From Candidatus Nomurabacteria bacterium (GTDB lineage: Bacteria; Patescibacteriota; Minisyncoccia; Phycocordibacterales; UBA1006), in the NCBI GenBank assembly GCA_020632195.1, contig JACKGA010000003.1:3832-67831 (forward strand): 64,000 nt of DNA, in the 5' to 3' direction. This document shows positions 1 through 64,000 of this stretch, piece by piece. A model generated the notes under the pieces. It was not told where the DNA came from. It saw nothing but the letters and a program-made list of their open reading frames with translations, and did not search any database. How positions within the stretch are numbered: the stretch's first letter is position 1; each line of letters opens with the position of its first letter. A program made the translations under genes and the position numbers.

Positions 1-1142
1 TCCTCATGTTGCTGAAAGCGACACTCTTGCTTGCCATCATGTATCTAATCTCAAAAGAAATTATTCCACGCATTGGTACCTTTATGGAACGATCTCAAGA
101 ACTGTTGTTTCTTTTTACCATTGCTTGGGGGTTAGGTATTTCTGCGCTCTTCTATATCGCCGGTTTTAGTATTGAAAGTGGCGCACTGGTTGCTGGGATT
201 TCACTTGCAACACTTCCCTCTCGACGCGAAGTCTCGGCACGCCTGACACCCTTGCGTGATTTTTTCATTATTATGTTCTTTGTACTCTTGGGAGCTCAGA
301 TGGATTTTGGCACCATTGGACCTCTTATTCCATCGGCGCTTATTCTTTCGGCTCTAGTCCTTATTGGGAATCCGCTCATTCTCATGACTATTATGGGACT
401 CCTCGGTTACAAGAAAAAAACAAGTCTGCAAACAGGTTTTACCGTTGCGCAGATTAGTGAGTTTTCTCTGATTGTTATTGCTCTGGGTGCAAAAATTGGG
501 CACTTGAACAACGATGTGGTGTCGCTCGTTACCTTGGTCGGGCTTATTACTATTTTTGGCTCGACCTATCTTATTTCCTATTCTGATCAGATTTATTATG
601 CGCTTGAAAAGTATCTCTCTATTTTTGAACGTAAAGAAACACGACAAGATACTGATGAATATGAAGCGTATGACATCATTCTATTTGGTGCAGGACGTGT
701 CGGGCAAAAATTTCATGAGCTGTTTCAAAAAGATTCTATTTCGCATCTCATTATTGACCAAAATCCTGATATTATTGAAAAGCTCAGAACACAAGGATTG
801 AATGTTGTATACGGCGATGGGTCAAATATTACCTTTATAGAAGAGCTGAATTTCAATGATGCTAAAATTGTCATCTCAACGGTTCCTGATAATGCTATGA
901 ATGCGATTATTTTTGATGTAACTCGCCGTGCACATCCCGATACGCTCTTTGTAGCAACCGCTACGACCAAAGACGAGGCTCTTGAAATGTACGAAATGGG
1001 TGTTGACTATGTCATTATGCCTCATCTCTTGGGATCACAGCATGCTGCATCATTGTTCGAGCAGTATATGTTCCAGCGTGATGGTTATGACATGATGCGT
1101 CACCACCATCTCAATGAATTGAGAAGTCATGACGTGGTGTAA
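1..1142 (+). CDS. Cation:proton antiporter (CPA2/Kef-like), C-terminal part with RCK/TrkA-N domain; 5' end cut by window edge
   Basis: Frame open to base 1; about 190 aa of TM helices, then Rossmann motif ILFGAGRVGQKF and an RCK-like tail; stop at 1140-1142. Confidence 0.75.
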   Translation, partial: LMLLKATLLLAIMYLISKEIIPRIGTFMERSQELLFLFTIAWGLGISALFYIAGFSIESGALVAGISLATLPSRREVSARLTPLRDFFIIMFFVLLGAQMDFGTIGPLIPSALILSALVLIGNPLILMTIMGLLGYKKKTSLQTGFTVAQISEFSLIVIALGAKIGHLNNDVVSLVTLVGLITIFGSTYLISYSDQIYYALEKYLSIFERKETRQDTDEYEAYDIILFGAGRVGQKFHELFQKDSISHLIIDQNPDIIEKLRTQGLNVVYGDGSNITFIEELNFNDAKIVISTVPDNAMNAIIFDVTRRAHPDTLFVATATTKDEALEMYEMGVDYVIMPHLLGSQHAASLFEQYMFQRDGYDMMRHHHLNELRSHDVV

Positions 1143-1163
1143 AAATAGTTTTTTAAATATATC

Positions 1164-1191
1164 AAAACCACATCATTGCTGATGTGGTTTT
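1164..1191. terminator. Bidirectional intrinsic terminator between convergent genes
   Basis: aaaaccacatca-ttgc-tgatgtggtttt: 10-bp stem flanked by an A-run and a T-run. Confidence 0.7.
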
Positions 1192-1213
1192 AACCATAAT
1201 GTAAGCAAAAAGA

Positions 1214-1441
1214 TTATTTCTTTTTTGCTGGAGCTTTTTTAGCTGCTGGTTTTTTAGCTACCTTTTTAGGAGCGGCCTTTTTTACAGCTTTTTTTGCTGG
1301 AGCCTTTTTGGCTGGCTTTTTAGCTGCTACTTTCTTGACAGGCTTCTTTGCTGCTGGCTTTTTAGGAGCGGCCTTTTTTACAGCTTTTTTTGCTGGAGCC
1401 TTTTTGGCTGGCTTTTTAGCTGCTGGTTTTTTTGTTGCCAT
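1214..1441 (-). CDS. Lys/Ala-rich histone H1-like (Hc1/AlgP-like) basic DNA-binding protein
   Basis: MATKKPAAKKPAKKAPAKKAVKKAAPKK... built almost only of K/A/P/V repeats; ATG at 1441 chosen because it follows the -10 box at 1458-1463; the ORF-track start at 1486 lies inside the -35 box. Confidence 0.7.
   Translation of the reverse strand: MATKKPAAKKPAKKAPAKKAVKKAAPKKPAAKKPVKKVAAKKPAKKAPAKKAVKKAAPKKVAKKPAAKKAPAKKK
1262..1424. repeat. Direct repeat with 96-nt period inside the H1-like gene (67 nt identical: 1262-1328 and 1358-1424)
   Basis: The two copies read base-for-base identical; they encode the duplicated AAKKPAKKAPAKKAVKKAAPKK block. Confidence 0.85.
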
Positions 1442-1457
1442 AGTGCTGGATACATAC

Positions 1458-1486
1458 ATTGTATGTATATCAATCACCGACTGCAA
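1458..1486 (-). promoter_or_regulatory. Sigma70-like promoter of the H1-like gene
   Basis: Minus strand TTGCAG (1486-1481), 17-nt spacer, TACAAT (1463-1458), 16 nt before the ATG. Confidence 0.45.
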
Positions 1487-1666
1487 ACATAAATAATAAA
1501 AACAATCGGCGAGCCTGTCGACTCAGGTTACCTACATTGTAAAATGATGTCTGAAAGAAGTAAACAAAAAAAGAGTTGTGGAAAAAATATTTTTTGTTTT
1601 TTATACATAAAGAAATATTTTGAAAACATCTTTACTCTCTGCATGCGATAGGTTATCCTAGCGCGC

Positions 1667-3127
1667 ATGGCAAAAAACGACAGTATCATAAAATTTGATG
1701 AGGTGTCCTTTCACTATGAACTTGCAAAACCGATTATGAAATCGGCAAGCTTTTCATTGCGACGTGGTGCCAAGGTAACGCTCATGGGGCAAAACGGCGC
1801 TGGAAAAAGTACGTTGTTCAAGCTCTTGACCGACGAAATCAAACCTGAGGATGGACGCATCATTATGGCGCCACGATTGTCCGTTGCTATCTCACGCCAA
1901 GTGGTCCCACGCGATCAGCTCGATGATTCGGTGCGTGATTTTTTCCAATCAATGTTTATTGAAACAATCTATGATATAGATAAAAGAATAAAGGAAATTC
2001 TCGAAGTCGTGCATCTGCCACTTACTGAGGCTGATTATGACAAACCGATGCGTAATTTTTCGGGTGGACAACAGGCACGGCTCTTGCTTGCCTCTGCCTT
2101 GATTCAGGAACCTGATTTACTCCTTCTCGATGAGCCAACCAACAATCTCGATACTGCTGGCATCGAACACCTAACCACATTCTTGCAAGAATATACCAAA
2201 ACGGTTGTGGTGATTTCTCATGATGCTGACTTTTTAAATGCTTTTACCGAAGGGGTCTTATATCTTGATGTGTACTCAAAAACAATCGAACAATATGTTG
2301 GTGACTATTATGATGTATTGGAACAAGTTGGTATCCGTATCGAAAAAGAAAAACGAAAAAACGCCCGCCTGGAAAAAAGTATTCAAGATAAGAAAGACAA
2401 GGCTAATTTCTTTGCAAAAAAAGGAGGTCGCTTGCGTGCTATTGCCAAGCAGATGCGCGAAGAAGCCGCCGAAGCTGAAGAAAATAAAGTAGACGTCCGC
2501 AAAGATGATAAAACTATTCGTGATTTCATAATCCCGTGCCAGGAAGACTTCGTCGGTGAGGCTGTAAAAATTACTTCATTCACACGCCTTAAGAATGGAA
2601 AAATTACTACGCGCGAAGCAGATGTTTCTCTGCGTCGGAATATGCGCCTATTGCTCGTGGGACCCAATGGAATCGGCAAAAGCACGCTTCTGGAATCATT
2701 AGCAACCGGTACTGCCGATGGAGCACGCCTGAATCCTGATGTACGCGTCGGATATTATCGTCAGGATTTCTCGACGCTCAATTTTGATGATACGGTTTTT
2801 GAATCACTTGCAGGAGTAATGGAACGCGTGGACCAAGAACGATTGCGTAGTGTAGCTGCAAGCTTCCTTATTACCAAAGAGCTGATTAATAATAAAATTG
2901 GAAGCTTGTCAGAAGGACAAAAAGGTCTTGTTGCTTTTGCGCGCCTGGTACTCCAGCGCCCAGGACTCCTTATCCTCGATGAACCGACGAACCATATCAA
3001 CTTCCGCCACCTACCTATCATCGCCAAAGCGCTGGATCAGTACCAAGGAGCAATGATTATGGTATCTCACGTATCCGAATTCGTTGAACAGATTCGTATT
3101 GATGAAGTATTAGATTTAGGGAAATAA
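1667..3127 (+). CDS. ABC-F family ATPase (two ABC cassettes, no TM domain; translation-factor type)
   Basis: Walker A GQNGAGKST and GPNGIGKST; signatures FSGGQQ and LSEGQK; Walker B LLLLDEPTN and LLILDEPTN; basic coiled linker between cassettes. Confidence 0.85.
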   Translation: MAKNDSIIKFDEVSFHYELAKPIMKSASFSLRRGAKVTLMGQNGAGKSTLFKLLTDEIKPEDGRIIMAPRLSVAISRQVVPRDQLDDSVRDFFQSMFIETIYDIDKRIKEILEVVHLPLTEADYDKPMRNFSGGQQARLLLASALIQEPDLLLLDEPTNNLDTAGIEHLTTFLQEYTKTVVVISHDADFLNAFTEGVLYLDVYSKTIEQYVGDYYDVLEQVGIRIEKEKRKNARLEKSIQDKKDKANFFAKKGGRLRAIAKQMREEAAEAEENKVDVRKDDKTIRDFIIPCQEDFVGEAVKITSFTRLKNGKITTREADVSLRRNMRLLLVGPNGIGKSTLLESLATGTADGARLNPDVRVGYYRQDFSTLNFDDTVFESLAGVMERVDQERLRSVAASFLITKELINNKIGSLSEGQKGLVAFARLVLQRPGLLILDEPTNHINFRHLPIIAKALDQYQGAMIMVSHVSEFVEQIRIDEVLDLGK

Positions 3128-3156
3128 AAAACCGAAACAATTGTTTCGGTTTTTTA
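3127..3156. terminator. Bidirectional intrinsic terminator
   Basis: aaaaaccgaaacaattgtttcggtttttt: perfect palindrome with A/T runs. Confidence 0.75.
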
Positions 3157-3176
3157 AATCATCTTCTTAAAATTTA

Positions 3177-3539
3177 TTAAACTGGAGAGGAGGTCTTGTC
3201 CCAAACAAGTTTCATATCTTTTAAGTAACCCTGTGACATGGTTACAAGAATTTTACCTGTTTTGATCGGACTTTTAAATTCCTCAAAAAAATCTTTTCTT
3301 GAATCTGGACGTAAAGTATTTTCATACGCTGTCCAATCACGTTCATTTTGAAGCTCAATAATATAGATTATATGGTCTCGCCCTTCCGATGAATTGGTTG
3401 GCATTTCCATAAAACTAAAGAATAGTCCTGTTTTTGCCAAGCGGGGGAAATGTTTTTCTTCTAAGAATTCCTTTAGTCCGTTCGTAAAGCTAGGAACAAC
3501 TGAAAAAGCAATTATCCAGTAAAATTTTCTTTTTGACAT
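3177..3539 (-). CDS. Hypothetical protein (possibly dimeric alpha/beta-barrel, DUF4286-like)
   Basis: ORF from MSKRKFYWIIAF...; start moved to the internal ATG at 3539; family guess from the pattern W..V....F..WL.E.H.P only. Confidence 0.45.
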   Translation of the reverse strand: MSKRKFYWIIAFSVVPSFTNGLKEFLEEKHFPRLAKTGLFFSFMEMPTNSSEGRDHIIYIIELQNERDWTAYENTLRPDSRKDFFEEFKSPIKTGKILVTMSQGYLKDMKLVWDKTSSPV

Positions 3540-3616
3540 GGTTTTAAATTTTGACGGTGAAAAAATATTTATTTCCAAAATACAACATATATACAAATAA
3601 TGCAAATGTCTTTCTG

Positions 3617-3625
3617 TGGTATAAT
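3617..3625 (+). promoter_or_regulatory. Extended -10 promoter (TGgTATAAT) 9 nt before the ATG of the PhnA-like gene
   Basis: tggtataat at 3617-3625, ATG at 3635; implies a leaderless or near-leaderless mRNA. Confidence 0.5.
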
Positions 3626-3634
3626 CTTTCCCAT

Positions 3635-3865
3635 ATGCAAAACGAAGAAACACAAACAGTAGACGCCTATGGAAATGTGCTCGCCTATGGTGACACGATT
3701 ATGCTGACCAAAGCATTAGACGTGCGCGGGACGAAGGTCAATCTCAAAAAAGGAACAGTTATCAAAAATATTCGATTGACTGATAACCCCGAAGAGATCG
3801 AATGCTCAGCACCGGGAGTAAAGGGGCTCGTACTACGAACTGAATTTGTAAAAAAGAAAAAATGA
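3635..3865 (+). CDS. PhnA C-terminal-domain protein (no zinc-ribbon N-domain)
   Basis: VDAYGNVLAYGDTIMLTKALDVRGTKVNLKKGTVIKNIRL...LRTEFVKKK matches the PhnA C-domain pattern. Confidence 0.7.
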   Translation: MQNEETQTVDAYGNVLAYGDTIMLTKALDVRGTKVNLKKGTVIKNIRLTDNPEEIECSAPGVKGLVLRTEFVKKKK

Positions 3866-4403
3866 ACTACCCCGAGGCAGAGCCATCGGGGTATCATTGT
3901 TTTAGAAGAGCATTGGTTGTTCTGAATGGAGTTGTTGGTAGTTATCCAATCCTTGATTCTGAACATAATTAGTGATCATATCAAGATTACCGAACTGTCC
4001 TACGGTATTAGCGTAGTAACCCGATGACCAGAATGTACCTCCCCACAGAAACTCTTTCACCTCTGTGTGGTGGGTAAAGATATATTTTGCAGTAATACTT
4101 TTGATTTTCGTGACGATTTTTGAAAAAGATTGGTTTGGAGTAGTTTGAAGAAGAAAATGAACATGGTCTTCATCTATACCTATTTCAAGAAAGTGTATTT
4201 CATATGCTGGGCCAAACTCCAAACATATCTTTTTCAGTGTTTGTGATACGTCGTCGGTGAAAACCTTTCTGCGGTATTTTACTGGACATACTAAGTGGTA
4301 GATCAAGAGTGTTCTATTATGTGACTTTGATATGTGTTTTGGTTTCATTGTTTTTAGTGTAACAGAAAACCGACCTAGAAGGTCGGGGAATTAACCGAGG
4401 GGA
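3866..4403 (-). mobile_element. IS200/IS605-family insertion sequence (tnpA only, no tnpB)
   Basis: Y1 transposase gene flanked by hairpins TACCCCGA-n10-TCGGGGTA (3868-3893) and CCGACC-tagaa-GGTCGG (4370-4386); TCGGGG recurs at both ends; boundaries approximate. Confidence 0.7.
3902..4348 (-). CDS. tnpA: IS200/IS605 family transposase TnpA (Y1 HUH transposase)
   Basis: YHLVCPVKYRRKVF, HVHFLL (HUH) and YYANTVG (catalytic Tyr region); 148 aa, typical size. Confidence 0.9.
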   Translation of the reverse strand: MKPKHISKSHNRTLLIYHLVCPVKYRRKVFTDDVSQTLKKICLEFGPAYEIHFLEIGIDEDHVHFLLQTTPNQSFSKIVTKIKSITAKYIFTHHTEVKEFLWGGTFWSSGYYANTVGQFGNLDMITNYVQNQGLDNYQQLHSEQPMLF

Positions 4404-4480
4404 TTAAAAAAATACCGCTATAGTAAAGCAAATATGATACGTATATAAACTAACCCTATATCCAAATATTTACAAAGGTC

Positions 4481-6145
4481 TTATTTTTTATCAAAAAAGA
4501 GGCGAGCAATTTTTAGCTCTTGAAATGAATATTTATCTTTCAAAATACTTTTTACTGGCGTGAGTGTTACTTTCCCTGTTTTTTCAAATTCTTCTTGAAA
4601 AGCACTCGTAATAATTTCAAGATCTTTTTTCTTTGGCCGTATATGCTCGATATCCTCGAGAGATAGAGATCTATTCTCAGTTAATTTTTCTATATGACTC
4701 GTAATAGTCTCGATAGCTAGTTCGCGTTCCTTGGCAGTCTGCTGGATGTCCTTTCCTTCCAGAATACACTTTTTAGTTTGTTCATAGGTTGTAGAGGTGT
4801 TCTTTTTCTCTTTTTTTTCAACTTTTTCAAGAGATCCTCCTGTATGAATAATAAATTTGTGATGACTTTCCGTAATACTTTCACTGTCTTTTGTTTCGGT
4901 ATAGTCACGGAGTGTAGCTGAATGGCGTTGGAATTGTTTGTCCCGTACCTTAACCTTGGGGTGTACCAAAAGTGCGTGCTGATTGAACCCAGCCAGATAG
5001 AGCCCTTCGAGGGATCGTACACGTGAGAGCGCTACATACCCCTGTCCATATTCAAAAACATTCGAAAGATCCATATATGCCGCATCGAGACTCATCCCTT
5101 GTGATTTATGGACTGTAATTGCCCACGCGAGACGCAGGGGAATCTGTTCGATAGAAGCCAGTACCGTATCGCCATCGTGCATCGCCCAGATTGCAGGAGA
5201 AATGACACTCTCTCGCCCATCGCGTGTCTGGATGATCGGATATTCATCGTGCTCATCAAAGCCAACAACGGTTCCCAGAGTCCCGTTGGCATATCCTGCT
5301 TCAAAATTATTTTTGGTACACATAACCAAGGCACCGATTTTGAGTGTCAGTGTTGCTGGAGAAAGACATGAATTTTTTAACCGATCGACATTTGTCTTGG
5401 ATCCTTTTGACGACATCGTATAGAATACCTCTTCGGTGTCCAAAGCATCAAGTTCGGATTGATTGAGCGCATCTACATCTGCATTGTGCGTATATAAGTG
5501 CGTCACGTGATCTTCTGGTATAGAAGATGTATATCGATCTTCGAGTAGTGACCAGTCCTCTTCTAACTCTCCCGTACGAATACGTCCGAGGATATCAAGA
5601 AGATTACTATCATCTTGGCGATATTGTTCATCCAGATAGCATGTAAGGAACTTTGCTTCACCCCAAGCTTGTGATTCAAAAGCAAACGACACCGACTCTT
5701 CGCCGCGTGATACAGGAGGTAATTGAAAAAAATCTCCCACAACGATCATCTGCATACCACCAAAAGGCTTTTCGGTACGCTTAAATGCTTTGGCAAGTTC
5801 ATTGACTGCATTTAGCCCATGCGCATCAAGCATAGAAATTTCATCAATGATGAGTACTTTGGTTTTTTCATAGCGCTTCCAAAGGTATTGTTTAGTCTGG
5901 AGATTATCAATATCCCACTCGCTCAATTGTTTTTTGATACCCATACCGCTCCATGAGTGGATCGTCACACCTCCAATATGCGTAGCAGCAATACCTGTCG
6001 ATGCAGTCACCGCAACAGGAATATCGTGTTCATGAAGGTATTCAATATATTGATTGAGTACATATGTTTTTCCTGCCCCCGGTGCACCTGTCAGAAAAAC
6101 ATTCGCCCCCGTTTTGAGAATATCAAGTGCCTGAGATTGTTTCAT
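4481..6145 (-). CDS. Pif1/RecD-family ATP-dependent DNA helicase with C-terminal HTH domain
   Basis: Walker A GAPGAGKTY, IIDEISML, VGDFFQLPPV, AITVHKSQG, then a C-terminal helical HTH-like tail. Confidence 0.85.
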   Translation of the reverse strand: MKQSQALDILKTGANVFLTGAPGAGKTYVLNQYIEYLHEHDIPVAVTASTGIAATHIGGVTIHSWSGMGIKKQLSEWDIDNLQTKQYLWKRYEKTKVLIIDEISMLDAHGLNAVNELAKAFKRTEKPFGGMQMIVVGDFFQLPPVSRGEESVSFAFESQAWGEAKFLTCYLDEQYRQDDSNLLDILGRIRTGELEEDWSLLEDRYTSSIPEDHVTHLYTHNADVDALNQSELDALDTEEVFYTMSSKGSKTNVDRLKNSCLSPATLTLKIGALVMCTKNNFEAGYANGTLGTVVGFDEHDEYPIIQTRDGRESVISPAIWAMHDGDTVLASIEQIPLRLAWAITVHKSQGMSLDAAYMDLSNVFEYGQGYVALSRVRSLEGLYLAGFNQHALLVHPKVKVRDKQFQRHSATLRDYTETKDSESITESHHKFIIHTGGSLEKVEKKEKKNTSTTYEQTKKCILEGKDIQQTAKERELAIETITSHIEKLTENRSLSLEDIEHIRPKKKDLEIITSAFQEEFEKTGKVTLTPVKSILKDKYSFQELKIARLFFDKK

Positions 6146-6181
6146 GATACTGAGTATATCAGTTTTTCTTTTTAAAGAAAT

Positions 6182-6210
6182 TTGACTTTATTAAAAAAAT
6201 ATACTACTAT
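6182..6210 (+). promoter_or_regulatory. Sigma70-like promoter of the DEAD-box helicase gene (implies a roughly 125-nt 5' UTR)
   Basis: TTGACT (6182-6187), 17-nt spacer, TACTAT (6205-6210). Confidence 0.4.
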
Positions 6211-6341
6211 TCATCTAGCTTTTGAAACTTGTGTAGGGCTTGGGAGCGGATAGCATGCATCTCATCTAGAGAAGGTGCTGGATTTATTACTTACCTGCAC
6301 AGCCCCGAGACGTCTAACCTTGTCTCGAGAAAAATTTTTAT

Positions 6342-7673
6342 ATGGAAAAAACTTACAGCCGATCCTCGTCTTCACGAGGACAGTCTTCTCGTCGAAATAC
6401 TCGTAGTAACGGAGGCTCATCAGATACTTCGCCACAAAAAAACAAACGTCGTCGTCCTGCATCGAGCCGGGGCGGTGCTCGTCGTGGAAAAGGAGGAGGT
6501 TCATCTCGCACACCATCATCTACTAGTACACGAGGAGGAAATCGATCACGCAGAGGGCGCGTGATTCCCACTTTTGACCCATCACAGTTCATCAATACCA
6601 ATCCTATAGAGTTAAAAGAAGAGGTCTATACGGCACGTCATGCTTTTGCTGATTTTGACCTTGATACAGAGGTACTTTCTCACTTGAAACGAATGGGAAT
6701 TATTACCCCGAGCCCTATTCAGGATCAGACTATTATTCCTGGGCTCGAGGGGCGCGATGTCGTAGGGCTCGCTGAAACTGGCACGGGTAAAACTGCCGCG
6801 TTCCTGCTCCCCCTTATCCACAAGACACTTAAAGATAGAAAGAGTTATTCTCTGATCCTTGCCCCGACGCGTGAGCTCGCTATTCAGATTGCAGATGAAT
6901 TGCGCAATCTTACGCGGGGAATGAAAATCTTCTCGGTTACCTGCGTCGGTGGTATGAATATTCGCCCACAGATACAGCAATTGCGTCGTCACCATCATTT
7001 CGTCATTGGTACACCGGGGCGTGTCCTTGATCTTATCAATCGCGACAATATCCAAGCATCACGTTTTGGCGCAATTGTCCTCGATGAAGCTGACCGCATG
7101 CTCGACATGGGATTCATTCATGATATCCGTGCTATTTTGAAATCCACCCCAAACAATCGTCAAACATTGTTCTTCTCTGCAACCATGGATGATAGGACAG
7201 AAACTCTGATTCATGAGTTTCTCAAAGACCCAGTCATTGTTTCCGTAAAGAAAAAAGATGTCACGAACAGTATCGAGCAAAATATTGTACCTCACGGACA
7301 TCACAACAAATTTGAAACACTTACCGATCTTTTCAAAGATCCTTCTTTTGATCGTGTCATTATCTTTGGCGCTATGAAACACAGTGTCGAAAAACTCTCC
7401 CAAGAACTCTCACGCGCAGGTATCCGAGCGAATTCTATCCATGGAAATAAAAATCACCGCCAGCGCGTACGTGCTCTAGATGACTTCAAAAAAGGTGAAG
7501 CACGTGTCCTGGTAGCCACGGATGTAGCAGCACGTGGTATTCATGTTGATGATGTATCACATGTGATCAACTATGACCTCCCACAGACATTCGAAGATTA
7601 CGTACACCGCATTGGGCGAACCGGTCGCGGTAAAAAGAAAGGAAAAGCATTAACCTTTGTACATGAAAAATAG
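6342..7673 (+). CDS. DEAD-box ATP-dependent RNA helicase with N-terminal Arg/Ser/Gly-rich tail
   Basis: Q-motif PSPIQ, AETGTGKT, PTRELA, DEAD, SAT, HRIGRTGR; the first ~75 aa are R/S/G low complexity. Confidence 0.9.
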   Translation: MEKTYSRSSSSRGQSSRRNTRSNGGSSDTSPQKNKRRRPASSRGGARRGKGGGSSRTPSSTSTRGGNRSRRGRVIPTFDPSQFINTNPIELKEEVYTARHAFADFDLDTEVLSHLKRMGIITPSPIQDQTIIPGLEGRDVVGLAETGTGKTAAFLLPLIHKTLKDRKSYSLILAPTRELAIQIADELRNLTRGMKIFSVTCVGGMNIRPQIQQLRRHHHFVIGTPGRVLDLINRDNIQASRFGAIVLDEADRMLDMGFIHDIRAILKSTPNNRQTLFFSATMDDRTETLIHEFLKDPVIVSVKKKDVTNSIEQNIVPHGHHNKFETLTDLFKDPSFDRVIIFGAMKHSVEKLSQELSRAGIRANSIHGNKNHRQRVRALDDFKKGEARVLVATDVAARGIHVDDVSHVINYDLPQTFEDYVHRIGRTGRGKKKGKALTFVHEK

Positions 7674-7680
7674 TGTAGCG

Positions 7681-7706
7681 AAAAACACCTGTGTGGGTGT
7701 TTTTTG
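7681..7706. terminator. Bidirectional intrinsic terminator
   Basis: aaaaacacct-gtgt-gggtgttttt. Confidence 0.65.
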
Positions 7707-7724
7707 CTAGGAATACAGGCAGTC

Positions 7725-8879
7725 TTAGAAACATTCCTTAAACTTTTTTACTAGCTCGTCTTTCTCTCCCAGCCCAGCTTTCTCTGCAAAAACAAGCCCC
7801 CTCTCAAGGACATCTTGATTCATCCCGCGCCCTAATTCTTTGATTTTATAAACAGAGTTAGTTATCAAGCTAAACATATCGAGAGGAACGACGTCGTCAG
7901 AATTTAATTTATCAAATGCACTATAAACAAGAGAAGCGAGCCCTTGAGCATTACCAGCCTCAGAAAAAGCCTTGGCTGAATTGTAATAATTATTATAACT
8001 TGGTTCTTCTTCTGCTCTCTCAAACATTTTTTGTGCCACATCCTTCATGGCTCCAGTAACATTCTTATCCATAGAGACAGCTTCTTGTGCTAATTCAAAG
8101 GCATAATCAAGATGTCCTTCTCTAAGATGCCTTGAAGACATCTCATTAAAACCCATTGCATTACCAGCTAGTTTAAAAGCCTTTTCTGCAAGCATAGAAT
8201 CTATAGGTATTAGACTGCGACCAAATTCGGAAAGTGCATTATTATTACCAAGTAATTCATAAGCCTGCATTGCCTTTTGTAGAGTATCGCTAAATTTATT
8301 AGGGTCATCAGGATTTGCCTTATATTGTGAGAGTAGTCTTTCCTTATTTAAATCTGCATATTCTTTCAAGCTCTTGTCTATATTATAGATAAGCTCTTTT
8401 GCCTCAGGCCCATCTAACTTTTCAGCAACTCCTTTGGCCTGGCTAATTTTTCTAAAATCTATATTAGATATCCATAACCCATTACCTGTTACAGACTCTT
8501 GAAAAAGCTTTCCTGCATCATCTAGTAAATTCTCTCCCTGCTCTGCTTGCCCTCGATTCTCAACCCCCTCTATCTCCCCCTCAGCCCCCTCAACCACCTC
8601 CTTCATTTCTTCCTGCACCGGCTCGACACGTTCTTGTAATTCTGCTGAATCACCACCGAGCTCTTCGACCTGCGGTGTAGCTTCTTCTACTTCTTGTTCT
8701 GCTGATTGTTCTTGATTCTTGAGGTTGTCGATAGCCTCCTGAGCCATCTGAGCGACATCTTCATAGAAGCCACTTTCAGCATCATTTCTGATGGCTTCGA
8801 GTTCTTCTGTATTTCCTTGTTCTTGTGCTGCTTTAATCTGATCTTCTAATGCTTGTTGGATTGGGTCTTTTGAATTCAT
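7725..8879 (-). CDS. Hypothetical protein: acidic N-terminal half, helical-repeat C-terminal half
   Basis: 384-aa ORF, no recognisable motif; E/Q-rich N-terminus. Confidence 0.55.
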   Translation of the reverse strand: MNSKDPIQQALEDQIKAAQEQGNTEELEAIRNDAESGFYEDVAQMAQEAIDNLKNQEQSAEQEVEEATPQVEELGGDSAELQERVEPVQEEMKEVVEGAEGEIEGVENRGQAEQGENLLDDAGKLFQESVTGNGLWISNIDFRKISQAKGVAEKLDGPEAKELIYNIDKSLKEYADLNKERLLSQYKANPDDPNKFSDTLQKAMQAYELLGNNNALSEFGRSLIPIDSMLAEKAFKLAGNAMGFNEMSSRHLREGHLDYAFELAQEAVSMDKNVTGAMKDVAQKMFERAEEEPSYNNYYNSAKAFSEAGNAQGLASLVYSAFDKLNSDDVVPLDMFSLITNSVYKIKELGRGMNQDVLERGLVFAEKAGLGEKDELVKKFKECF

Positions 8880-8893
8880 ATCGTTGGTAAGAA

Positions 8894-9067
8894 TTATTGT
8901 TGATAATTTTGACTAATATTTTGACGCAATGCCTGCATCTTTTCCTCTTCAAGCTCTTTGATATATCCTTGGATAATATCGTGTTGCTTTTGGGCGAGGA
9001 GTTGTAGCTTTTCTTGGGCATTTTGATAAATTTCTTCTATTTTTTTGGCTTTTTCTTGATTATCCAT
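8894..9067 (-). CDS. Small coiled-coil protein (57 aa, below the ORF-track cutoff)
   Basis: Hand translation MDNQEKAKKIEEIYQNAQEKLQLLAQKQHDIIQGYIKELEEEKMQALRQNISQNYQQ; GGAG 8 nt upstream; consensus promoter just upstream; ends 14 nt before the next gene. Confidence 0.45.
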   Translation of the reverse strand: MDNQEKAKKIEEIYQNAQEKLQLLAQKQHDIIQGYIKELEEEKMQALRQNISQNYQQ

Positions 9068-9079
9068 ATGTACATCTCC

Positions 9080-9108
9080 ATTTTACCCCCCCGCATATGG
9101 GGTGTCAA
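9080..9108 (-). promoter_or_regulatory. Near-consensus sigma70 promoter
   Basis: Minus strand TTGACA (9108-9103), 17-nt spacer, TAAAAT (9085-9080), then GGAG and ATG. Confidence 0.55.
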
Positions 9109-9125
9109 TGAAAAAATAACCTAGC

Positions 9126-9157
9126 AAAAAAACACCCTGGACCCTGGGTGTTTTTTT
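9126..9157. terminator. Bidirectional intrinsic terminator
   Basis: aaaaaaacaccc-tggaccct-gggtgttttttt. Confidence 0.65.
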
Positions 9158-9179
9158 GTTCGTAATTTAAAAATGGAAA

Positions 9180-9362
9180 TTACATACTCCAGTCTTCATC
9201 GTCTTCCTCCTCCTCTGTCTCATCGTCTTCGTCGTCGTCATCAAAATCGTCATCCCAATCATCTGACGAATAATCATCATTTCCAGAGAAAACATCATCA
9301 TCTTCATCAAAATCGTCAGAGAAGAAAACAAATGGAAGACTCAATATCATATCAAGTGTCAT
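9180..9362 (-). CDS. Ultra-acidic small protein (60 aa, mostly Asp/Glu)
   Basis: MTLDMILSLPFVFFSDDFDEDDD...; own terminator downstream; the antisense His/Arg-rich ORF was judged a shadow. Confidence 0.5.
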   Translation of the reverse strand: MTLDMILSLPFVFFSDDFDEDDDVFSGNDDYSSDDWDDDFDDDDEDDETEEEEDDEDWSM

Positions 9363-9546
9363 AAGCCTGATACGTGTCTGAACACAAAAAGTATTCAGAC
9401 GCTTTATTAAAAAAATAAATGACTAATCCTTCAGGTTTCGATCATCCTGAAGTTACCGGTATTGTAATATGTACACTATGAACCACAAGTATGTGGGAGA
9501 AAAATATCTGTTGATAACTTGTGCTAAAGAAATTATACTACCTCGT

Positions 9547-10182
9547 ATGGATATTATTGATACATATGCAAAAAAAATCTGGGACTATATGAAAATGAAT
9601 CAACCCCTTGAAAAAGCTGATGCCATCTTTGTGCTTGGTTCCAGTGATATACGCACCGCAGAACGTGCGGCAGAATTATGGCATCAGGGATTTGCGCCTT
9701 ATATCATTTTTTCAGGAAAACATGGAAAAGAACCTTTTTTCAAAAAGACAGAAGCTGAAGTCCTCGCAGATAGAGCTTGTGAAGTAGGCGTTCCTCGTGA
9801 AGTTATGATATTAGAAATGGAGGCGAGAAGCACGGGAGATAATATAATCTTTACCAAAAAATTATTAGCCCAGAAGGGTTTTAATTTTAAATCGTTCATT
9901 CTCATACAAAAACCTTACATGGAACGTCGCACTTACGCTACTTTTGCCAAACAATGGCCAGGAGTTGATTTTATAGTAACCTCGCCACAAATCCCATATG
10001 AAGAGTATGCCCACGACGCCATAAAGAAACAACACTTTATTGAGGGTATGGTTGGTGACTTACAAAGAATACGAGAATATCCAAAGCTTGGTTTCCAGAT
10101 TGAACAAGATATCCCCGATGATATATGGAGTGCATATGAAAAACTTACCGCGTTAGGTTATACGCGCCGATGTATACAATAA
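9547..10182 (+). CDS. DUF218/YdcF-family protein
   Basis: ADAIFVLGSSDIRTAERAAELWHQGFAPYIIFSG pattern typical of DUF218; start moved to the ATG at 9547. Confidence 0.7.
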   Translation: MDIIDTYAKKIWDYMKMNQPLEKADAIFVLGSSDIRTAERAAELWHQGFAPYIIFSGKHGKEPFFKKTEAEVLADRACEVGVPREVMILEMEARSTGDNIIFTKKLLAQKGFNFKSFILIQKPYMERRTYATFAKQWPGVDFIVTSPQIPYEEYAHDAIKKQHFIEGMVGDLQRIREYPKLGFQIEQDIPDDIWSAYEKLTALGYTRRCIQ

Positions 10183-10243
10183 ATCTCAACAGAAAAATTT
10201 ATTCTACTGGAATTATTATGAGATACAGGCTACTATATTCATC

Positions 10244-10807
10244 GTGATTATCGGACTTACAGGGACAAATAGCGCTGGCAAAGGAACTGTTGTCGAATAC
10301 CTCTGTCAACAGAAAGGATTTCATCACTTCTCTGCTCGTGCTTTTATCGCCCAAGAAATTGAAAAACAGGGCCTTGCTCCTACTCGTGACACTATGATTA
10401 CGATTGCCAATCGTATGCGTGTCGAGCATGGTCCTGATTATATTCTCGAGTCACTCTATCAACAAGCAAAAGAAGTCGGTGGCAATGCCATCCTTGAATC
10501 AATCCGTGGCACTGCCGAAGTGGAAGCATTGCGCAATCATGGGGACTTCATCTTGATTGCAGTTGATGCCCCTATCGAATTACGCTATCAACGTGCACTT
10601 AACCGTAAGAGCAGCACTGATCATATGACTTTCGAAGAATTCAAAGACATAGAAGATCGTGAAATGTTCAATGCTACGAATGATCCCTATGCCCAGAACC
10701 TCAAAGGAGTAATCGAAATGGCAGACTCTATCCTCATGAACACAGGAACACCCGAAGAATTATTTGAACAAGTTGAAGAGGTTTTGAATACAGCCAAAAC
10801 CAAATAA
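10244..10807 (+). CDS. P-loop nucleotide kinase, UPF0200/dephospho-CoA-kinase-like (archaeal-type)
   Basis: GTG start; IIGLTGTNSAGKGT P-loop; overall layout resembles the archaeal UPF0200 family. Confidence 0.6.
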   Translation: MIIGLTGTNSAGKGTVVEYLCQQKGFHHFSARAFIAQEIEKQGLAPTRDTMITIANRMRVEHGPDYILESLYQQAKEVGGNAILESIRGTAEVEALRNHGDFILIAVDAPIELRYQRALNRKSSTDHMTFEEFKDIEDREMFNATNDPYAQNLKGVIEMADSILMNTGTPEELFEQVEEVLNTAKTK

Positions 10808-10953
10808 CGTCACCCCCATGAGAATGAAGATCTAAGAGACTGGGCACTTGATGAGGCTTCCACCGAAGCCTGTGCTCGCGAAGACGAATACGCGAATGAC
10901 GCATACTATTGATTTTCTTGCTTGAAACTTGTAACTTGAAACTCGCACCTCTT

Positions 10954-11526
10954 ATGATCATTCACTCATCACAATTCGTCACAGGATATGTCTATGGGCA
11001 GGATACCTGGGATGTAACCATTCCTCAGATTGCTTTTTATGGCCGATCAAATGTTGGAAAATCTTCAACTATCAATGCTCTTCTGGGGCGCAAAAGCCTC
11101 GCCAAAGCATCGGGAACACCTGGTAAAACCAAAGAAGTGAATTTCTTTCTCGTAAACAACACTTTCCATATTGTTGATTTGCCAGGATATGGGTACGCAA
11201 AAGTCTCCAAACCCGAGCGAGAAAAACTAGCTCAGCTCATCACTTGGTTTGCTTTTGAAACGAAGGTAGCACAGCGTATGAATGTGATCGTGTTGGATGC
11301 AAAAGTCGGTTTAACTGAATATGACAAAGAAGTCTTATTTCCTCTTATCGAACAAAGGAAACCCGTCATAGTGCTCGTGAACAAAATTGATAAACTCAAT
11401 CAAAAATCCCGTAACCAAATCATCAAAAATCTCGTTGAGACCTTAGGGGAAAATATTCCCATCATTCCCTTCTCTGCACGCACGGGGAGAGGGGTGAAAG
11501 AATTTTGGGAATATATAGTTGCATAG
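10954..11526 (+). CDS. engB: Ribosome biogenesis GTPase EngB/YsxC/YihA
   Basis: GRSNVGKSSTINAL, DLPGYGY, NKIDK. Confidence 0.85.
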   Translation: MIIHSSQFVTGYVYGQDTWDVTIPQIAFYGRSNVGKSSTINALLGRKSLAKASGTPGKTKEVNFFLVNNTFHIVDLPGYGYAKVSKPEREKLAQLITWFAFETKVAQRMNVIVLDAKVGLTEYDKEVLFPLIEQRKPVIVLVNKIDKLNQKSRNQIIKNLVETLGENIPIIPFSARTGRGVKEFWEYIVA

Positions 11527-11568
11527 ACGAGATGCAGAAAGCATTGGAAATATGCTACACTTTCTCGT

Positions 11569-12360
11569 ATGATTCAATCACTTATTCTTGGCTTTATCCA
11601 AGGCATCGCCGAGTGGCTCCCCGTCAGCTCTGAGGCAATCCTCGTGCTGGTAAACACTCATTTTTTTGGTGGTGTTTTTTTTGATTCAGTACAATATGCG
11701 CTTTTTTTACATCTGGGAACGGTATTGGCTGCAGTAATATATTTTTGGAAAGATATTGTAAAGCTACTGAGACAACTCCCTACCTGGTTTAAAAGCACTG
11801 AAAAAAAGAATCCTGATATTACATTCTATATCGTCGCGACTGGGATAAGTGTTATTATCGCGGCATTTTTCGTGCTCATTATGAAACGTGTTGGCGAACT
11901 CCCAATAACTTCGACGCGCATCATGACGCTTGGTATTGGCGCCCTTCTTCTTGTCACAGCATTTTTACAATGGTTCTCGCGCTCTGGTAGCGGCCCAGAG
12001 AAGGCCGATGCTACCCTGGTAGATGCTCTGATCGCCGGTGTCGGGCAGGGCCTTGCGGCCCTGCCCGGGATCTCACGATCGGGCACAACCGTCGCTTTCT
12101 TGCTCCTGCGCAATATCCAGGCAAAAAAAGCTCTTGAGCTAAGTTTTATTATGAGTATTCCTTTTGTTCTCATCGGAAATATTGCATTGAATATTGGCAG
12201 CACCGTTTGGACATGGAGTGGGTTTGTCGGTCTGATCGTTGCCTGTATCGTTGGACTTGCAAGCATTCATCTTTTCTTGAAAGCAGTTGAAAAGGTTAAT
12301 TTTGCATGGGTGGTCTGTGTATTTGGCTTACTTGTTATTGTGGGTGGTTTTCTATTGTAG
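11569..12360 (+). CDS. uppP: Undecaprenyl-diphosphate phosphatase UppP (BacA)
   Basis: N-terminal LGFIQGIAEWLPVSSEA and SRSG motifs; polytopic membrane protein. Confidence 0.9.
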   Translation: MIQSLILGFIQGIAEWLPVSSEAILVLVNTHFFGGVFFDSVQYALFLHLGTVLAAVIYFWKDIVKLLRQLPTWFKSTEKKNPDITFYIVATGISVIIAAFFVLIMKRVGELPITSTRIMTLGIGALLLVTAFLQWFSRSGSGPEKADATLVDALIAGVGQGLAALPGISRSGTTVAFLLLRNIQAKKALELSFIMSIPFVLIGNIALNIGSTVWTWSGFVGLIVACIVGLASIHLFLKAVEKVNFAWVVCVFGLLVIVGGFLL

Positions 12361-13150
12361 GTGTAGATTCGCGACGCAGCGTACCCTTATAAATAAGAGA
12401 TACAAGAGTAAAACTTACCATCATCAACAAATACCAAGAGCCTATTTTTGAGAACGAGACTAATTCCCAGTGGATATATTGATGTGGATAGAGCCACACA
12501 CTAGTAAGCGTTCCAATATTTTCTGCAATCCAAATAAATAGTGAGATGAGCAATAATCCAACCAATAGCGGCATTGAATGTTTCTTTTTTGAAATAATAA
12601 AATTGACACGAGTCTTCCAAAAAATAACAGCAGAAAATAAAAATAAAAACCATCGGATATCATAGATAAAGTGGTGGGTAATGAAATTTATATACGAAAA
12701 AAACGCAAGAGTAATCGTGTAAATCATCGGTGGATATTTCGAAAAAGAGAGTGAGAAGATGCGCCAAGCACGTGCAATATAGCTACCAACAGAAGCATAT
12801 AGAAAACCTGCAAACAGTGGAACAGTTGCAATCATAAAAAATCCAGATTCTGGATATGTCCAAGAACCAATATTGGCCGAAGTTTTAAAAAACTCCATTG
12901 CTAGAGCAAGAATATGAAAAACCAAAATCACTAATACTTCTTCTTTATACTCAAAACGAAAACTAATAAGGAAAATTTGTATAAGAACCGCAAAAAGAAA
13001 TAAAAAATCGTATCGGGCAATAAAGGGAATATCTACATATGCGGTAAAAATAAGTGCGACAATCATACAAATACCGAAAATTGATGCATCTGCCTGCTTG
13101 AGCCCAAAGAAAAAAATTTCCTTTATAGAACTTTTTATTGTCGATTTCAT
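12335..13150 (-). CDS. DUF817-family membrane protein
   Basis: FFGLKQADASIFG N-terminal signature; about 8 TM helices. Confidence 0.65.
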   Translation of the reverse strand: MKSTIKSSIKEIFFFGLKQADASIFGICMIVALIFTAYVDIPFIARYDFLFLFAVLIQIFLISFRFEYKEEVLVILVFHILALAMEFFKTSANIGSWTYPESGFFMIATVPLFAGFLYASVGSYIARAWRIFSLSFSKYPPMIYTITLAFFSYINFITHHFIYDIRWFLFLFSAVIFWKTRVNFIISKKKHSMPLLVGLLLISLFIWIAENIGTLTSVWLYPHQYIHWELVSFSKIGSWYLLMMVSFTLVSLIYKGTLRRESTPTIENHPQ

Positions 13151-13923
13151 ATATTGAGTATACTTCTGGATTTCGTCTCATCAAGAAAAATTTTTGTTCT
13201 TTCAAGTGTATACACACATGCCCCTATTCCCAACTTCCTACCCAACTCATGTGCCAGCGTACGAATATAGGTTCCCGATGAACATTGCACAGTAAAAGAA
13301 ATAAGATAGTTACTTTCTTGTGCTTGCAACGAGCTCGCCAGACCATGCCACCCCTCTTTGATTTCGCCCTGTCTAAAATCTCCTTGTACCAGGCTCGTAA
13401 GGATTTCAACTCTTTTTAAGACATCTTCCCAAAAGATAGATTGTATTTCAATATTTGAAATATCGTAGATTTCGATTGCTCGTGTGGGAATTTTAATGTC
13501 ATCCAATTTCCCTTCTCTCGCCCATTGCCACAATGGCTTTCCTTCGACGGTTCGCGATGAGTATGGAGGATAGAGTTGATTTTGTTTACCGATAAAGCTT
13601 TTGAGCACCTCAGACACTTCTTGCAACGTGCAATGTGCAACGTGCAACTCTTCTGGTATTCCCAACACATCATAGGTATCCGTACTTATTCCCAGCAACA
13701 CTTCTACTCTGTACTCTTTATCTAATCCACAGTATTTTTCTTTTTCATGTACTCTTTCTCCTGCAAGCACCAGCAACTCACCCGACGCCAAAGGATCAAG
13801 GCGCCCTGCATAGGTCATAGAGATACCAATGTATTCAGGGTTCTTCTCACGAAAACGATTCATGCATTCGAGCGGAGTCTCTCCTTCTTTTTTGTTTAGT
13901 TTGAATACTTTTTTCACGAGCAT
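13147..13923 (-). CDS. truB: tRNA pseudouridine(55) synthase TruB
   Basis: GRLDPLASGELLVL catalytic Asp motif; 4-nt ATGA overlap with the downstream gene. Confidence 0.85.
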   Translation of the reverse strand: MLVKKVFKLNKKEGETPLECMNRFREKNPEYIGISMTYAGRLDPLASGELLVLAGERVHEKEKYCGLDKEYRVEVLLGISTDTYDVLGIPEELHVAHCTLQEVSEVLKSFIGKQNQLYPPYSSRTVEGKPLWQWAREGKLDDIKIPTRAIEIYDISNIEIQSIFWEDVLKRVEILTSLVQGDFRQGEIKEGWHGLASSLQAQESNYLISFTVQCSSGTYIRTLAHELGRKLGIGACVYTLERTKIFLDETKSRSILNI

Positions 13924-14048
13924 TGATAGTACCACTCCTGCTTTCCTCTTTCCACTCACAACTTTTTACTTTTCATTGACATTTCTCCTCAAATCTATAG
14001 TATAGTGAACCGTAACTGCACTTTCAGGGCAGTTTGTTATATTCCCCG

Positions 14049-14684
14049 ATGAGAAAAGCACGAAGAAAACAAAGCCAAGACCTCGGTACTCGTATCAACG
14101 AAGCTATTCGCGCGCGCGAAGTACGTGTGATCGACCCCGAAGAAGGAAATCTTGGTGTCATGTCACGAGATGAAGCAATCAGTCGTGCACGTGATAAAGG
14201 TCTTGATTTGATTGAAATTTCAGGTGATGTAAGCCCTGCAATTGTCAAAATCATGGACTATGGGAAATATCAATATGAACACAAACGCAAACAGCGTGAT
14301 ATTCGCGCCAAAGCAAAAGAAGCACGCGTAGAAGTCAAAGAAGTCCAGATCAAAACAGGGACAGGCGACCATGATGTAGCCATGAAAGCACGACGTGCTT
14401 CCGAATGGCTTCGCGATGGGCAACGTGTCAAGGTGGAACTTTTCTTGCGTGGGCGTTCAAAATACATGGAAAAAGATTTTCTTGAGGGGCGTATTCAAAG
14501 CCTTTTACAGAAAATTACAACTCCTTTCAAAATAGTTGAAGCAATAAAAAAAGTTCCCAAGGGACTCGCCACCATTATTGAACTCGACAAACAAGCCTGG
14601 AAGAAGCAAGAACATACTCAACAAGAAACTCATGACACTTCTGAAGTTACAGAGACTGAAGAGGAGGAATCTGATTCTGAATAG
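14049..14684 (+). CDS. infC: Translation initiation factor IF-3 with acidic C-terminal extension
   Basis: INEAIRAREVRVI, KIMDYGKYQYE, VELFLRGRS; an upstream TTG at 14034 is also possible. Confidence 0.9.
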   Translation: MRKARRKQSQDLGTRINEAIRAREVRVIDPEEGNLGVMSRDEAISRARDKGLDLIEISGDVSPAIVKIMDYGKYQYEHKRKQRDIRAKAKEARVEVKEVQIKTGTGDHDVAMKARRASEWLRDGQRVKVELFLRGRSKYMEKDFLEGRIQSLLQKITTPFKIVEAIKKVPKGLATIIELDKQAWKKQEHTQQETHDTSEVTETEEEESDSE

Positions 14685-14725
14685 ACACCTATTACGATAA
14701 CACTCAATTAATCACATTATATTAT

Positions 14726-14917
14726 ATGGCAAACAAAACGAACAAATCATATACCAAGCGCATCAGCATTTCTAAAAATGGTAAATTAAGTGTGCGCAAA
14801 AAAGGACAAAACCATTTCAATGGTAAGAAATCGGGACAACAGCGTATCGATGACCGATCAACGCAAATACTTGAACTCAAGCCATCTGATAAAGCACGCT
14901 TTTTGCCGCATGCATAA
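14726..14917 (+). CDS. rpmI: 50S ribosomal protein L35
   Basis: Position between infC and rplT; basic 63-aa protein KSYTKRISISKNGK. Confidence 0.9.
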   Translation: MANKTNKSYTKRISISKNGKLSVRKKGQNHFNGKKSGQQRIDDRSTQILELKPSDKARFLPHA

Positions 14918-14955
14918 ATTCGTATTTATTCATTATTTAGTAATTTTTTAAACAT

Positions 14956-15303
14956 ATGGTTCGTATCAAAGGAGGAACAACAGCAAATAAAACACGTCGT
15001 AATATCCTGAAAAAAGTAAAAGGATACCAATTTGGACGTTCGACAAAAGAACGCGAAGCACGCACCGCCATGTATCATGCTGGGAACAATGCTTTTGCAC
15101 ACCGTCGCCGTAAAAAAGGAGACTTTCGCCGCCTCTGGAGTATCCGTATCAATGCCGCATTGCGCCCATTGGAAATATCGTATAGTAAATTTATCGGAGC
15201 ACTGAACAAAAAAGGATTCTCAGTTAATCGTAAAATGTTGCAACAAATCGCCCAAGAAAATCCTGAGTCATTCACACGTATTGTTGAGCAAGTGAAAGGA
15301 TAA
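14956..15303 (+). CDS. rplT: 50S ribosomal protein L20
   Basis: MVRIKGGTTANKTRRNILK...; conserved operon order. Confidence 0.95.
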   Translation: MVRIKGGTTANKTRRNILKKVKGYQFGRSTKEREARTAMYHAGNNAFAHRRRKKGDFRRLWSIRINAALRPLEISYSKFIGALNKKGFSVNRKMLQQIAQENPESFTRIVEQVKG

Positions 15304-15313
15304 ATTCTATTTT

Positions 15314-15337
15314 AAAAAACCCCGAGAGGGGTTTTTA
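15314..15337. terminator. Bidirectional intrinsic terminator
   Basis: aaaaaacccc-gaga-ggggttttt. Confidence 0.7.
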
Positions 15338-15377
15338 TTTTTGTTGGGTGACTTCATGGGTTTATCTTATAAATTTA

Positions 15378-15695
15378 TTAAGCGAATGCCAATACATAAA
15401 AACACACTGCAGGTACCGCACTTAGAATAAAAGCTATCAAAACTATAACCAAAGATTTTATCTTTACTAATTTTGCTATAAAAAATAAAATGAGGCTAAA
15501 AATAAAAAATAGGAGAGCAAAGCCAATAAAAGTAAAGGTCGTGGTGTCAAAATAATTAATGCAAAATACATTAGATGGACATTCTCTCATGGGGACTGAA
15601 AATGAAATTATTCTCAACGCCCCAGCAAGAAAAAGAGTGGCTACACTGGGAATAAGGACTTTCCATTTTTTATCTTTGGTTTCTTGATCAGTCAT
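15378..15695 (-). CDS. Small multi-TM membrane protein (hypothetical)
   Basis: Three hydrophobic helices; start moved to MTDQETKDKKW, 5 nt after the upstream stop. Confidence 0.5.
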   Translation of the reverse strand: MTDQETKDKKWKVLIPSVATLFLAGALRIISFSVPMRECPSNVFCINYFDTTTFTFIGFALLFFIFSLILFFIAKLVKIKSLVIVLIAFILSAVPAVCFYVLAFA

Positions 15696-15700
15696 ATTGT

Positions 15701-16147
15701 TTAAACCACATGAATCACAATAAACAATACCATAGGAATTCCCCAGATTATCCAATCAATAATCCCACGCAACCAGCGCTGATCATATTTGACCCTATCA
15801 AGATAAAACTCTTGGAAGGCAAAATAAGCAAGCAATGCAATAGGGAGAATCAGACTCCACGGTGTCCCGACAAAATAATCAATCACAAGGGCAAGCGCCC
15901 AAAACATAATACCAAACCAAAGGTTAAGAACTTCGCGCCAGATAAAAATCCTCCAACACTTCATATTGGGCATGCGACCGAGCTCGGCTTCACATTTCCC
16001 ATAGCGATACGAATATGCACGATCAAGATACAGCTTTTCTCCTTGCTCATTCGTTTCAGTAAAAGGATACGTACGCTCTGCAATACTGCCCATGATGTCA
16101 CGCATTTTGAAAAGAAGTGTTTTTGAGTTGTAATCATTTGTTTTCAT
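15701..16147 (-). CDS. Membrane protein: ~70-aa soluble N-domain plus 2-3 TM helices (hypothetical)
   Basis: 148-aa ORF starting 20 nt after the LOG-like gene. Confidence 0.55.
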   Translation of the reverse strand: MKTNDYNSKTLLFKMRDIMGSIAERTYPFTETNEQGEKLYLDRAYSYRYGKCEAELGRMPNMKCWRIFIWREVLNLWFGIMFWALALVIDYFVGTPWSLILPIALLAYFAFQEFYLDRVKYDQRWLRGIIDWIIWGIPMVLFIVIHVV

Positions 16148-16167
16148 ACGTCTATTATACCACGATG

Positions 16168-16740
16168 CTATGATGCGTCACGCAAAAGTTTTACTCTCTT
16201 GATCATTTGCTCGACAAGGCGGTATGGATCAGTATCGATAATGACATGCTCATAGTCAGGATAATGCTCTTTGAGCATATTCTCCAGTACCTCATCTGTC
16301 TCCCACGGACCTTCGAGGATACCAATGGGCTTCCCTTCTTGTATCGCAGTGACACATTCAAGGACGGAGCTCATACCACCACAACCAAAAATAATCGCAT
16401 CCGATGAACGTAAAGACAATACACTCGCGCCAGAGGTGCCGAAACCCGTATAAATAACATGATGAAATCCATCGACGGGAAGCTTAAAGATGTCACCATG
16501 CTCACGAGCGCTGGTGGCAGGAGAAAAAGCAATGGTCGTCGCGCCCTCACGAGCGGCAGCAAGTGCAACCCACAGCGGAAAGCCTGTGGTAGAGATACTC
16601 ATAATCCCAAGCCCTTTTTCAGCACACGCTTTGCCAAGTACTTTACCGATATCAAGCGCTTCAGGCGGACATACGATAGTAGGGCTTGGAGAACCTGAAA
16701 TACAGAAAGTCATAGTATCTTGAATATTTTTCATAGACAT
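16168..16740 (-). CDS. LOG/TIGR00725-like Rossmann protein (SLOG superfamily)
   Basis: GCGGMSSVLECVTAIQEGKPIGIL resembles LOG PGGxGTxxE...P; the first Gly-rich motif is degenerate (STTGFPLW). Confidence 0.55.
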   Translation of the reverse strand: MSMKNIQDTMTFCISGSPSPTIVCPPEALDIGKVLGKACAEKGLGIMSISTTGFPLWVALAAAREGATTIAFSPATSAREHGDIFKLPVDGFHHVIYTGFGTSGASVLSLRSSDAIIFGCGGMSSVLECVTAIQEGKPIGILEGPWETDEVLENMLKEHYPDYEHVIIDTDPYRLVEQMIKRVKLLRDAS

Positions 16741-16784
16741 AGTATATCAGAAAATTAAATAGCTATCCTTGCGACCCAGCAAAA

Positions 16785-18182
16785 CTAGTGAGTATCCTTC
16801 TTTTTAAGAGAAATAATGTTTCCTTCTTCTGGAACAACCGCTTTCACCCCGAGATAGTCTTGGAGTCGCTGCGCCAAAAATGTGGATGAGCTGGTTTCTC
16901 CCATCACACACCATACGGTTTTGAGTGTATCGCGATTCTGGGCAACAAAATCAATCAGATCATCACGCTGCTTGTGTCCAGAATATCCAGAGATGGTTTC
17001 AATCTGACATTGTACAGGTATCGTTTCCCCATATATCTTTACTTGCTTGGCACCATCTTGAATGATGCGCCCCAGTGTCCCAGCTGCCTGGAAACCGATA
17101 AAGACAAGCGTGTTTGCTGGATCACTGAGGTACTGCTTTTCATGATACAAAATACGTCCTCCATTACTCATCCCCGATCCTGCAATCACAATTTTTGGAC
17201 CCGTCATATAATTGATGCTTTTGGATGCATCAATGCTCTCGGTCATGCGCAGTCCTGGAAAATCAAAAATATCATCTCCCGCATCAATTTGGGCGCGTGT
17301 TTCCTTATTGAAAAAGTCATGCGATTGTCGATAAATATCTGTTACCCTGATAGCCAATGGTGAATCAAGAAGCACAGGAACGTGTGGAATATGTTCTTTT
17401 TCTACAAGATTATTGATTTCAAAAAGAAGCTCTTGTGTTCGCTCGAGTGAAAATGCTGGGATCATGACGGTACCCCCACGATGAATGGTGTCTTCAAGAA
17501 TTTGCTCTAGGACCTCCGAGCGAATCTCACGCTGATCATGATTGCGGTCACCGTACACACTTTCCATCAAAAGATAATCGAGTTCAGGAGGTATTTCAGT
17601 ATCATTGAGGAGTGGGGCTGGGCTATTCCCCAAATCTCCCGTAAGCAACAGACGATTTCCTCCCCAATCCAAGCACACCATCGCTGAGCCCAGCACATGC
17701 CCAGCATCGTGTAGTGTCACCACCAAATCATTACTCAGATGCAGCTCGTGATGATAATCCTCTGTTTTCCAGAGTTCAAAAGTTTTTTCAATATCACTGC
17801 GTGAATAGAGTGGCTCGGGGAGATTATGCTCTTGGGCATAGCGCGCTACATGCTCAACCGCATCATCAAGCATGAGACGCGTGAGGTCACGCGTGGGGCG
17901 TGTCGAGTAGATCTTCCCTCGGAAACCATCTTTTATGAGCTTGGGGAGGCGACCAATATGATCACTGTGCGCATGTGTGACGAAGACGACATCAATGTCT
18001 GATGGGTCATAGGCGAAAGGCTCGTAGTTCTTCTTTTCATCTTCATCGCTCCCTTGGCGTGCACCACAGTCAATCATGATTTTGATCTGGTCATCCCAGA
18101 GGACAAAATTGGCACCCGTGACTGATCCTACTCCTCCATAAAAACCAAGATGTATATTTTTGTGAGATATATTTTGTGACAT
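16785..18182 (-). CDS. MBL-fold beta-CASP ribonuclease (RNase J/CPSF-like)
   Basis: VTHAHSDHIG metallo-beta-lactamase motif, HDAGHVLGS, beta-CASP-length insert, C-terminal GHKQ region. Confidence 0.85.
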   Translation of the reverse strand: MSQNISHKNIHLGFYGGVGSVTGANFVLWDDQIKIMIDCGARQGSDEDEKKNYEPFAYDPSDIDVVFVTHAHSDHIGRLPKLIKDGFRGKIYSTRPTRDLTRLMLDDAVEHVARYAQEHNLPEPLYSRSDIEKTFELWKTEDYHHELHLSNDLVVTLHDAGHVLGSAMVCLDWGGNRLLLTGDLGNSPAPLLNDTEIPPELDYLLMESVYGDRNHDQREIRSEVLEQILEDTIHRGGTVMIPAFSLERTQELLFEINNLVEKEHIPHVPVLLDSPLAIRVTDIYRQSHDFFNKETRAQIDAGDDIFDFPGLRMTESIDASKSINYMTGPKIVIAGSGMSNGGRILYHEKQYLSDPANTLVFIGFQAAGTLGRIIQDGAKQVKIYGETIPVQCQIETISGYSGHKQRDDLIDFVAQNRDTLKTVWCVMGETSSSTFLAQRLQDYLGVKAVVPEEGNIISLKKKDTH

Positions 18183-18217
18183 ATAGAGTAGTTATGTATT
18201 CAATTATAGCATAGAAC

Positions 18218-18245
18218 GAAAAAAATCCCTTCAGGGATTTTTTTC
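18218..18245. terminator. Intrinsic terminator (bidirectional) 36 nt upstream of the RNase start codon
   Basis: aaaaaaatccc-ttca-gggattttttt. Confidence 0.7.
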
Positions 18246-18248
18246 GTA

Positions 18249-18373
18249 GCAACAGCGATGCAATGAAGAGATTAGCGTAATCTCAGGTGGGGGCTCGGAG
18301 GATAGCATTACACTAGCCAAACGTTAGCTCCCAATCATTAAGGTGTTCTAATTCCTTAAGGTACCGCTGCCAC
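18249..18373 (-). ncRNA. Candidate structured RNA (unclassified leader, 3' UTR element or sRNA)
   Basis: Minus-strand 9-bp closing stem GUGGCAGCG/CGCUGUUGC needs G-U pairs that exist only on this strand; internal hairpins UUAAGG-n10-CCUUAA and GAGAUUA-CGC-UAAUCUC. Confidence 0.3.
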
Positions 18374-18442
18374 TTCTTTCATTATATCATACTTATCAAA
18401 AGTGCAAATTTTTGAATATTTGAATGAATAAAGATGAGGTAT

Positions 18443-19024
18443 CTAAAATCCAAATCGTTGGTACGAAAAGCCAGAGAAATCTTCTCCAAACCAATGTTTG
18501 ATTTCATGCGCTGCTTCTTCAGTGTCCTCTGATGCATGGATAATATTATAGAGTACGCGCTTTTCGCGATTGGCGATTGCCGGTGAGTCATTGGAATAAT
18601 CTCCACGAATAGTCCCCATATCGGCACGAAAAGGCATGGTTTCGCCGACAATTTTGCGCACCATACCTACTGCGTGACGGCCTTGGACAATCATTTTTAC
18701 CAAAGGAGCTGATGTCATATGCTCCATAAGCCATCCACGCACCTGTGGACCAATCACTGATGGATCATCAGTACCAAAATCTTCTATCACGTCGAAACCG
18801 AATTCTGCATAGGATGAAAGTGTTTTGGATCCGAGGCGCGTCACCCATGCTTCATCCTTGGGATAATGCGCGTCCATGTCTTCGTACGTAGGTTGAAACA
18901 TTTCCAAGGCTACAATCTGCATACCACGCTGTTCAAAACGCTTGATAATATCACCAATCAATCCCATGCGGACTGATTCTGGTTTAATCATGACAAAAGT
19001 TTGTTCTTGGGCTGGTTGCAACAT
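18443..19024 (-). CDS. ndk: Nucleoside diphosphate kinase, long-form paralog B
   Basis: TFVMIKPESVRMGLIGDIIKRFE, GTIRGDY, NIIHASED (catalytic His). Confidence 0.8.
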   Translation of the reverse strand: MLQPAQEQTFVMIKPESVRMGLIGDIIKRFEQRGMQIVALEMFQPTYEDMDAHYPKDEAWVTRLGSKTLSSYAEFGFDVIEDFGTDDPSVIGPQVRGWLMEHMTSAPLVKMIVQGRHAVGMVRKIVGETMPFRADMGTIRGDYSNDSPAIANREKRVLYNIIHASEDTEEAAHEIKHWFGEDFSGFSYQRFGF

Positions 19025-19031
19025 AGGAAAG

Positions 19032-19622
19032 TTATTCAAAAATACCATCAATATTTACATCATAGAGCATGATCTCACTGATATGCGCGTACTCAATCAA
19101 TTCTTCTGGAGTGAACCAAAGATTCACTTCAAAATCAGATTCTTCTGGCTCGCCTGTACAGTGGATCAAGTTGCGCACTGCACGTTGTTGGAGATTGGCA
19201 AGCTCATATGAATCAACCGTATAATCACCACGGATAGTTCCTACATCTGAGGTGGTTGGTTGGGTTTCTCCTACTAATTTTTTCACAACATTCACGGCTT
19301 CATGACCTTCCCATACCATAGCTACTACTGGACCAGCCGTGATGTAGTTCAGCAATTGATCGACAATTTCACGACCATATTCAAGTGCTGATTTCTCGAT
19401 AGGCAATCCTGCAGCCTCAAGATTTTTGATTGTGTTGGCTCCTTTTTTCTCACACCATTGGTCGTCTTTGCCATAGTGCTCGGTAGCGCGCTTGCGATCA
19501 GGGACGAACATTTTAATACCTACCAGCTTGAGGCTCGACTGTTCAAAGCGTTTGATAATTTCACCGACAAGTGAACGCTGTACACCGTCGGTTTTAATCA
19601 TGACATACGATCGCTGTTTCAT
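19032..19622 (-). CDS. ndk: Nucleoside diphosphate kinase, long-form paralog A
   Basis: SYVMIKTDGVQRSLVGEIIKRFE, GTIRGDY, NLIHCTGE (catalytic His). Confidence 0.8.
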   Translation of the reverse strand: MKQRSYVMIKTDGVQRSLVGEIIKRFEQSSLKLVGIKMFVPDRKRATEHYGKDDQWCEKKGANTIKNLEAAGLPIEKSALEYGREIVDQLLNYITAGPVVAMVWEGHEAVNVVKKLVGETQPTTSDVGTIRGDYTVDSYELANLQQRAVRNLIHCTGEPEESDFEVNLWFTPEELIEYAHISEIMLYDVNIDGIFE

Positions 19623-19684
19623 ATAATTGAATAGAATTAGTTACAAAATAATAATGAATGTTCTGTATAGTAACAAAATGACAC

Positions 19685-19711
19685 AAAAAAACCACCCGAG
19701 GGTGGTTTTTA
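19685..19711 (-). terminator. Intrinsic terminator
   Basis: aaaaaaaccacc-cgag-ggtggttttt. Confidence 0.7.
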
Positions 19712-19718
19712 AAGAACA

Positions 19719-20405
19719 CTATTGCTTAATCATTACAATTCCAGGAACATCCAATGGAGCTGGAGCTGTTCCGTCAGTCTGATAATACTGACCTGCTACA
19801 AGTCCCCCAGCGCCTGCTGTAGTATCATCAGCATACGCAGGAAGTATGCCTGCAGCTGCGTTTTGGTATTCTACCTCCCCCGTACTTGCACCAACCAAGG
19901 TAAGTACCTGTCCGTTAGTTGCGGTAGAATTATCGATTGCTGACGTTCTTATGCGGAATGGAAAAGAACCGCTTGAAAGTTCGAGGAAGTTTTTGTTTAG
20001 CTGTATAGAGGTTCTATCTGAAGTATTATTGGCTCTGAGCACAACTCGATCATTACTTTCAAGAAAAAGATCTTTTTCTGACTGAACCTGAAAAGTCTCT
20101 AGCTCTGTAATCCCCAGGGACTGTGTACCACTATCTCCTGTAATATTTGTATAAAAACCTGAGTCGTTCAATAGACCCCCTAACCGCACAGCACCACTCG
20201 TCCCGTCGATAGAGAGACCATTAGACGCAGAGACCCCGATATCTACATAACAATTACTATCTCCATGATTACATGAAGGATCAAGTGAGTCACCTGGTGC
20301 ATAGGGTGTTGCTGGGTAGGCTGCAAATACCGTCATAGCTATAGTGAGGAGAGCGGTGATGGTAGCTACGAGGATGTATTTGATTGTTTGTGTTGTTGTT
20401 TTCAT
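19719..20405 (-). CDS. Secreted/signal-anchored hypothetical protein
   Basis: N-terminal TM/signal IKYILVATITALLTIAMTVFA; C-terminal LPAYADDTTAGAGGLVAGQYYQTDG tail. Confidence 0.55.
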   Translation of the reverse strand: MKTTTQTIKYILVATITALLTIAMTVFAAYPATPYAPGDSLDPSCNHGDSNCYVDIGVSASNGLSIDGTSGAVRLGGLLNDSGFYTNITGDSGTQSLGITELETFQVQSEKDLFLESNDRVVLRANNTSDRTSIQLNKNFLELSSGSFPFRIRTSAIDNSTATNGQVLTLVGASTGEVEYQNAAAGILPAYADDTTAGAGGLVAGQYYQTDGTAPAPLDVPGIVMIKQ

Positions 20406-20427
20406 GCTAATGATAGTGAGCTAGTGG

Positions 20428-21783
20428 TTAAGACTCATTAAAGAGATTGGTAATAAAATTCTTGAATGATCCAAAAAGGGTTGGGTTATCGAAGTCATAA
20501 TCTTTCCGTACATCTTCGAGGTAGACCGTGTCCTCCAGGCAACCAATGATTCCATTGGCTGTCGATCGAGTCGACTTATACCAACGGTTGGTGGGAAGAT
20601 GATAGTTCCACGGGGCGAGAATATCTGCACTATGCTTGCGCTGGAACTGACCTACCGCGAGAGTCGTTGATCGTCCATAATCTCCATCGACTACCAATCC
20701 AGCATTCATATAGCGGTTGAGGAAATCCTGAATTTTGGCTACCTCGTGCCCTTGATCTCCTTTTTTCCAATAGCCCTCGAAGTAATCACATTGTGTTTCT
20801 GGGTCGAAGACGGTTGGGGTAGTAGTCGGTATGAGCGGATCTGCGGGAGCCGTTACTTCTTCATCTGGCGTCTTGGTACAGTCATTATCGATGCCTTCAA
20901 AACAGGTATCGAAGGTGTAGGTACACAATGATTGATTATGTACATCGCCCGATGGGTCATAGTTGTTGGCTTCGGGGTCTTTACAGGTAGGATCTTCGAC
21001 AGAAGCTGGAGCTTGTCCGTCTACTGTAATCGTGGTGCTGCAGGTCTTGGTGATATTGTTGCGAGTCACCGATGCAGTATAGAGTGTTGTCTGTGTTGGA
21101 GACACCGTGACAGAATCATGAGCTCCATAATTCATATTATTCAACGCGATGGCGTTAGTTCCAAATAGATTCCATGAGAGTTCAACTGAGTCCCCCGAAG
21201 AGATATGCGTATCTGATGCAATGAGTGTACACGCAACGGTAAGAGATCCTCCTGATGACCCGCCTCCTGAAGTATTTCCTGGGCATTGGAAATCAAATTG
21301 GACACATCCGTCACCTGTTCCCCCATTACTAACACATGAAGAAGATTCAAAAATCATCCATCCGGTGTCTTGTGCCCAAGCGGCTCCGTCGAGATAACCA
21401 TTTGAATCTACAATCACATCTTTGTTCGTTGTATCAAAATTGATCCAACCAGAGCCTTCACCCCAACCAAAACCGTTGAGTTTACCAATTTGAGTTGCAG
21501 GGTCACACGTAATTCCTACTGCGTAGTTAGTACCTGAAAACTGCATCCAGCCGGTGCCTGCAGACCACGCATTACCCGTAAGCCCACTTGTGGTGAGATC
21601 AGCTTTGGTTCCCATAGAAGGGTTGAAGTTTACTTTTAATTCATCTGAACCTGGTGCTCCCAGAGATGGGTTATTGAAGCGGGCGTAGTCATTGCCGTTG
21701 ATAGTGGTTCCTGCAAAAGTAATCGATGGAATAACCAGCATCATCAATATCATTACACTACCGAAAAAAGATCGTAGAGACAT
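20428..21783 (-). CDS. Secreted protein with GW-type repeats, Ig-like module and C-terminal peptidoglycan-binding domain
   Basis: Signal peptide MSLRSFFGSVMILMMLVIPSITFA; repeats TGWMQF/SGWINF/TGWMIF; C-terminal GHEVAKIQDFLN...DGDYGRSTTLAVGQFQ (PG_binding_1-like). Confidence 0.65.
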   Translation of the reverse strand: MSLRSFFGSVMILMMLVIPSITFAGTTINGNDYARFNNPSLGAPGSDELKVNFNPSMGTKADLTTSGLTGNAWSAGTGWMQFSGTNYAVGITCDPATQIGKLNGFGWGEGSGWINFDTTNKDVIVDSNGYLDGAAWAQDTGWMIFESSSCVSNGGTGDGCVQFDFQCPGNTSGGGSSGGSLTVACTLIASDTHISSGDSVELSWNLFGTNAIALNNMNYGAHDSVTVSPTQTTLYTASVTRNNITKTCSTTITVDGQAPASVEDPTCKDPEANNYDPSGDVHNQSLCTYTFDTCFEGIDNDCTKTPDEEVTAPADPLIPTTTPTVFDPETQCDYFEGYWKKGDQGHEVAKIQDFLNRYMNAGLVVDGDYGRSTTLAVGQFQRKHSADILAPWNYHLPTNRWYKSTRSTANGIIGCLEDTVYLEDVRKDYDFDNPTLFGSFKNFITNLFNES

Positions 21784-21841
21784 AGAGATATATAAAATCA
21801 AATAATAATAATGCCCACAGTATAGCAAAAAGGCACAGAAA

Positions 21842-21865
21842 GAAAAACCACCTATGTGGTTTTTC
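21842..21865 (-). terminator. Intrinsic terminator between the ATPase gene and the secreted-protein genes
   Basis: aaaaaccac-ctat-gtggttttt. Confidence 0.6.
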
Positions 21866-21899
21866 TAGATTTACAAAATAGCGCACGAACACTACTTCT

Positions 21900-24656
21900 C
21901 TATGACGAGCGCTGATATTTTTTCATAATCTCAGCTTCAACTTCTTGACGTGGGCGACCAAACTTGAGATAGGAAAGCTCTTTGATATGGTCAACAATCC
22001 CCATGTTTTGTGGCGGCCAATCTGGCGTCACCATACTAAACGGTTGTGAAGGTTGCCCATTGATCAAAATCGACATGTAGGCATTACGATTGTCGAGTTT
22101 CATAATATCAGAAGCTTTAAAAATGGGGGCAACACGTGGCTCCATTTTTTCTGCGTCTTCGGAGCTAATGCGGAAAATCTGCATAGACCCGACGTTACCC
22201 ATAACCGCATTGCGGATATCGTCTGAAAGCTGAGCAAGGTATTGGTGTGCTACGTTCAACGATAACTTATATTTACGCGCCTCCGAAAGAATAGAAGCAA
22301 TGGATGGCGTAGTGACGTTTTGGAATTCATCGATATACAAGTAAAACGGTGGAAAATCACTCCCATAGCTATCAGCGCGACCAAGCGCCGCCATCTGAAT
22401 TTTTCCTACCAAAATAAGCCCCAGAAGGTTGGCATTGATCTCGCCCAAACGCCCCTTCGAAAGGTTCACGAGTAAGATCTTTTTATTATCCATAATATCG
22501 CGAATATTAAACGCTGATTTCTCTTGGGTAATTACGGGACGCAAAATTTCGTTAGAAATCAATGGGTCAAATTTTGATGAAATATAAGGTACGAAGTTTG
22601 CAAGCGATTGATCCCCTGTGGTTTGTTCGGCATTTTGCCAAAATTGTCGCACAATAGGATTGGTACAGTGCTTCATTTTCATGTCACGAAATTCTTTTTC
22701 TGCCAACACACGCGTAATCTCGAGAAGCGTATTTCCTGACTCGGGATGACTCATCACGAGGAATGCGGCATTCTTGAAATATTGTTGGAACATAGCTCCA
22801 CCCTGCGCTTGCATGTCGAAGAGCTGGTTAAAGATTCCCATCAATTCATCGATAATCAACGTCATTTGCTCGGGGCGAGAGGCATCATATTCGAGCATAT
22901 TGAGCCCCATAGGGCGTGGCATGTAGGCTGGGTCAAAATAGATCACATCGTCCAAGCGATGTTCAGGGATCCAGGAGAGAATCGTCTGTACATCCGAGCC
23001 GTGCGGGTCGATATAGCATACCCCTTCCCCATTATGGATATCCTGATAAATCATATTCAGGAGTGTCCCTGATTTACCCGTACCCGTCTGTCCAATCACG
23101 TAAAAGTGACGCATGCGGTCTTTTTCTGCCACACGGACTTCAACCTCGCTCCCGCGATGACGATTATAGCCAAGCAAAAGACCCTCACGTGGCATATCCA
23201 AAGGAGCCGGTCCTGTGGCTGCGCGTGCCTGCTTGAGCTGAGGCGCTGAATCAACCAGCGCTGGGAAATGCACCATAGTTGCGAGCTCGCGAATATTCAG
23301 GCGTATCACTTCATCTGCAGAAAAATCACGAAATGTCTGCCGTTTGAAGAAAAGATTTTGTTTGCGTGGTTTTACTAATTCAAAAGAAAGATAATTCCCA
23401 CGCGGATCTCCAAATTGATGAAAGGCTGATTCGATATCTTGGATAATAGCTTCAGCGCGATTACTTGTGGGAGCAGAAGCTACAATCCTTATATTCGTTT
23501 CGACAACAGCGCTTGAGAGTTTTTTCTGTATATTCTCAATTGTTTCTTGGTTGATCATTTTTTCTTCTTGGCGTTTTTCTTCTTTTTTTTCTTTGTCTTT
23601 TGATGAACCAAAAATAAAATCTGCTGCTTTGCCAAAAGCATCCTCACCAGACAGCGCATCTTTGAGGGTATCTCCTTTTTTTACTTTTTCGAGTGCCTTC
23701 CCCCATTTCTTGATATACGTATCGCCTACGGGTGAAACCACCAACTGCAGTGATGCACCTTCCGCATGTTTATCCAGTTGTGAAAAAACATTTAAAAGGA
23801 CATCCAATGGGTCAGCTTCGTATTCATCGTAGGTATGAAGTGAAAGTATCTCTTGCGAACCCGAAACAGCATATGCGCCCTGTGCCACGGCATCTTCGGC
23901 AAAAATATTGTAATCATCCGGAGCTCGATCGACGCGTGCATTGGGAAAGCGTCCAAGAATTTGCTTTTGAAAAAGTTCTATTTTTTCATTGGGAATACCT
24001 GCATAGAAAATGACGTGATCGGTGTCGATAGGCTTTGCAATTTCAATCGTATAGATATGAGATGAGATATCTGATCCTGTCGCGACCGATTGCATACCTG
24101 CATAAAACTGCTCCATCATGGCAATGAATTCTTTGAATGATTTGTTTTCATCTTTTTCAGGTCGTGGGAGGGACACTTCAAAAAGAGTCATGGTAAGTTC
24201 TCTATAGAGTTCCTGAGAAGGCTTGAGTCCTGGGACGTCGCCAACCGATAAAAGATACTGGACTAGGAAGCGATGGAAATCATCTAAAAGGTGCGCATTA
24301 TTCATATTTTCTACAATAGTTAATGCATTTTTAATCCCGCGCTCCATCATGAGAGAGTAGAGTTCTTCCATTTGGACATCATGCTGTTCGGGTTGGAGGT
24401 TAAGAGTAATCTCATGAGTCTCTTGTTGTGGGATCATATGAGACTGATCTAAAACTTGTACACCAGGTGTTTCGTGATACGCCTGCACCAATTCATGTGC
24501 GAGCTGTTGACGTTGCTCTTGGGTATTGTGAACAGGCTGTATATGAGCCTCAAGCTGAGCCAGACGCTCACGCAAAAAAGCTAATTCTTCATGTGGCGAA
24601 GAAAGTTGCGGCTGCTCATTGCCCTGAATAAATTCTTGTGAAGAAACAGATTGCAT
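21900..24656 (-). CDS. Large P-loop ATPase, TraD/VirD4/DUF87-like (FtsK-HerA superfamily) with ~450-aa unknown N-domain and no TM helices
   Basis: Walker A VIGQTGTGKSG, Walker B LYIDEFQN; C-terminal half resembles type IV coupling proteins. Confidence 0.65.
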   Translation of the reverse strand: MQSVSSQEFIQGNEQPQLSSPHEELAFLRERLAQLEAHIQPVHNTQEQRQQLAHELVQAYHETPGVQVLDQSHMIPQQETHEITLNLQPEQHDVQMEELYSLMMERGIKNALTIVENMNNAHLLDDFHRFLVQYLLSVGDVPGLKPSQELYRELTMTLFEVSLPRPEKDENKSFKEFIAMMEQFYAGMQSVATGSDISSHIYTIEIAKPIDTDHVIFYAGIPNEKIELFQKQILGRFPNARVDRAPDDYNIFAEDAVAQGAYAVSGSQEILSLHTYDEYEADPLDVLLNVFSQLDKHAEGASLQLVVSPVGDTYIKKWGKALEKVKKGDTLKDALSGEDAFGKAADFIFGSSKDKEKKEEKRQEEKMINQETIENIQKKLSSAVVETNIRIVASAPTSNRAEAIIQDIESAFHQFGDPRGNYLSFELVKPRKQNLFFKRQTFRDFSADEVIRLNIRELATMVHFPALVDSAPQLKQARAATGPAPLDMPREGLLLGYNRHRGSEVEVRVAEKDRMRHFYVIGQTGTGKSGTLLNMIYQDIHNGEGVCYIDPHGSDVQTILSWIPEHRLDDVIYFDPAYMPRPMGLNMLEYDASRPEQMTLIIDELMGIFNQLFDMQAQGGAMFQQYFKNAAFLVMSHPESGNTLLEITRVLAEKEFRDMKMKHCTNPIVRQFWQNAEQTTGDQSLANFVPYISSKFDPLISNEILRPVITQEKSAFNIRDIMDNKKILLVNLSKGRLGEINANLLGLILVGKIQMAALGRADSYGSDFPPFYLYIDEFQNVTTPSIASILSEARKYKLSLNVAHQYLAQLSDDIRNAVMGNVGSMQIFRISSEDAEKMEPRVAPIFKASDIMKLDNRNAYMSILINGQPSQPFSMVTPDWPPQNMGIVDHIKELSYLKFGRPRQEVEAEIMKKYQRSS

Positions 24657-24706
24657 ATAAGACTATTATAGCAGTAATTGCTTTTGTATTCGAGGATGAT
24701 GGAGGG

Positions 24707-25471
24707 CTATATCTGAGTAACTACTTCTGGGCCATTTTCTGTAATAATTACCGTATGTTCAAAGTGAGCCGCAAGAGTCCCATCTGAGGTCGAAAGTGTC
24801 CAATCGTCGTCTTCGACAATAAAATCATCACGCCCGAGAGTAAGCATAGGTTCGATAGCGATCACCATACCAGGCTTGAGCTCGGCACCCGTACCAGCCT
24901 TGCCATAATTTGGGATATAGGGATCTTCATGAATATACCGCCCGACCCCATGCCCAGCGAGCCCTTTAACAATACCATACCGCCCAGCAACAAATTTCTG
25001 TACAGCGGCACCAATATCGCCTATATGATTACCTACATGCGCTTTCTCAATAGCAATGCGTAGTGATTCCCTGGTATCGTTGAGAAGTTTTTGTGCCTCG
25101 TCAGAAATATTACCCACTGGCACCGTCACGGCATGATCAGTAAAGACTCCATGGTGACTCATCCCACAATCAATGGTGACAATATCCCCTGCTTTTAGAG
25201 CATAATCAGAAGCAATTCCATGGACAATTTGATCATTTACCGAAATACACAAGGTCGAAGGAAATGGATACGAGGCACCTTCGGGTTGATAATTTTTAAA
25301 AGCGGGCTTATCACCCATATCACGGATCAATTGTTCTGCATAGTCATCAAGCTCATTCGTCGTAACCCCAGGTGCAACTTTTTGAGAAACTTTAAAGACC
25401 ACCTCGCCAAGTCGTTTTCCGGCTTCGCGAATATGTTCGAGTTCTTGTGGGGTTTTGATAATGATTGACAT
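24707..25471 (-). CDS. map: Type I methionine aminopeptidase
   Basis: DIVTIDCG, GHGVGRYIHE, AHFEHTV metal-ligand motifs. Confidence 0.95.
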   Translation of the reverse strand: MSIIIKTPQELEHIREAGKRLGEVVFKVSQKVAPGVTTNELDDYAEQLIRDMGDKPAFKNYQPEGASYPFPSTLCISVNDQIVHGIASDYALKAGDIVTIDCGMSHHGVFTDHAVTVPVGNISDEAQKLLNDTRESLRIAIEKAHVGNHIGDIGAAVQKFVAGRYGIVKGLAGHGVGRYIHEDPYIPNYGKAGTGAELKPGMVIAIEPMLTLGRDDFIVEDDDWTLSTSDGTLAAHFEHTVIITENGPEVVTQI

Positions 25472-25536
25472 AGCAGAAGTGTAAAGTGGAATATGAAAAG
25501 TTGCAAGGGAAAAAGCCTTCCTCTGGTATGAATATC

Positions 25537-26241
25537 TTATTGAAAACGATTGCTGATGATACTCCCCTTGACTTCCCCATTTTCAAAATATTTCTCGAGG
25601 TTTTTGATTGGCTTTCCTTTCATAAAAATTACATCAACATCGGCTTCTTGTGCTTTGGCAGAAGATACTGGATCAAAGGGCGTCGAAAGCCCCGGTGTCC
25701 ACTCTTGTGGGATAAAAGTGCGGTATTGTTCCCAGCTCGCTTCTGAATACTTTTTGGCATTAGGGGTATCACGTGGATCAGCATCATAGATATAATCTAC
25801 ATTAGAGAGATTGATAATCTGCTGTGCGCCGAGTTCTTGTGCACACACAACAGCTCCATAATTACTACTTTGTCCTGGCTCTTCGGCGCTATAGATCAAA
25901 ATCGGCTTATCTGTCTGCGGGATTCCCGTCGAAGCTGTAATAATCTCTGAATGAGCATATGATCCAAAAGCCATACGCATGAGCTGCGCATTGAATTGAA
26001 TCGCATGCACTCCGATCCAATCAAGCTCATCATTACTCACACCAAATGAGCGCAAAATATCTTGATATCGGCGTGCTACATACCCACCCCCGACAATAAT
26101 CACAAAATGTTCTCCTTGGTCGGCACGGTGGGTAAAGATACGGACCAGCTCTTGCATATATTCCCCATCGGGCCATTCGGGTACGAGTATTGAACCGCCG
26201 ATTTTGATAATGCTCCATTGTGGTTGGTTATCTTTTTTCAT
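25537..26241 (-). CDS. pyrH: UMP kinase, archaeal-type (amino-acid kinase fold)
   Basis: IIKIGGSILVPE, IIVGGGYVARRY; length and layout like archaeal PyrH. Confidence 0.7.
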   Translation of the reverse strand: MKKDNQPQWSIIKIGGSILVPEWPDGEYMQELVRIFTHRADQGEHFVIIVGGGYVARRYQDILRSFGVSNDELDWIGVHAIQFNAQLMRMAFGSYAHSEIITASTGIPQTDKPILIYSAEEPGQSSNYGAVVCAQELGAQQIINLSNVDYIYDADPRDTPNAKKYSEASWEQYRTFIPQEWTPGLSTPFDPVSSAKAQEADVDVIFMKGKPIKNLEKYFENGEVKGSIISNRFQ

Positions 26242-26291
26242 AGGTAGTACATACTAGATATCTTCATTCTCTAGAAATAAAAAGACCACGA

Positions 26292-26900
26292 TTACTCGAG
26301 GTCTAATTTCTCACGTATCTCTGAAAAGACATCTTCAACTGATTGCTCACCATTGATGTCAATAAATTCATAGCCTTTTTTATCAGCAAAATAATCCATA
26401 ACATCCAAAACATCGCGATCATACCAATCCAGACGACGCTGGATCTTCTCTTGTTCGGTATCATCGGGGCGACCACGACTCATCAAGCGCTGCTTGGCTT
26501 CTTCGCGCGATACATTGATATGAACCACTTTGCAATTATTACGCCCATAGAATTTGAGCGCGGAGTCCACCACGGGCGCCTCAGTCATACGACGCGCAAG
26601 GCCATCGAGTACCAAATCCTGTGTACCATTGAAATTACGCACAAGTTTCTCTGCCCAGAGCCATACAGGAAGCCATACCGGGAGGAGCTCTCCACGATTG
26701 AGTGCTTCCTTGGTACGCTGTGAAGTATAGTTAGCCTCATTGATAAAAGAGCGAAATTCGCGACCTGTTTCAATATAGAGCACATCCCGACTTTGGTTTT
26801 GTAAGTATTCCATGAGAAGCTCTGCTTGAGTCCCCTTTCCTGATCCTGATCGACCAAAAAAGATATAGGTAGCTGGTGTAGTATTCATGACGAGTGACAT
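26292..26900 (-). CDS. adk: Adenylate kinase family nucleoside-monophosphate kinase
   Basis: P-loop FFGRSGSGKGTQ; start moved to an internal ATG (MSLVMNTT). Confidence 0.75.
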   Translation of the reverse strand: MSLVMNTTPATYIFFGRSGSGKGTQAELLMEYLQNQSRDVLYIETGREFRSFINEANYTSQRTKEALNRGELLPVWLPVWLWAEKLVRNFNGTQDLVLDGLARRMTEAPVVDSALKFYGRNNCKVVHINVSREEAKQRLMSRGRPDDTEQEKIQRRLDWYDRDVLDVMDYFADKKGYEFIDINGEQSVEDVFSEIREKLDLE

Positions 26901-26999
26901 CTTATCATGCGCAAATACTAAAGTAAAATAAGAGAAATAGTTTTGACACATGTACACGTGTATCCATCAAAAGAAAAACAATTAAGACAATCCAAAACA

Positions 27000-27785
27000 C
27001 TAAGAACCAACAAATCTCATTACCACCATCACAACCGCCAGAATAATAAAAATTCCTCCAACAATTTTTGATAAGGCTGCTTCGCTCACATGATTCGCTG
27101 CATACCCAGCAACGACACCACCCACTGCAGCTGCTACGCCCAAAACAATACCCGTTTCGATGTTCAGATTTCCCATCTGCCAATGACCCCAAGCAGCAGA
27201 CACCGAACTAGCAATCATAGCAAAAGCTGCCGTCCCGATAGATGTTTTAAGATCCAGACGTAAAATAAAATGAAGCACCAAAAAATATAAAATACCACCA
27301 CCAGCTCCAAAAATCCCCGTCATCATGCCGAGAAAAAATCCGAGAACTAACCCTGCAATAATCCGCTGAGAAGGACTCGTAAGCCAAGGAGCCTTGGCTT
27401 CGCTACGCTCTGAGTAGCGTCGCATCTGCCCATCATGCCAAAACTTAATCCCAAGCCCAAGAAGAAATATACTGAACGCAACCAGTATCCATGCATCAGG
27501 AAAAATATGAGTTCCTTCAACTCCTACTTGTGCACCAATAATAGCACCTATGATCAACCACAAGGCTGATTTGATATCGAGATGTTTGTTCTGGTGGTAC
27601 GCAAGGGCAATGAAAGGAGAAGAAATGATATCAGCCATCAAGCTCGTCCCCACTGCTGCAAAAAGTGAAAAACCAAAAAAAGACGTAAGGACAGGAATAA
27701 GAATCATGACCCCACTAGCTCCTGTCATACCAGAAATCATACCTGACAATAATCCTATAAGAATAAAAAATCCGTTTTCTATCAT
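27000..27785 (-). CDS. TauE/SafE-family anion exporter (membrane)
   Basis: Two-fold repeated 4-TM layout with G-rich helices typical of TauE. Confidence 0.7.
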   Translation of the reverse strand: MIENGFFILIGLLSGMISGMTGASGVMILIPVLTSFFGFSLFAAVGTSLMADIISSPFIALAYHQNKHLDIKSALWLIIGAIIGAQVGVEGTHIFPDAWILVAFSIFLLGLGIKFWHDGQMRRYSERSEAKAPWLTSPSQRIIAGLVLGFFLGMMTGIFGAGGGILYFLVLHFILRLDLKTSIGTAAFAMIASSVSAAWGHWQMGNLNIETGIVLGVAAAVGGVVAGYAANHVSEAALSKIVGGIFIILAVVMVVMRFVGS

Positions 27786-27807
27786 GTGGGGTATTATAAC
27801 CTAGAAA

Positions 27808-27840
27808 ATAAAAAAACCACTTGAACAAAGTCCGAGTGGC
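27808..27840 (-). terminator. Intrinsic terminator
   Basis: Minus strand gccactcg-n9-caagtgg followed by ttttttt. Confidence 0.55.
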
Positions 27841-27865
27841 TAAAATAAATCACGTCTTTTACTTT

Positions 27866-28429
27866 TTATTTCCTCAAATGCCTCTTGTCAAAAATCATAA
27901 TCACCACAATCGTAATTGCGGCAATAACCATCCCCCCAAGAATATCGAGTGGGAAATGAACTCCTGCCATAATCCGAGCAAGCGCAATCATACCACCCAG
28001 AACCAGCGCCACCGTCCCTACCACCCGATCATGAAACCAAGTCACGAGAGCCAATGCAAAAAAGAGTGCTGTGTGTCCTGACGGGAATCCCCATGGGTCA
28101 TTCGGGATAAAAAGTGGTACAGCCTGTAATGCATCAATCATGAAAGGACGTGGGGCTTTTAGAAGTATTTTTAATATCCCAGCCAGTCCCCATGAAGTTA
28201 GCCCGGTAATTATCACCATCATCACCTCATGAAAACATGAGAGGCAGAATAGATTATCACGAGCAATATGGTGTTGCCATGCACGATGCAAAAACCACAG
28301 CAGAAGAAAAAGAATCAACCATGTATCCAATCGATCTGCTACCCAATACACTACATCTGCAAAAGGGCCACTCGACTTGACCGTACTATGCAAAAGCATA
28401 AAAAGTTGATTGTTCCATTCCATCATCAT
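27866..28429 (-). CDS. PAP2-family lipid phosphatase (BcrC-like)
   Basis: KAPRPF, PSGHT, ARIMAGVHFPLD tripartite PAP2 motif. Confidence 0.8.
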   Translation of the reverse strand: MMMEWNNQLFMLLHSTVKSSGPFADVVYWVADRLDTWLILFLLLWFLHRAWQHHIARDNLFCLSCFHEVMMVIITGLTSWGLAGILKILLKAPRPFMIDALQAVPLFIPNDPWGFPSGHTALFFALALVTWFHDRVVGTVALVLGGMIALARIMAGVHFPLDILGGMVIAAITIVVIMIFDKRHLRK

Positions 28430-28432
28430 ATT

Positions 28433-29278
28433 TTAGAGAAGGTGTTTATAGCTTTCATAAAGATTCACAAAAATCATTGCTACGGTTAGGGGCCCAATAC
28501 CTCCAGGGACAGGAGTATACCAGCTAGCTTGAGCATAACATGCTGGATCGATATCACCACGCAACACCCCCTCTCCTTCTGAAGTTCCTGCATCAATAAG
28601 AACGACACCTTCTGAGATCATATCCGGAGTAATCATGTGAGGCTTCCCAACACCACTTATAATAATATCTGCGGTAGTAAGTGATTGGATAAATATCTCA
28701 GATGGCGAATCTTTATCCAAAACTATAGGACTGATACCATGGTGTGCCAAGAGAGTCATCGTTGGTTTTCCTACGAGCTTTCCATTCCCCACAACTACGT
28801 ATAAACAATCAGTAGCAAAATTCTGTGGGGTGTGCTCTAGAGCAAAGCCAATCGCTCGCGCCACCGGTGGAATCATCGTACCGGTATTGCTTTCAAAAAT
28901 CTCATATGCTTCTTTCCCGAGAACATCTACATCCCAAGCAGGCGGTACGGTATCGAGCACGGACTGTACATCAATGTGTTGTGGAAGTGGTAGTTGTACA
29001 ATACATCCTGCTGGACCCGAAGTATGCTCAACGAGATCGCGAATATATGATTGGCAATCCTGAGTTGTACTCGAGACATCGAGTCGGTGGATCTCTACCC
29101 CAACACCAATATACTCGCCAAATCTTTTCTTCATACGTACAAAACGCTCAATAACCGGATGAAAGCCAACGATAATGATATGAAGGATAGGCTGATCTGA
29201 AAACACTGAAAAATCATCACGAAGGTGATTGCGTAGTTGTTGCATTTGCTCTTTGCCATTAAATACTTGCGTGTTCAT
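28433..29278 (-). CDS. folD: Bifunctional methylenetetrahydrofolate dehydrogenase/cyclohydrolase FolD
   Basis: TPVPGGIGPLTVAMIF, VVVGNGKLVGKP. Confidence 0.9.
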   Translation of the reverse strand: MNTQVFNGKEQMQQLRNHLRDDFSVFSDQPILHIIIVGFHPVIERFVRMKKRFGEYIGVGVEIHRLDVSSTTQDCQSYIRDLVEHTSGPAGCIVQLPLPQHIDVQSVLDTVPPAWDVDVLGKEAYEIFESNTGTMIPPVARAIGFALEHTPQNFATDCLYVVVGNGKLVGKPTMTLLAHHGISPIVLDKDSPSEIFIQSLTTADIIISGVGKPHMITPDMISEGVVLIDAGTSEGEGVLRGDIDPACYAQASWYTPVPGGIGPLTVAMIFVNLYESYKHLL

Positions 29279-29299
29279 AGTATAGATAGCGTGACGTGC

Positions 29300-30439
29300 T
29301 TATGCTGAACCAAGGCCCTCAAATTCATGACGCATATCATGAGGATGGGCGCGTCGCATATCATAACGCTCGATAGCCAGTACCATACCAAGAAAAATCC
29401 ATTCTACCAAGAGATGTGATCCTCCATAGCTCATGAATGGCAACGGCACTCCCGTCACCGGTAGAAGTCCTACATTCATCCCAATATTCAAAAAAATATG
29501 TGTCCCAAGGTACAATGCTCCCCCAATAAGTACAAAGCGTGAAAAATTGGATGAAGCATAGCGAGCACGCATAATAATACGACTCAGCATAATAACAAAG
29601 AGTACCAGCAAGAGGACAGACCCGACAAAGCCCCACTCTTCTGCAAAGCTCGCAAAAACAAAGTCAGTCTCGTGCTCAGGAAGAAATTGCAAGCGCGACT
29701 GGGTCCCGTAGCCGACCCCTTTTCCAAGCCACTGCCCAGAACCGACCGTAATCATCGATTGATATGAATTGTATCCTGCACCAAGAATGTCTGCCTGTGG
29801 GTTCACAAATGAAATAATACGTGCTTTTTGATAATCCTGAAATACAAACCCCCACAAAATACCGCCTGCAACTGCAGCAAGCACTGCAAAGAAAACAATA
29901 TGGCGACGCGTAAGACCCGACGCAAACAACATCCCAAGCCAAATTGCCAAAAAAATCATGGCAGATCCGAAGTCTGGCTGTAAGACAATCAAGGCAAAAG
30001 GAATAAAAAAATAAATTCCTGTCACGACAATATGTTTGATACGCGCAATCTCAATATGTCGGCGCGAAAGATATTTTGCAAGAATCAAGATGAGAATAAT
30101 TTTTACAAAATCAGCAGGCTGAAAAGAGATAGGCCCCAAAGAGTACCAGCTTTTTGCTCCATTAAATGTTGCCCCCAATCCAAAAAGTCCCAATAAAAGC
30201 AATATTCCTATTCCGTACAGGATGACAATAAACCACCGCGATTCTTTGATAATACGTAGATCAATAAACGAAATCCCAAAAGCAACAAGCATGCCGACAA
30301 GAGTAAAGACAAGCTGTCGTACAGCAAAACCATTGTTCCCCACGAAAGACATCATCGTCACCACACCCGCAAGTGTAATGGCGAGGGCTGGGGCAATAAG
30401 CCACCAGTCAAGAGTGTTTGTATCTGTATGAGGAAACAT
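29300..30439 (-). CDS. SEDS-family peptidoglycan polymerase FtsW/RodA
   Basis: LDWWLI first TM, QPADFVKI, PFMSYGGS; start moved to MFPHTD because a terminator hairpin lies in the longer ORF. Confidence 0.85.
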   Translation of the reverse strand: MFPHTDTNTLDWWLIAPALAITLAGVVTMMSFVGNNGFAVRQLVFTLVGMLVAFGISFIDLRIIKESRWFIVILYGIGILLLLGLFGLGATFNGAKSWYSLGPISFQPADFVKIILILILAKYLSRRHIEIARIKHIVVTGIYFFIPFALIVLQPDFGSAMIFLAIWLGMLFASGLTRRHIVFFAVLAAVAGGILWGFVFQDYQKARIISFVNPQADILGAGYNSYQSMITVGSGQWLGKGVGYGTQSRLQFLPEHETDFVFASFAEEWGFVGSVLLLVLFVIMLSRIIMRARYASSNFSRFVLIGGALYLGTHIFLNIGMNVGLLPVTGVPLPFMSYGGSHLLVEWIFLGMVLAIERYDMRRAHPHDMRHEFEGLGSA

Positions 30440-30478
30440 GGGGAGCAGTATGCAGGAGAGTGTGAGCAAAGTAAACAA

Positions 30479-30508
30479 CCAAAAAACCACCTCCCGGTGG
30501 TTTTTTGG
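30479..30508 (-). terminator. Intrinsic terminator-like hairpin upstream of the FtsW/RodA start
   Basis: aaaaaaccacc-tccc-ggtggtttttt. Confidence 0.55.
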
Positions 30509-30731
30509 TATGACTATCCTGTGTAACACCATTATCAAGGGTTTCGATATCATCACAGCCTTTTTCTTAAGGAGCTCCATTATTGAGGTTGTTAGCAATC
30601 TCTACATTGTATTTGTATTCACAATGATAATTATGTGCACTTTTAAGTACTCTGGGAGAAAGGTTTCTTCTATTTTGAATGCCAAAAAATGAAGAACTGA
30701 GTAACTCTATTGAAGAAACACAGCCAAGCTA

Positions 30732-31514
30732 CTAAAACTCCGGCTGATTAAATGGGTCGAGTGTGGTCACAATCTCAGTACGGACAATCTGCTGGACAAA
30801 AGGCTTCGGCCATGTAAAAGTCACGCGCTTGCGTGTCCCTTGCACAATCGTATCAATGAGTGTCTGACTGGTAGCAAATGCATTACCATTACTATCATAG
30901 ACAAGGGCTACGGCAGTGATATTACGTACATCAAAGTCTGCAGTATTCATCAAATCAGCACGCAAGGTCGGAGTGCTGTTTTCGCGCTCCCAAGCAATAC
31001 TCGAGGTTATGATATTCTGCTGAGCAAAGCGGTCTTCAGAACGAAACCATGTCGGATCCGCATCAAAGCGAAAATCAACCAATGCCGGCATACGCGTACC
31101 GACGACAATACCTGGCTCAAGAATCGCGATACGTTGATTGGGCGGGATCATCGTTGTCCCAGAGCGCTCAGCGATAAGAATATTATTGCGATCATAAATC
31201 AAAAAAGTATAGGGTACGCTCTGTGCTGCAGCAGCAACATTGGTATTCTGTACATAAGACACAGCATTATACACATCGTCAGTGACCGGAAGTGCACGCT
31301 GCCATGCAATAGAGATCGGTCGTGCATCTTCGCGACATACCAAATCACATACTCCTCCACAATCTATACCGCGCTCATCTTGATTTTGCTCGCCATCATA
31401 ACAAGTCTCAACCTGACGTGCTTTGTGACGTAAGATAAAAAAAAGGATAATCAAGGCAAAAAATCCTAAAACTATTCCGAGGTACATCAATTGTCGCTTG
31501 AGAGCCCAATTCAT
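30732..31514 (-). CDS. Signal-anchored hypothetical protein with Cys-rich CxDGxxNxDExGxDCGGxC module
   Basis: N-terminal TM LMYLGIVLGFFALIILFFIL; CYDGEQNQDERGIDCGGVCDLVC. Confidence 0.55.
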   Translation of the reverse strand: MNWALKRQLMYLGIVLGFFALIILFFILRHKARQVETCYDGEQNQDERGIDCGGVCDLVCREDARPISIAWQRALPVTDDVYNAVSYVQNTNVAAAAQSVPYTFLIYDRNNILIAERSGTTMIPPNQRIAILEPGIVVGTRMPALVDFRFDADPTWFRSEDRFAQQNIITSSIAWERENSTPTLRADLMNTADFDVRNITAVALVYDSNGNAFATSQTLIDTIVQGTRKRVTFTWPKPFVQQIVRTEIVTTLDPFNQPEF

Positions 31515-31556
31515 ATACAGAAGTATAGCAAAAATCTCAATAAAGGCATTCCTATG

Positions 31557-32498
31557 CTAGTGATTAAAATACCATTCAATTGCTTTTCTAAAAATCTCTT
31601 TTGCATCTTCTCGTCCACGCGGGAGGGCAGGGATACATTTATTTATAGTTACTCCTGAATTAATTTCAAGAACTTTCCAAGAATTAGCCATCTCATCAAA
31701 AAGAACATCCACCGAACAAAATACCATCCCAATTGCACGCACGGCTTTTTTGACAAGATCAATCATTGCAGGATCAGGCTCGCCGACAAATTCTGCTTTG
31801 GCACCTTTGCTCAGGTTGTGTTTCCAAGAAAGAACCTTATGCTCGCCTACTGCAACGATAGTCTGTAATGTGTTCTGATCTAAATATTTGAGTAGCAATG
31901 CTTCATTGTGTACTTCTAATAGCTCCCGCACAGTCCGTACTCCATCTCCTATAATTGAGGGAAGAATTTTTCTATATGTCAGTAGTATTTCATTATCAAG
32001 AACAATACAACGATATTCAAATTCTGATTGGATATAAGGAGAAAGTGCTACATCACGATTGAGTGCAAAAAGATCATATATCGCCCCGCGTGCTTCATCT
32101 ACATTTTGCACCAATGAAACGTGCGTGCCCAGCGAGCCATTTTTGGGCTTGATAACGAGTGGAAATGATGCTTTCTTAAGCAGGTTATCACAATATGATT
32201 GAACTCCTTCATTCGGTAGCCATTTTTGATCGTACGAAGGGTTGAGCAAAAGAGCATGTTCACTATGTGAGACGCCATGCAGTGACAAAATTTGTGACGT
32301 TGCAACTTTATCAGCAGCGATCATCTGGACTGCAGCAGGATTCAGATCCCATTGATACCCAAAAATATGAAGCTTCTTACCAGGAAATTGATCATGAGTA
32401 ATTTCTAAAATCCAATCATTTGATAAACACTCGACATGCCAACTGGATTCTCGGCAAATTTCTCTAATCAGCTCGGGAAGAAGGCGTTTACTGAACAT
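31557..32498 (-). CDS. ATP-grasp ligase (RimK/cyanophycin-synthetase-like)
   Basis: FPLVIKPKNGSLGTHV, IIGDGVRTVRELL, VLEINSG. Confidence 0.65.
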   Translation of the reverse strand: MFSKRLLPELIREICRESSWHVECLSNDWILEITHDQFPGKKLHIFGYQWDLNPAAVQMIAADKVATSQILSLHGVSHSEHALLLNPSYDQKWLPNEGVQSYCDNLLKKASFPLVIKPKNGSLGTHVSLVQNVDEARGAIYDLFALNRDVALSPYIQSEFEYRCIVLDNEILLTYRKILPSIIGDGVRTVRELLEVHNEALLLKYLDQNTLQTIVAVGEHKVLSWKHNLSKGAKAEFVGEPDPAMIDLVKKAVRAIGMVFCSVDVLFDEMANSWKVLEINSGVTINKCIPALPRGREDAKEIFRKAIEWYFNH

Positions 32499-32524
32499 AA
32501 GGCACGTAGATCATACCATAGTTT

Positions 32525-33808
32525 TTATGAAGAAAGTTTTTTTGTTTTTTGCTTACTTGTTTCAATATGGACGAGTTTTTCTAGTTTTCTTTTATCTCTC
32601 AAAAGAGCAGGTCTATCTTTGTTGTAGAGAGTAACCTTCAATACATACTCTCCACCATTCTTTGCATGGAGCGATCGATCGCCTTTCTTTAATCGGACAT
32701 CAACAGAACTAAAACTTTCCAATTGTTTGATTTTTTTGACACCGTTGATCTTTGTAATATATCCCTCTTGCTGGGGAAAGAAATATAAAATAGTGGTAAA
32801 TCCAATCGCCTTATTTTTTATAAGAGGCTTTTTACCCATACGAATCAATATATCATTGATGGTATGATTGATTCCGTAACATTGCATATACATATCATGA
32901 CGGTTTCCTCCAATACGCGGTCCTATTTCGATAATCTTCCATTCAACGCCTGTGTAGACGAGCTCTATATGTGTAGTCGTATTTTTAATACCTAGTGCCT
33001 GTATCCCTATACGAGCAACCTCCTGTGCCTGTATAAATTTTTCTAAATGCATCTTCTTGGGAAATGTCCTTTCATAGAGGAAAAAATCGTCAAAGCCTTT
33101 CTGGGCGCTAGTCTGATATTTCACAAAAGGAAGAAAATAAACGTGAGAAAAATCATCAACATATGCATCTACTGAATAGATATTGCCTTCTATCATTTCT
33201 TCGATGAGAATCGATGGGTTTCCTCTGCCAGATTTTTTTTGATAGAGATGCTTTATTCTTTTTTGTATTGAAGCCAACACGTGTTCCAATTCTTCCTTGT
33301 AATGAGCTGCCTGAATCAGCAAGCTCGCTGCAAGTCCTGAGGGTTTCACAATCACAGGAAACTCTAGTGAAGTGGCAATAGTATCAATATCAAAATGATC
33401 AATATCTTTTATAATTTTAAAGCGTGGAGTAATTGATGGATCATATTTTTTGAAGGCTTTGCGCATTTTTGTCTTTTCGGTTGATTTTTCAAGCGCATCT
33501 ACAGTAGGTGTCAAAATATGCTTGGGTACATATGGGATGAGTTTTTTAAATAATGTGATATTTTTTTCTGAACGTGCAGTAATACACAACACCTGATCGC
33601 CATATGCCGCTACCCAGGATCGCAATGATTCTGGGTCATCAAAATCAAGAATCATATCGTTCTTCGACGGAGTCTTCATCTTTTTATCGTGGAGCACAAG
33701 AAGTTGCCATTTCTTTTGATGAGTTTCTATATAAGAAAGAACTTCATGTCTCGTATCTTTCTTTATATTGCCCACAAAAACCACATATTTTTTTACGAGT
33801 GCCATCAT
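32525..33808 (-). CDS. ATP-grasp ligase (L-amino-acid-ligase/carboxylate-amine-ligase-like)
   Basis: FPVIVKPSGLAASL, ILIEEMIEG, IIEIGPRIGG; start moved to MMALVKK downstream of the promoter at 33834-33843. Confidence 0.65.
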   Translation of the reverse strand: MMALVKKYVVFVGNIKKDTRHEVLSYIETHQKKWQLLVLHDKKMKTPSKNDMILDFDDPESLRSWVAAYGDQVLCITARSEKNITLFKKLIPYVPKHILTPTVDALEKSTEKTKMRKAFKKYDPSITPRFKIIKDIDHFDIDTIATSLEFPVIVKPSGLAASLLIQAAHYKEELEHVLASIQKRIKHLYQKKSGRGNPSILIEEMIEGNIYSVDAYVDDFSHVYFLPFVKYQTSAQKGFDDFFLYERTFPKKMHLEKFIQAQEVARIGIQALGIKNTTTHIELVYTGVEWKIIEIGPRIGGNRHDMYMQCYGINHTINDILIRMGKKPLIKNKAIGFTTILYFFPQQEGYITKINGVKKIKQLESFSSVDVRLKKGDRSLHAKNGGEYVLKVTLYNKDRPALLRDKRKLEKLVHIETSKQKTKKLSS

Positions 33809-33833
33809 AGGGAAATGATTAAAAAACTGGGAT

Positions 33834-33843
33834 ATTGTACACA
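33834..33843 (-). promoter_or_regulatory. TGTGTACAAT -10 element (member of the recurrent TGTGTAYAMT motif)
   Basis: Minus strand tgtgtacaat, 25 nt before the ATG at 33808. Confidence 0.4.
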
Positions 33844-33888
33844 AAAAATCGATTTGTGCTAGAAATGCAAAAAAAATAAAAACCCTCT

Positions 33889-33999
33889 GTTCTGGCGACT
33901 ACCTACTTTCCCCAATGAAGAGTATCATCGGCTCAAGAGGGCTTAACTTCTGGGTGCGGAATGTAGCCAGGTGTTGCCCCTCCGACATGTCACCAGAAC
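33889..33999 (-). rRNA. rrf: 5S ribosomal RNA
   Basis: Minus strand aligns with the E. coli 5S layout (…CCGAUGAUACU…GGGAAAGUAGGUAGUCGCCAGAAC); terminal helix GUUCUGGUGAC/GUCGCCAGAAC. Confidence 0.9.
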
Positions 34000-34158
34000 A
34001 CAAGGTTCTTAAAAATATAATGTATCCTATCAATCGTAAGAACACGATCAGTATCATATATGCGGGTATGTATCTAACTATTCGAGCAACAACTTGCTTG
34101 CTTCACACGAGAAGTGTGAAAAGAAAACATAACAATTTTGCATGTCATTCTCATGTTT

Positions 34159-37462
<3,304 letters not shown>

Positions 37463-37842
37463 ATGCATAAGAACCACAAAATTTTGTTATGTATCTCTGC
37501 ATCATTTCTGATACAGAAGACAAACAAGTGAATACTTCATTTTCTTATAGAAGAATATGAAGTATGTTTATTGCTCGATACGAATTATATATCTCGATAA
37601 AAATATATAATCCGCACATTTAGTTAGTACGATCAATCACATATCTTCCCGAAGGAAAAAATATGATCGACCCACATATATGATACTGACAATGTTCCGT
37701 CATTCGGTAAGAAAAAAGATCCGTGATCAAGCGGAGTCTGGTCTACAGAAGACAAAGGTTTCCCGAATGTTCTTCTCGTTGATCAAACGTGGTTCCGCAC
37801 ACGCGTATCTCTTATCAACAATCTTTCTGGATACGAGGGCGT

Positions 37843-37870
37843 AGTATACACATATTTTTTTTGAGCGCAA
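37843..37870 (-). promoter_or_regulatory. Candidate rRNA promoter
   Basis: Minus strand TTGCGC, 16-nt spacer, (TGTG)TATACT; about 375 nt upstream of the 23S 5' end. Confidence 0.3.
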
Positions 37871-38209
37871 GCCCTGTCTTCGTCATCCGAGAACCTTTCG
37901 AATACATTAACAAATGTACCCGTAAACTCTTTGTTTTTAAAGTCTTAACCATCGTAGGTTTTGAGGTTCAATAATGTAGCAACTGCAAAAGAAATCTGAA
38001 TAGTCAGCAAGCCTATAGAAGCAGTCTGTAAAAGAGTGGGTAGTTGGGGGTTTGTTATAAGGTAATTAAACATATTTAAATTATATACGCTTGTTCTTAC
38101 TTAGTCCTTGATAAATTTTTATTTTATAAATGGTATAATCAAGTGATGGGTTAAGAATTACAAGACAGGCTATTATTGCAAAGCTGAACCAGCTCTCTTG
38201 TCTCAAAAT

Positions 38210-39133
38210 CTAAGATATAAATGTTATTGTACTAGAAAATGACTCATTGTGATTAAGAGATTCTTTAAATGAAATACTGAGATAGGCATCTAGTTCTTCT
38301 TTCGGAATTGTTTGATATAGGCTATTTGACATTGCCCAAAACTCAGCACGTAAAGTTAGTATCTCATTTATAGCTTTTATTTGTTTAGAAGCTTTTCCTG
38401 TTTCAAATATACTTTTTTTCCTGCTTATCCACCTTGAAGATCTGCCTTTCAAACTACACATCATTATTATTGTTTTCGATCCCCAAGGGAATATATTTAA
38501 TACTACGGCTGCAGGTAATTTAAAAGTTCCTATTTTTTGATCTCCGATGTTAAGTAGTGTTGATATACAAACTTCCACATGTTGGGTTTCTGAAAAAAAT
38601 AGATCTAGTGTACTAAAATCACTCTCTATCAAAGAAGTTTCTAATATAGTTTTAAACTTCTTCATCTGTTCAATACCCACACTAGACCCATCTCTATGTG
38701 CAATTAGAAAAGGATCCATCATATGCTCCCTAAGTAATTTACCCGACATCTCGTAAACGAGCTCTTTTCTATATAGCTCATTACATAGAGAGCGATATGC
38801 AAAGAGTGCCTGTTGATAAGGAGTAAAGACAATTTCAGTATCTTTTTCTATTTCTTTGAAGACTTGGTCATCATGATTCTTACAAAAACCTTTGAAAGAA
38901 TAAGCATTATTTAAACCGACTGGTTTAAATTCGTGAGCTTGCCCAAGGTTTTCCGAATAAAGGTTCTCTTGGAGCATTATGACATGATCATTTTCAGCAA
39001 CTTGATCTAAAACCCCATTTTTTTGAAGAACATGCGAGTTGATTGCAGGCTCATTGCAGTCACGATACATACAGACCCTTTTTTTATTTTTTACATCTTT
39101 CCAGAAATTCCCAATCTCATGTTGTTCTAACAT
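38210..39133 (-). CDS. Hypothetical protein, AT-rich orphan with N-terminal CxxxxC...SH motif
   Basis: 307-aa ORF; RVCMYRDCNEPAINSHVLQKNG and GFCKNHDDQVF; visibly lower G+C than its neighbours. Confidence 0.55.
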   Translation of the reverse strand: MLEQHEIGNFWKDVKNKKRVCMYRDCNEPAINSHVLQKNGVLDQVAENDHVIMLQENLYSENLGQAHEFKPVGLNNAYSFKGFCKNHDDQVFKEIEKDTEIVFTPYQQALFAYRSLCNELYRKELVYEMSGKLLREHMMDPFLIAHRDGSSVGIEQMKKFKTILETSLIESDFSTLDLFFSETQHVEVCISTLLNIGDQKIGTFKLPAAVVLNIFPWGSKTIIMMCSLKGRSSRWISRKKSIFETGKASKQIKAINEILTLRAEFWAMSNSLYQTIPKEELDAYLSISFKESLNHNESFSSTITFIS

Positions 39134-39226
39134 ATTATCTTAATTTTATCATACCAACATGATCTAGTGCCAAAAAATAATGATCCTATTGTATCCCCCG
39201 CAAAAGGCATGTCAAGGAAACATAAA

Positions 39227-39258
39227 TAAAACCGCGCGCCTCACGGCACGCGGTTTTG
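39227..39258 (-). terminator. Intrinsic terminator
   Basis: aaaaccgcgcgcc-tcac-ggcacgcggtttt. Confidence 0.7.
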
Positions 39259-39282
39259 CATGATGTAGAAATCAAAAAGAAA

Positions 39283-40044
39283 CTATTTCGTAGGATGATG
39301 TTCGTCTTCTTTGAGATTGTGTGAAGTTTCTTCGATAAAACGAGCAGCTGCATCGCGCCCGCCGAGCCCGAATGCAAGACCGCCAGCAAGCGCCACCATC
39401 GCGATCACAGCGATGAAGATAGCTTGGAGATAGGTCTGAGCAATTCCCAATTGATCGAGCACAAGAATGATCGTAAAGATCCACACCGCCCAACGAACAA
39501 CCGTACCGATCATATGGCTGCGTGTCCCGTGTTGTACGAATTTGAAACTTGCTTTAGCCAATTTTGCCAAGAACTCTGCAAGGATAGATCCTGCAAAAAG
39601 AATAACTGCTGCAATGGCAAGGTTCGGAATGAAGTCTGTTGCGATAGTGCTGAGGAACATATTGATCGCATCAAGATGCAACATATCGAATGCAAAAATT
39701 GCAAAGACAACAATAAAGAACCAACGCCCAATTTCGCCAATAAACTTTCCTGAATTGAGTTTGTATCCTGCCTTTGCAAGAAATTCATCAACACCAGAGT
39801 GTTCGAGGAAGGTATCGATTTTCAATGTCTTGAAGATTTCCTCAATGACATGTTTGAATAGCCATCCAATCAAGAAGCCAAAAATAATAAAGAAAATAGC
39901 AAAGAACACCTGAGGCAACACAGCAGCAACGCTATACCACATGGTCTGGAGTGAACCGAGAAGTGTATCGGTCGTGATCGATGCTTGTTGTGCTACTGGT
40001 GTCCAGTGTCCTGTAGCAGCGGTTGAAATGTATTGTAGAGACAT
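39283..40044 (-). CDS. Membrane protein with conserved TM-helix repeats (MscS N-terminal-like)
   Basis: Repeated helix-loop units ending GLAFGLGGRDAAARFIEE. Confidence 0.55.
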   Translation of the reverse strand: MSLQYISTAATGHWTPVAQQASITTDTLLGSLQTMWYSVAAVLPQVFFAIFFIIFGFLIGWLFKHVIEEIFKTLKIDTFLEHSGVDEFLAKAGYKLNSGKFIGEIGRWFFIVVFAIFAFDMLHLDAINMFLSTIATDFIPNLAIAAVILFAGSILAEFLAKLAKASFKFVQHGTRSHMIGTVVRWAVWIFTIILVLDQLGIAQTYLQAIFIAVIAMVALAGGLAFGLGGRDAAARFIEETSHNLKEDEHHPTK

Positions 40045-40105
40045 AAATAAAAGAACTTTAAATAAAATAATAACGACATGAGTAATGCCGTTATTATACC
40101 AATTT

Positions 40106-40744
40106 CTAGAGCGTCACACCAATTTTATCAACAACTCGCTCATGGGGATACTCGAAGACATCGAGCAGGTGCTGATCATACATTTCCATACGGTAGGCAA
40201 ATTCTTCAGGAGTGAAAACGGTGTAGCGTAATTCTTTACCAATTTCTGATTCAAGTATTCTGATAGTACGGTCGAGTTTCTTGAGATCCATTTTGTCTCC
40301 AACTACCATCATATCGGTACTCCGATCAGTATCTTTCATAAAAATACCAGAAAGGACGAGCATTTTAATAGAGCCATTTCCCTTGAAACGCTTATACAGA
40401 TCTTTGGTCTTGACGAGCTCATTATCGATCAAGAGGCTTTCGAGTGGCTTAACCAAAGGAAATTTTTCATCCAGTATGAAGCCATTTGCTTTTTTCTTTT
40501 TGATAGTGGGATTTTTCTTTTGCGCCTTGGTGCGTGGCTTGAGCATAACTTCTTTTGTGAAGATCTTCTTTTTAAGAAAACCAGTTTTGAGGAGAATACT
40601 CAATTCGCGTCGCGCGGTAGAAGTACTGACTTTGCTACGCTCTGCAATATCATTTGTATCGTAGGGTGTTTCTGGATTAAAGAGAAACAAACGCATGATT
40701 TTTACGCGAGCTGAACTATCAAAAATTTTTGCGAGATTTTCCAT
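40106..40744 (-). CDS. Winged-helix (ArsR-like) transcriptional regulator with extra C-terminal domain
   Basis: SARVKIMRLFLFNPETPYDTNDIAERSKVSTSTARRELSILLKTGFL. Confidence 0.6.
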   Translation of the reverse strand: MENLAKIFDSSARVKIMRLFLFNPETPYDTNDIAERSKVSTSTARRELSILLKTGFLKKKIFTKEVMLKPRTKAQKKNPTIKKKKANGFILDEKFPLVKPLESLLIDNELVKTKDLYKRFKGNGSIKMLVLSGIFMKDTDRSTDMMVVGDKMDLKKLDRTIRILESEIGKELRYTVFTPEEFAYRMEMYDQHLLDVFEYPHERVVDKIGVTL

Positions 40745-40852
40745 GGTGATCATTATAGCAAACTTATAGCATCTTCGTCATCCCTATGAGAAAAACAAGA
40801 GGAATTTTATTGCGAAAGAAATATAAAAAAGTATGATGAGCTAAAAAATTAT

Positions 40853-41221
40853 ATGGATATATCAGCGCTTCTCGAGTATACGATACGTATAGGTATCGTT
40901 ATTTATTTCATTTGGATAATTTCTCTTTTGGTTGTTTTCAAAACGAATGTTTCGTTTCAACCAAAGTATAGAAAAATACTCATTGGATTTATTGTTCTTT
41001 CAAGCATGTTTTTAATCTGCTCGAAAATCATTGAATTTATGTTTCGTATCTGCCATACCCCCAACGCAGCCTTGTATCATATAATAGTGCAAGGACTACC
41101 CTCTGTGTTACTTATTATTATTGCACTGGCGATAAGCATAGTGGCGCTTAAGAAAATTAACAAGGTGCGCATCATAAAAGACGAGCAAAAAAGATTACCT
41201 AATGGAAAAGACACCCTCTAA
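40853..41221 (+). CDS. Small membrane protein (hypothetical)
   Basis: Four hydrophobic helices; terminator overlaps the stop codon. Confidence 0.5.
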   Translation: MDISALLEYTIRIGIVIYFIWIISLLVVFKTNVSFQPKYRKILIGFIVLSSMFLICSKIIEFMFRICHTPNAALYHIIVQGLPSVLLIIIALAISIVALKKINKVRIIKDEQKRLPNGKDTL

Positions 41222-41241
41222 ATAAATTGGGTGTCTTTTTA
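41207..41241 (+). terminator. Intrinsic terminator
   Basis: aagacaccc-n12-gggtgtcttttt. Confidence 0.65.
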
Positions 41242-41257
41242 TATTCCTGCAACACGT

Positions 41258-42505
41258 CTATACGAATTCAACTCGTGGCAACAATCGCATGCGACATAGG
41301 ACGATTTTAACTATAACCAAGAGAATCAATAGCACCCAACCTGGGCGAATAGGCCATGCATTGCGAGCAATATTCCATCGACTCTGATAATTAATACTGA
41401 GATTACCCTCAACCGTTTCGACATCATCTAGCAATGTCTGCTGGGCATCTTCGTTATCGGCAAGTTCGCCGTGTGTGCCAGATACTCGATTAACAAGCAT
41501 AGTGTTTTCTTGTGCAAAATTTACCTTTTCCTGATTTCGAGCTTGGCGCAAGGTGGTGAGTTGTTGTTGATACTGGTCGATATATGAACGCAACTGAGTA
41601 TGTTCATTTGTTCCATCAGCAACCTCGATCAGGGTATCTCGCAATAATGCAATGCGGTCCTGTGCGCCAGCGATTTCTCGATCAAGGCGCGCAATACGTT
41701 GTGAAGAGGTATTTTCAAGATACTCCTGAGAATCAAGAAGCGAGGCAAGATTTTTTATAATTTGCTGTTCTTCTTGTTCGAGTGCTATTTTTTGGTCCAG
41801 CATATTCTGTCCAGAAATTTTTTCTGTATACAATTTGGGGTGAGCAAGCTCGGCAATATCGTCCCGAAAATCTTCAAAACGTGATTTTGGGAGAATAAAA
41901 GAAACATATCCATATTTATTATCACTATTAAACGAATCAATACGACCGCCTAGCCTCCTAATGATGTCCATGGCCTCTTCGGTCATATATGTAACTTTTC
42001 GTGTTTTGATATTCCCATTGTAGCTGATTTTAATAAATTCTCGATTATCTGTGACATTGTTCTCTAAAAAATTTGGCGTATCGAACATCCTGCCTGGCGT
42101 ACGGAAAACACCGGACCCTCCAACATACATTGCTGAAGAAGAATCGATAGTACCGCCTATACCAACGCCCATAGTAGAACCAAGAAGTGAAATACCCAAG
42201 ACAAAGACGACAATAAGTATGAGGCTTATAAGATTACCAAAAAAACGTCGGCGGGGTTTTTTCTTTTCCTCGCCCTGACGTTCTTTCATACGCACAGCAT
42301 TGACGATCAATGACACGCAGGCAATCAATCCTGCTAAAATAGCAGTGGCTGGTAACAGGCTACGCAGTATGTTCATTGTTGAGTATATATCACCCCTAGC
42401 AGCAAACACAATCAGCCCCACTACGACGATGACAATAAGCCAGGCAAGAAAGATTATTGGCGCCGACAAGGCAATACGAATAACGGGTCGTTCTTTTTTC
42501 ATCAT
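41258..42505 (-). CDS. Membrane-anchored coiled-coil protein (possibly DUF4349-like)
   Basis: N-terminal TM helices, central alpha/beta region, long Q/E/L-rich coiled coil, C-terminal TM. Confidence 0.5.
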   Translation of the reverse strand: MMKKERPVIRIALSAPIIFLAWLIVIVVVGLIVFAARGDIYSTMNILRSLLPATAILAGLIACVSLIVNAVRMKERQGEEKKKPRRRFFGNLISLILIVVFVLGISLLGSTMGVGIGGTIDSSSAMYVGGSGVFRTPGRMFDTPNFLENNVTDNREFIKISYNGNIKTRKVTYMTEEAMDIIRRLGGRIDSFNSDNKYGYVSFILPKSRFEDFRDDIAELAHPKLYTEKISGQNMLDQKIALEQEEQQIIKNLASLLDSQEYLENTSSQRIARLDREIAGAQDRIALLRDTLIEVADGTNEHTQLRSYIDQYQQQLTTLRQARNQEKVNFAQENTMLVNRVSGTHGELADNEDAQQTLLDDVETVEGNLSINYQSRWNIARNAWPIRPGWVLLILLVIVKIVLCRMRLLPRVEFV

Positions 42506-42631
42506 ATTTAAAAGATATATTACGTTGCTAATATGAATTATATTGTAACACAAACCCCCGAACCAAAGTCGAGGGTTTGTTTAAATAAATATTCTCTAGA
42601 GCTTCAATAAAACCACGTGACTCGAGTGGAG

Positions 42632-43000
42632 CTATTTGTTTCTTTGGTTAGTGCCATACTTGTTGTCAGTAGATTGGCTTTTTTCTAGAGCAAAAATGAT
42701 TAAGACAAGACTACCGATCAAAGGTATAAAGTTTACAAGAACCCATATCCCACTACGCCCAGTGTCGTGAAGACGTCGTATGAGAAGAGTAAAGTGGACT
42801 ACAATGAGAACCATAACATACAAACCTGCTAATCCCCCCAAAATAATAGCCGCATTACTATTTTCTGGAACAGCTAAAGAAACTAAGCCAATAAGACCTA
42901 TAGTGATAGCTGCAAAAAGAATAAAAAACCAATACTCCGAACGTGATGCGCGACCCTTTATAAGAAAAATATTCTTGAAAGCTTTCAGAAAAAATATCAT
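42632..43000 (-). CDS. DUF805-family membrane protein
   Basis: GRASRSEYWFF and RRLHDTGRSGIW signatures. Confidence 0.8.
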   Translation of the reverse strand: MIFFLKAFKNIFLIKGRASRSEYWFFILFAAITIGLIGLVSLAVPENSNAAIILGGLAGLYVMVLIVVHFTLLIRRLHDTGRSGIWVLVNFIPLIGSLVLIIFALEKSQSTDNKYGTNQRNK

Positions 43001-43044
43001 GTTTAATCTAATCTAAAAAATCGAATCTTTAAATACTCTGTATG

Positions 43045-44328
43045 TTAGTACTGCCGCATCGAAACCTGTGCATCCATTTTCTTAACCAGATCAATAACAA
43101 CAGCCACAACAATCAAAAGACTTGTCCCACCGATAGCAAATGATTGCACACCTGTGATTGACTGGATAATGATAGGGATTACCGCAATCACTCCGAGGAA
43201 GAGTGCTCCGACAAACGTAATACGATTAGCAATAGTCGAAATATAGTCAGTCGTTGCTTTTCCTGGACGTACGCCTGGGATAAAGGCTCCTGATTTTTGG
43301 AGATTTTCTGCCATCGATTCCGGTTCAAAAGTAATAGCGGTATAGAAATAGGTAAAGACAAAGACAAGAATAAAATACACAATCGGGTAGAACCATCCAT
43401 TTGAGAGCAATTGATTGATGAACTGACCGACATTTTGCAGACCAACTGAAGTGCCATTCATGAAGAAGTTTGCCAACATCTGTGGGAAAAGAAGGATAGA
43501 AAGTGCAAAAATGATCGGCATCACACCAGCCATGTTGATACGCAATGGAATGTAAGTAGAGGTTCCGCCGTAGGTCTTGCCACCGCGAGATTGTTTTGCA
43601 TATACCACGGGGACGGGTCGTTCGGCTTCTGTCACAGCAACAATTCCCGCAATAATAATAAACGCAAGTACAACAAAACCAAGATACAGCGGTAATTGTG
43701 ATGGATCATAATTGGCAATAAGCTGTGCAATTGAATTAGGCAGAATCGCCACAATACCCGCAAAGATAAGCAAAGATACCCCATTAGAAATTCCAAATTC
43801 TGAGATAAGTTCACCAAGCCATGTTACGAGCAATGCTCCAGCGATGATAATTATCATATTTACAATAGTCCCTGTAATCCCAAGGCTAGTTATGATTCCC
43901 TGCTGAGTCAAAAGCAAAAGAAGTCCAAAACCTTGAATGGCTGCAATAGGAACCGTAAGGTAGCGCGAGATTTGAGAAAACTTTTTGCGACCAGCTTCAC
44001 CTTCATGGTGATACATCTCTTTGAGGTTCGGTACCATCACTGTCAAAAGCTGCATAATAATAGATGCAGTAATATATGGTCCAACTCCCAACATCACAAT
44101 AGAAAGCTGTGAAAGAGCTCCTCCAGAAAAAATATTCAAAAGTCCAAAAAATTGATTACCTCCTACAAATCCAGCAAGCGCTCCGTGGTCGACACCCGGA
44201 ATAGGAATCGTCGAAAGCAGACGGAATACTGCAAAAATTGCCAAAACAAAGAGCACCCGCTTACGCAAAGATGGGTCGCGGAAGAGGATGCTTACTTTGT
44301 TGAAAAATGCTTGTAACATAGATTTCAA
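43045..44328 (-). CDS. secY: Preprotein translocase subunit SecY
   Basis: 10-TM SecY layout; LGVGPYITASIIMQLL; follows rplO. Confidence 0.95.
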   Translation of the reverse strand: MKSMLQAFFNKVSILFRDPSLRKRVLFVLAIFAVFRLLSTIPIPGVDHGALAGFVGGNQFFGLLNIFSGGALSQLSIVMLGVGPYITASIIMQLLTVMVPNLKEMYHHEGEAGRKKFSQISRYLTVPIAAIQGFGLLLLLTQQGIITSLGITGTIVNMIIIIAGALLVTWLGELISEFGISNGVSLLIFAGIVAILPNSIAQLIANYDPSQLPLYLGFVVLAFIIIAGIVAVTEAERPVPVVYAKQSRGGKTYGGTSTYIPLRINMAGVMPIIFALSILLFPQMLANFFMNGTSVGLQNVGQFINQLLSNGWFYPIVYFILVFVFTYFYTAITFEPESMAENLQKSGAFIPGVRPGKATTDYISTIANRITFVGALFLGVIAVIPIIIQSITGVQSFAIGGTSLLIVVAVVIDLVKKMDAQVSMRQY

Positions 44329-44368
44329 AATGAGTGCTTCAGCGAAGCAAGGTGTTTACGAAATAAAA

Positions 44369-44806
44369 CTAAGAAAGTGAACCACCAGCCTTGGTAATCT
44401 TTTCAGCAGCTGTCTTTGAAGCGGTAATTCCCTGGATTGCAAACTTTTTAGTAAGATCTCCATGCCCCAAAAGCTTGATACCGTTGCGATTCACCGCACC
44501 TGCAGATACCAAACCTTTTTCAATGAGTGTATCTGGCGTAATAGTTGCACCTGTATCAAAAAGTGATTCAAGAGTTGCAAGATTGATAGCAAGCGTATTA
44601 GGCTTATGTACCACAGTACGAGCACGATTCTTACCATGACCACGAAGCTTTGGAATCTTCTTGATCAAATCACGCATCTCCGGACGAATACCATGACCAC
44701 CGTGTTGCTTCTGACCTTTGTGTCCACGACCTGATGTCTTCCCTCGTTTACCGCCACGACCGACACGCTTTTTTGATGTATTTGTTGATGAAAGTGAGTG
44801 TAACAT
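44369..44806 (-). CDS. rplO: 50S ribosomal protein L15
   Basis: KKRVGRGGKRGKTSGRGHKGQ. Confidence 0.95.
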   Translation of the reverse strand: MLHSLSSTNTSKKRVGRGGKRGKTSGRGHKGQKQHGGHGIRPEMRDLIKKIPKLRGHGKNRARTVVHKPNTLAINLATLESLFDTGATITPDTLIEKGLVSAGAVNRNGIKLLGHGDLTKKFAIQGITASKTAAEKITKAGGSLS

Positions 44807-44814
44807 AGGCAGAA

Positions 44815-45492
44815 TTATGATTTTTTAGTATCACGACCAGACGTGGCAGGCTTTTTAGTCTCTTGCTTTTTTTGAGCTGCGGCACCACGTGCTACGACAA
44901 ATGGCTCAAGCGCCTTCATTGCAGCTTTGGCGTTGTTGAGCTGATTACGAGAACGTGAGAGTACGCGAGAAGTGACATCCTTGATACCAGCAAATTCAAG
45001 AACCGTACGCACTGATGAACCAGAAACCAACCCGCGACCAAAATTAGGGCTTAATTCTACGCGTGCTGCTTTGTATTTCGCAGAAACGCTGTAAGGAAGT
45101 GAAAAATCATCAGTAAGTTGGATTTTTATAAGATTTTGCTTTGCAATATTGACCGCTTTCTGAATAGCCTGTGATGTATCATTTGCCTTGGCAAGACCAA
45201 ACCCAACACGCCCACGCTTATCACCGATAACCATACCTACCGAAAAAGAGAAACGACGACCTCCCGCCATGACACGAGTCACACGACGCAAAGAGATAAT
45301 CTTTTGTTCAAATTCAGGCTGTACACGTTCGCGTGTACGACGTGGTGCTTTTGAACGAAAATTGCGTTTGGTGGCACGACGTGGGGTATTTTGTTGACCC
45401 TCTTTTGGCGTGTTCTCAACAGGAGCAGAAGTTTTGTGAGCTTCTGAAGACTGTTGTTCGGTATGAGTTTGTGCTTGTGTTTCGTCTGACAT
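44815..45492 (-). CDS. rpsE: 30S ribosomal protein S5 with ~60-aa N-terminal extension
   Basis: LRRVTRVMAGGRRFSF...VGFGLAKA core; 8 nt from rplO with no rpmD between. Confidence 0.95.
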   Translation of the reverse strand: MSDETQAQTHTEQQSSEAHKTSAPVENTPKEGQQNTPRRATKRNFRSKAPRRTRERVQPEFEQKIISLRRVTRVMAGGRRFSFSVGMVIGDKRGRVGFGLAKANDTSQAIQKAVNIAKQNLIKIQLTDDFSLPYSVSAKYKAARVELSPNFGRGLVSGSSVRTVLEFAGIKDVTSRVLSRSRNQLNNAKAAMKALEPFVVARGAAAQKKQETKKPATSGRDTKKS

Positions 45493-45528
45493 AATCCAAG
45501 TAATAATGAGTAATCTATCGTGAGTATC

Positions 45529-45882
45529 TTAAAATTGCAATCCTGCCTCGCGAGCAGCATCAGCCAGTGCCTGTACGCGACCTGTAAAAATAAATCCACC
45601 GCGATCAAAAACTACACTCGTGATGTTTGCTTTTTGAGCAAGTTCAGCGATGTTTTTCCCCACAGCTTGAGCACGTTCGATTTTGGTGCCGGTAGTTGAT
45701 TTTACATCATTCGCAGCAGCGAGTGTTGTACCTGTCGTGTCATCAATAAGTTGCGCATAGATAAACTTATTTGAACGAAAAACCGCAAGACGAGGGCGCT
45801 CTGAAGTGCCAGCTACACGTGAACGAATACGGGCATGACGTCGAAGGCGTTGTATGATTTTGTTATCAGTAGCTTGTGACAT
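45529..45882 (-). CDS. rplR: 50S ribosomal protein L18
   Basis: [34 protein letters not shown]. Confidence 0.95.
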
Positions 45883-45905
45883 ACACAAATAAAATTCTTA
45901 AAAAA

Positions 45906-46442
45906 TTAAGCTGACTTCTTACCTTGTTTGCGACGAATATATTCACCTTGGTAGCGAATACCTTTTCCTTTATACGGTTCTGGTTTTTTCTTGGCGCGAA
46001 TGTCCGCAGCAAATGAACCAACCAACTCTTTATCAATACCTGCAATGGTAAGTTGTTGTTTTTCAGCCGTAGCCGTGATGCCTTCTGGAATAGCGATGAC
46101 AACAGGATGAGAAAAACCAGCTTGTATATGAATTTCACTTCCTTTTACTTCCCAACGAAATCCAACACCTTCGATTTCTAGTACTTTACTATATCCTTCT
46201 GTTACTCCCACAATCATATTGATAATATGTGAAGCATAGGTCCCCCAGAGGCCCTTGGTAAAGAGATCTTCTTTCTGTGGAGTAACGGTGATGGTTGCGC
46301 CATCAATAGTTATTGCTACGATATCAGTCTTGAAAGGGCGAGTAAGTTCCCCCTTTGATCCTTTGATCGTAAGCATGCCTCCATCAAGAGTTGCAGTAAC
46401 GCCTGCTGGGATAGTGATAGGTTGTTTTCCAAGTCGACTCAT
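45906..46442 (-). CDS. rplF: 50S ribosomal protein L6
   Basis: MSRLGKQPITIPAGV...; two-domain L6 repeat. Confidence 0.95.
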   Translation of the reverse strand: MSRLGKQPITIPAGVTATLDGGMLTIKGSKGELTRPFKTDIVAITIDGATITVTPQKEDLFTKGLWGTYASHIINMIVGVTEGYSKVLEIEGVGFRWEVKGSEIHIQAGFSHPVVIAIPEGITATAEKQQLTIAGIDKELVGSFAADIRAKKKPEPYKGKGIRYQGEYIRRKQGKKSA

Positions 46443-46468
46443 ATTTGCGAAATGATTAAAAAAATAAA

Positions 46469-46867
46469 TTACCAGAGCTCGAAAAGCATTTCTCCACCGA
46501 CCTGTTCTTTGCGGGCTTGTTCTCCAGTCAAAATTCCTTTTGGTGTTGAGATAAAGATTTTCCCAAAACCATTTTTTACCGGACGAACATTCTTTGATGA
46601 TATATACATACGACGTGATGGTTTCGACACACGCTTTATCGTTGAAATTTTCGAATTCCCATTTGCCTGGTAAGCCAAAGTGACTTCCAACATATCGGCA
46701 CCGCGATTACGATCACGCTTCTGATAGCCAGCAATAAAACCAGCATCAAGCAGAGCCTTGGCAATGGCAACCTTGTGGTTTGAAAAAGGAACGAGCACAC
46801 TCTCTTTGTGAGCTATGCCACCATTTTTGATTGTGTTGAGCATGTTTGCAATAACATCCATAAGCAT
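46469..46867 (-). CDS. rpsH: 30S ribosomal protein S8
   Basis: [13 protein letters not shown]...; C-terminal GGEMLFELW. Confidence 0.95.
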
Positions 46868-46869
46868 TT

Positions 46870-47055
46870 TTACCAGCTTGATTTGCGAACTCCTGGGATT
46901 TTTCCCTCATTCGCAAGGGCACGGAAACAAATACGGCACAATCCAAAATCACGCATATACGCACGTGGTCGCCCGCAACGGAAACAACGATTTACTTGAC
47001 GTGTAGAAAATTTTGGTTTTTTTCGCGAAGCTGCGATTAATGATTTTTTTGCCAT
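46870..47055 (-). CDS. rpsZ: 30S ribosomal protein S14 type Z (zinc-ribbon form)
   Basis: 61 aa; [22 protein letters not shown] (CxxC...CxxC). Confidence 0.95.
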
Positions 47056-47276
47056 ATATTTATTTAAAAAATAATAGAACCTTTGTACTCAAGACATGCT
47101 ACTCGTGTGATATCTCGTATAGCTAGGATAAAGAGGTGAGTTGATACTCAGATATTTATCAAGATATACGGATCATAGACGAGCCGTCTTTTGAAAGGTA
47201 CGCGGGCATACTATACGAGTACAAAAAAAAGTCAAGTGAAGAGTTATTTTTTAATAACATACGAATACATTGAACC

Positions 47277-47311
47277 AAAAAAAGCCCTAACGTATACGCT
47301 AGGGCTTTTTA
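47277..47311 (-). terminator. Intrinsic terminator of the T9SS-CTD gene
   Basis: aaaaaaagcccta-n10-tagggcttttt. Confidence 0.7.
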
Positions 47312-47325
47312 TATTCAGTAAAAAT

Positions 47326-49119
47326 CTACTGAATAATAATTTTTTGGGATCCTCCTTGGTTCCCGATTTGTATAAAATAAATACCAGGATCTATTTCAAG
47401 GTTTAGATAATTTTTTCCTTTAGCAATTATCTGTTGCCAGACAATTCTTCCAGATACATCACACACCTTTATCTCTTCAGCATTCTCTACTTCTATAATT
47501 CCCTGACCATTTAGTAATGGATTTGGATACACAGAGAAGGCTACGTCAGAAATATTTTGTATTCCCGTAGGAGTGCCAACTTGATATCGATTTGACGATA
47601 TCTTGTTTGCACCACATGGGCCAAGATACGTCACAGCAACGCCTACTACACGCATATATATCGCCCCATTGAAATGATCAGTGGTTTGAATATTCATATT
47701 TGTATTGCCATCAATCAGGGTTGATTGCTGGGCAAGCAGCGGGGTTGTACCAATCGAATCCTGATTCGCATCCTCAAGGACTACATATAAATTGTATATA
47801 ACGCTATCTACATCGTAGTAGCGCAATACAATATTATGCGTCCCATTTTGAATGGTCACGAACTGATCGTCAAGCATAAACTCAGGACCGGAATACTCAC
47901 CAAGATAGACATGGTCCTCTTGGTCGTAATCATAACTTCCTAATGAATCAGTTATTGACACATTTACACTGATCTCTCCATGTCCCGTATATTGAACATA
48001 GATAGTATCAGTACCGTGACCGACAGCAATGGTAGCATCTGGCGTAGCTGAGCATCCAGTAGATGCCACATTCACTGCGTAATCAATAGAAGCTGAATAT
48101 TCTGTAGAATATGCAATTCCTATTTCCCCATTTCCATTGTTGAATATATCAATCCAATATGGAAGTGGTGGTGTAATTATGGGAGCTGGATCTGTCATAA
48201 AATCAAGACAACTGGTGTCCCCACCATATGACTGAGTATGTAATACAAAGCACACGGCATACTGAGTACTGTCTGATAGACCTGTTAAGAAATACCAAGC
48301 AGTGTCCCCGCTTGCAATAGCAGTCATACCAACCAATCCTCCGTTTACGTAACACTCCATGTTACCCATGGTAGAGCTTCCGAGGTCGCCAATAGCATAC
48401 ACGGTAGCGCTAGAATCGGTAATATTGATTATGCCGGTGTCCATGATGGTAGGTCCGATTATAGGAAGTGTTTTGAATTGAATAACACTTTCATCTACTC
48501 CAAGTCCTGTAATCTTTGCATGGGTAAATACCGTAGTATCTGCTAATGCATTTATTACGAAGTCCTGATACCCAATGCCAACAACAGGCACCGTAGTCGG
48601 ACTGCTATATGTTGGGGGACCATCATAATCCCACTCGAACAACAACCATGCTGGATCGAGGGTCGAGTAATATACTCGCACCGTCCCACCAAATTCAGAT
48701 GAATCCAACACTTGGATATTGGTTATCTGTGGCGGACCAGGATCCAATGGCGTAGTAAATGGCCATGGGGCAGAGGTGTCTGCGCCTACTGTATTATTCA
48801 CAGTAAGTGTAATTTCATACTGCGTATTTCCATTCAACCCAAGAGAACCAAATGATATGGTATCTTGAATTAAAAGGTAGGAGGCAGTATCAAAATAAAA
48901 TGTTGTCGAGGTCCATGCAATGGCACCTGTTGCAACATTTTTAATTTTAAATACTCCTGTTGTAGCAGTATCATTTCCCGTAGACATTTCAAACATAACA
49001 TCCAGACTATCTGGTGAATGAGAAATTACATGAGTAAACGATACTGATGGATCAACTATCTGTGTATGTGCACAAAAAATAGCCATCATTAAACTGAAGG
49101 TGAAGATAAATTTTTTCAT
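47326..49119 (-). CDS. Secreted multi-domain protein with T9SS type A C-terminal sorting domain (Por_Secre_tail-like)
   Basis: Signal peptide MKKFIFTFSLMMAIFCAHTQ; C-terminus VYPNP...VCDVSGRIVWQQ...IDPGIYFIQIGNQGGSQKIIIQ. Confidence 0.8.
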   Translation of the reverse strand: MKKFIFTFSLMMAIFCAHTQIVDPSVSFTHVISHSPDSLDVMFEMSTGNDTATTGVFKIKNVATGAIAWTSTTFYFDTASYLLIQDTISFGSLGLNGNTQYEITLTVNNTVGADTSAPWPFTTPLDPGPPQITNIQVLDSSEFGGTVRVYYSTLDPAWLLFEWDYDGPPTYSSPTTVPVVGIGYQDFVINALADTTVFTHAKITGLGVDESVIQFKTLPIIGPTIMDTGIINITDSSATVYAIGDLGSSTMGNMECYVNGGLVGMTAIASGDTAWYFLTGLSDSTQYAVCFVLHTQSYGGDTSCLDFMTDPAPIITPPLPYWIDIFNNGNGEIGIAYSTEYSASIDYAVNVASTGCSATPDATIAVGHGTDTIYVQYTGHGEISVNVSITDSLGSYDYDQEDHVYLGEYSGPEFMLDDQFVTIQNGTHNIVLRYYDVDSVIYNLYVVLEDANQDSIGTTPLLAQQSTLIDGNTNMNIQTTDHFNGAIYMRVVGVAVTYLGPCGANKISSNRYQVGTPTGIQNISDVAFSVYPNPLLNGQGIIEVENAEEIKVCDVSGRIVWQQIIAKGKNYLNLEIDPGIYFIQIGNQGGSQKIIIQ

Positions 49120-49221
49120 TTTATTTTAAATTTAAAGTTACAAAAAGTTCAAAAGATCCAGCCCATTGGCTTTCTCTTTATTTCATAATCTTTATACCAA
49201 AATAAAGTAGTTTGTCAAGGT

Positions 49222-49250
49222 TTTACTCTCATCGCCTACTGCGCTATGAT
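49222..49250 (+). promoter_or_regulatory. Sigma70-like promoter of the DsbA-like gene
   Basis: TTTACT, 17-nt spacer, TATGAT; the ORF-track ATG at 49246 lies inside the -10 box, which favours the ATG at 49282. Confidence 0.4.
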
Positions 49251-49281
49251 GGAAGGTGTTATTTACTTAATCATATATTTT

Positions 49282-49983
49282 ATGGAACATACCACTACAC
49301 ACACTGCATGGCTCGATACTCCTAAGGCAATCCTGCTCGGGGCATTGATTATTGGACTTGGACTTGCCCTCGGACTCGGACTCGGCGGAGGAGAACGCGT
49401 GAAGAAAGAAAAAGTACGCATGTGGCAAGTTGATGCTGTCTTGAAAGAAAATAATATCAATAAAAGTGATTACCAAGCTTGTCTAGAAGATGGAGCGGCA
49501 GAAGCACGAGTGCAAGCTGATATGGATCGCGCTGTTGACCTAGGCATCACAGGGACACCAGGAAATCTTATCGTACATATTCCAACAGGACGAAGCGTAT
49601 TGCTCCCTGGAGCGTTGCCTTTAAATATCTTTAATCAAGCTATTGAAGCACTGCGCACAGGAGGAACTCTTGAGGGAATAGATATTATGCAGACGACTGC
49701 GACGGTTGATGAGGATGAGCATATTCTAGGAAATCCTGATGGAGACATTATGATATTTGAATATTCTGATTATGACTGTCCATTCTGCGTACGTGTCCAT
49801 GAGACACTTCACCAATTGATTCAGCAGGATACCTCTGTTGCTTGGGCGTATCGCCACTTCCCATTAACAGGACTCCATCCACAGGCTCTTCCTAAAGCTT
49901 TTGCCAGCGAGTGTATTGCCGAGCTTGGTGGAGAGGAAGCCTTCTGGTCATTCACTGATACAAACTTTGCTGGAAAACTCTAG
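49282..49983 (+). CDS. Membrane-anchored DsbA-like thiol:disulfide oxidoreductase with apparently permuted domain order
   Basis: TM anchor; then the DsbA C-terminal-type segment (LGITGTPGNLIV...GALPLNIF); then the N-terminal-type segment (ILGNPDGDIMIFEYSDYDCPFC...FW). Confidence 0.65.
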   Translation: MEHTTTHTAWLDTPKAILLGALIIGLGLALGLGLGGGERVKKEKVRMWQVDAVLKENNINKSDYQACLEDGAAEARVQADMDRAVDLGITGTPGNLIVHIPTGRSVLLPGALPLNIFNQAIEALRTGGTLEGIDIMQTTATVDEDEHILGNPDGDIMIFEYSDYDCPFCVRVHETLHQLIQQDTSVAWAYRHFPLTGLHPQALPKAFASECIAELGGEEAFWSFTDTNFAGKL

Positions 49984-50007
49984 AAAAAGAATATTGTGCT
50001 GAATATT

Positions 50008-50061
50008 AACACCCCGTGCCTCCTTTTTGAAAAATGAATCAAAGGTACGGGGTGTTTTTTG
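50008..50061 (+). terminator. Intrinsic terminator (long hairpin)
   Basis: aacaccccgt...acggggtgtttttt, with inner stem ccttt/aaagg. Confidence 0.7.
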
Positions 50062-50071
50062 TTTCTGAATT

Positions 50072-50081
50072 TGTGTATACT
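50072..50081 (+). promoter_or_regulatory. TGTGTATACT -10 element, 10 nt before the ATG
   Basis: tgtgtatact at 50072-50081; ATG at 50092. Confidence 0.45.
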
Positions 50082-50091
50082 CCTCTTACTT

Positions 50092-50631
50092 ATGCAAACG
50101 ATTAAAGAAATTTTTACCCAAAAAAAATATGTATTTCTTTTTTGGATAGTAGCGATATCTCTGCTCTATCTCCTGATCTGGCTTAATTCACTGCCCGTGA
50201 TTACTTCCTTTTTTGCGCTCGTGTCTGGATTTTGGAGTAAGGTAGCTTTTTTATTTTCACTCATTACAACGCTCGGAACTAATTTCACAGTATTTTCAAT
50301 CATAACGACATTGATTATTGTTCTTTTATTCTCTTTGAATATTACCATGATGGCATATTATATTCGATATCGCCGAACTCACTCGTCTCAAATTATTTTT
50401 GGTAAAGGATTTGCTGGATTTATCGCCGGACTTTTTGGTATGGGCTGTAGCGCCTGCGGGGCGGCAGTCTTAGGGCCACTTCTCGCTGCGCTTGGCGTGG
50501 GAGGGCTTCTGACTATTCTTCCTTTTCACGGACAAGAGTTTACTCTTATTGGAATTATCCTCTTAGTTATTTCTCTCTGGTCATTGAATAAAAAAATGAA
50601 GAATACGGTATGTGAAATAGAAGAAGCCTAG
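50092..50631 (+). CDS. Polytopic membrane protein with intramembrane CxxC (GMGCSACG), unclassified
   Basis: About 5 TM helices; CSAC inside a Gly-rich helix; one further Cys near the C-terminus (TVCEIEEA). Confidence 0.55.
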   Translation: MQTIKEIFTQKKYVFLFWIVAISLLYLLIWLNSLPVITSFFALVSGFWSKVAFLFSLITTLGTNFTVFSIITTLIIVLLFSLNITMMAYYIRYRRTHSSQIIFGKGFAGFIAGLFGMGCSACGAAVLGPLLAALGVGGLLTILPFHGQEFTLIGIILLVISLWSLNKKMKNTVCEIEEA

Positions 50632-50683
50632 CTAGCCTTTGGTATCTTGTATATTGTATAGCGTTTCTTTATACTCTTTCTAT

Positions 50684-51496
50684 ATGGAAAACACCCAAAC
50701 GTCACCCGAATCAACTGTGATTCCTATTAGTCGCGCAGACCAGTATCGTACCGCGGGAGAACTGATTGAGAAATCACGCCCAAATGACATGTTTTATGTC
50801 ATGATAGTACTCTCATCAATCATTATCGCGGGAGGTATTCTCACCAATAGTTTAGCGATTATTATTGGAGGAATGCTTGTTACTCCACTCCTCACTCCTA
50901 TTCTCGTTGTTGCTCTTGCGCTGGCGACAGGAGAGCTTGCCCTTATGAAAAGCACAATTCAACTTCTCCTGAAGTCTATCGGAGCTATTGTCGGGGGATC
51001 ACTAGTACTTGGTTTTATTTTTGGAGGAGATGTACAGTTCCCGATTGTCACTAACACGATGACCGCTACCTTCCTCTATTTTATTATTGCGGTTGCTTCT
51101 GGTATTGCGGTGACATACGCATGGGTCCGCAAAGAAGCGAATGAGGTCCTCCCTGGTATCGCTATTGTAGTCTCTTTAGTCCCTCCGTTGTCATGGGTTG
51201 GCGTCGCGATTGCTCGTGGACATTTTGATATTGCACTTACCTTTGGTATTATCTTTATACTCAATTTTATTGGGATTATTCTGGGAAGCCTTATCGTCTT
51301 TTCACTTTCACAATTCAATCATGACCGCGTTCACAAAGCTATCGAGCGTAAACATGAGCAAATCATTGAAAAAGAGCTGAAAGAAAAAGAGGAAAAAGCT
51401 GCCCAAAAAAAAGCGCGTGACGAAGCTTCCTCTGCCCCACAAGTACAGGAAGAAGATGAGTCTGAAAGTATTCAGGACATCACCGATGAACGCTAA
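50684..51496 (+). CDS. DUF389-family membrane protein with acidic/basic C-terminal tail
   Basis: TNSLAIIIGGMLVTPLLTPI pattern typical of DUF389; TATACT box 8 nt before the ATG. Confidence 0.65.
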   Translation: MENTQTSPESTVIPISRADQYRTAGELIEKSRPNDMFYVMIVLSSIIIAGGILTNSLAIIIGGMLVTPLLTPILVVALALATGELALMKSTIQLLLKSIGAIVGGSLVLGFIFGGDVQFPIVTNTMTATFLYFIIAVASGIAVTYAWVRKEANEVLPGIAIVVSLVPPLSWVGVAIARGHFDIALTFGIIFILNFIGIILGSLIVFSLSQFNHDRVHKAIERKHEQIIEKELKEKEEKAAQKKARDEASSAPQVQEEDESESIQDITDER

Positions 51497-51530
51497 GTTT
51501 ATTATTACCTATAATTAAAAAATATTTTTT

Positions 51531-52064
51531 ATGAAAGGATCAACTCTTACACTTACCATTACAATTATCATTATAGCAGGAGCTATTCTTGCAGGAGTAC
51601 TGGTAGGAAACCGCCCAAGTATCTATGAAGACTTTGCTGAATGTATTGCAGATTCTGGAGCAACATTCTATGGAGCATTCTGGTGTCCTCACTGTCTTGA
51701 TCAGAAATCAATGTTTGGCAAAGCAGCCGACTCACTTCCCTATGTCGAGTGTTCTCTTCCCGACCGTTCCGGACAAACCGAGGAATGTACTGAAGCGGGA
51801 ATTACTGGATACCCGACATGGGACTATCAAGGAGATCGCTTCTCAGGAACTCTTTCTCTAGAAGTACTTGCAGCACTCACTCAGTGTGAGCTTCCACCAG
51901 AGCATGTCTCATCTATTGAAGTCACCCAAGAAGACCTTGAACAAATGAAGCAAAATCCAGAAGAAACCTCACAGGCCATAGAGACTGAGCCGCAAAATAC
52001 GATTTCAGTAACTGGATCAAATACCGTCTCTATCGGCGATGTGAATCTTACTATCAGCGAATAA
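51531..52064 (+). CDS. Membrane-anchored thioredoxin-like protein of the VKOR-associated type (no VKOR domain)
   Basis: GATFYGAFWCPHCLDQKSMFGKAADSLPYVEC...ECTEAGITGYPTW closely resembles the Trx domain fused to bacterial VKOR. Confidence 0.8.
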   Translation: MKGSTLTLTITIIIIAGAILAGVLVGNRPSIYEDFAECIADSGATFYGAFWCPHCLDQKSMFGKAADSLPYVECSLPDRSGQTEECTEAGITGYPTWDYQGDRFSGTLSLEVLAALTQCELPPEHVSSIEVTQEDLEQMKQNPEETSQAIETEPQNTISVTGSNTVSIGDVNLTISE

Positions 52065-52082
52065 CCTAAAGAATCAAAATAT

Positions 52083-52670
52083 ATGTTGAATTATAATGAA
52101 GTAAAACAGCGTTCGCGTATTATTGTCGAAGATGAACCTTGGGAAGTAGTAGAGGCTCAGGTGTCACGCAAGCAACAAAATAAACCCGTCAACAAAACCA
52201 AGCTCAAAAACATGATCTCGGGACGTGTCATTGAATACACCTTCCACGTGTCTGATCGGGTACATGAGGCTGAAGTTGAAAAGCGTGATATGACTTACTT
52301 ATACTATCAGGATAAGAAAGGTGAATACTGGTTTGCAGATGCTGATAATCCTAAAAACCGTTTTACACTTGCTAAAGAACTTATTGGTGACGGGATCAAG
52401 TATATGACTGAAAATTCTACTGTTATAGCTCTCGTCTTTCGCCAAGGAGATGGGGAACAAATTATTGGTATCGAATACCCTATGAAAGTAGAACTGGCAG
52501 TTACTGAAGCCCCGCCAAACATCAAAGGAGACACGGCTACAGGGGGGCGTAAGGTAGTCACGGTAGAGACAGGCGCAACCGTCAATGCTCCACTCTTTAT
52601 CAATACAGGCGATGTTATCTTGGTAAATACCGAGACAGGTGATTATTCCGAACGCGTTGAGAAAAATTAG
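52083..52670 (+). CDS. efp: Elongation factor P
   Basis: Three-domain EF-P layout; TKLKNM..G, GDTATGG.K, ETG.Y..R. Confidence 0.9.
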   Translation: MLNYNEVKQRSRIIVEDEPWEVVEAQVSRKQQNKPVNKTKLKNMISGRVIEYTFHVSDRVHEAEVEKRDMTYLYYQDKKGEYWFADADNPKNRFTLAKELIGDGIKYMTENSTVIALVFRQGDGEQIIGIEYPMKVELAVTEAPPNIKGDTATGGRKVVTVETGATVNAPLFINTGDVILVNTETGDYSERVEKN

Positions 52671-52673
52671 ATC

Positions 52674-52705
52674 AAAAAAACCGAGCTAACAGCTCGGTTT
52701 TTTAT
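52674..52705 (+). terminator. Intrinsic terminator
   Basis: aaaaaaaccgagct-aac-agctcggtttttt. Confidence 0.75.
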
Positions 52706-52714
52706 TTCAAAAAT

Positions 52715-52749
52715 AAAACCGCTTTAAAAAAATTATTAAAGCGGTTTTC
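52715..52749 (-). terminator. Intrinsic terminator of the rpsF-ssb-rpsR operon
   Basis: aaaaccgcttta-n11-taaagcggtttt. Confidence 0.7.
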
Positions 52750-52856
52750 GCAAAAGTATTAAAAATTATAAAAAACACGATAATGAGAATAATAGGAAAA
52801 AGCACTCCGTACCTATCTATGGTACGGAGTGCTTTTGATGATCTCATGCTTGCGAA

Positions 52857-53060
52857 TTATGCTTCGATAAAGGGAAGCAATCCCATAAAGCGAGCATTCT
52901 TGATCGCTCGAGCAAGTGCACGCTGGTTCTTACGAGAAACTCCTGAACGCTTTGCAGGCATGATTTTACCTGAGGTTGTCAAAAATTTTCGTAGAAGTTC
53001 GACATTTTTATAGTCGATGTGCTTGATGCCGTTTTGTTTAAAATAACATTGTTGTTTCAT
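52857..53060 (-). CDS. rpsR: 30S ribosomal protein S18
   Basis: IDYKNVELLRKFLTTSGKIMPAKRSGVSRKNQRALARAIKNAR; start moved to MKQQCYF. Confidence 0.9.
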   Translation of the reverse strand: MKQQCYFKQNGIKHIDYKNVELLRKFLTTSGKIMPAKRSGVSRKNQRALARAIKNARFMGLLPFIEA

Positions 53061-53076
53061 AGTTCGTATATACGAT

Positions 53077-53523
53077 TTAGAAAGGAATATCTTCTGGATT
53101 AATATCATCTTCTGGGTACTCGATGACATCAAGCGAATCATCCTGCGATGATGGCGATGCTCCAGAGCCAGAAGAAGATGCCCCATCCCCGACTTTGTTC
53201 CCGAATTGAACTGTATCAGCGACAATCTCGGTACGATATTTTTTCACACCCGTTGATTGATCATCCCAGCTACGAGTCTGCAGGCGTCCTTCGATCAAGG
53301 CTTGTTGTCCTTTTTTCAGATACTGTGCAGATGTCTCAGCTTGGCGTCCAAATACTACAATATTGTGATATTCGACAGCTTCTTTTCGTTCGCCTGTTGC
53401 ACTATCTTTCCAATAGCGATTTGTCGCGAGGCTAAAAGTCGTCACCTTTGAACCAGAAGGAAGTGACTTCAATTCTGGATCACGTGTAAGATTTCCAATA
53501 ATCGTTGCTTTATTAAGATACAT
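53077..53523 (-). CDS. ssb: Single-stranded DNA-binding protein
   Basis: MYLNKATIIGNLTRDPE OB-fold start; acidic tail ending DDINPEDIPF. Confidence 0.9.
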   Translation of the reverse strand: MYLNKATIIGNLTRDPELKSLPSGSKVTTFSLATNRYWKDSATGERKEAVEYHNIVVFGRQAETSAQYLKKGQQALIEGRLQTRSWDDQSTGVKKYRTEIVADTVQFGNKVGDGASSSGSGASPSSQDDSLDVIEYPEDDINPEDIPF

Positions 53524-53593
53524 ATAATTAAATGATTAACGCAAAAAACTAATAATGCCTTCATAATACTCTGCAGGAAGTATTGATGCAAGC

Positions 53594-54115
53594 TTATGCT
53601 TCGTCTTCTTCTGATGTCATTTCGTCGAGCTTGTCATCGAGCTCTGCTTCATCAACCTCTTCGTCAGATTCTTCATCAGTATCATCTGATTCATCCATGG
53701 TCAATTTATGTGAATCAGGTGTTGCCATTTCATGCTGCGAAGCAGAAGCAAGCGGCTTCGCATTAATCATCGTATCTTCACGAACGGTCTTGGTCACCAG
53801 ATGGCGCAAGATGTCTTGACGACGTTCGAATAATGCTTCGATTTCTGCAATCAACTCAGGATTGAGTGCAAACTTGATCCAACCAAAATATGCGGTGTCG
53901 TAAAAAGCATTTTTGTTTTCTAAGACCTTCATCATAGTATAGGCTAAGTCGATCAATTGAGGTTCGCCTTCGCTAATATGTTCTGCGCCGAGCTCAGCAA
54001 TTTTTGCTTTGATCTCTGACAGAGTATTGATGGCGTCGTCTTGTGTTTTGTTGGGCAACATCAGATAGCCCACCTCATACACACGCGGTTCGCGCATTTC
54101 CATAGTTTTTTCCAT
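53594..54115 (-). CDS. rpsF: 30S ribosomal protein S6 with long acidic C-terminal extension
   Basis: YEVGYLMLPN start pattern and operon position; exact ATG ambiguous (54115/54103/54097). Confidence 0.7.
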   Translation of the reverse strand: MEKTMEMREPRVYEVGYLMLPNKTQDDAINTLSEIKAKIAELGAEHISEGEPQLIDLAYTMMKVLENKNAFYDTAYFGWIKFALNPELIAEIEALFERRQDILRHLVTKTVREDTMINAKPLASASQHEMATPDSHKLTMDESDDTDEESDEEVDEAELDDKLDEMTSEEDEA

Positions 54116-54257
54116 AGAAAGTTTTAAACAAAAGATAAAAAATCGAGTATTCCTCAATCATTAATCTTTTGTTCTGTTATCCAGTTACTGATAAAAATGT
54201 GTCCCGCCTCATTTCAAACAGATGGAGAAATGACTGGAGATGACGGGAATGGGTTGG

Positions 54258-54286
54258 AGTATAGCAGAGAATGATATAATTGTAAA
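54258..54286 (-). promoter_or_regulatory. Sigma70-like promoter of the rpsF operon (implies a ~140-nt leader)
   Basis: Minus strand TTTACA, 17-nt spacer, TATACT. Confidence 0.5.
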
Positions 54287-54331
54287 GATTTTATTTGACT
54301 TTTCAAACAAAAAAAACGTACGATCTAAATC

Positions 54332-54529
54332 ATGAAAGAGATGAAAAAGAAATATTTTAGTTTATCTGATATATTTACAATGATCTGGATGTCTGGTTTT
54401 GTTCCATTCGTAATACTTTCATCCTTTCTAAGGCAGGGAAAGGACTTCCGAATACCTGTGGCAGTTGCTACGATACTATTTATTGCAACAATGGTATTTA
54501 TGTACAATAGTTTTGAAAAAGATGATTAA
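54332..54529 (+). CDS. Small two-TM membrane protein (hypothetical)
   Basis: 65-aa ORF with two hydrophobic helices; weak support. Confidence 0.3.
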   Translation: MKEMKKKYFSLSDIFTMIWMSGFVPFVILSSFLRQGKDFRIPVAVATILFIATMVFMYNSFEKDD

Positions 54530-54542
54530 CATAGTTATATTT

Positions 54543-55346
54543 CTATTCAATATTTATCCCCCACAACCGCCTTACGTTTTCCAAAATCTGTTCTCGAATA
54601 TTATCTTGATTACGAATTTCTGCTAATTTTTTATACACTTCCCCCACATATTCAGGACTATTCCTCTGTCCACGATACGGGGTGGGTGCCACATACGGCG
54701 CATCGGTCTCGCACATGATCCGATCCAGCGGGATATTTTTGATAATATTATCATAATCCCGCGCAAAGGTAATGACCCCAGTAAATGAAATAGAAAATCC
54801 TAATGCGATAAATTTTTGAGCATGCTCGAGTGTCCCTGCGAAGAAGTGCGCGTCACCACGCAGACGATCCCCTGCTTCTTTTTTATACTCGGCGAGCAGT
54901 TCAAGTGCATCGTCATAGGCATCGTGAGTATCACGCGTCGGTCGGATATGAAGCATGAGTGGTTTGTCATATTCAATCGCAAGTTCGATTTGTCTACGAA
55001 AGAGGTCTTCCTGTTTTGCCAGATGCTCTGGTGTTTTTTCGATACGGAAATAATCAAGTCCACATTCGCCAACACCAACGACCTGAGTATGAGTAAGAAG
55101 TTCTCGATATACTTCCTCTTTAAATTCTTCATCATCTACATACGCAGGATGATGTCCGACAATCGCCCAAAGATGATCGTGCTGTTCGGCAAGTTCCACA
55201 GCAAAGCGCGAGGTCGCACTATCGACGCCCACATTGATCGCCCCGATTGATTGTCCGTACAAACGTGTAATAACCTCGTCCCGATCGTGATCAAATTCAG
55301 GGAGGTTGAGATGAGTGTGTATGTCGATGTAATGAAATTTTTTCAT
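54543..55346 (-). CDS. tatD: TatD-family metal-dependent hydrolase/DNase
   Basis: YIDIHTHL, VGECGLDY, LHIR, ETDAPY. Confidence 0.9.
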   Translation of the reverse strand: MKKFHYIDIHTHLNLPEFDHDRDEVITRLYGQSIGAINVGVDSATSRFAVELAEQHDHLWAIVGHHPAYVDDEEFKEEVYRELLTHTQVVGVGECGLDYFRIEKTPEHLAKQEDLFRRQIELAIEYDKPLMLHIRPTRDTHDAYDDALELLAEYKKEAGDRLRGDAHFFAGTLEHAQKFIALGFSISFTGVITFARDYDNIIKNIPLDRIMCETDAPYVAPTPYRGQRNSPEYVGEVYKKLAEIRNQDNIREQILENVRRLWGINIE

Positions 55347-55352
55347 ACAAGT

Positions 55353-55362
55353 AGTGTACACA
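55353..55362 (-). promoter_or_regulatory. TGTGTACACT -10 element, 6 nt before the tatD ATG (leaderless-type)
   Basis: Minus strand tgtgtacact-acttgt-ATG. Confidence 0.45.
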
Positions 55363-55390
55363 GCATCGACAGAAAAGCTACAGCACCCCA

Positions 55391-55448
55391 GCGTGTCATC
55401 CCCGCATTTTTTCTACGTGTCATCCCCGCGTCGTAGGCGGGGACCCAT
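55391..55448. repeat. GC-rich palindromic repeat element, 1.5 copies (GTGTCATCCCCGC...GCGGGGACCCAT)
   Basis: cgtgtcatccccgc at 55392-55405 and 55416-55429; the second copy continues into hairpin CCCCGC-gtcgtag-GCGGGG; a related copy lies at 61653-61682. Confidence 0.7.
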
Positions 55449-55519
55449 CTGCCTCCTGGCTACGCTAGACGAAATCTCTACATATACAAGGATAACGTTG
55501 TTTTTAAATGGGAAGTGAG

Positions 55520-57007
55520 TTAATTCTCTAATCTCCCGAACAGTACTTCCTCTGGTTTTTTCTTTTGATCGATAAGTGTGGCAATAGCAGCTGCCGTACG
55601 TGGCATAATTGGGCGAATCTCCTTTACCACTTTAGACAGTCGCCGGATCATACTCGCCAGATCTGCGCGTGCCTGATCGGGATCGGTTTTGAATACTTTA
55701 AATGGCTGTTTTTCGCTGATTTCTTCATCGAGCTCCTTGATACGTGACCAAGTACTGTCCAATGCTTTCTGAATATCGAAATCAGCCATGTGTTCATGAT
55801 ATGCACGGCAACGATCATCCTCGCGTGTTTCAAAATCCTGATTATGGAAAAGTTCTTGTGAATCGTACGCTACTCCATAGTTCACCACCATATTCATCAA
55901 CCGACTGGTGAGATTCCCAAGACCATTTTGTAATTGTGCACGATAAGCTTCTTCGACGGTTTCCATACTCATCCCGGAATCATCCCAACTATTGATATGA
56001 CGAGTCAGATAATAACGAAGCACCTCTTCAGCATATGGCGTCACCTCAGCAAAGCGGTCGATGATGTCTATTGGGGCGATGACATTTCCTAGAGACTTAC
56101 TCATCTTGCGCCCATCTGCAGCATTGATAAATCCATTGATCAAAATACGATGAGAATTTGGGAGCCCCGCTGCCATCAGCATTGCCTGCCACATGGCTGA
56201 TTGTTGTCGAAGATTATCTTTTCCACAATACTGGACAGGAGTTCCCTCGTGCCAAAATTTTGTAAAAGTAGCGGAGTCTTCTGGCCAGCCGAGTGTCGAA
56301 ATATAATTCGTCAGTGCATCGAACCACACGTACATCACATGGTCGTCATCCCCCGGTACCGGCACGCCCCATGACATTTTTTCTTTACGGCGCGAAATCG
56401 AGAAATCTTGAAGACCTCGTCCGACAAATGCTTTAATCTCATTAAAACGAAAATCAGGTGTTACAAAAGTTGGATGAGCAGCATAAAATTCTAAAAGCTT
56501 ATCCGTGAATGCAGAAAATTTAAAAAAATAATTTTCTTCATCAATGAGCTCGATAGGTTTACCGGGATGAATCGGACACTCACCATCAATGAGCTCTGAA
56601 TCAGTCTTGGCTAATTCACACCCGACACAATACTTGGTCTGATACTGTGCTTTGTAAATATATCCATTGGCATCACATCGTCGCCACATTTCTTGCGCAG
56701 CTGCAATATGGTGGGCATCGGTAGTACGAATAAAATGTACTGATTCCAAAAGCCCGAGCTCGGTAGTAAGGGTGCGAAATTCAGCAGCGTATCGATCGAC
56801 ATATGCTTGTGCTGACTCATTATTCTCGACAGCTTTATCAAAAATTTTCTGACCATGCTCATCTGTGCCGGTGTTGAAAAATACCTCATATCCCATAAGG
56901 GTTTTATATCGAGCGATAACATCAGCTCGAATAATTTCCATAGCAAAACCCACATGAGGACTCGCATTTACATACGGGAGCGTTGTCGTGATATAAAATG
57001 GTTTCAT
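55520..57007 (-). CDS. metG: Methionyl-tRNA synthetase (short form)
   Basis: PYVNASPHVGF (HIGH-type) and KMSKS; start set at MKPFYITTT; the longer ORF overlaps the upstream gene and its terminator. Confidence 0.9.
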   Translation of the reverse strand: MKPFYITTTLPYVNASPHVGFAMEIIRADVIARYKTLMGYEVFFNTGTDEHGQKIFDKAVENNESAQAYVDRYAAEFRTLTTELGLLESVHFIRTTDAHHIAAAQEMWRRCDANGYIYKAQYQTKYCVGCELAKTDSELIDGECPIHPGKPIELIDEENYFFKFSAFTDKLLEFYAAHPTFVTPDFRFNEIKAFVGRGLQDFSISRRKEKMSWGVPVPGDDDHVMYVWFDALTNYISTLGWPEDSATFTKFWHEGTPVQYCGKDNLRQQSAMWQAMLMAAGLPNSHRILINGFINAADGRKMSKSLGNVIAPIDIIDRFAEVTPYAEEVLRYYLTRHINSWDDSGMSMETVEEAYRAQLQNGLGNLTSRLMNMVVNYGVAYDSQELFHNQDFETREDDRCRAYHEHMADFDIQKALDSTWSRIKELDEEISEKQPFKVFKTDPDQARADLASMIRRLSKVVKEIRPIMPRTAAAIATLIDQKKKPEEVLFGRLEN

Positions 57008-57095
57008 ATAAGATATAAAGTAGCAGGTTCTCAGGTTGTGGGCAAATGTTTGTAAATAAAAAGGCCAACAAAAATGACTTACATACTCTAACCAA

Positions 57096-57126
57096 ACAAA
57101 AAACACCAAATCCATGGTGTTTTTTA
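57096..57126 (-). terminator. Intrinsic terminator
   Basis: aaaaaacacca-aatcca-tggtgttttt. Confidence 0.7.
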
Positions 57127-57143
57127 TCTCTAAACTAGATCTT

Positions 57144-59009
57144 CTAATACCTTGGCATAGTATGAGGATGTCCTGAGTGTGGGTGGGTAAATGCTTCATA
57201 AATAAATTTTCCAGCAATCAAGAGCAAGATAAGCATACCACCGATCAGTAACCATAGTGGGATACCGCCACGACGTGGCGCTTGATAGTCTGGCACATAC
57301 CCGAGCCCAATATCAAAACTTGCATACTCGGCTTGCCCAAGTGTGCCGTCCTCCTCGACATCCTGTACAATCACTTGTTGTTGCCCAGAGCCAGAAGTGC
57401 CTGAAAGTTGGGATACCGTTGTATAGGTTGTCGTTGTTGAAGAAGTATTGGTGTTAGTAGGAGGTAGTTGATACGGCAGATTTGAACCTGTCGTTTTAAA
57501 TGTCTTCAGTTCGCCTTCGAGATTACCATTACAATCATCACCAATGAAGCGATAGTAGTAGGTCGTCCCAGCACTGAGTCCCTGGAGTTGCGCAGTAACC
57601 GTTCCGCTCCCACTACGATCAGTATAACCATTGAGTAAGGTCATGTTGGCTGAACTAGTCCCGAACATGAATCCCGTACGCAATGTCGAGCAATCACCAT
57701 CATCATACGTCCCGCGGATACGAGCTGTAGAACTCCCCACCTGCTGTGCGCTGAGCGTATGAATATCTGGGGTATCTTCTGATGCAGTGGCCGAATGGTA
57801 ATCCACACGCTCTATACTGGTCACACTATTGTTTATATTCCCATCTTCGTAGCACTCCAAAACAAACGTGGTGTCTTCATCAATATTATAGATATCATAG
57901 TCGCTGTCATTGTCTGATACAGTATGGTCTACACCATCGTAAGTCAATTTACATGAGTGGGAGCATCCTGTTTGTGCCGGGTTTGCAAAGCCACTTCCCG
58001 TTAACCAGGAAAGACTTATATCATTATCACTTTCATCTTCATAAACATCACTCTGATCAATACTGAAGCTGGTAATATAAATACCACAGCCTCCAACAAC
58101 AGGATTTGATCCCGTAATCTCAACATTCACCGTAACTCGATCTGAGCCCACTGTATTTGACAGCGCATCATAACAAGTCACTCGATAGGTATAACTATAA
58201 TCAGCTGTTGCATAAGGATTTCCGAGAGCGGTATAATTGCTCGTAATAGTACCTCCACCTACATAGGTAACTGACGTTTCAGTATTGCCGGTAGTCTGAT
58301 TTACCAGACGGCACGATGCCACGTCAGTTGCTGTCCATGACAGAGCAAAACTGTGCTGATCAGTAACTGAAATAGATCCACTGAGCGTATTGTTGAGCTG
58401 GCCTTCGATAGAGAGATCAACGCTAGATGTAAGAGTGGGGGGAAATGCAACGGTTGCTGGATGTTGGAGCACATCAATTGGAACAGGATTCTGAACCTGG
58501 TGAACTGTAGTTGCGCTTGTATCCAGAGTTCCAGCAGTAACGGTTTCTGAAACCGCTGTATTGAACTCAAGATCAAGTGTTGGCATATATTTAATGGTGA
58601 CGCTATCACTTACCGTCGTACCCGTTGTAGCAGAACATGAGATAGTATATTTTACTGATTGGGTGAGTGTAGAAACACTAGGACGAAAAACGGTAATAGT
58701 CTCTGCGAGTTGCTCTCCGGTAAACTGTGCGGGAGTATGAGTATACGTCCCCACCGTTGTGCCAGCTGTGACATTGGTAAGCGTACAGCTGGTAACCTCA
58801 TTGACAAGCCAAAAAAGATCCACGCTCGCGTCAGAGGTTGTGAATGATGTTGCCGTATATATACCATTATCACTCTGAGCACCTAATTGAACATAGGGAG
58901 AGACCTGAGCACGAGATGTGTTTATTACCATATATCCCAGACTCAAAAAACCGATGACAAAAAGAAGGATAGAAAAACTTGAATGAATAATTTTTGTGAA
59001 ACGCGACAT
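57144..59009 (-). CDS. Large surface protein: N-terminal signal anchor, Thr/Ser-rich Ig-like repeats, C-terminal TM anchor
   Basis: ILLFVIGFLSLGYMVI at the N-terminus; IPLWLLIGGMLILLLIAGKFIY near the C-terminus. Confidence 0.6.
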   Translation of the reverse strand: MSRFTKIIHSSFSILLFVIGFLSLGYMVINTSRAQVSPYVQLGAQSDNGIYTATSFTTSDASVDLFWLVNEVTSCTLTNVTAGTTVGTYTHTPAQFTGEQLAETITVFRPSVSTLTQSVKYTISCSATTGTTVSDSVTIKYMPTLDLEFNTAVSETVTAGTLDTSATTVHQVQNPVPIDVLQHPATVAFPPTLTSSVDLSIEGQLNNTLSGSISVTDQHSFALSWTATDVASCRLVNQTTGNTETSVTYVGGGTITSNYTALGNPYATADYSYTYRVTCYDALSNTVGSDRVTVNVEITGSNPVVGGCGIYITSFSIDQSDVYEDESDNDISLSWLTGSGFANPAQTGCSHSCKLTYDGVDHTVSDNDSDYDIYNIDEDTTFVLECYEDGNINNSVTSIERVDYHSATASEDTPDIHTLSAQQVGSSTARIRGTYDDGDCSTLRTGFMFGTSSANMTLLNGYTDRSGSGTVTAQLQGLSAGTTYYYRFIGDDCNGNLEGELKTFKTTGSNLPYQLPPTNTNTSSTTTTYTTVSQLSGTSGSGQQQVIVQDVEEDGTLGQAEYASFDIGLGYVPDYQAPRRGGIPLWLLIGGMLILLLIAGKFIYEAFTHPHSGHPHTMPRY

Positions 59010-59093
59010 AAGTAATGAAAAAGTAATGTAAGAATATGAATAATATCTTCATTTAGTTTACAAGAAAAAATCAAAGATGTATAGAGCCCTTGC

Positions 59094-60164
59094 TTAGACC
59101 TCATCTGAAAAGGCCCCTACTTCTTTTTGGCTGAGTTCAATGCGTTTTTCCTTTTCATAATCACGCACCACCTCTACGACAACAACAGCAAGAGGAATAG
59201 CGAGAATGAGCCCAACAAAACCAAAAAGTGCAACACTCACAATCACTGAGATCAGCACTACGAGCGGAGGAACACCAGTGACTCTATTGATAATGAGTGG
59301 CTGCAAGACATAGTTTTCTAACTGTTGCAAAAGTGCGTACCAAGCAAAAGTCAAAAGCATCATGTTCAACCCGCCTGAGGTATAGGCGATGAAAAGTGCA
59401 ATCAACCCAGCGAGTACAATACCAAAAGGAATCATTCCCAGAGCCGCAGCAAGTACTGACAACATCAAAGCATATGGAACTCCAAAGATCCATAATCCGA
59501 GGTATGTCAGCGTCGCGAGGATAAGAGCCTGAAGGAGTTGTCCACGTAGCCATGCCCCAATCTTGTATTCGGTGCGGCGCCAAACCGAGATAACATATTC
59601 TTCATATTGAAGCGGTGTCACCGCTCGCAAAAATTGTTCGACGCCACGTTCCTCAATCGAAAGATAGAAAGAAATAACCATCACCAGCATAAAATTAACA
59701 AGCCCGCCAAAAGCTGTCTGAACCGTATTCAATACTTCACTTGATACCGTACCCAAAGAACCCTTTATCTGACTAAAAAACTCTATGGGATCAGCGCCCG
59801 CGCCAGCAGCACGCAACGTCTCAAACGTATCCTTAATATTTCCTGAACCATCTCCGGTATTTAAAAGTGTCGTCAAGTCGCCAATTTCTTTTCCAAATGT
59901 TGGGATAAAAAGATATAACAGAACCGCAACGCCAATAATAACTACAATATATACAAGCATGACAGCAATCACTCGCGGAAAATGTAACCGTCGAATAAGC
60001 CCTTTTGAGAGGCTCTCGACAAAAGCAGCAAGCACCACTGCCATTAAAATGACAAGCAAAATATTACCAATCTTCCAAAGAAAGAGCGCAAAAAGAACTA
60101 CGGCAAGAAGCGTAAAGATGCTTTTGGGCGTAATAGTGATTGAAATGGGAGTATCATTATCCAT
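59094..60164 (-). CDS. AI-2E family transporter (PerM/YdiK-like)
   Basis: 8-TM layout with the conserved C-terminal LIINRVTGVPPLVVLISV region; start placed after the glyQS terminator. Confidence 0.8.
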   Translation of the reverse strand: MDNDTPISITITPKSIFTLLAVVLFALFLWKIGNILLVILMAVVLAAFVESLSKGLIRRLHFPRVIAVMLVYIVVIIGVAVLLYLFIPTFGKEIGDLTTLLNTGDGSGNIKDTFETLRAAGAGADPIEFFSQIKGSLGTVSSEVLNTVQTAFGGLVNFMLVMVISFYLSIEERGVEQFLRAVTPLQYEEYVISVWRRTEYKIGAWLRGQLLQALILATLTYLGLWIFGVPYALMLSVLAAALGMIPFGIVLAGLIALFIAYTSGGLNMMLLTFAWYALLQQLENYVLQPLIINRVTGVPPLVVLISVIVSVALFGFVGLILAIPLAVVVVEVVRDYEKEKRIELSQKEVGAFSDEV

Positions 60165-60170
60165 AGGTAC

Positions 60171-60179
60171 ATGATAGCA
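60171..60179 (-). promoter_or_regulatory. Extended -10 (TGcTATCAT) 6 nt before the ATG (leaderless-type)
   Basis: Minus strand tgctatcat-gtacct-ATG. Confidence 0.45.
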
Positions 60180-60207
60180 GAAAAATACTCGAGTACTAGG
60201 CTCGAGC
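60178..60207 (-). terminator. Intrinsic terminator of glyQS
   Basis: CTCGAG-cctagta-CTCGAG followed by UAUUUUU on the minus strand. Confidence 0.55.
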
Positions 60208-60212
60208 ATTTT

Positions 60213-61580
60213 TTATTTTAATTTTTCATTCATCCACTCCACCAATTCACTGATTGCCACGCGCTCCTGGTCGGTTGTATCACGATTGCGTATACTCACG
60301 GCACCATCTTCAAAGGTATCAAAATCAATAACGACACAGTACGGTGTCCCAATTTCATCTTGACGGCGATAGCGTTTTCCAATATTTCCATTATCATCCC
60401 AAGCTACATTGCCAAATTCTTTTTTCAGAAGAGTAAAGATTTCTTGTGCTTTTCCTACGAGTTCTGGCTTGTTTTTCAAAAGTGGAGACACCGCAATTTT
60501 GTACGGAGCGACCGCAGGAGTAAGGGCAAGGTAGGTACGTGTTTCGCCATTAACCTCATCTTCACGATACGCCGAGAGCAAAACTGCAAGAATGGTACGA
60601 TCAAGCCCCATCGATGGTTCGATTACATGTGGGACAAATGTTTCTCCGGTAGCATCATCGGTGTACTGGAGTTTTGTTTTACTATACTCAGCATGTTTTT
60701 TGAGATCGTAATCAGTGCGATATGCCAAACCATACAATTCTTTTTGTCCAAAAGGAAAATCAAATTCAAAATCAATAGTTCGGTCAGAGTAGTGTGCACG
60801 ATCGGCTCCTTCGATTTCTACTTCATGAAGTTTGGTCGTATCTAAACCAATCATAGTACACCATTGATTCATCTGTTCTTTCCAGTAGTCAAAATGTTCT
60901 TGCCAATCCATTGGATTGATAAAATATTCAACTTCCATTTGTTCTAATTCACGCAAGCGGAAAATAAAATTACGTGGCGTAATTTCATTGCGATACGCTT
61001 TCCCAATCTGCGCAACACCAAATGGAAGTTTAGGATGCATACTGTCCATAATATTTTTATAGTTCACGAAAATCCCCTGTGCTGTTTCAGGGCGTAGATA
61101 TGCGATAGATGATGACTCAGATGAAGAGCCAAGCTGGGTTTTCAGCATAAGGTTGAATTCTCGCACGGGGCCAAGAGCATTGCCTTCTGGAGAAAGAATA
61201 TTGTTATCTACAAAAGCCTGCGTCATATCTTCTAAAGACATATTGGCTGGATCAATACCAGCTTCTTCGAGAATATGGTCAGCACGATATTCTTTGCCTG
61301 TTTTGAGGTCATCTACCAATGGATCAGAAAATCCCCCCACGTGACCCGAGGCGGTCAGTGGCTTTTCACCCATCACAATAGACGAATCGAGCAAATACAT
61401 GTCTGTACGACTATGTACGAATTTTTCGAGCCATAGATTTTTTACATTATTCTTGAGTAACGATCCTAATGGCCCGTAGTCAAAAAATCCCGCCAAACCG
61501 CCATATAATTCTCCCGCTTGAAAAATAAATCCACGACGTTTACATAATGACACTATTGTTTCCATAAGATTTTCTTGCAT
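60213..61580 (-). CDS. glyQS: Glycyl-tRNA synthetase, class II dimeric type
   Basis: IVSLCKRRGFIFQAGELYGGLAGFFDYGPLG, FRLRELEQME, GLDR; alternative ATG at 61565. Confidence 0.9.
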   Translation of the reverse strand: MQENLMETIVSLCKRRGFIFQAGELYGGLAGFFDYGPLGSLLKNNVKNLWLEKFVHSRTDMYLLDSSIVMGEKPLTASGHVGGFSDPLVDDLKTGKEYRADHILEEAGIDPANMSLEDMTQAFVDNNILSPEGNALGPVREFNLMLKTQLGSSSESSSIAYLRPETAQGIFVNYKNIMDSMHPKLPFGVAQIGKAYRNEITPRNFIFRLRELEQMEVEYFINPMDWQEHFDYWKEQMNQWCTMIGLDTTKLHEVEIEGADRAHYSDRTIDFEFDFPFGQKELYGLAYRTDYDLKKHAEYSKTKLQYTDDATGETFVPHVIEPSMGLDRTILAVLLSAYREDEVNGETRTYLALTPAVAPYKIAVSPLLKNKPELVGKAQEIFTLLKKEFGNVAWDDNGNIGKRYRRQDEIGTPYCVVIDFDTFEDGAVSIRNRDTTDQERVAISELVEWMNEKLK

Positions 61581-61652
61581 ATGTTCCCAAGTGTAGAACA
61601 AACCGAGAACGCGGGCAAGCAATGTATTGTTCTTGAGACAAGAGGCTCTCGA

Positions 61653-61682
61653 TATGTGTTATCCCTGCGGAGGCGGGGCCCA
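61653..61682. repeat. Second copy of the GC-rich palindromic repeat (GTGTTATCCCTGC-ggag-GCGGGGCCCAT)
   Basis: Aligns with 55418-55448; the stem keeps pairing through a C-to-T change that gives a G-U pair on the plus strand only. Confidence 0.6.
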
Positions 61683-61793
61683 TTACTTGAATATTCACTA
61701 AAAACAACTTTAACCGCTATTTACGGGACTGGTATGGTCCCCAGTCTAAGCCTGGGATGGGCAAAGCTTTCTGCGCATCAATAAATTTTATAC

Positions 61794-61826
61794 AAAAAAT
61801 CCCCCATGGTCTATGAGGGCTTTTTA
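61794..61826 (-). terminator. Intrinsic terminator (bidirectional form)
   Basis: aaaaaatcccccat-ggtct-atgagggcttttt. Confidence 0.65.
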
Positions 61827-61835
61827 AAAGAGTTC

Positions 61836-62540
61836 CTATTCAGCTTTAGTCCGAGCAGATGATAATCCGTTTAGTATTAACGCTATGGCTAGTCCTGCTA
61901 CACACGCAGTAATAAATACTGGTGTCATATATATATATGACACTACTGCCATAACTATGATCGAGGTAATGAAAAAAGTTATTTTTCCAAATTTTTCATT
62001 AACAGCAGCAGCAACAGCAACAACAGCAACAGCAACAACAGCAACAACAGGAACAGCAGCAACAGCAGCAGCAGGAACAGCAACAGGAACAGCAGCAGGA
62101 ACAGCAGCAACAGCAGCAGAAGCAACAACAGCAGCAACAGCAGCAACAGCATCAATCTTCAGCATCAAATACCCAAAGAAGAAATAGTATGCAAATACTG
62201 TAATGATAAAAACCCAGGCAGGTTCCATTGGGAAAATTATTTTTATCACTGACTGAGCGATGTTCTTCTGTTCTTCGTGGGAATAGAAGAATTGTGTTAC
62301 ATCTTCTACTTTTTGGAATTGAAAACCACTAAATTGGTAGTCGATTTCTGATGAAGTGACTACGGTATCACCATAGAACGCATAATAGTTTTGTTCTAAG
62401 GTGAAGATGGAGTCTACTACTTCATCTGGAATAATCTTTAGATTATTCGCATCAGAAGCTGTCATGTAGATGTCTTTTGCATCTACTGGCGTGCTCATAA
62501 TAGCTACTATTATGAGCACAAGAAATTTTAGTCTATTCAT
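61836..62540 (-). CDS. Signal-peptide membrane protein with a ~50-aa poly(Ala/Val/Pro) segment
   Basis: MNRLKFLVLIIVAIMSTPVDA signal; AVAAVAAVVASAAVAAVPAAVPVAVPAAAVAAVPVVAVVAVAVVAVAAAV. Confidence 0.55.
   Translation of the reverse strand: MNRLKFLVLIIVAIMSTPVDAKDIYMTASDANNLKIIPDEVVDSIFTLEQNYYAFYGDTVVTSSEIDYQFSGFQFQKVEDVTQFFYSHEEQKNIAQSVIKIIFPMEPAWVFIITVFAYYFFFGYLMLKIDAVAAVAAVVASAAVAAVPAAVPVAVPAAAVAAVPVVAVVAVAVVAVAAAVNEKFGKITFFITSIIVMAVVSYIYMTPVFITACVAGLAIALILNGLSSARTKAE
62001..62151. repeat. Imperfect trinucleotide repeat (ACA/GCA/GGA on plus; GCU/GUU/CCU codons on minus)
   Basis: About 150 nt made almost only of aca, gca and gga triplets. Confidence 0.85.
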
Positions 62541-62612
62541 TATTTTTAATTTTTGTTTAGTACATTTTAATGTACTTTATCCCATGTGTCAAGCTTGCGA
62601 GAAAGCATCTGG

Positions 62613-64000
62613 CTACTCAACAAACCCATTATCTTCAATTGAATCACCTAGGAGTTTGGTGCTATGAGGTAATTTTATTGACTGTAAGAGCTGATTGGTA
62701 AAGCTGTCGGTTGCAGTCATAGTCACCTGGCGCGTCAAATCTAGGCGTTGCCCCACATCAGCTGATGATGGGGTTACAGATATCTGGAAATATACATCAC
62801 GTGCAGGCGATCCGAATCCAGCTCCGTTAACCACAGAACCTATATCCCAGATGATTTCTCGTGTTTCAGTATTGTAGGTGATGCGCTCTGACTGCGGAGA
62901 AGTCTGCCCTGTCCAAGCAACATATGATGGCAAAACAGTACGTACCTGAGCATCTGTCAGTGCATTTGATGAATTATGAATATCCCAATGAATGGTATAT
63001 GTTGTTGGTTGTCCAACAGAAAGAGGAACACTACCGACATTGGGGAGTGGACCTGATGCATGGAGCGTTTGCTGTTCAAGCACAGCATTACTATTGAGCA
63101 CAATCGTACGAGAGGTAACATTCTGAGCTTCATAAATTGTCCCATCCTGTCCCGTTGCTCGGATGTGTACTACCAGCTGCATGGAAGGATTGACCGTATT
63201 TTCTATGTCGCTTCCCTTAATATCGAAAGAAAAAGTGAGTGTCCTCTGTGTCCCCTGAGTTAGGAGGCTCAGGTTTGGTTCAGAATCTTGGGTCCACGAG
63301 AGTTGTCCCGTATTGGAATCATAACGACCACGTTCGATACGAATAGTATCTGGGTCATATAACTGCCCATCAAGCTCAACAATCACACGTACATCGGATA
63401 GATTTGTTGGGAGGGTATTGGTAAGCCCAATACTTCCTCGGACCGTATCATTACTATCATAAGCGACAATACTGTCACTAGACTGATCGAGTCGCGTATC
63501 TAAAGCCAAGAATGAATCTTCCAGAGTGATACTGTGAGAGCGTGAGCTATAAACGGTGTCCAGAGCAAGCACATCTGAGATATCCCTTTTCCCTACTTTT
63601 GCACGAAACGTGGCACTTTGACCAATTTCACCTTGCATTTGTCCGGTGACGGTTATCTGACGAATATCCCCCACCGTCAGCGCACCAAGATCCCACGAGG
63701 TAGTCCCGTAGGTCGGGGGTATTGATGCTGACTTGAAGATAAAACCAGAAGGATACTCAAGAGTAAGCCCCGTGCTCTGCAGTGGATCTTCGACATTACT
63801 AATAATAGAAATATTTAGAGTAATGTCTTGACCCGCCACCAAACGCTCAGGAGCATCGATCAATACAACAGCTGGGGCTGATCGAATACCCACCAGCACA
63901 TCTTCTGATTTTGTAAAAATAGCACTTGAGCCTGCAACGCGATATTCAAGCACTACGGTAATAGCTCGCTGATCTCCCTCTGCGCCAAAAAGGCGAATAT
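62613..64000 (-). CDS. Large surface/adhesin-like protein with Ig-like beta-sandwich repeats; 5' end beyond the window
   Basis: Frame stays open from the GTG at 63953 to base 64000; T/S/V-rich repeats (ITLNISII, LTFSFDIKG, YFQISVTP). Confidence 0.6.
   Translation of the reverse strand, partial: IRLFGAEGDQRAITVVLEYRVAGSSAIFTKSEDVLVGIRSAPAVVLIDAPERLVAGQDITLNISIISNVEDPLQSTGLTLEYPSGFIFKSASIPPTYGTTSWDLGALTVGDIRQITVTGQMQGEIGQSATFRAKVGKRDISDVLALDTVYSSRSHSITLEDSFLALDTRLDQSSDSIVAYDSNDTVRGSIGLTNTLPTNLSDVRVIVELDGQLYDPDTIRIERGRYDSNTGQLSWTQDSEPNLSLLTQGTQRTLTFSFDIKGSDIENTVNPSMQLVVHIRATGQDGTIYEAQNVTSRTIVLNSNAVLEQQTLHASGPLPNVGSVPLSVGQPTTYTIHWDIHNSSNALTDAQVRTVLPSYVAWTGQTSPQSERITYNTETREIIWDIGSVVNGAGFGSPARDVYFQISVTPSSADVGQRLDLTRQVTMTATDSFTNQLLQSIKLPHSTKLLGDSIEDNGFVE

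What the first reader, a model, noticed from the sequence alone, without database searches (positions are those of the whole stretch)
47326..49119. Bacteroidota-style T9SS cargo gene in a CPR-like context, at the break point of the ribosomal operon
The last ~70 aa fit the type A T9SS C-terminal sorting domain pattern: FSVYPNPLLNGQGIIEVENAEEIKVCDVSGRIVWQQIIAKGKNYLNLEIDPGIYFIQIGNQGGSQKIIIQ. The N-terminus is a classical signal peptide. T9SS is known from Bacteroidota/FCB lineages. Nothing else in the window looks FCB-like, and no T9SS component is present. The gene is visibly more AT-rich than both flanks and has its own terminator (47277-47311). It occupies the position where rplE-rplX-rplN normally precede rpsZ. 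Possible explanations are horizontal acquisition (perhaps from a host or neighbour), re-use of the CTD beta-sandwich without T9SS, or a chimeric contig join.
Basis: partly seen in the sequence, partly recalled or inferred. Interest (0 to 1): 0.6.

Follow-up and report, generated by a model that had tools for sequence, protein, structure and literature searches.

The report
T9SS-type sorting domain in CPR bacterium
A small clade of ultra-small Nomurabacteria-like (CPR) bacteria, thought to lack an outer membrane, stably encodes an exported protein of tandem beta-sandwich domains ending in a genuine Bacteroidota-type "type IX secretion" sorting domain, which therefore probably works without that secretion system.

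Summary
ORF 47326-49119(-) encodes a 597-aa protein with a classical signal peptide, about five Fn3/Ig-like beta-sandwich domains and a C-terminal type A T9SS sorting domain (CTD). The CTD scores 44.3 bits on TIGR04183 (cutoff 23) and 31 bits on PF18962 (cutoff 27). A confident model of it best matches solved T9SS cargo CTDs. The contig is CPR: NCBI labels its proteins Candidatus Nomurabacteria, and all 80 GTDB relatives of the neighbouring EF-P come from Patescibacteria-labelled bins except one probable mis-binned contig. It is not a misassembly or a recent transfer. Five independent assemblies place 32-43%-identical homologs at the same spot, directly upstream of rpsZ, each with its own terminator. 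GC and GC3 are normal, so the "AT-rich" claim fails. The passenger family is tiny and absent from GTDB representatives. The CTD is its best-conserved module. All members keep Gln at +1 of the signal peptide, a Bacteroidetes hallmark, which suggests an old Bacteroidota origin. No T9SS part lies in the window, but the whole genome could not be checked. Best reading: a fast-evolving, Sec-exported surface protein that re-uses the CTD without T9SS. NCBI already annotates the domain; I found no paper discussing it in CPR.

The parts
47326..49119 (-). Cargo gene: 597-aa exported protein (signal peptide, ~5 beta-sandwich domains, type A CTD). NCBI calls the start 10 codons downstream (587 aa), which truncates the signal peptide.
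49063..49119 (-). Signal peptide, aa 1-19 (MKKFIFTFSLMMAIFCAHT), with predicted cleavage before Gln20. Gln at +1 is conserved in all five family members.
   Evidence: Sequence reading; alignment; AF2 helix 2-17. No signal-peptide predictor was available.
47533..49062 (-). Passenger, aa 20-529. D1-D3 (aa ~21-312) are confidently modelled Fn3/Ig-like beta-sandwiches. D4-D5 (aa ~313-512) are all-beta but low confidence. A Pro-rich linker separates D3 from D4. Cys356 and Cys502 are conserved.
47329..47532 (-). Type A T9SS C-terminal sorting domain, aa 530-597. It has a seven-strand Ig-like sandwich and keeps motifs YPNP, G-Y and the terminal K..I.Q.
47277..47311 (-). Intrinsic terminator of the cargo gene (14-bp stem plus T7). 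An equivalent hairpin plus T-run follows the homolog in all four other loci.
47208..47235 (-). Promoter-like site (TTGACT-16-TAGTAT) for the rpsZ operon. It is conserved in all five loci as TTGAC(T/A)...TATAGTATGC.
47056..47207 (-). Conserved structured 5' leader of the rpsZ-rpsH-rplF... operon: a long hairpin with compensatory pairs. It is adjacent to the cargo gene but not part of it.
46870..47055 (-). rpsZ (type Z S14), first gene of the truncated spc operon downstream of the cargo gene.
49246..52064 (+). Divergently transcribed block: DsbA-like oxidoreductase, CxxC membrane protein, DUF389 and a thioredoxin-like CPHC protein. It is syntenic with the cargo in the window, L002 and L007, and absent next to EF-P in 80 other CPR genomes.

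Best explanation
The gene encodes a lineage-specific, Sec-exported cell-surface or extracellular protein of a small Nomurabacteria-like (Patescibacteria/CPR) clade. A cleavable signal peptide is followed by about five tandem Fn3/Ig-like beta-sandwich domains, with no catalytic fold, and then a genuine type A T9SS C-terminal domain.

Shown:
- The domain identity, by sequence and by fold.
- The CPR context.
- A fixed chromosomal position in five independent assemblies, between a disulfide-oxidoreductase block and a truncated spc operon that starts at rpsZ.
- Monocistronic organisation: the cargo has its own terminator, and the rpsZ operon has its own conserved promoter and leader.
- Native base composition.
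- Fast divergence of the passenger, with module shuffling.
- The CTD is the best-conserved module.

Inferred:
- The gene, or at least its D4-D5-CTD half together with a Bacteroidetes-style signal peptide (Gln at +1), entered the clade's ancestor from a Bacteroidota donor long ago and has since been inherited vertically.
- Patescibacteria are thought to have no outer membrane and no T9SS genes are seen here. The protein is therefore exported by Sec alone, oxidised by the neighbouring DsbA-type system, and stays outside the cytoplasmic membrane.
- The CTD is kept under selection as a structural, anchoring or ligand-binding beta-sandwich and not as a T9SS secretion signal.
- The whole protein acts as an adhesin-like surface fibre involved in contact with a host cell, a substrate or phages.
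For: - Domain: TIGR04183 44.3 bits (cutoff 23) and PF18962 31 bits (cutoff 27). All four homologs also pass, at 28.7-43 bits. A PDB sequence hit to a Por CTD chain, 8glj_D, has E 1.3e-3. The CTD model has pLDDT 89.7 and seven strands. Its top PDB matches are T9SS cargo CTDs: 8glk_D, PorZ 5m11, 8gl8_D, mirolase CTD 8qb1 (TM 0.74, 1.9 A), RgpB and 8glj_D.
- Passenger: D1-D3 have pLDDT 80-90. Foldseek hits are tandem FN3/Ig ectodomains, MG domains and the Aureispira GhpA fibre, with no enzymes. There are no Pfam hits apart from the CTD.
- CPR context: NCBI names. S5 and L15 are adjacent with no L30 between them. The 80 GTDB EF-P relatives are all from Patescibacteria-labelled bins except one probably mis-binned contig, with best identity 60% against 74-76% inside the cargo clade.
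- Not chimeric or recent: L001 is identical over 16,265 nt. L002, L006, L007 and L089 come from other samples and have the homolog upstream of rpsZ; L002 and L007 also keep the DsbA block and EF-P. GC and GC3 are within 1 SD of the window's genes.
- Rarity: among 1.84e9 representatives, only P0002-P0005 are full-type relatives. GTDB representatives hold none. The Trx/DUF389/CxxC/DsbA/cargo/rpsZ side of EF-P is found only in this clade.
- Constraint on the CTD: mean pairwise identity is 41%, against 34-39% for D1-D5 and 30% for the linker. YPNP, G.Y and the terminal basic residue are retained.
- Bacteroidota origin: Gln(+1) in 5 of 5 members. Gln(+1) averages 71% in Bacteroidetes but is below 9% in most Chlorobi (PMC5837995). 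It appears in 2 of 210 crude predictions for related CPR loci. P0007 shares aa 329-576 plus a CTD and sits beside a Peptidase_C1-PKD-Fib_succ_major gene.
[quoted passage not shown] No T9SS part was found in the window or in about 1.3 Mb of related loci; the loci were scanned for the CTD only.
Against: - The rest of the genome could not be searched for SprA/Sov, PorV, PorU, PorZ or GldKLMN. The absence of T9SS and of an outer membrane rests on 64 kb plus general knowledge of the phylum.
- The conserved CTD motifs are described as surface-exposed candidate T9SS-binding interfaces (PMC10202324). Their retention and the CTD's relatively high conservation are not obviously explained by a purely structural role.
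- The function (adhesin, anchoring) is inferred from architecture only. No adhesive domain, ligand or anchor partner was identified, and the D4-D5 model is low confidence (pLDDT ~50).
- No donor lineage was identified. Gln(+1) cleavage sites were assigned by eye, and my signal-peptide heuristic is crude.
- The DsbA linkage may simply reflect the close relatedness of the three loci that show it.
Confidence: 0.6

Rival explanations
1. Host-directed CTD. The clade lives on or with a Bacteroidota host, and the retained CTD engages that host's T9SS surface machinery (the PorV shuttle or the PorU/PorZ attachment complex). This would dock the epibiont's fibre on the host surface or get it anchored there. 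In this reading the CTD works like a T9SS signal, but in trans.
For: The CTD is the most conserved module, and it keeps motifs described as exposed T9SS-binding interfaces. The Bacteroidetes-style Gln(+1) is retained in all members. The passenger is fibre-like and fast-evolving with module exchange, as expected for a host-contact protein. Many Patescibacteria are described as obligate epibionts (PMC12102498 abstract).
Against: There is no evidence for any host. T9SS recognises CTDs from the periplasmic side during export, not from outside. [quoted passage not shown] Motif conservation can be explained by fold constraints.
Confidence: 0.06
2. Recent horizontal transfer of a Bacteroidota or FCB cargo gene into this one genome, so that the CTD is a non-functional passenger relic.
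For: The domain is typical of FCB lineages. Gln(+1) is present. The nearest CTD-only hits include proteins in non-CPR-like contexts (P0009, P0131).
Against: Base composition is native. Homologs at 32-43% identity occupy the same locus in four other metagenomes. No outside protein matches the passenger beyond P0007 at 29%. The CTD is not decaying: it is the best-conserved module and passes curated cutoffs in every member.
Confidence: 0.04
3. Assembly or binning artefact. The cargo gene belongs to an FCB organism and was joined to a CPR contig, or the contig itself is not CPR.
For: The sequence comes from a MAG. One Bacteroidota-labelled MAG (Crocinitomicaceae, L016) carries a CPR-type EF-P-S18-SSB-S6 contig, which shows that mis-binning occurs between these groups.
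Against: Both junctions are reproduced with 0 mismatches by a different assembler. The cargo-to-rpsZ junction recurs in four further samples (L002, L006, L007, L089), and the DsbA-to-cargo junction in L002 and L007. Flanking genes on both sides are CPR-type, and the terminator, promoter and leader are co-conserved with the cargo.
Confidence: 0.02
4. This CPR clade has an unrecognised CTD-dependent pathway of its own, for example a surface-attachment or sortase-like step that recognises the CTD. The CTD would then still be a sorting signal, but for a non-T9SS machine.
For: There is strong relative conservation of the CTD and of its C-terminal motif. Further CTD proteins may exist in other CPR-like contigs: P0010 in L090 scores 33.3 bits and lies between two fibre genes, and the L024 ORF scores 23.6 bits. 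No other anchor (TM segment, LPXTG) is visible at the C-terminus.
Against: No candidate machinery was found next to the gene. The CTD is very rare in related CPR DNA: one borderline hit in about 1.2 Mb. That is unlike a general sorting system with many substrates. The taxon of L090 is unverified.
Confidence: 0.15
5. False-positive domain call: an unrelated Ig-like beta-sandwich that happens to score on the CTD models.
For: Scores are moderate (31 bits on Pfam against a cutoff of 27). Ig-like sandwiches are common, and Foldseek also lists cellulase Ig-like domains at similar E-values.
Against: Two independent curated models are passed end to end, and five diverged homologs all pass. The YPNP, G.Y and terminal K..I.Q motifs are present at the extreme C-terminus. 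About 120 CTD-only hits were recovered by phmmer across 1.84e9 proteins. The best structural matches are T9SS CTDs.
Confidence: 0.03

Closest known systems
Type A CTD cargo proteins of the Bacteroidota type IX secretion system (TIGR04183 / PF18962; e.g. RgpB, PorZ, mirolase, F. johnsoniae NucA and FspA)
   Same: It has an N-terminal Sec signal peptide with Gln at +1, a modular passenger, and an extreme C-terminal ~70-aa seven-strand Ig-like domain with motifs B (YPNP), D (G.Y) and E (basic residue in the last strand). It passes both curated HMMs, and the modelled fold best matches solved cargo CTDs.
   Different: The host genome is a Patescibacteria/CPR lineage, which is thought to have no outer membrane, LPS or T9SS. 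No T9SS gene lies in the window. It appears to be a single-copy gene and not one of tens of substrates. Secretion dependence, CTD cleavage and A-LPS anchoring are untested and mechanistically implausible here.
[quoted passage not shown]
   Same: It has a stalk of tandem Ig/Fn3-like domains ending in a Por_Secre_tail domain, with fast sequence divergence and modular exchange.
   Different: In that survey the Por_Secre_tail anchor is found 'mostly in Bacteroidetes'. Here no recognisable adhesive head domain was identified, the protein is short (597 aa), and the anchor mechanism cannot be the T9SS one.
Bacteroidetes Q-rule substrates (PMC5837995, PMC10653852)
   Same: Gln immediately follows the predicted signal-peptidase I site in all five family members.
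   Different: The rule is described as Bacteroidetes-specific and depends on a glutaminyl cyclase. No cyclase was seen in the window, and Gln(+1) looks rare among other exported proteins of related CPR loci (2 of 210, crude estimate).
Canonical spc ribosomal-protein operon (rplN-rplX-rplE-rpsN/Z-rpsH-rplF-rplR-rpsE-rpmD-rplO-secY)
   Same: The order rpsZ-rpsH-rplF-rplR-rpsE-rplO-secY is kept downstream of the cargo gene.
   Different: The operon starts at rpsZ with its own conserved promoter and structured leader. rplN, rplX and rplE are elsewhere. rpmD (L30) is absent, which is a known CPR trait (my own knowledge). adk and map are detached from secY.

Membership tests
T9SS type A CTD domain family (TIGR04183 / PF18962) | Match to the curated HMMs above their cutoffs | tested here: met
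   TIGR04183 44.3 bits against 23; PF18962 31 bits against 27. Homologs score 28.7-43 bits.
T9SS type A CTD domain family (TIGR04183 / PF18962) | Domain located at the extreme C-terminus of a protein that has an N-terminal Sec signal peptide | tested here: met
   The domain spans aa 530-597 of 597. The signal peptide was read from the sequence and from homolog alignment. No dedicated predictor was available.
T9SS type A CTD domain family (TIGR04183 / PF18962) | Seven-strand Ig-like 3+4 beta-sandwich fold | tested here: met
   The AF2 model has pLDDT 89.7 and seven strands. Best PDB matches are 8glk_D, 5m11, 8gl8_D, 8qb1, 4ief and 8glj_D. Caveat: the input alignment consisted of CTD sequences.
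T9SS type A CTD domain family (TIGR04183 / PF18962) | Conserved motifs A, B, D and E (PMC10202324) | tested here: met
   YPNP, G.Y and a basic residue in the terminal strand are kept in all five members and in the 61-sequence CTD alignment. Motif A was not assessed separately.
Functional T9SS cargo (secreted by a type IX secretion system) | T9SS core genes (SprA/Sov, PorV, PorU, PorZ, GldK/L/M/N, PorT/SprT) in the same genome | tested here: inconclusive
   None are present in the 64-kb window by Pfam, or in the called genes of L001-L007. Absence is expected from the phylum.
Functional T9SS cargo (secreted by a type IX secretion system) | Diderm envelope with an outer membrane and anionic LPS for anchoring | not testable with these tools
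   [quoted passage not shown] No outer-membrane biogenesis genes were seen in the window.
Functional T9SS cargo (secreted by a type IX secretion system) | CTD-dependent secretion, with CTD removal by PorU | not testable with these tools
   This needs proteomics or genetics.
Bacteroidetes Q-rule SPI substrate | Gln at +1 of the signal-peptidase I site | tested here: met
   The five members read AHT|Q, NA|Q, YG|Q, YT|Q and HA|Q. Cleavage sites were assigned by eye.
Bacteroidetes Q-rule SPI substrate | Glutaminyl cyclase encoded in the genome | tested here: inconclusive
   No such Pfam hit was found among the window ORFs scanned. The whole genome was not available.
Candidate Phyla Radiation / Patescibacteria genome context | Flanking conserved genes group with CPR genomes | tested here: met
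   NCBI names. The EF-P relatives in GTDB are all from CPR-labelled bins except one probably mis-binned contig. EF-P-S18-SSB-S6-TatD-MetRS synteny is shared with them. S5 and L15 are adjacent without L30.
Fibrillar adhesin-like protein | Stalk of tandem Ig/Fn3-like domains plus an identifiable adhesive domain | tested here: inconclusive
   The tandem beta-sandwich stalk is supported. No adhesive head domain was identified.

The most novel reading that the evidence does not exclude
The CTD is retained under selection because it is still a recognition module. Either it docks onto the T9SS surface components (PorV or the PorU attachment complex) of a Bacteroidota host, so that the epibiont's fibre is bound or even covalently anchored to the host surface. 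Or it feeds an unrecognised CTD-dependent surface-sorting step in monoderm CPR cells. Either would be the first functional use of a T9SS sorting domain outside a T9SS-bearing diderm.
Probability: 0.15. Interest if true: 0.8.

Novelty: new variant of a known kind. Interest (0 to 1): 0.42.

Why it matters
The type A CTD is treated in the literature as a secretion and attachment signal specific to the T9SS of Bacteroidota/FCB diderms. Here a bona fide CTD is fixed at one chromosomal locus and is under at least as much constraint as the rest of the protein. The lineage that carries it is thought to have no outer membrane and therefore no possible T9SS.

This implies one of two things. The domain may have a T9SS-independent role as a structural, anchoring or binding module. 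That would caution against reading 'T9SS type A sorting domain-containing protein' annotations as evidence for a T9SS or for FCB affiliation in MAGs. Alternatively, it may mediate contact with T9SS-bearing neighbours, which would give a concrete, testable handle on host association for an uncultured Paceibacteria clade.

The finding also documents an old Bacteroidota-to-CPR transfer in which the Bacteroidetes-style signal peptide was retained.

Tried and rejected
- A word-indexed homolog search with the CTD alone found nothing. The same search with the family alignment returned only the query's own entry (P0001) and one unrelated gingipain-like protein. Both were uninformative.
- A GTDB scan with the family alignment found no relative.
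- The exact-sequence look-up of my 597-aa ORF failed because databases hold the 587-aa call. The look-up of the 918-aa ORF also failed.
- P0006 (1005 aa, E 1.6e-24) was rejected as spurious. It is a sushi/CCP-repeat protein that matches a short Pro-rich stretch 14 times.
- Cluster look-ups gave no taxon names for the relatives or for L090. BLAST of L090 proteins against my CPR loci gave no hits except P0010 against the cargo, so L090's CPR status is unverified.
- afdb50 was unavailable, so I could not get organism names for the structural neighbours of the CTD.
- A permissive Rfam scan of the cargo-rpsZ spacer gave only sub-threshold hits driven by the terminator hairpin.
- My heuristic signal-peptide predictor is noisy, with many hydrophobic +1 residues, so it is used only as weak evidence.
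- The L024 ORF's passenger is unrelated to the cargo.
- Literature searches combining T9SS or type IX secretion with CPR, Patescibacteria, Parcubacteria, Saccharibacteria, DPANN or Nomurabacteria found no paper addressing CTDs in these groups.
Full report
**1. Observation**

The ORF at 47326-49119 on the minus strand exists and encodes 597 aa. Its last 68 residues match both curated type A sorting-domain models end to end. TIGR04183 scores 44.3 bits (cutoff 23, E 1.3e-11, model 1-72/72). PF18962 scores 31 bits (cutoff 27).

The N-terminus, MKKFIFTFSLMMAIFCAHT|QIVDP, has the n/h/c layout of a Sec signal peptide. It is modelled as a helix at residues 2-17 and aligns with equivalent N-termini in all homologs. 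The NCBI record for the same protein (P0001, 587 aa, 'T9SS type A sorting domain-containing protein [Candidatus Nomurabacteria bacterium]') starts at Met11. That start removes half of the signal peptide and is probably a mis-call.

The terminator claimed at 47277-47311 is real. It has a 14-bp stem, -24.2 kcal/mol, z = -6.55 against shuffles, and is followed by T7.

The claim that the gene is visibly more AT-rich than its flanks does not hold. The gene has GC 0.404 and GC3 0.323. The window's 48 long ORFs average 0.424 +/- 0.029 and 0.377 +/- 0.062. Only the two intergenic spacers are AT-rich.

**2. Context**

Downstream on the same strand lie rpsZ, rpsH, rplF, rplR, rpsE, rplO and secY. S5 and L15 abut, with no L30 between them. 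rplN, rplX and rplE are not anywhere in the 64 kb. adk and map sit about 18 kb from secY. The ribosomal supercluster is therefore fragmented at both ends, not only where the cargo gene sits.

Upstream and divergent is a block of a DsbA-like oxidoreductase, a CxxC membrane protein, DUF389 and a CPHC thioredoxin-like protein. EF-P follows, then S18-SSB-S6-TatD-MetRS.

Pfam scans of essentially all sizeable ORFs show small-genome housekeeping content and no T9SS component. An HMM I built from 126 CTDs finds no second CTD in any six-frame ORF of the window. The window also holds a 23S-5S pair without a 16S gene or tRNAs.

**3. Whose genome is it?**

NCBI labels both the cargo and EF-P (MCB9809110.1) as Candidatus Nomurabacteria bacterium.

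As an independent check, I scanned one genome per GTDB species with an EF-P alignment. It returned 80 loci. All are in Patescibacteria/CPR bins (Nomura-, Pace-, Campbell-, Kaiser-, Wolfe- and Vogelbacteria, and Patescibacteria labelled 'Saccharibacteria'), except one contig in a Crocinitomicaceae bin that carries the same CPR-type synteny and is probably mis-binned.

The S18-SSB-S6-TatD-MetRS side of EF-P is shared with nearly all of them. The best EF-P identity in GTDB is 60%, against 74-76% among the cargo-bearing loci. The cargo clade is therefore a distinct Nomurabacteria-like group that is not represented among GTDB species representatives.

**4. Not an artefact and not recent**

A Logan assembly of SRR12358675 (L001, 16,265 nt) is identical to window 40072-56336 across both junctions. 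Four other metagenomes carry homologs at 32-43% identity in the same place:
- L002 (ENA ERZ28654599): S6-SSB-S18 / EF-P / Trx / CxxC / DsbA / cargo / rpsZ.
- L007 (JGI Ga0307935): EF-P / Trx / DUF389 / CxxC / DsbA / cargo / rpsZ.
- L089 (ENA ERZ27315550): cargo / rpsZ / S8 / L6.
- L006 (JGI Ga0075163): cargo plus the same downstream spacer.

In all five loci the cargo is followed by a hairpin plus T-run terminator. After that come a TTGAC(T/A)...TATAGTATGC promoter-like element and a conserved structured leader before rpsZ. The cargo is thus its own transcription unit, and the truncated spc operon has its own promoter.

Neighbouring proteins are 55-91% identical between the window and L002, whereas the cargo is 42% (N half) and 32% (C half) identical. 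This is the pattern of a fast-evolving surface protein that is inherited vertically.

None of the 80 other CPR genomes has the Trx/DUF389/CxxC/DsbA/cargo/rpsZ block next to EF-P. The arrangement arose in the ancestor of this clade.

**5. The protein**

A full HMMER pass over 1.84 billion representatives found only P0003, P0004, P0005 and P0002 as full-type relatives. It also found P0007, which shares aa 329-576, and about 120 proteins that match only the CTD at E 1e-6 to 1e-3. P0006 is a spurious repeat match.

The AF2 model built from the five-sequence alignment is confident for aa 20-310, which form three beta-sandwich domains, and weak for the rest, which is still all-beta. Foldseek returns tandem FN3/Ig ectodomains (gp130, RPTPs, fibronectin, Dscam), MG domains and the Aureispira GhpA fibre, with no enzyme fold. 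Profile search of PDB sequences adds weak Dscam FN3 hits and a Por CTD chain.

A separate model of aa 517-597, built with 60 CTD sequences, has pLDDT 89.7 and seven strands. Its best PDB matches are T9SS cargo CTDs: NucA and FspA CTDs in the F. johnsoniae translocon complexes 8glk and 8glj, PorZ 5m11, mirolase CTD 8qb1 (TM 0.74, 1.9 A) and RgpB.

Within the family the CTD is the best-conserved module. Its mean pairwise identity is 41%, against 34-39% for D1-D5 and 30% for the linker. YPNP, G.Y and a basic residue in the last strand are retained. All members pass TIGR04183.

The family is mosaic. In L002, D1-D3 is 65-72% identical to P0003, while D4-CTD is 69-78% identical to P0004. The junction is at the Pro-rich linker, where L002 also has a 1-nt frameshift. 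This is either recombination between modules or a co-assembly chimera of two strains.

**6. Origin**

All five members have Gln immediately after the predicted signal-peptide cleavage site. According to PMC5837995, this 'Q-rule' averages 71% of SPI substrates in Bacteroidetes but is below 9% in most Chlorobi, and is not general in the FCB group. In related CPR loci my crude predictor finds Gln(+1) in 2 of 210 cases.

P0007, the only outside protein with passenger similarity, combines a YD-repeat N-terminus with a CTD. It lies next to a Peptidase_C1-PKD-Fib_succ_major gene, which is an FCB-like context. The nearest CTD-only hits I could place are mixed. P0009 and P0131 are in non-CPR-like contexts. 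P0010 lies in a compact housekeeping block of an NCBI MAG, between two YadA_head/Peptidase_S74 fibre genes. That MAG could be another CPR, but I could not verify it.

I infer an old transfer from Bacteroidota into the clade's ancestor. No specific donor can be named.

**7. Mechanism**

Steps shown:
- An exported, disulfide-capable protein (Cys356 and Cys502 conserved; DsbA-type block adjacent).
- All-beta multidomain architecture.
- A genuine CTD under constraint.
- Monocistronic expression.

Steps inferred: T9SS needs an outer-membrane translocon and LPS anchoring. Patescibacteria are proposed to lack an outer membrane (PMC12102498), and no T9SS gene is seen here. Export therefore most likely stops at Sec, and the CTD serves another role as a structural cap, an anchor to the cell's own envelope, or a binding module. 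I commit to a T9SS-independent, adhesin-like surface fibre, with overall confidence about 0.6.

One tension remains. The conserved CTD motifs are described as exposed candidate T9SS-binding surfaces (PMC10202324), and they are retained here. This leaves room for two less likely readings: a CPR-specific CTD-recognising step (about 0.15), or engagement of a Bacteroidota host's T9SS surface components (about 0.06). The second is weakened by the reported incompatibility of CTDs even between two Bacteroidota genera (PMC11285876).

**8. Comparison and novelty**

As a domain, this is a member of TIGR04183/PF18962: every sequence and fold criterion I could test is met. As a functional T9SS cargo, membership is not established. 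The machinery criterion is unmet in the accessible sequence and implausible for the phylum, and secretion and cleavage are untestable here.

NCBI's pipeline already names the protein by its domain, so the domain call itself is not new. I found no paper discussing T9SS CTDs in CPR, Patescibacteria or DPANN. From memory, and unverified here, database hits of this domain outside FCB lineages do occur sporadically.

I rate this a new variant of a known kind: a known sorting domain, stably maintained and constrained, in a lineage where its known machine cannot exist. Interest is moderate at 0.42. It is a useful caution for annotation and a testable lead on CPR surface biology, but its function remains inferred.

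Noticed in passing
window 47056-47235(-); L002 6160-6321; L007 8240-8400; L006 2025-2180; L089 2040-2209: A conserved promoter-like element (TTGAC(T/A)-N17-TATAGTATGC) and a ~130-150-nt structured leader lie upstream of rpsZ in all five loci. RNAalifold gives 29 pairs, 7 of them with compensatory changes. No Rfam family matches. It is a candidate ribosomal-protein (S8?) autoregulatory leader for a spc operon that starts at rpsZ.
   Followed up: partly
L002 4238-6032 (frameshift near 5200-5208): The L002 homolog is split by a 1-nt frameshift at the Pro-rich D3/D4 linker and is a mosaic. D1-D3 is 65-72% identical to P0003, and D4-CTD is 69-78% identical to P0004. This is either module recombination in the family or a co-assembly chimera of two strains.
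   Followed up: partly
window 49090-49119(-): The NCBI entry for this protein (587 aa) starts at Met11 and so lacks half of the signal peptide. All homologs support the upstream ATG at 49119. No Shine-Dalgarno motif is visible before either this gene or rpsZ.
   Followed up: partly
L090 10001-11686 (NCBI GCA_964450735.1, CAYVDC010000007.1): P0010 is a 561-aa protein with an ...SHA|Q signal peptide and a CTD (TIGR04183 33.3 bits), similar to the cargo over aa 411-595. It sits between two YadA_head/Peptidase_S74 fibre genes in a compact PheST-GyrB-ThrRS housekeeping block. This may be a second CPR-type lineage with a CTD protein, but the taxon could not be verified.
   Followed up: partly
L024 9243-9905(-): In a different CPR-labelled GTDB genome, a 220-aa secreted ORF (...ASA|Q) directly beside EF-P has a partial CTD that just passes TIGR04183 (23.6 bits against 23). 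Its passenger is unrelated to the cargo.
   Followed up: partly
window 49246-52064(+): A DsbA-like protein, a 190-aa membrane protein with a GCSACG motif and no family hit, DUF389 and a CPHC thioredoxin-like protein form a block. It is conserved next to the cargo in L002 (without DUF389) and L007, and absent beside EF-P in 80 other CPR genomes. It may be an extracytoplasmic disulfide-formation module.
   Followed up: partly
window 33890-37461(-): The 23S rRNA spans 3304 nt against a 2925-nt model, so it carries about 380 nt of insertions. It is followed by 5S, with no 16S gene or tRNA anywhere in the 64 kb.
   Followed up: no
window 57144-59009(-): A 621-aa exported protein with 10 Cys and no family assignment also has Gln at the predicted +1 (...NTSRA|QVSPY). 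It resembles the signal-peptide end of the L002 cargo homolog (...STNA|QVAPS).
   Followed up: no
window 18443-19622(-): Two nucleoside-diphosphate kinase genes lie in tandem (202 and 196 aa). Each gives two matched stretches to the NDK model.
   Followed up: no
L016 (JBLIKX010000024.1): A contig binned into a Crocinitomicaceae (Bacteroidota) MAG carries CPR-type EF-P-S18-SSB-S6 synteny, with EF-P 55% identical to the window's. This is probably CPR contamination of a Bacteroidota bin.
   Followed up: no
window 19719-20405(-); L090 7283-9880 and 11781-14153: A 228-aa exported window protein shares, by eye, an N-terminal 'PGDS.L.P.C..G..NCY' motif with the two L090 fibre proteins. BLAST of the L090 fibre proteins against all window ORFs gave no hit.
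   Followed up: no
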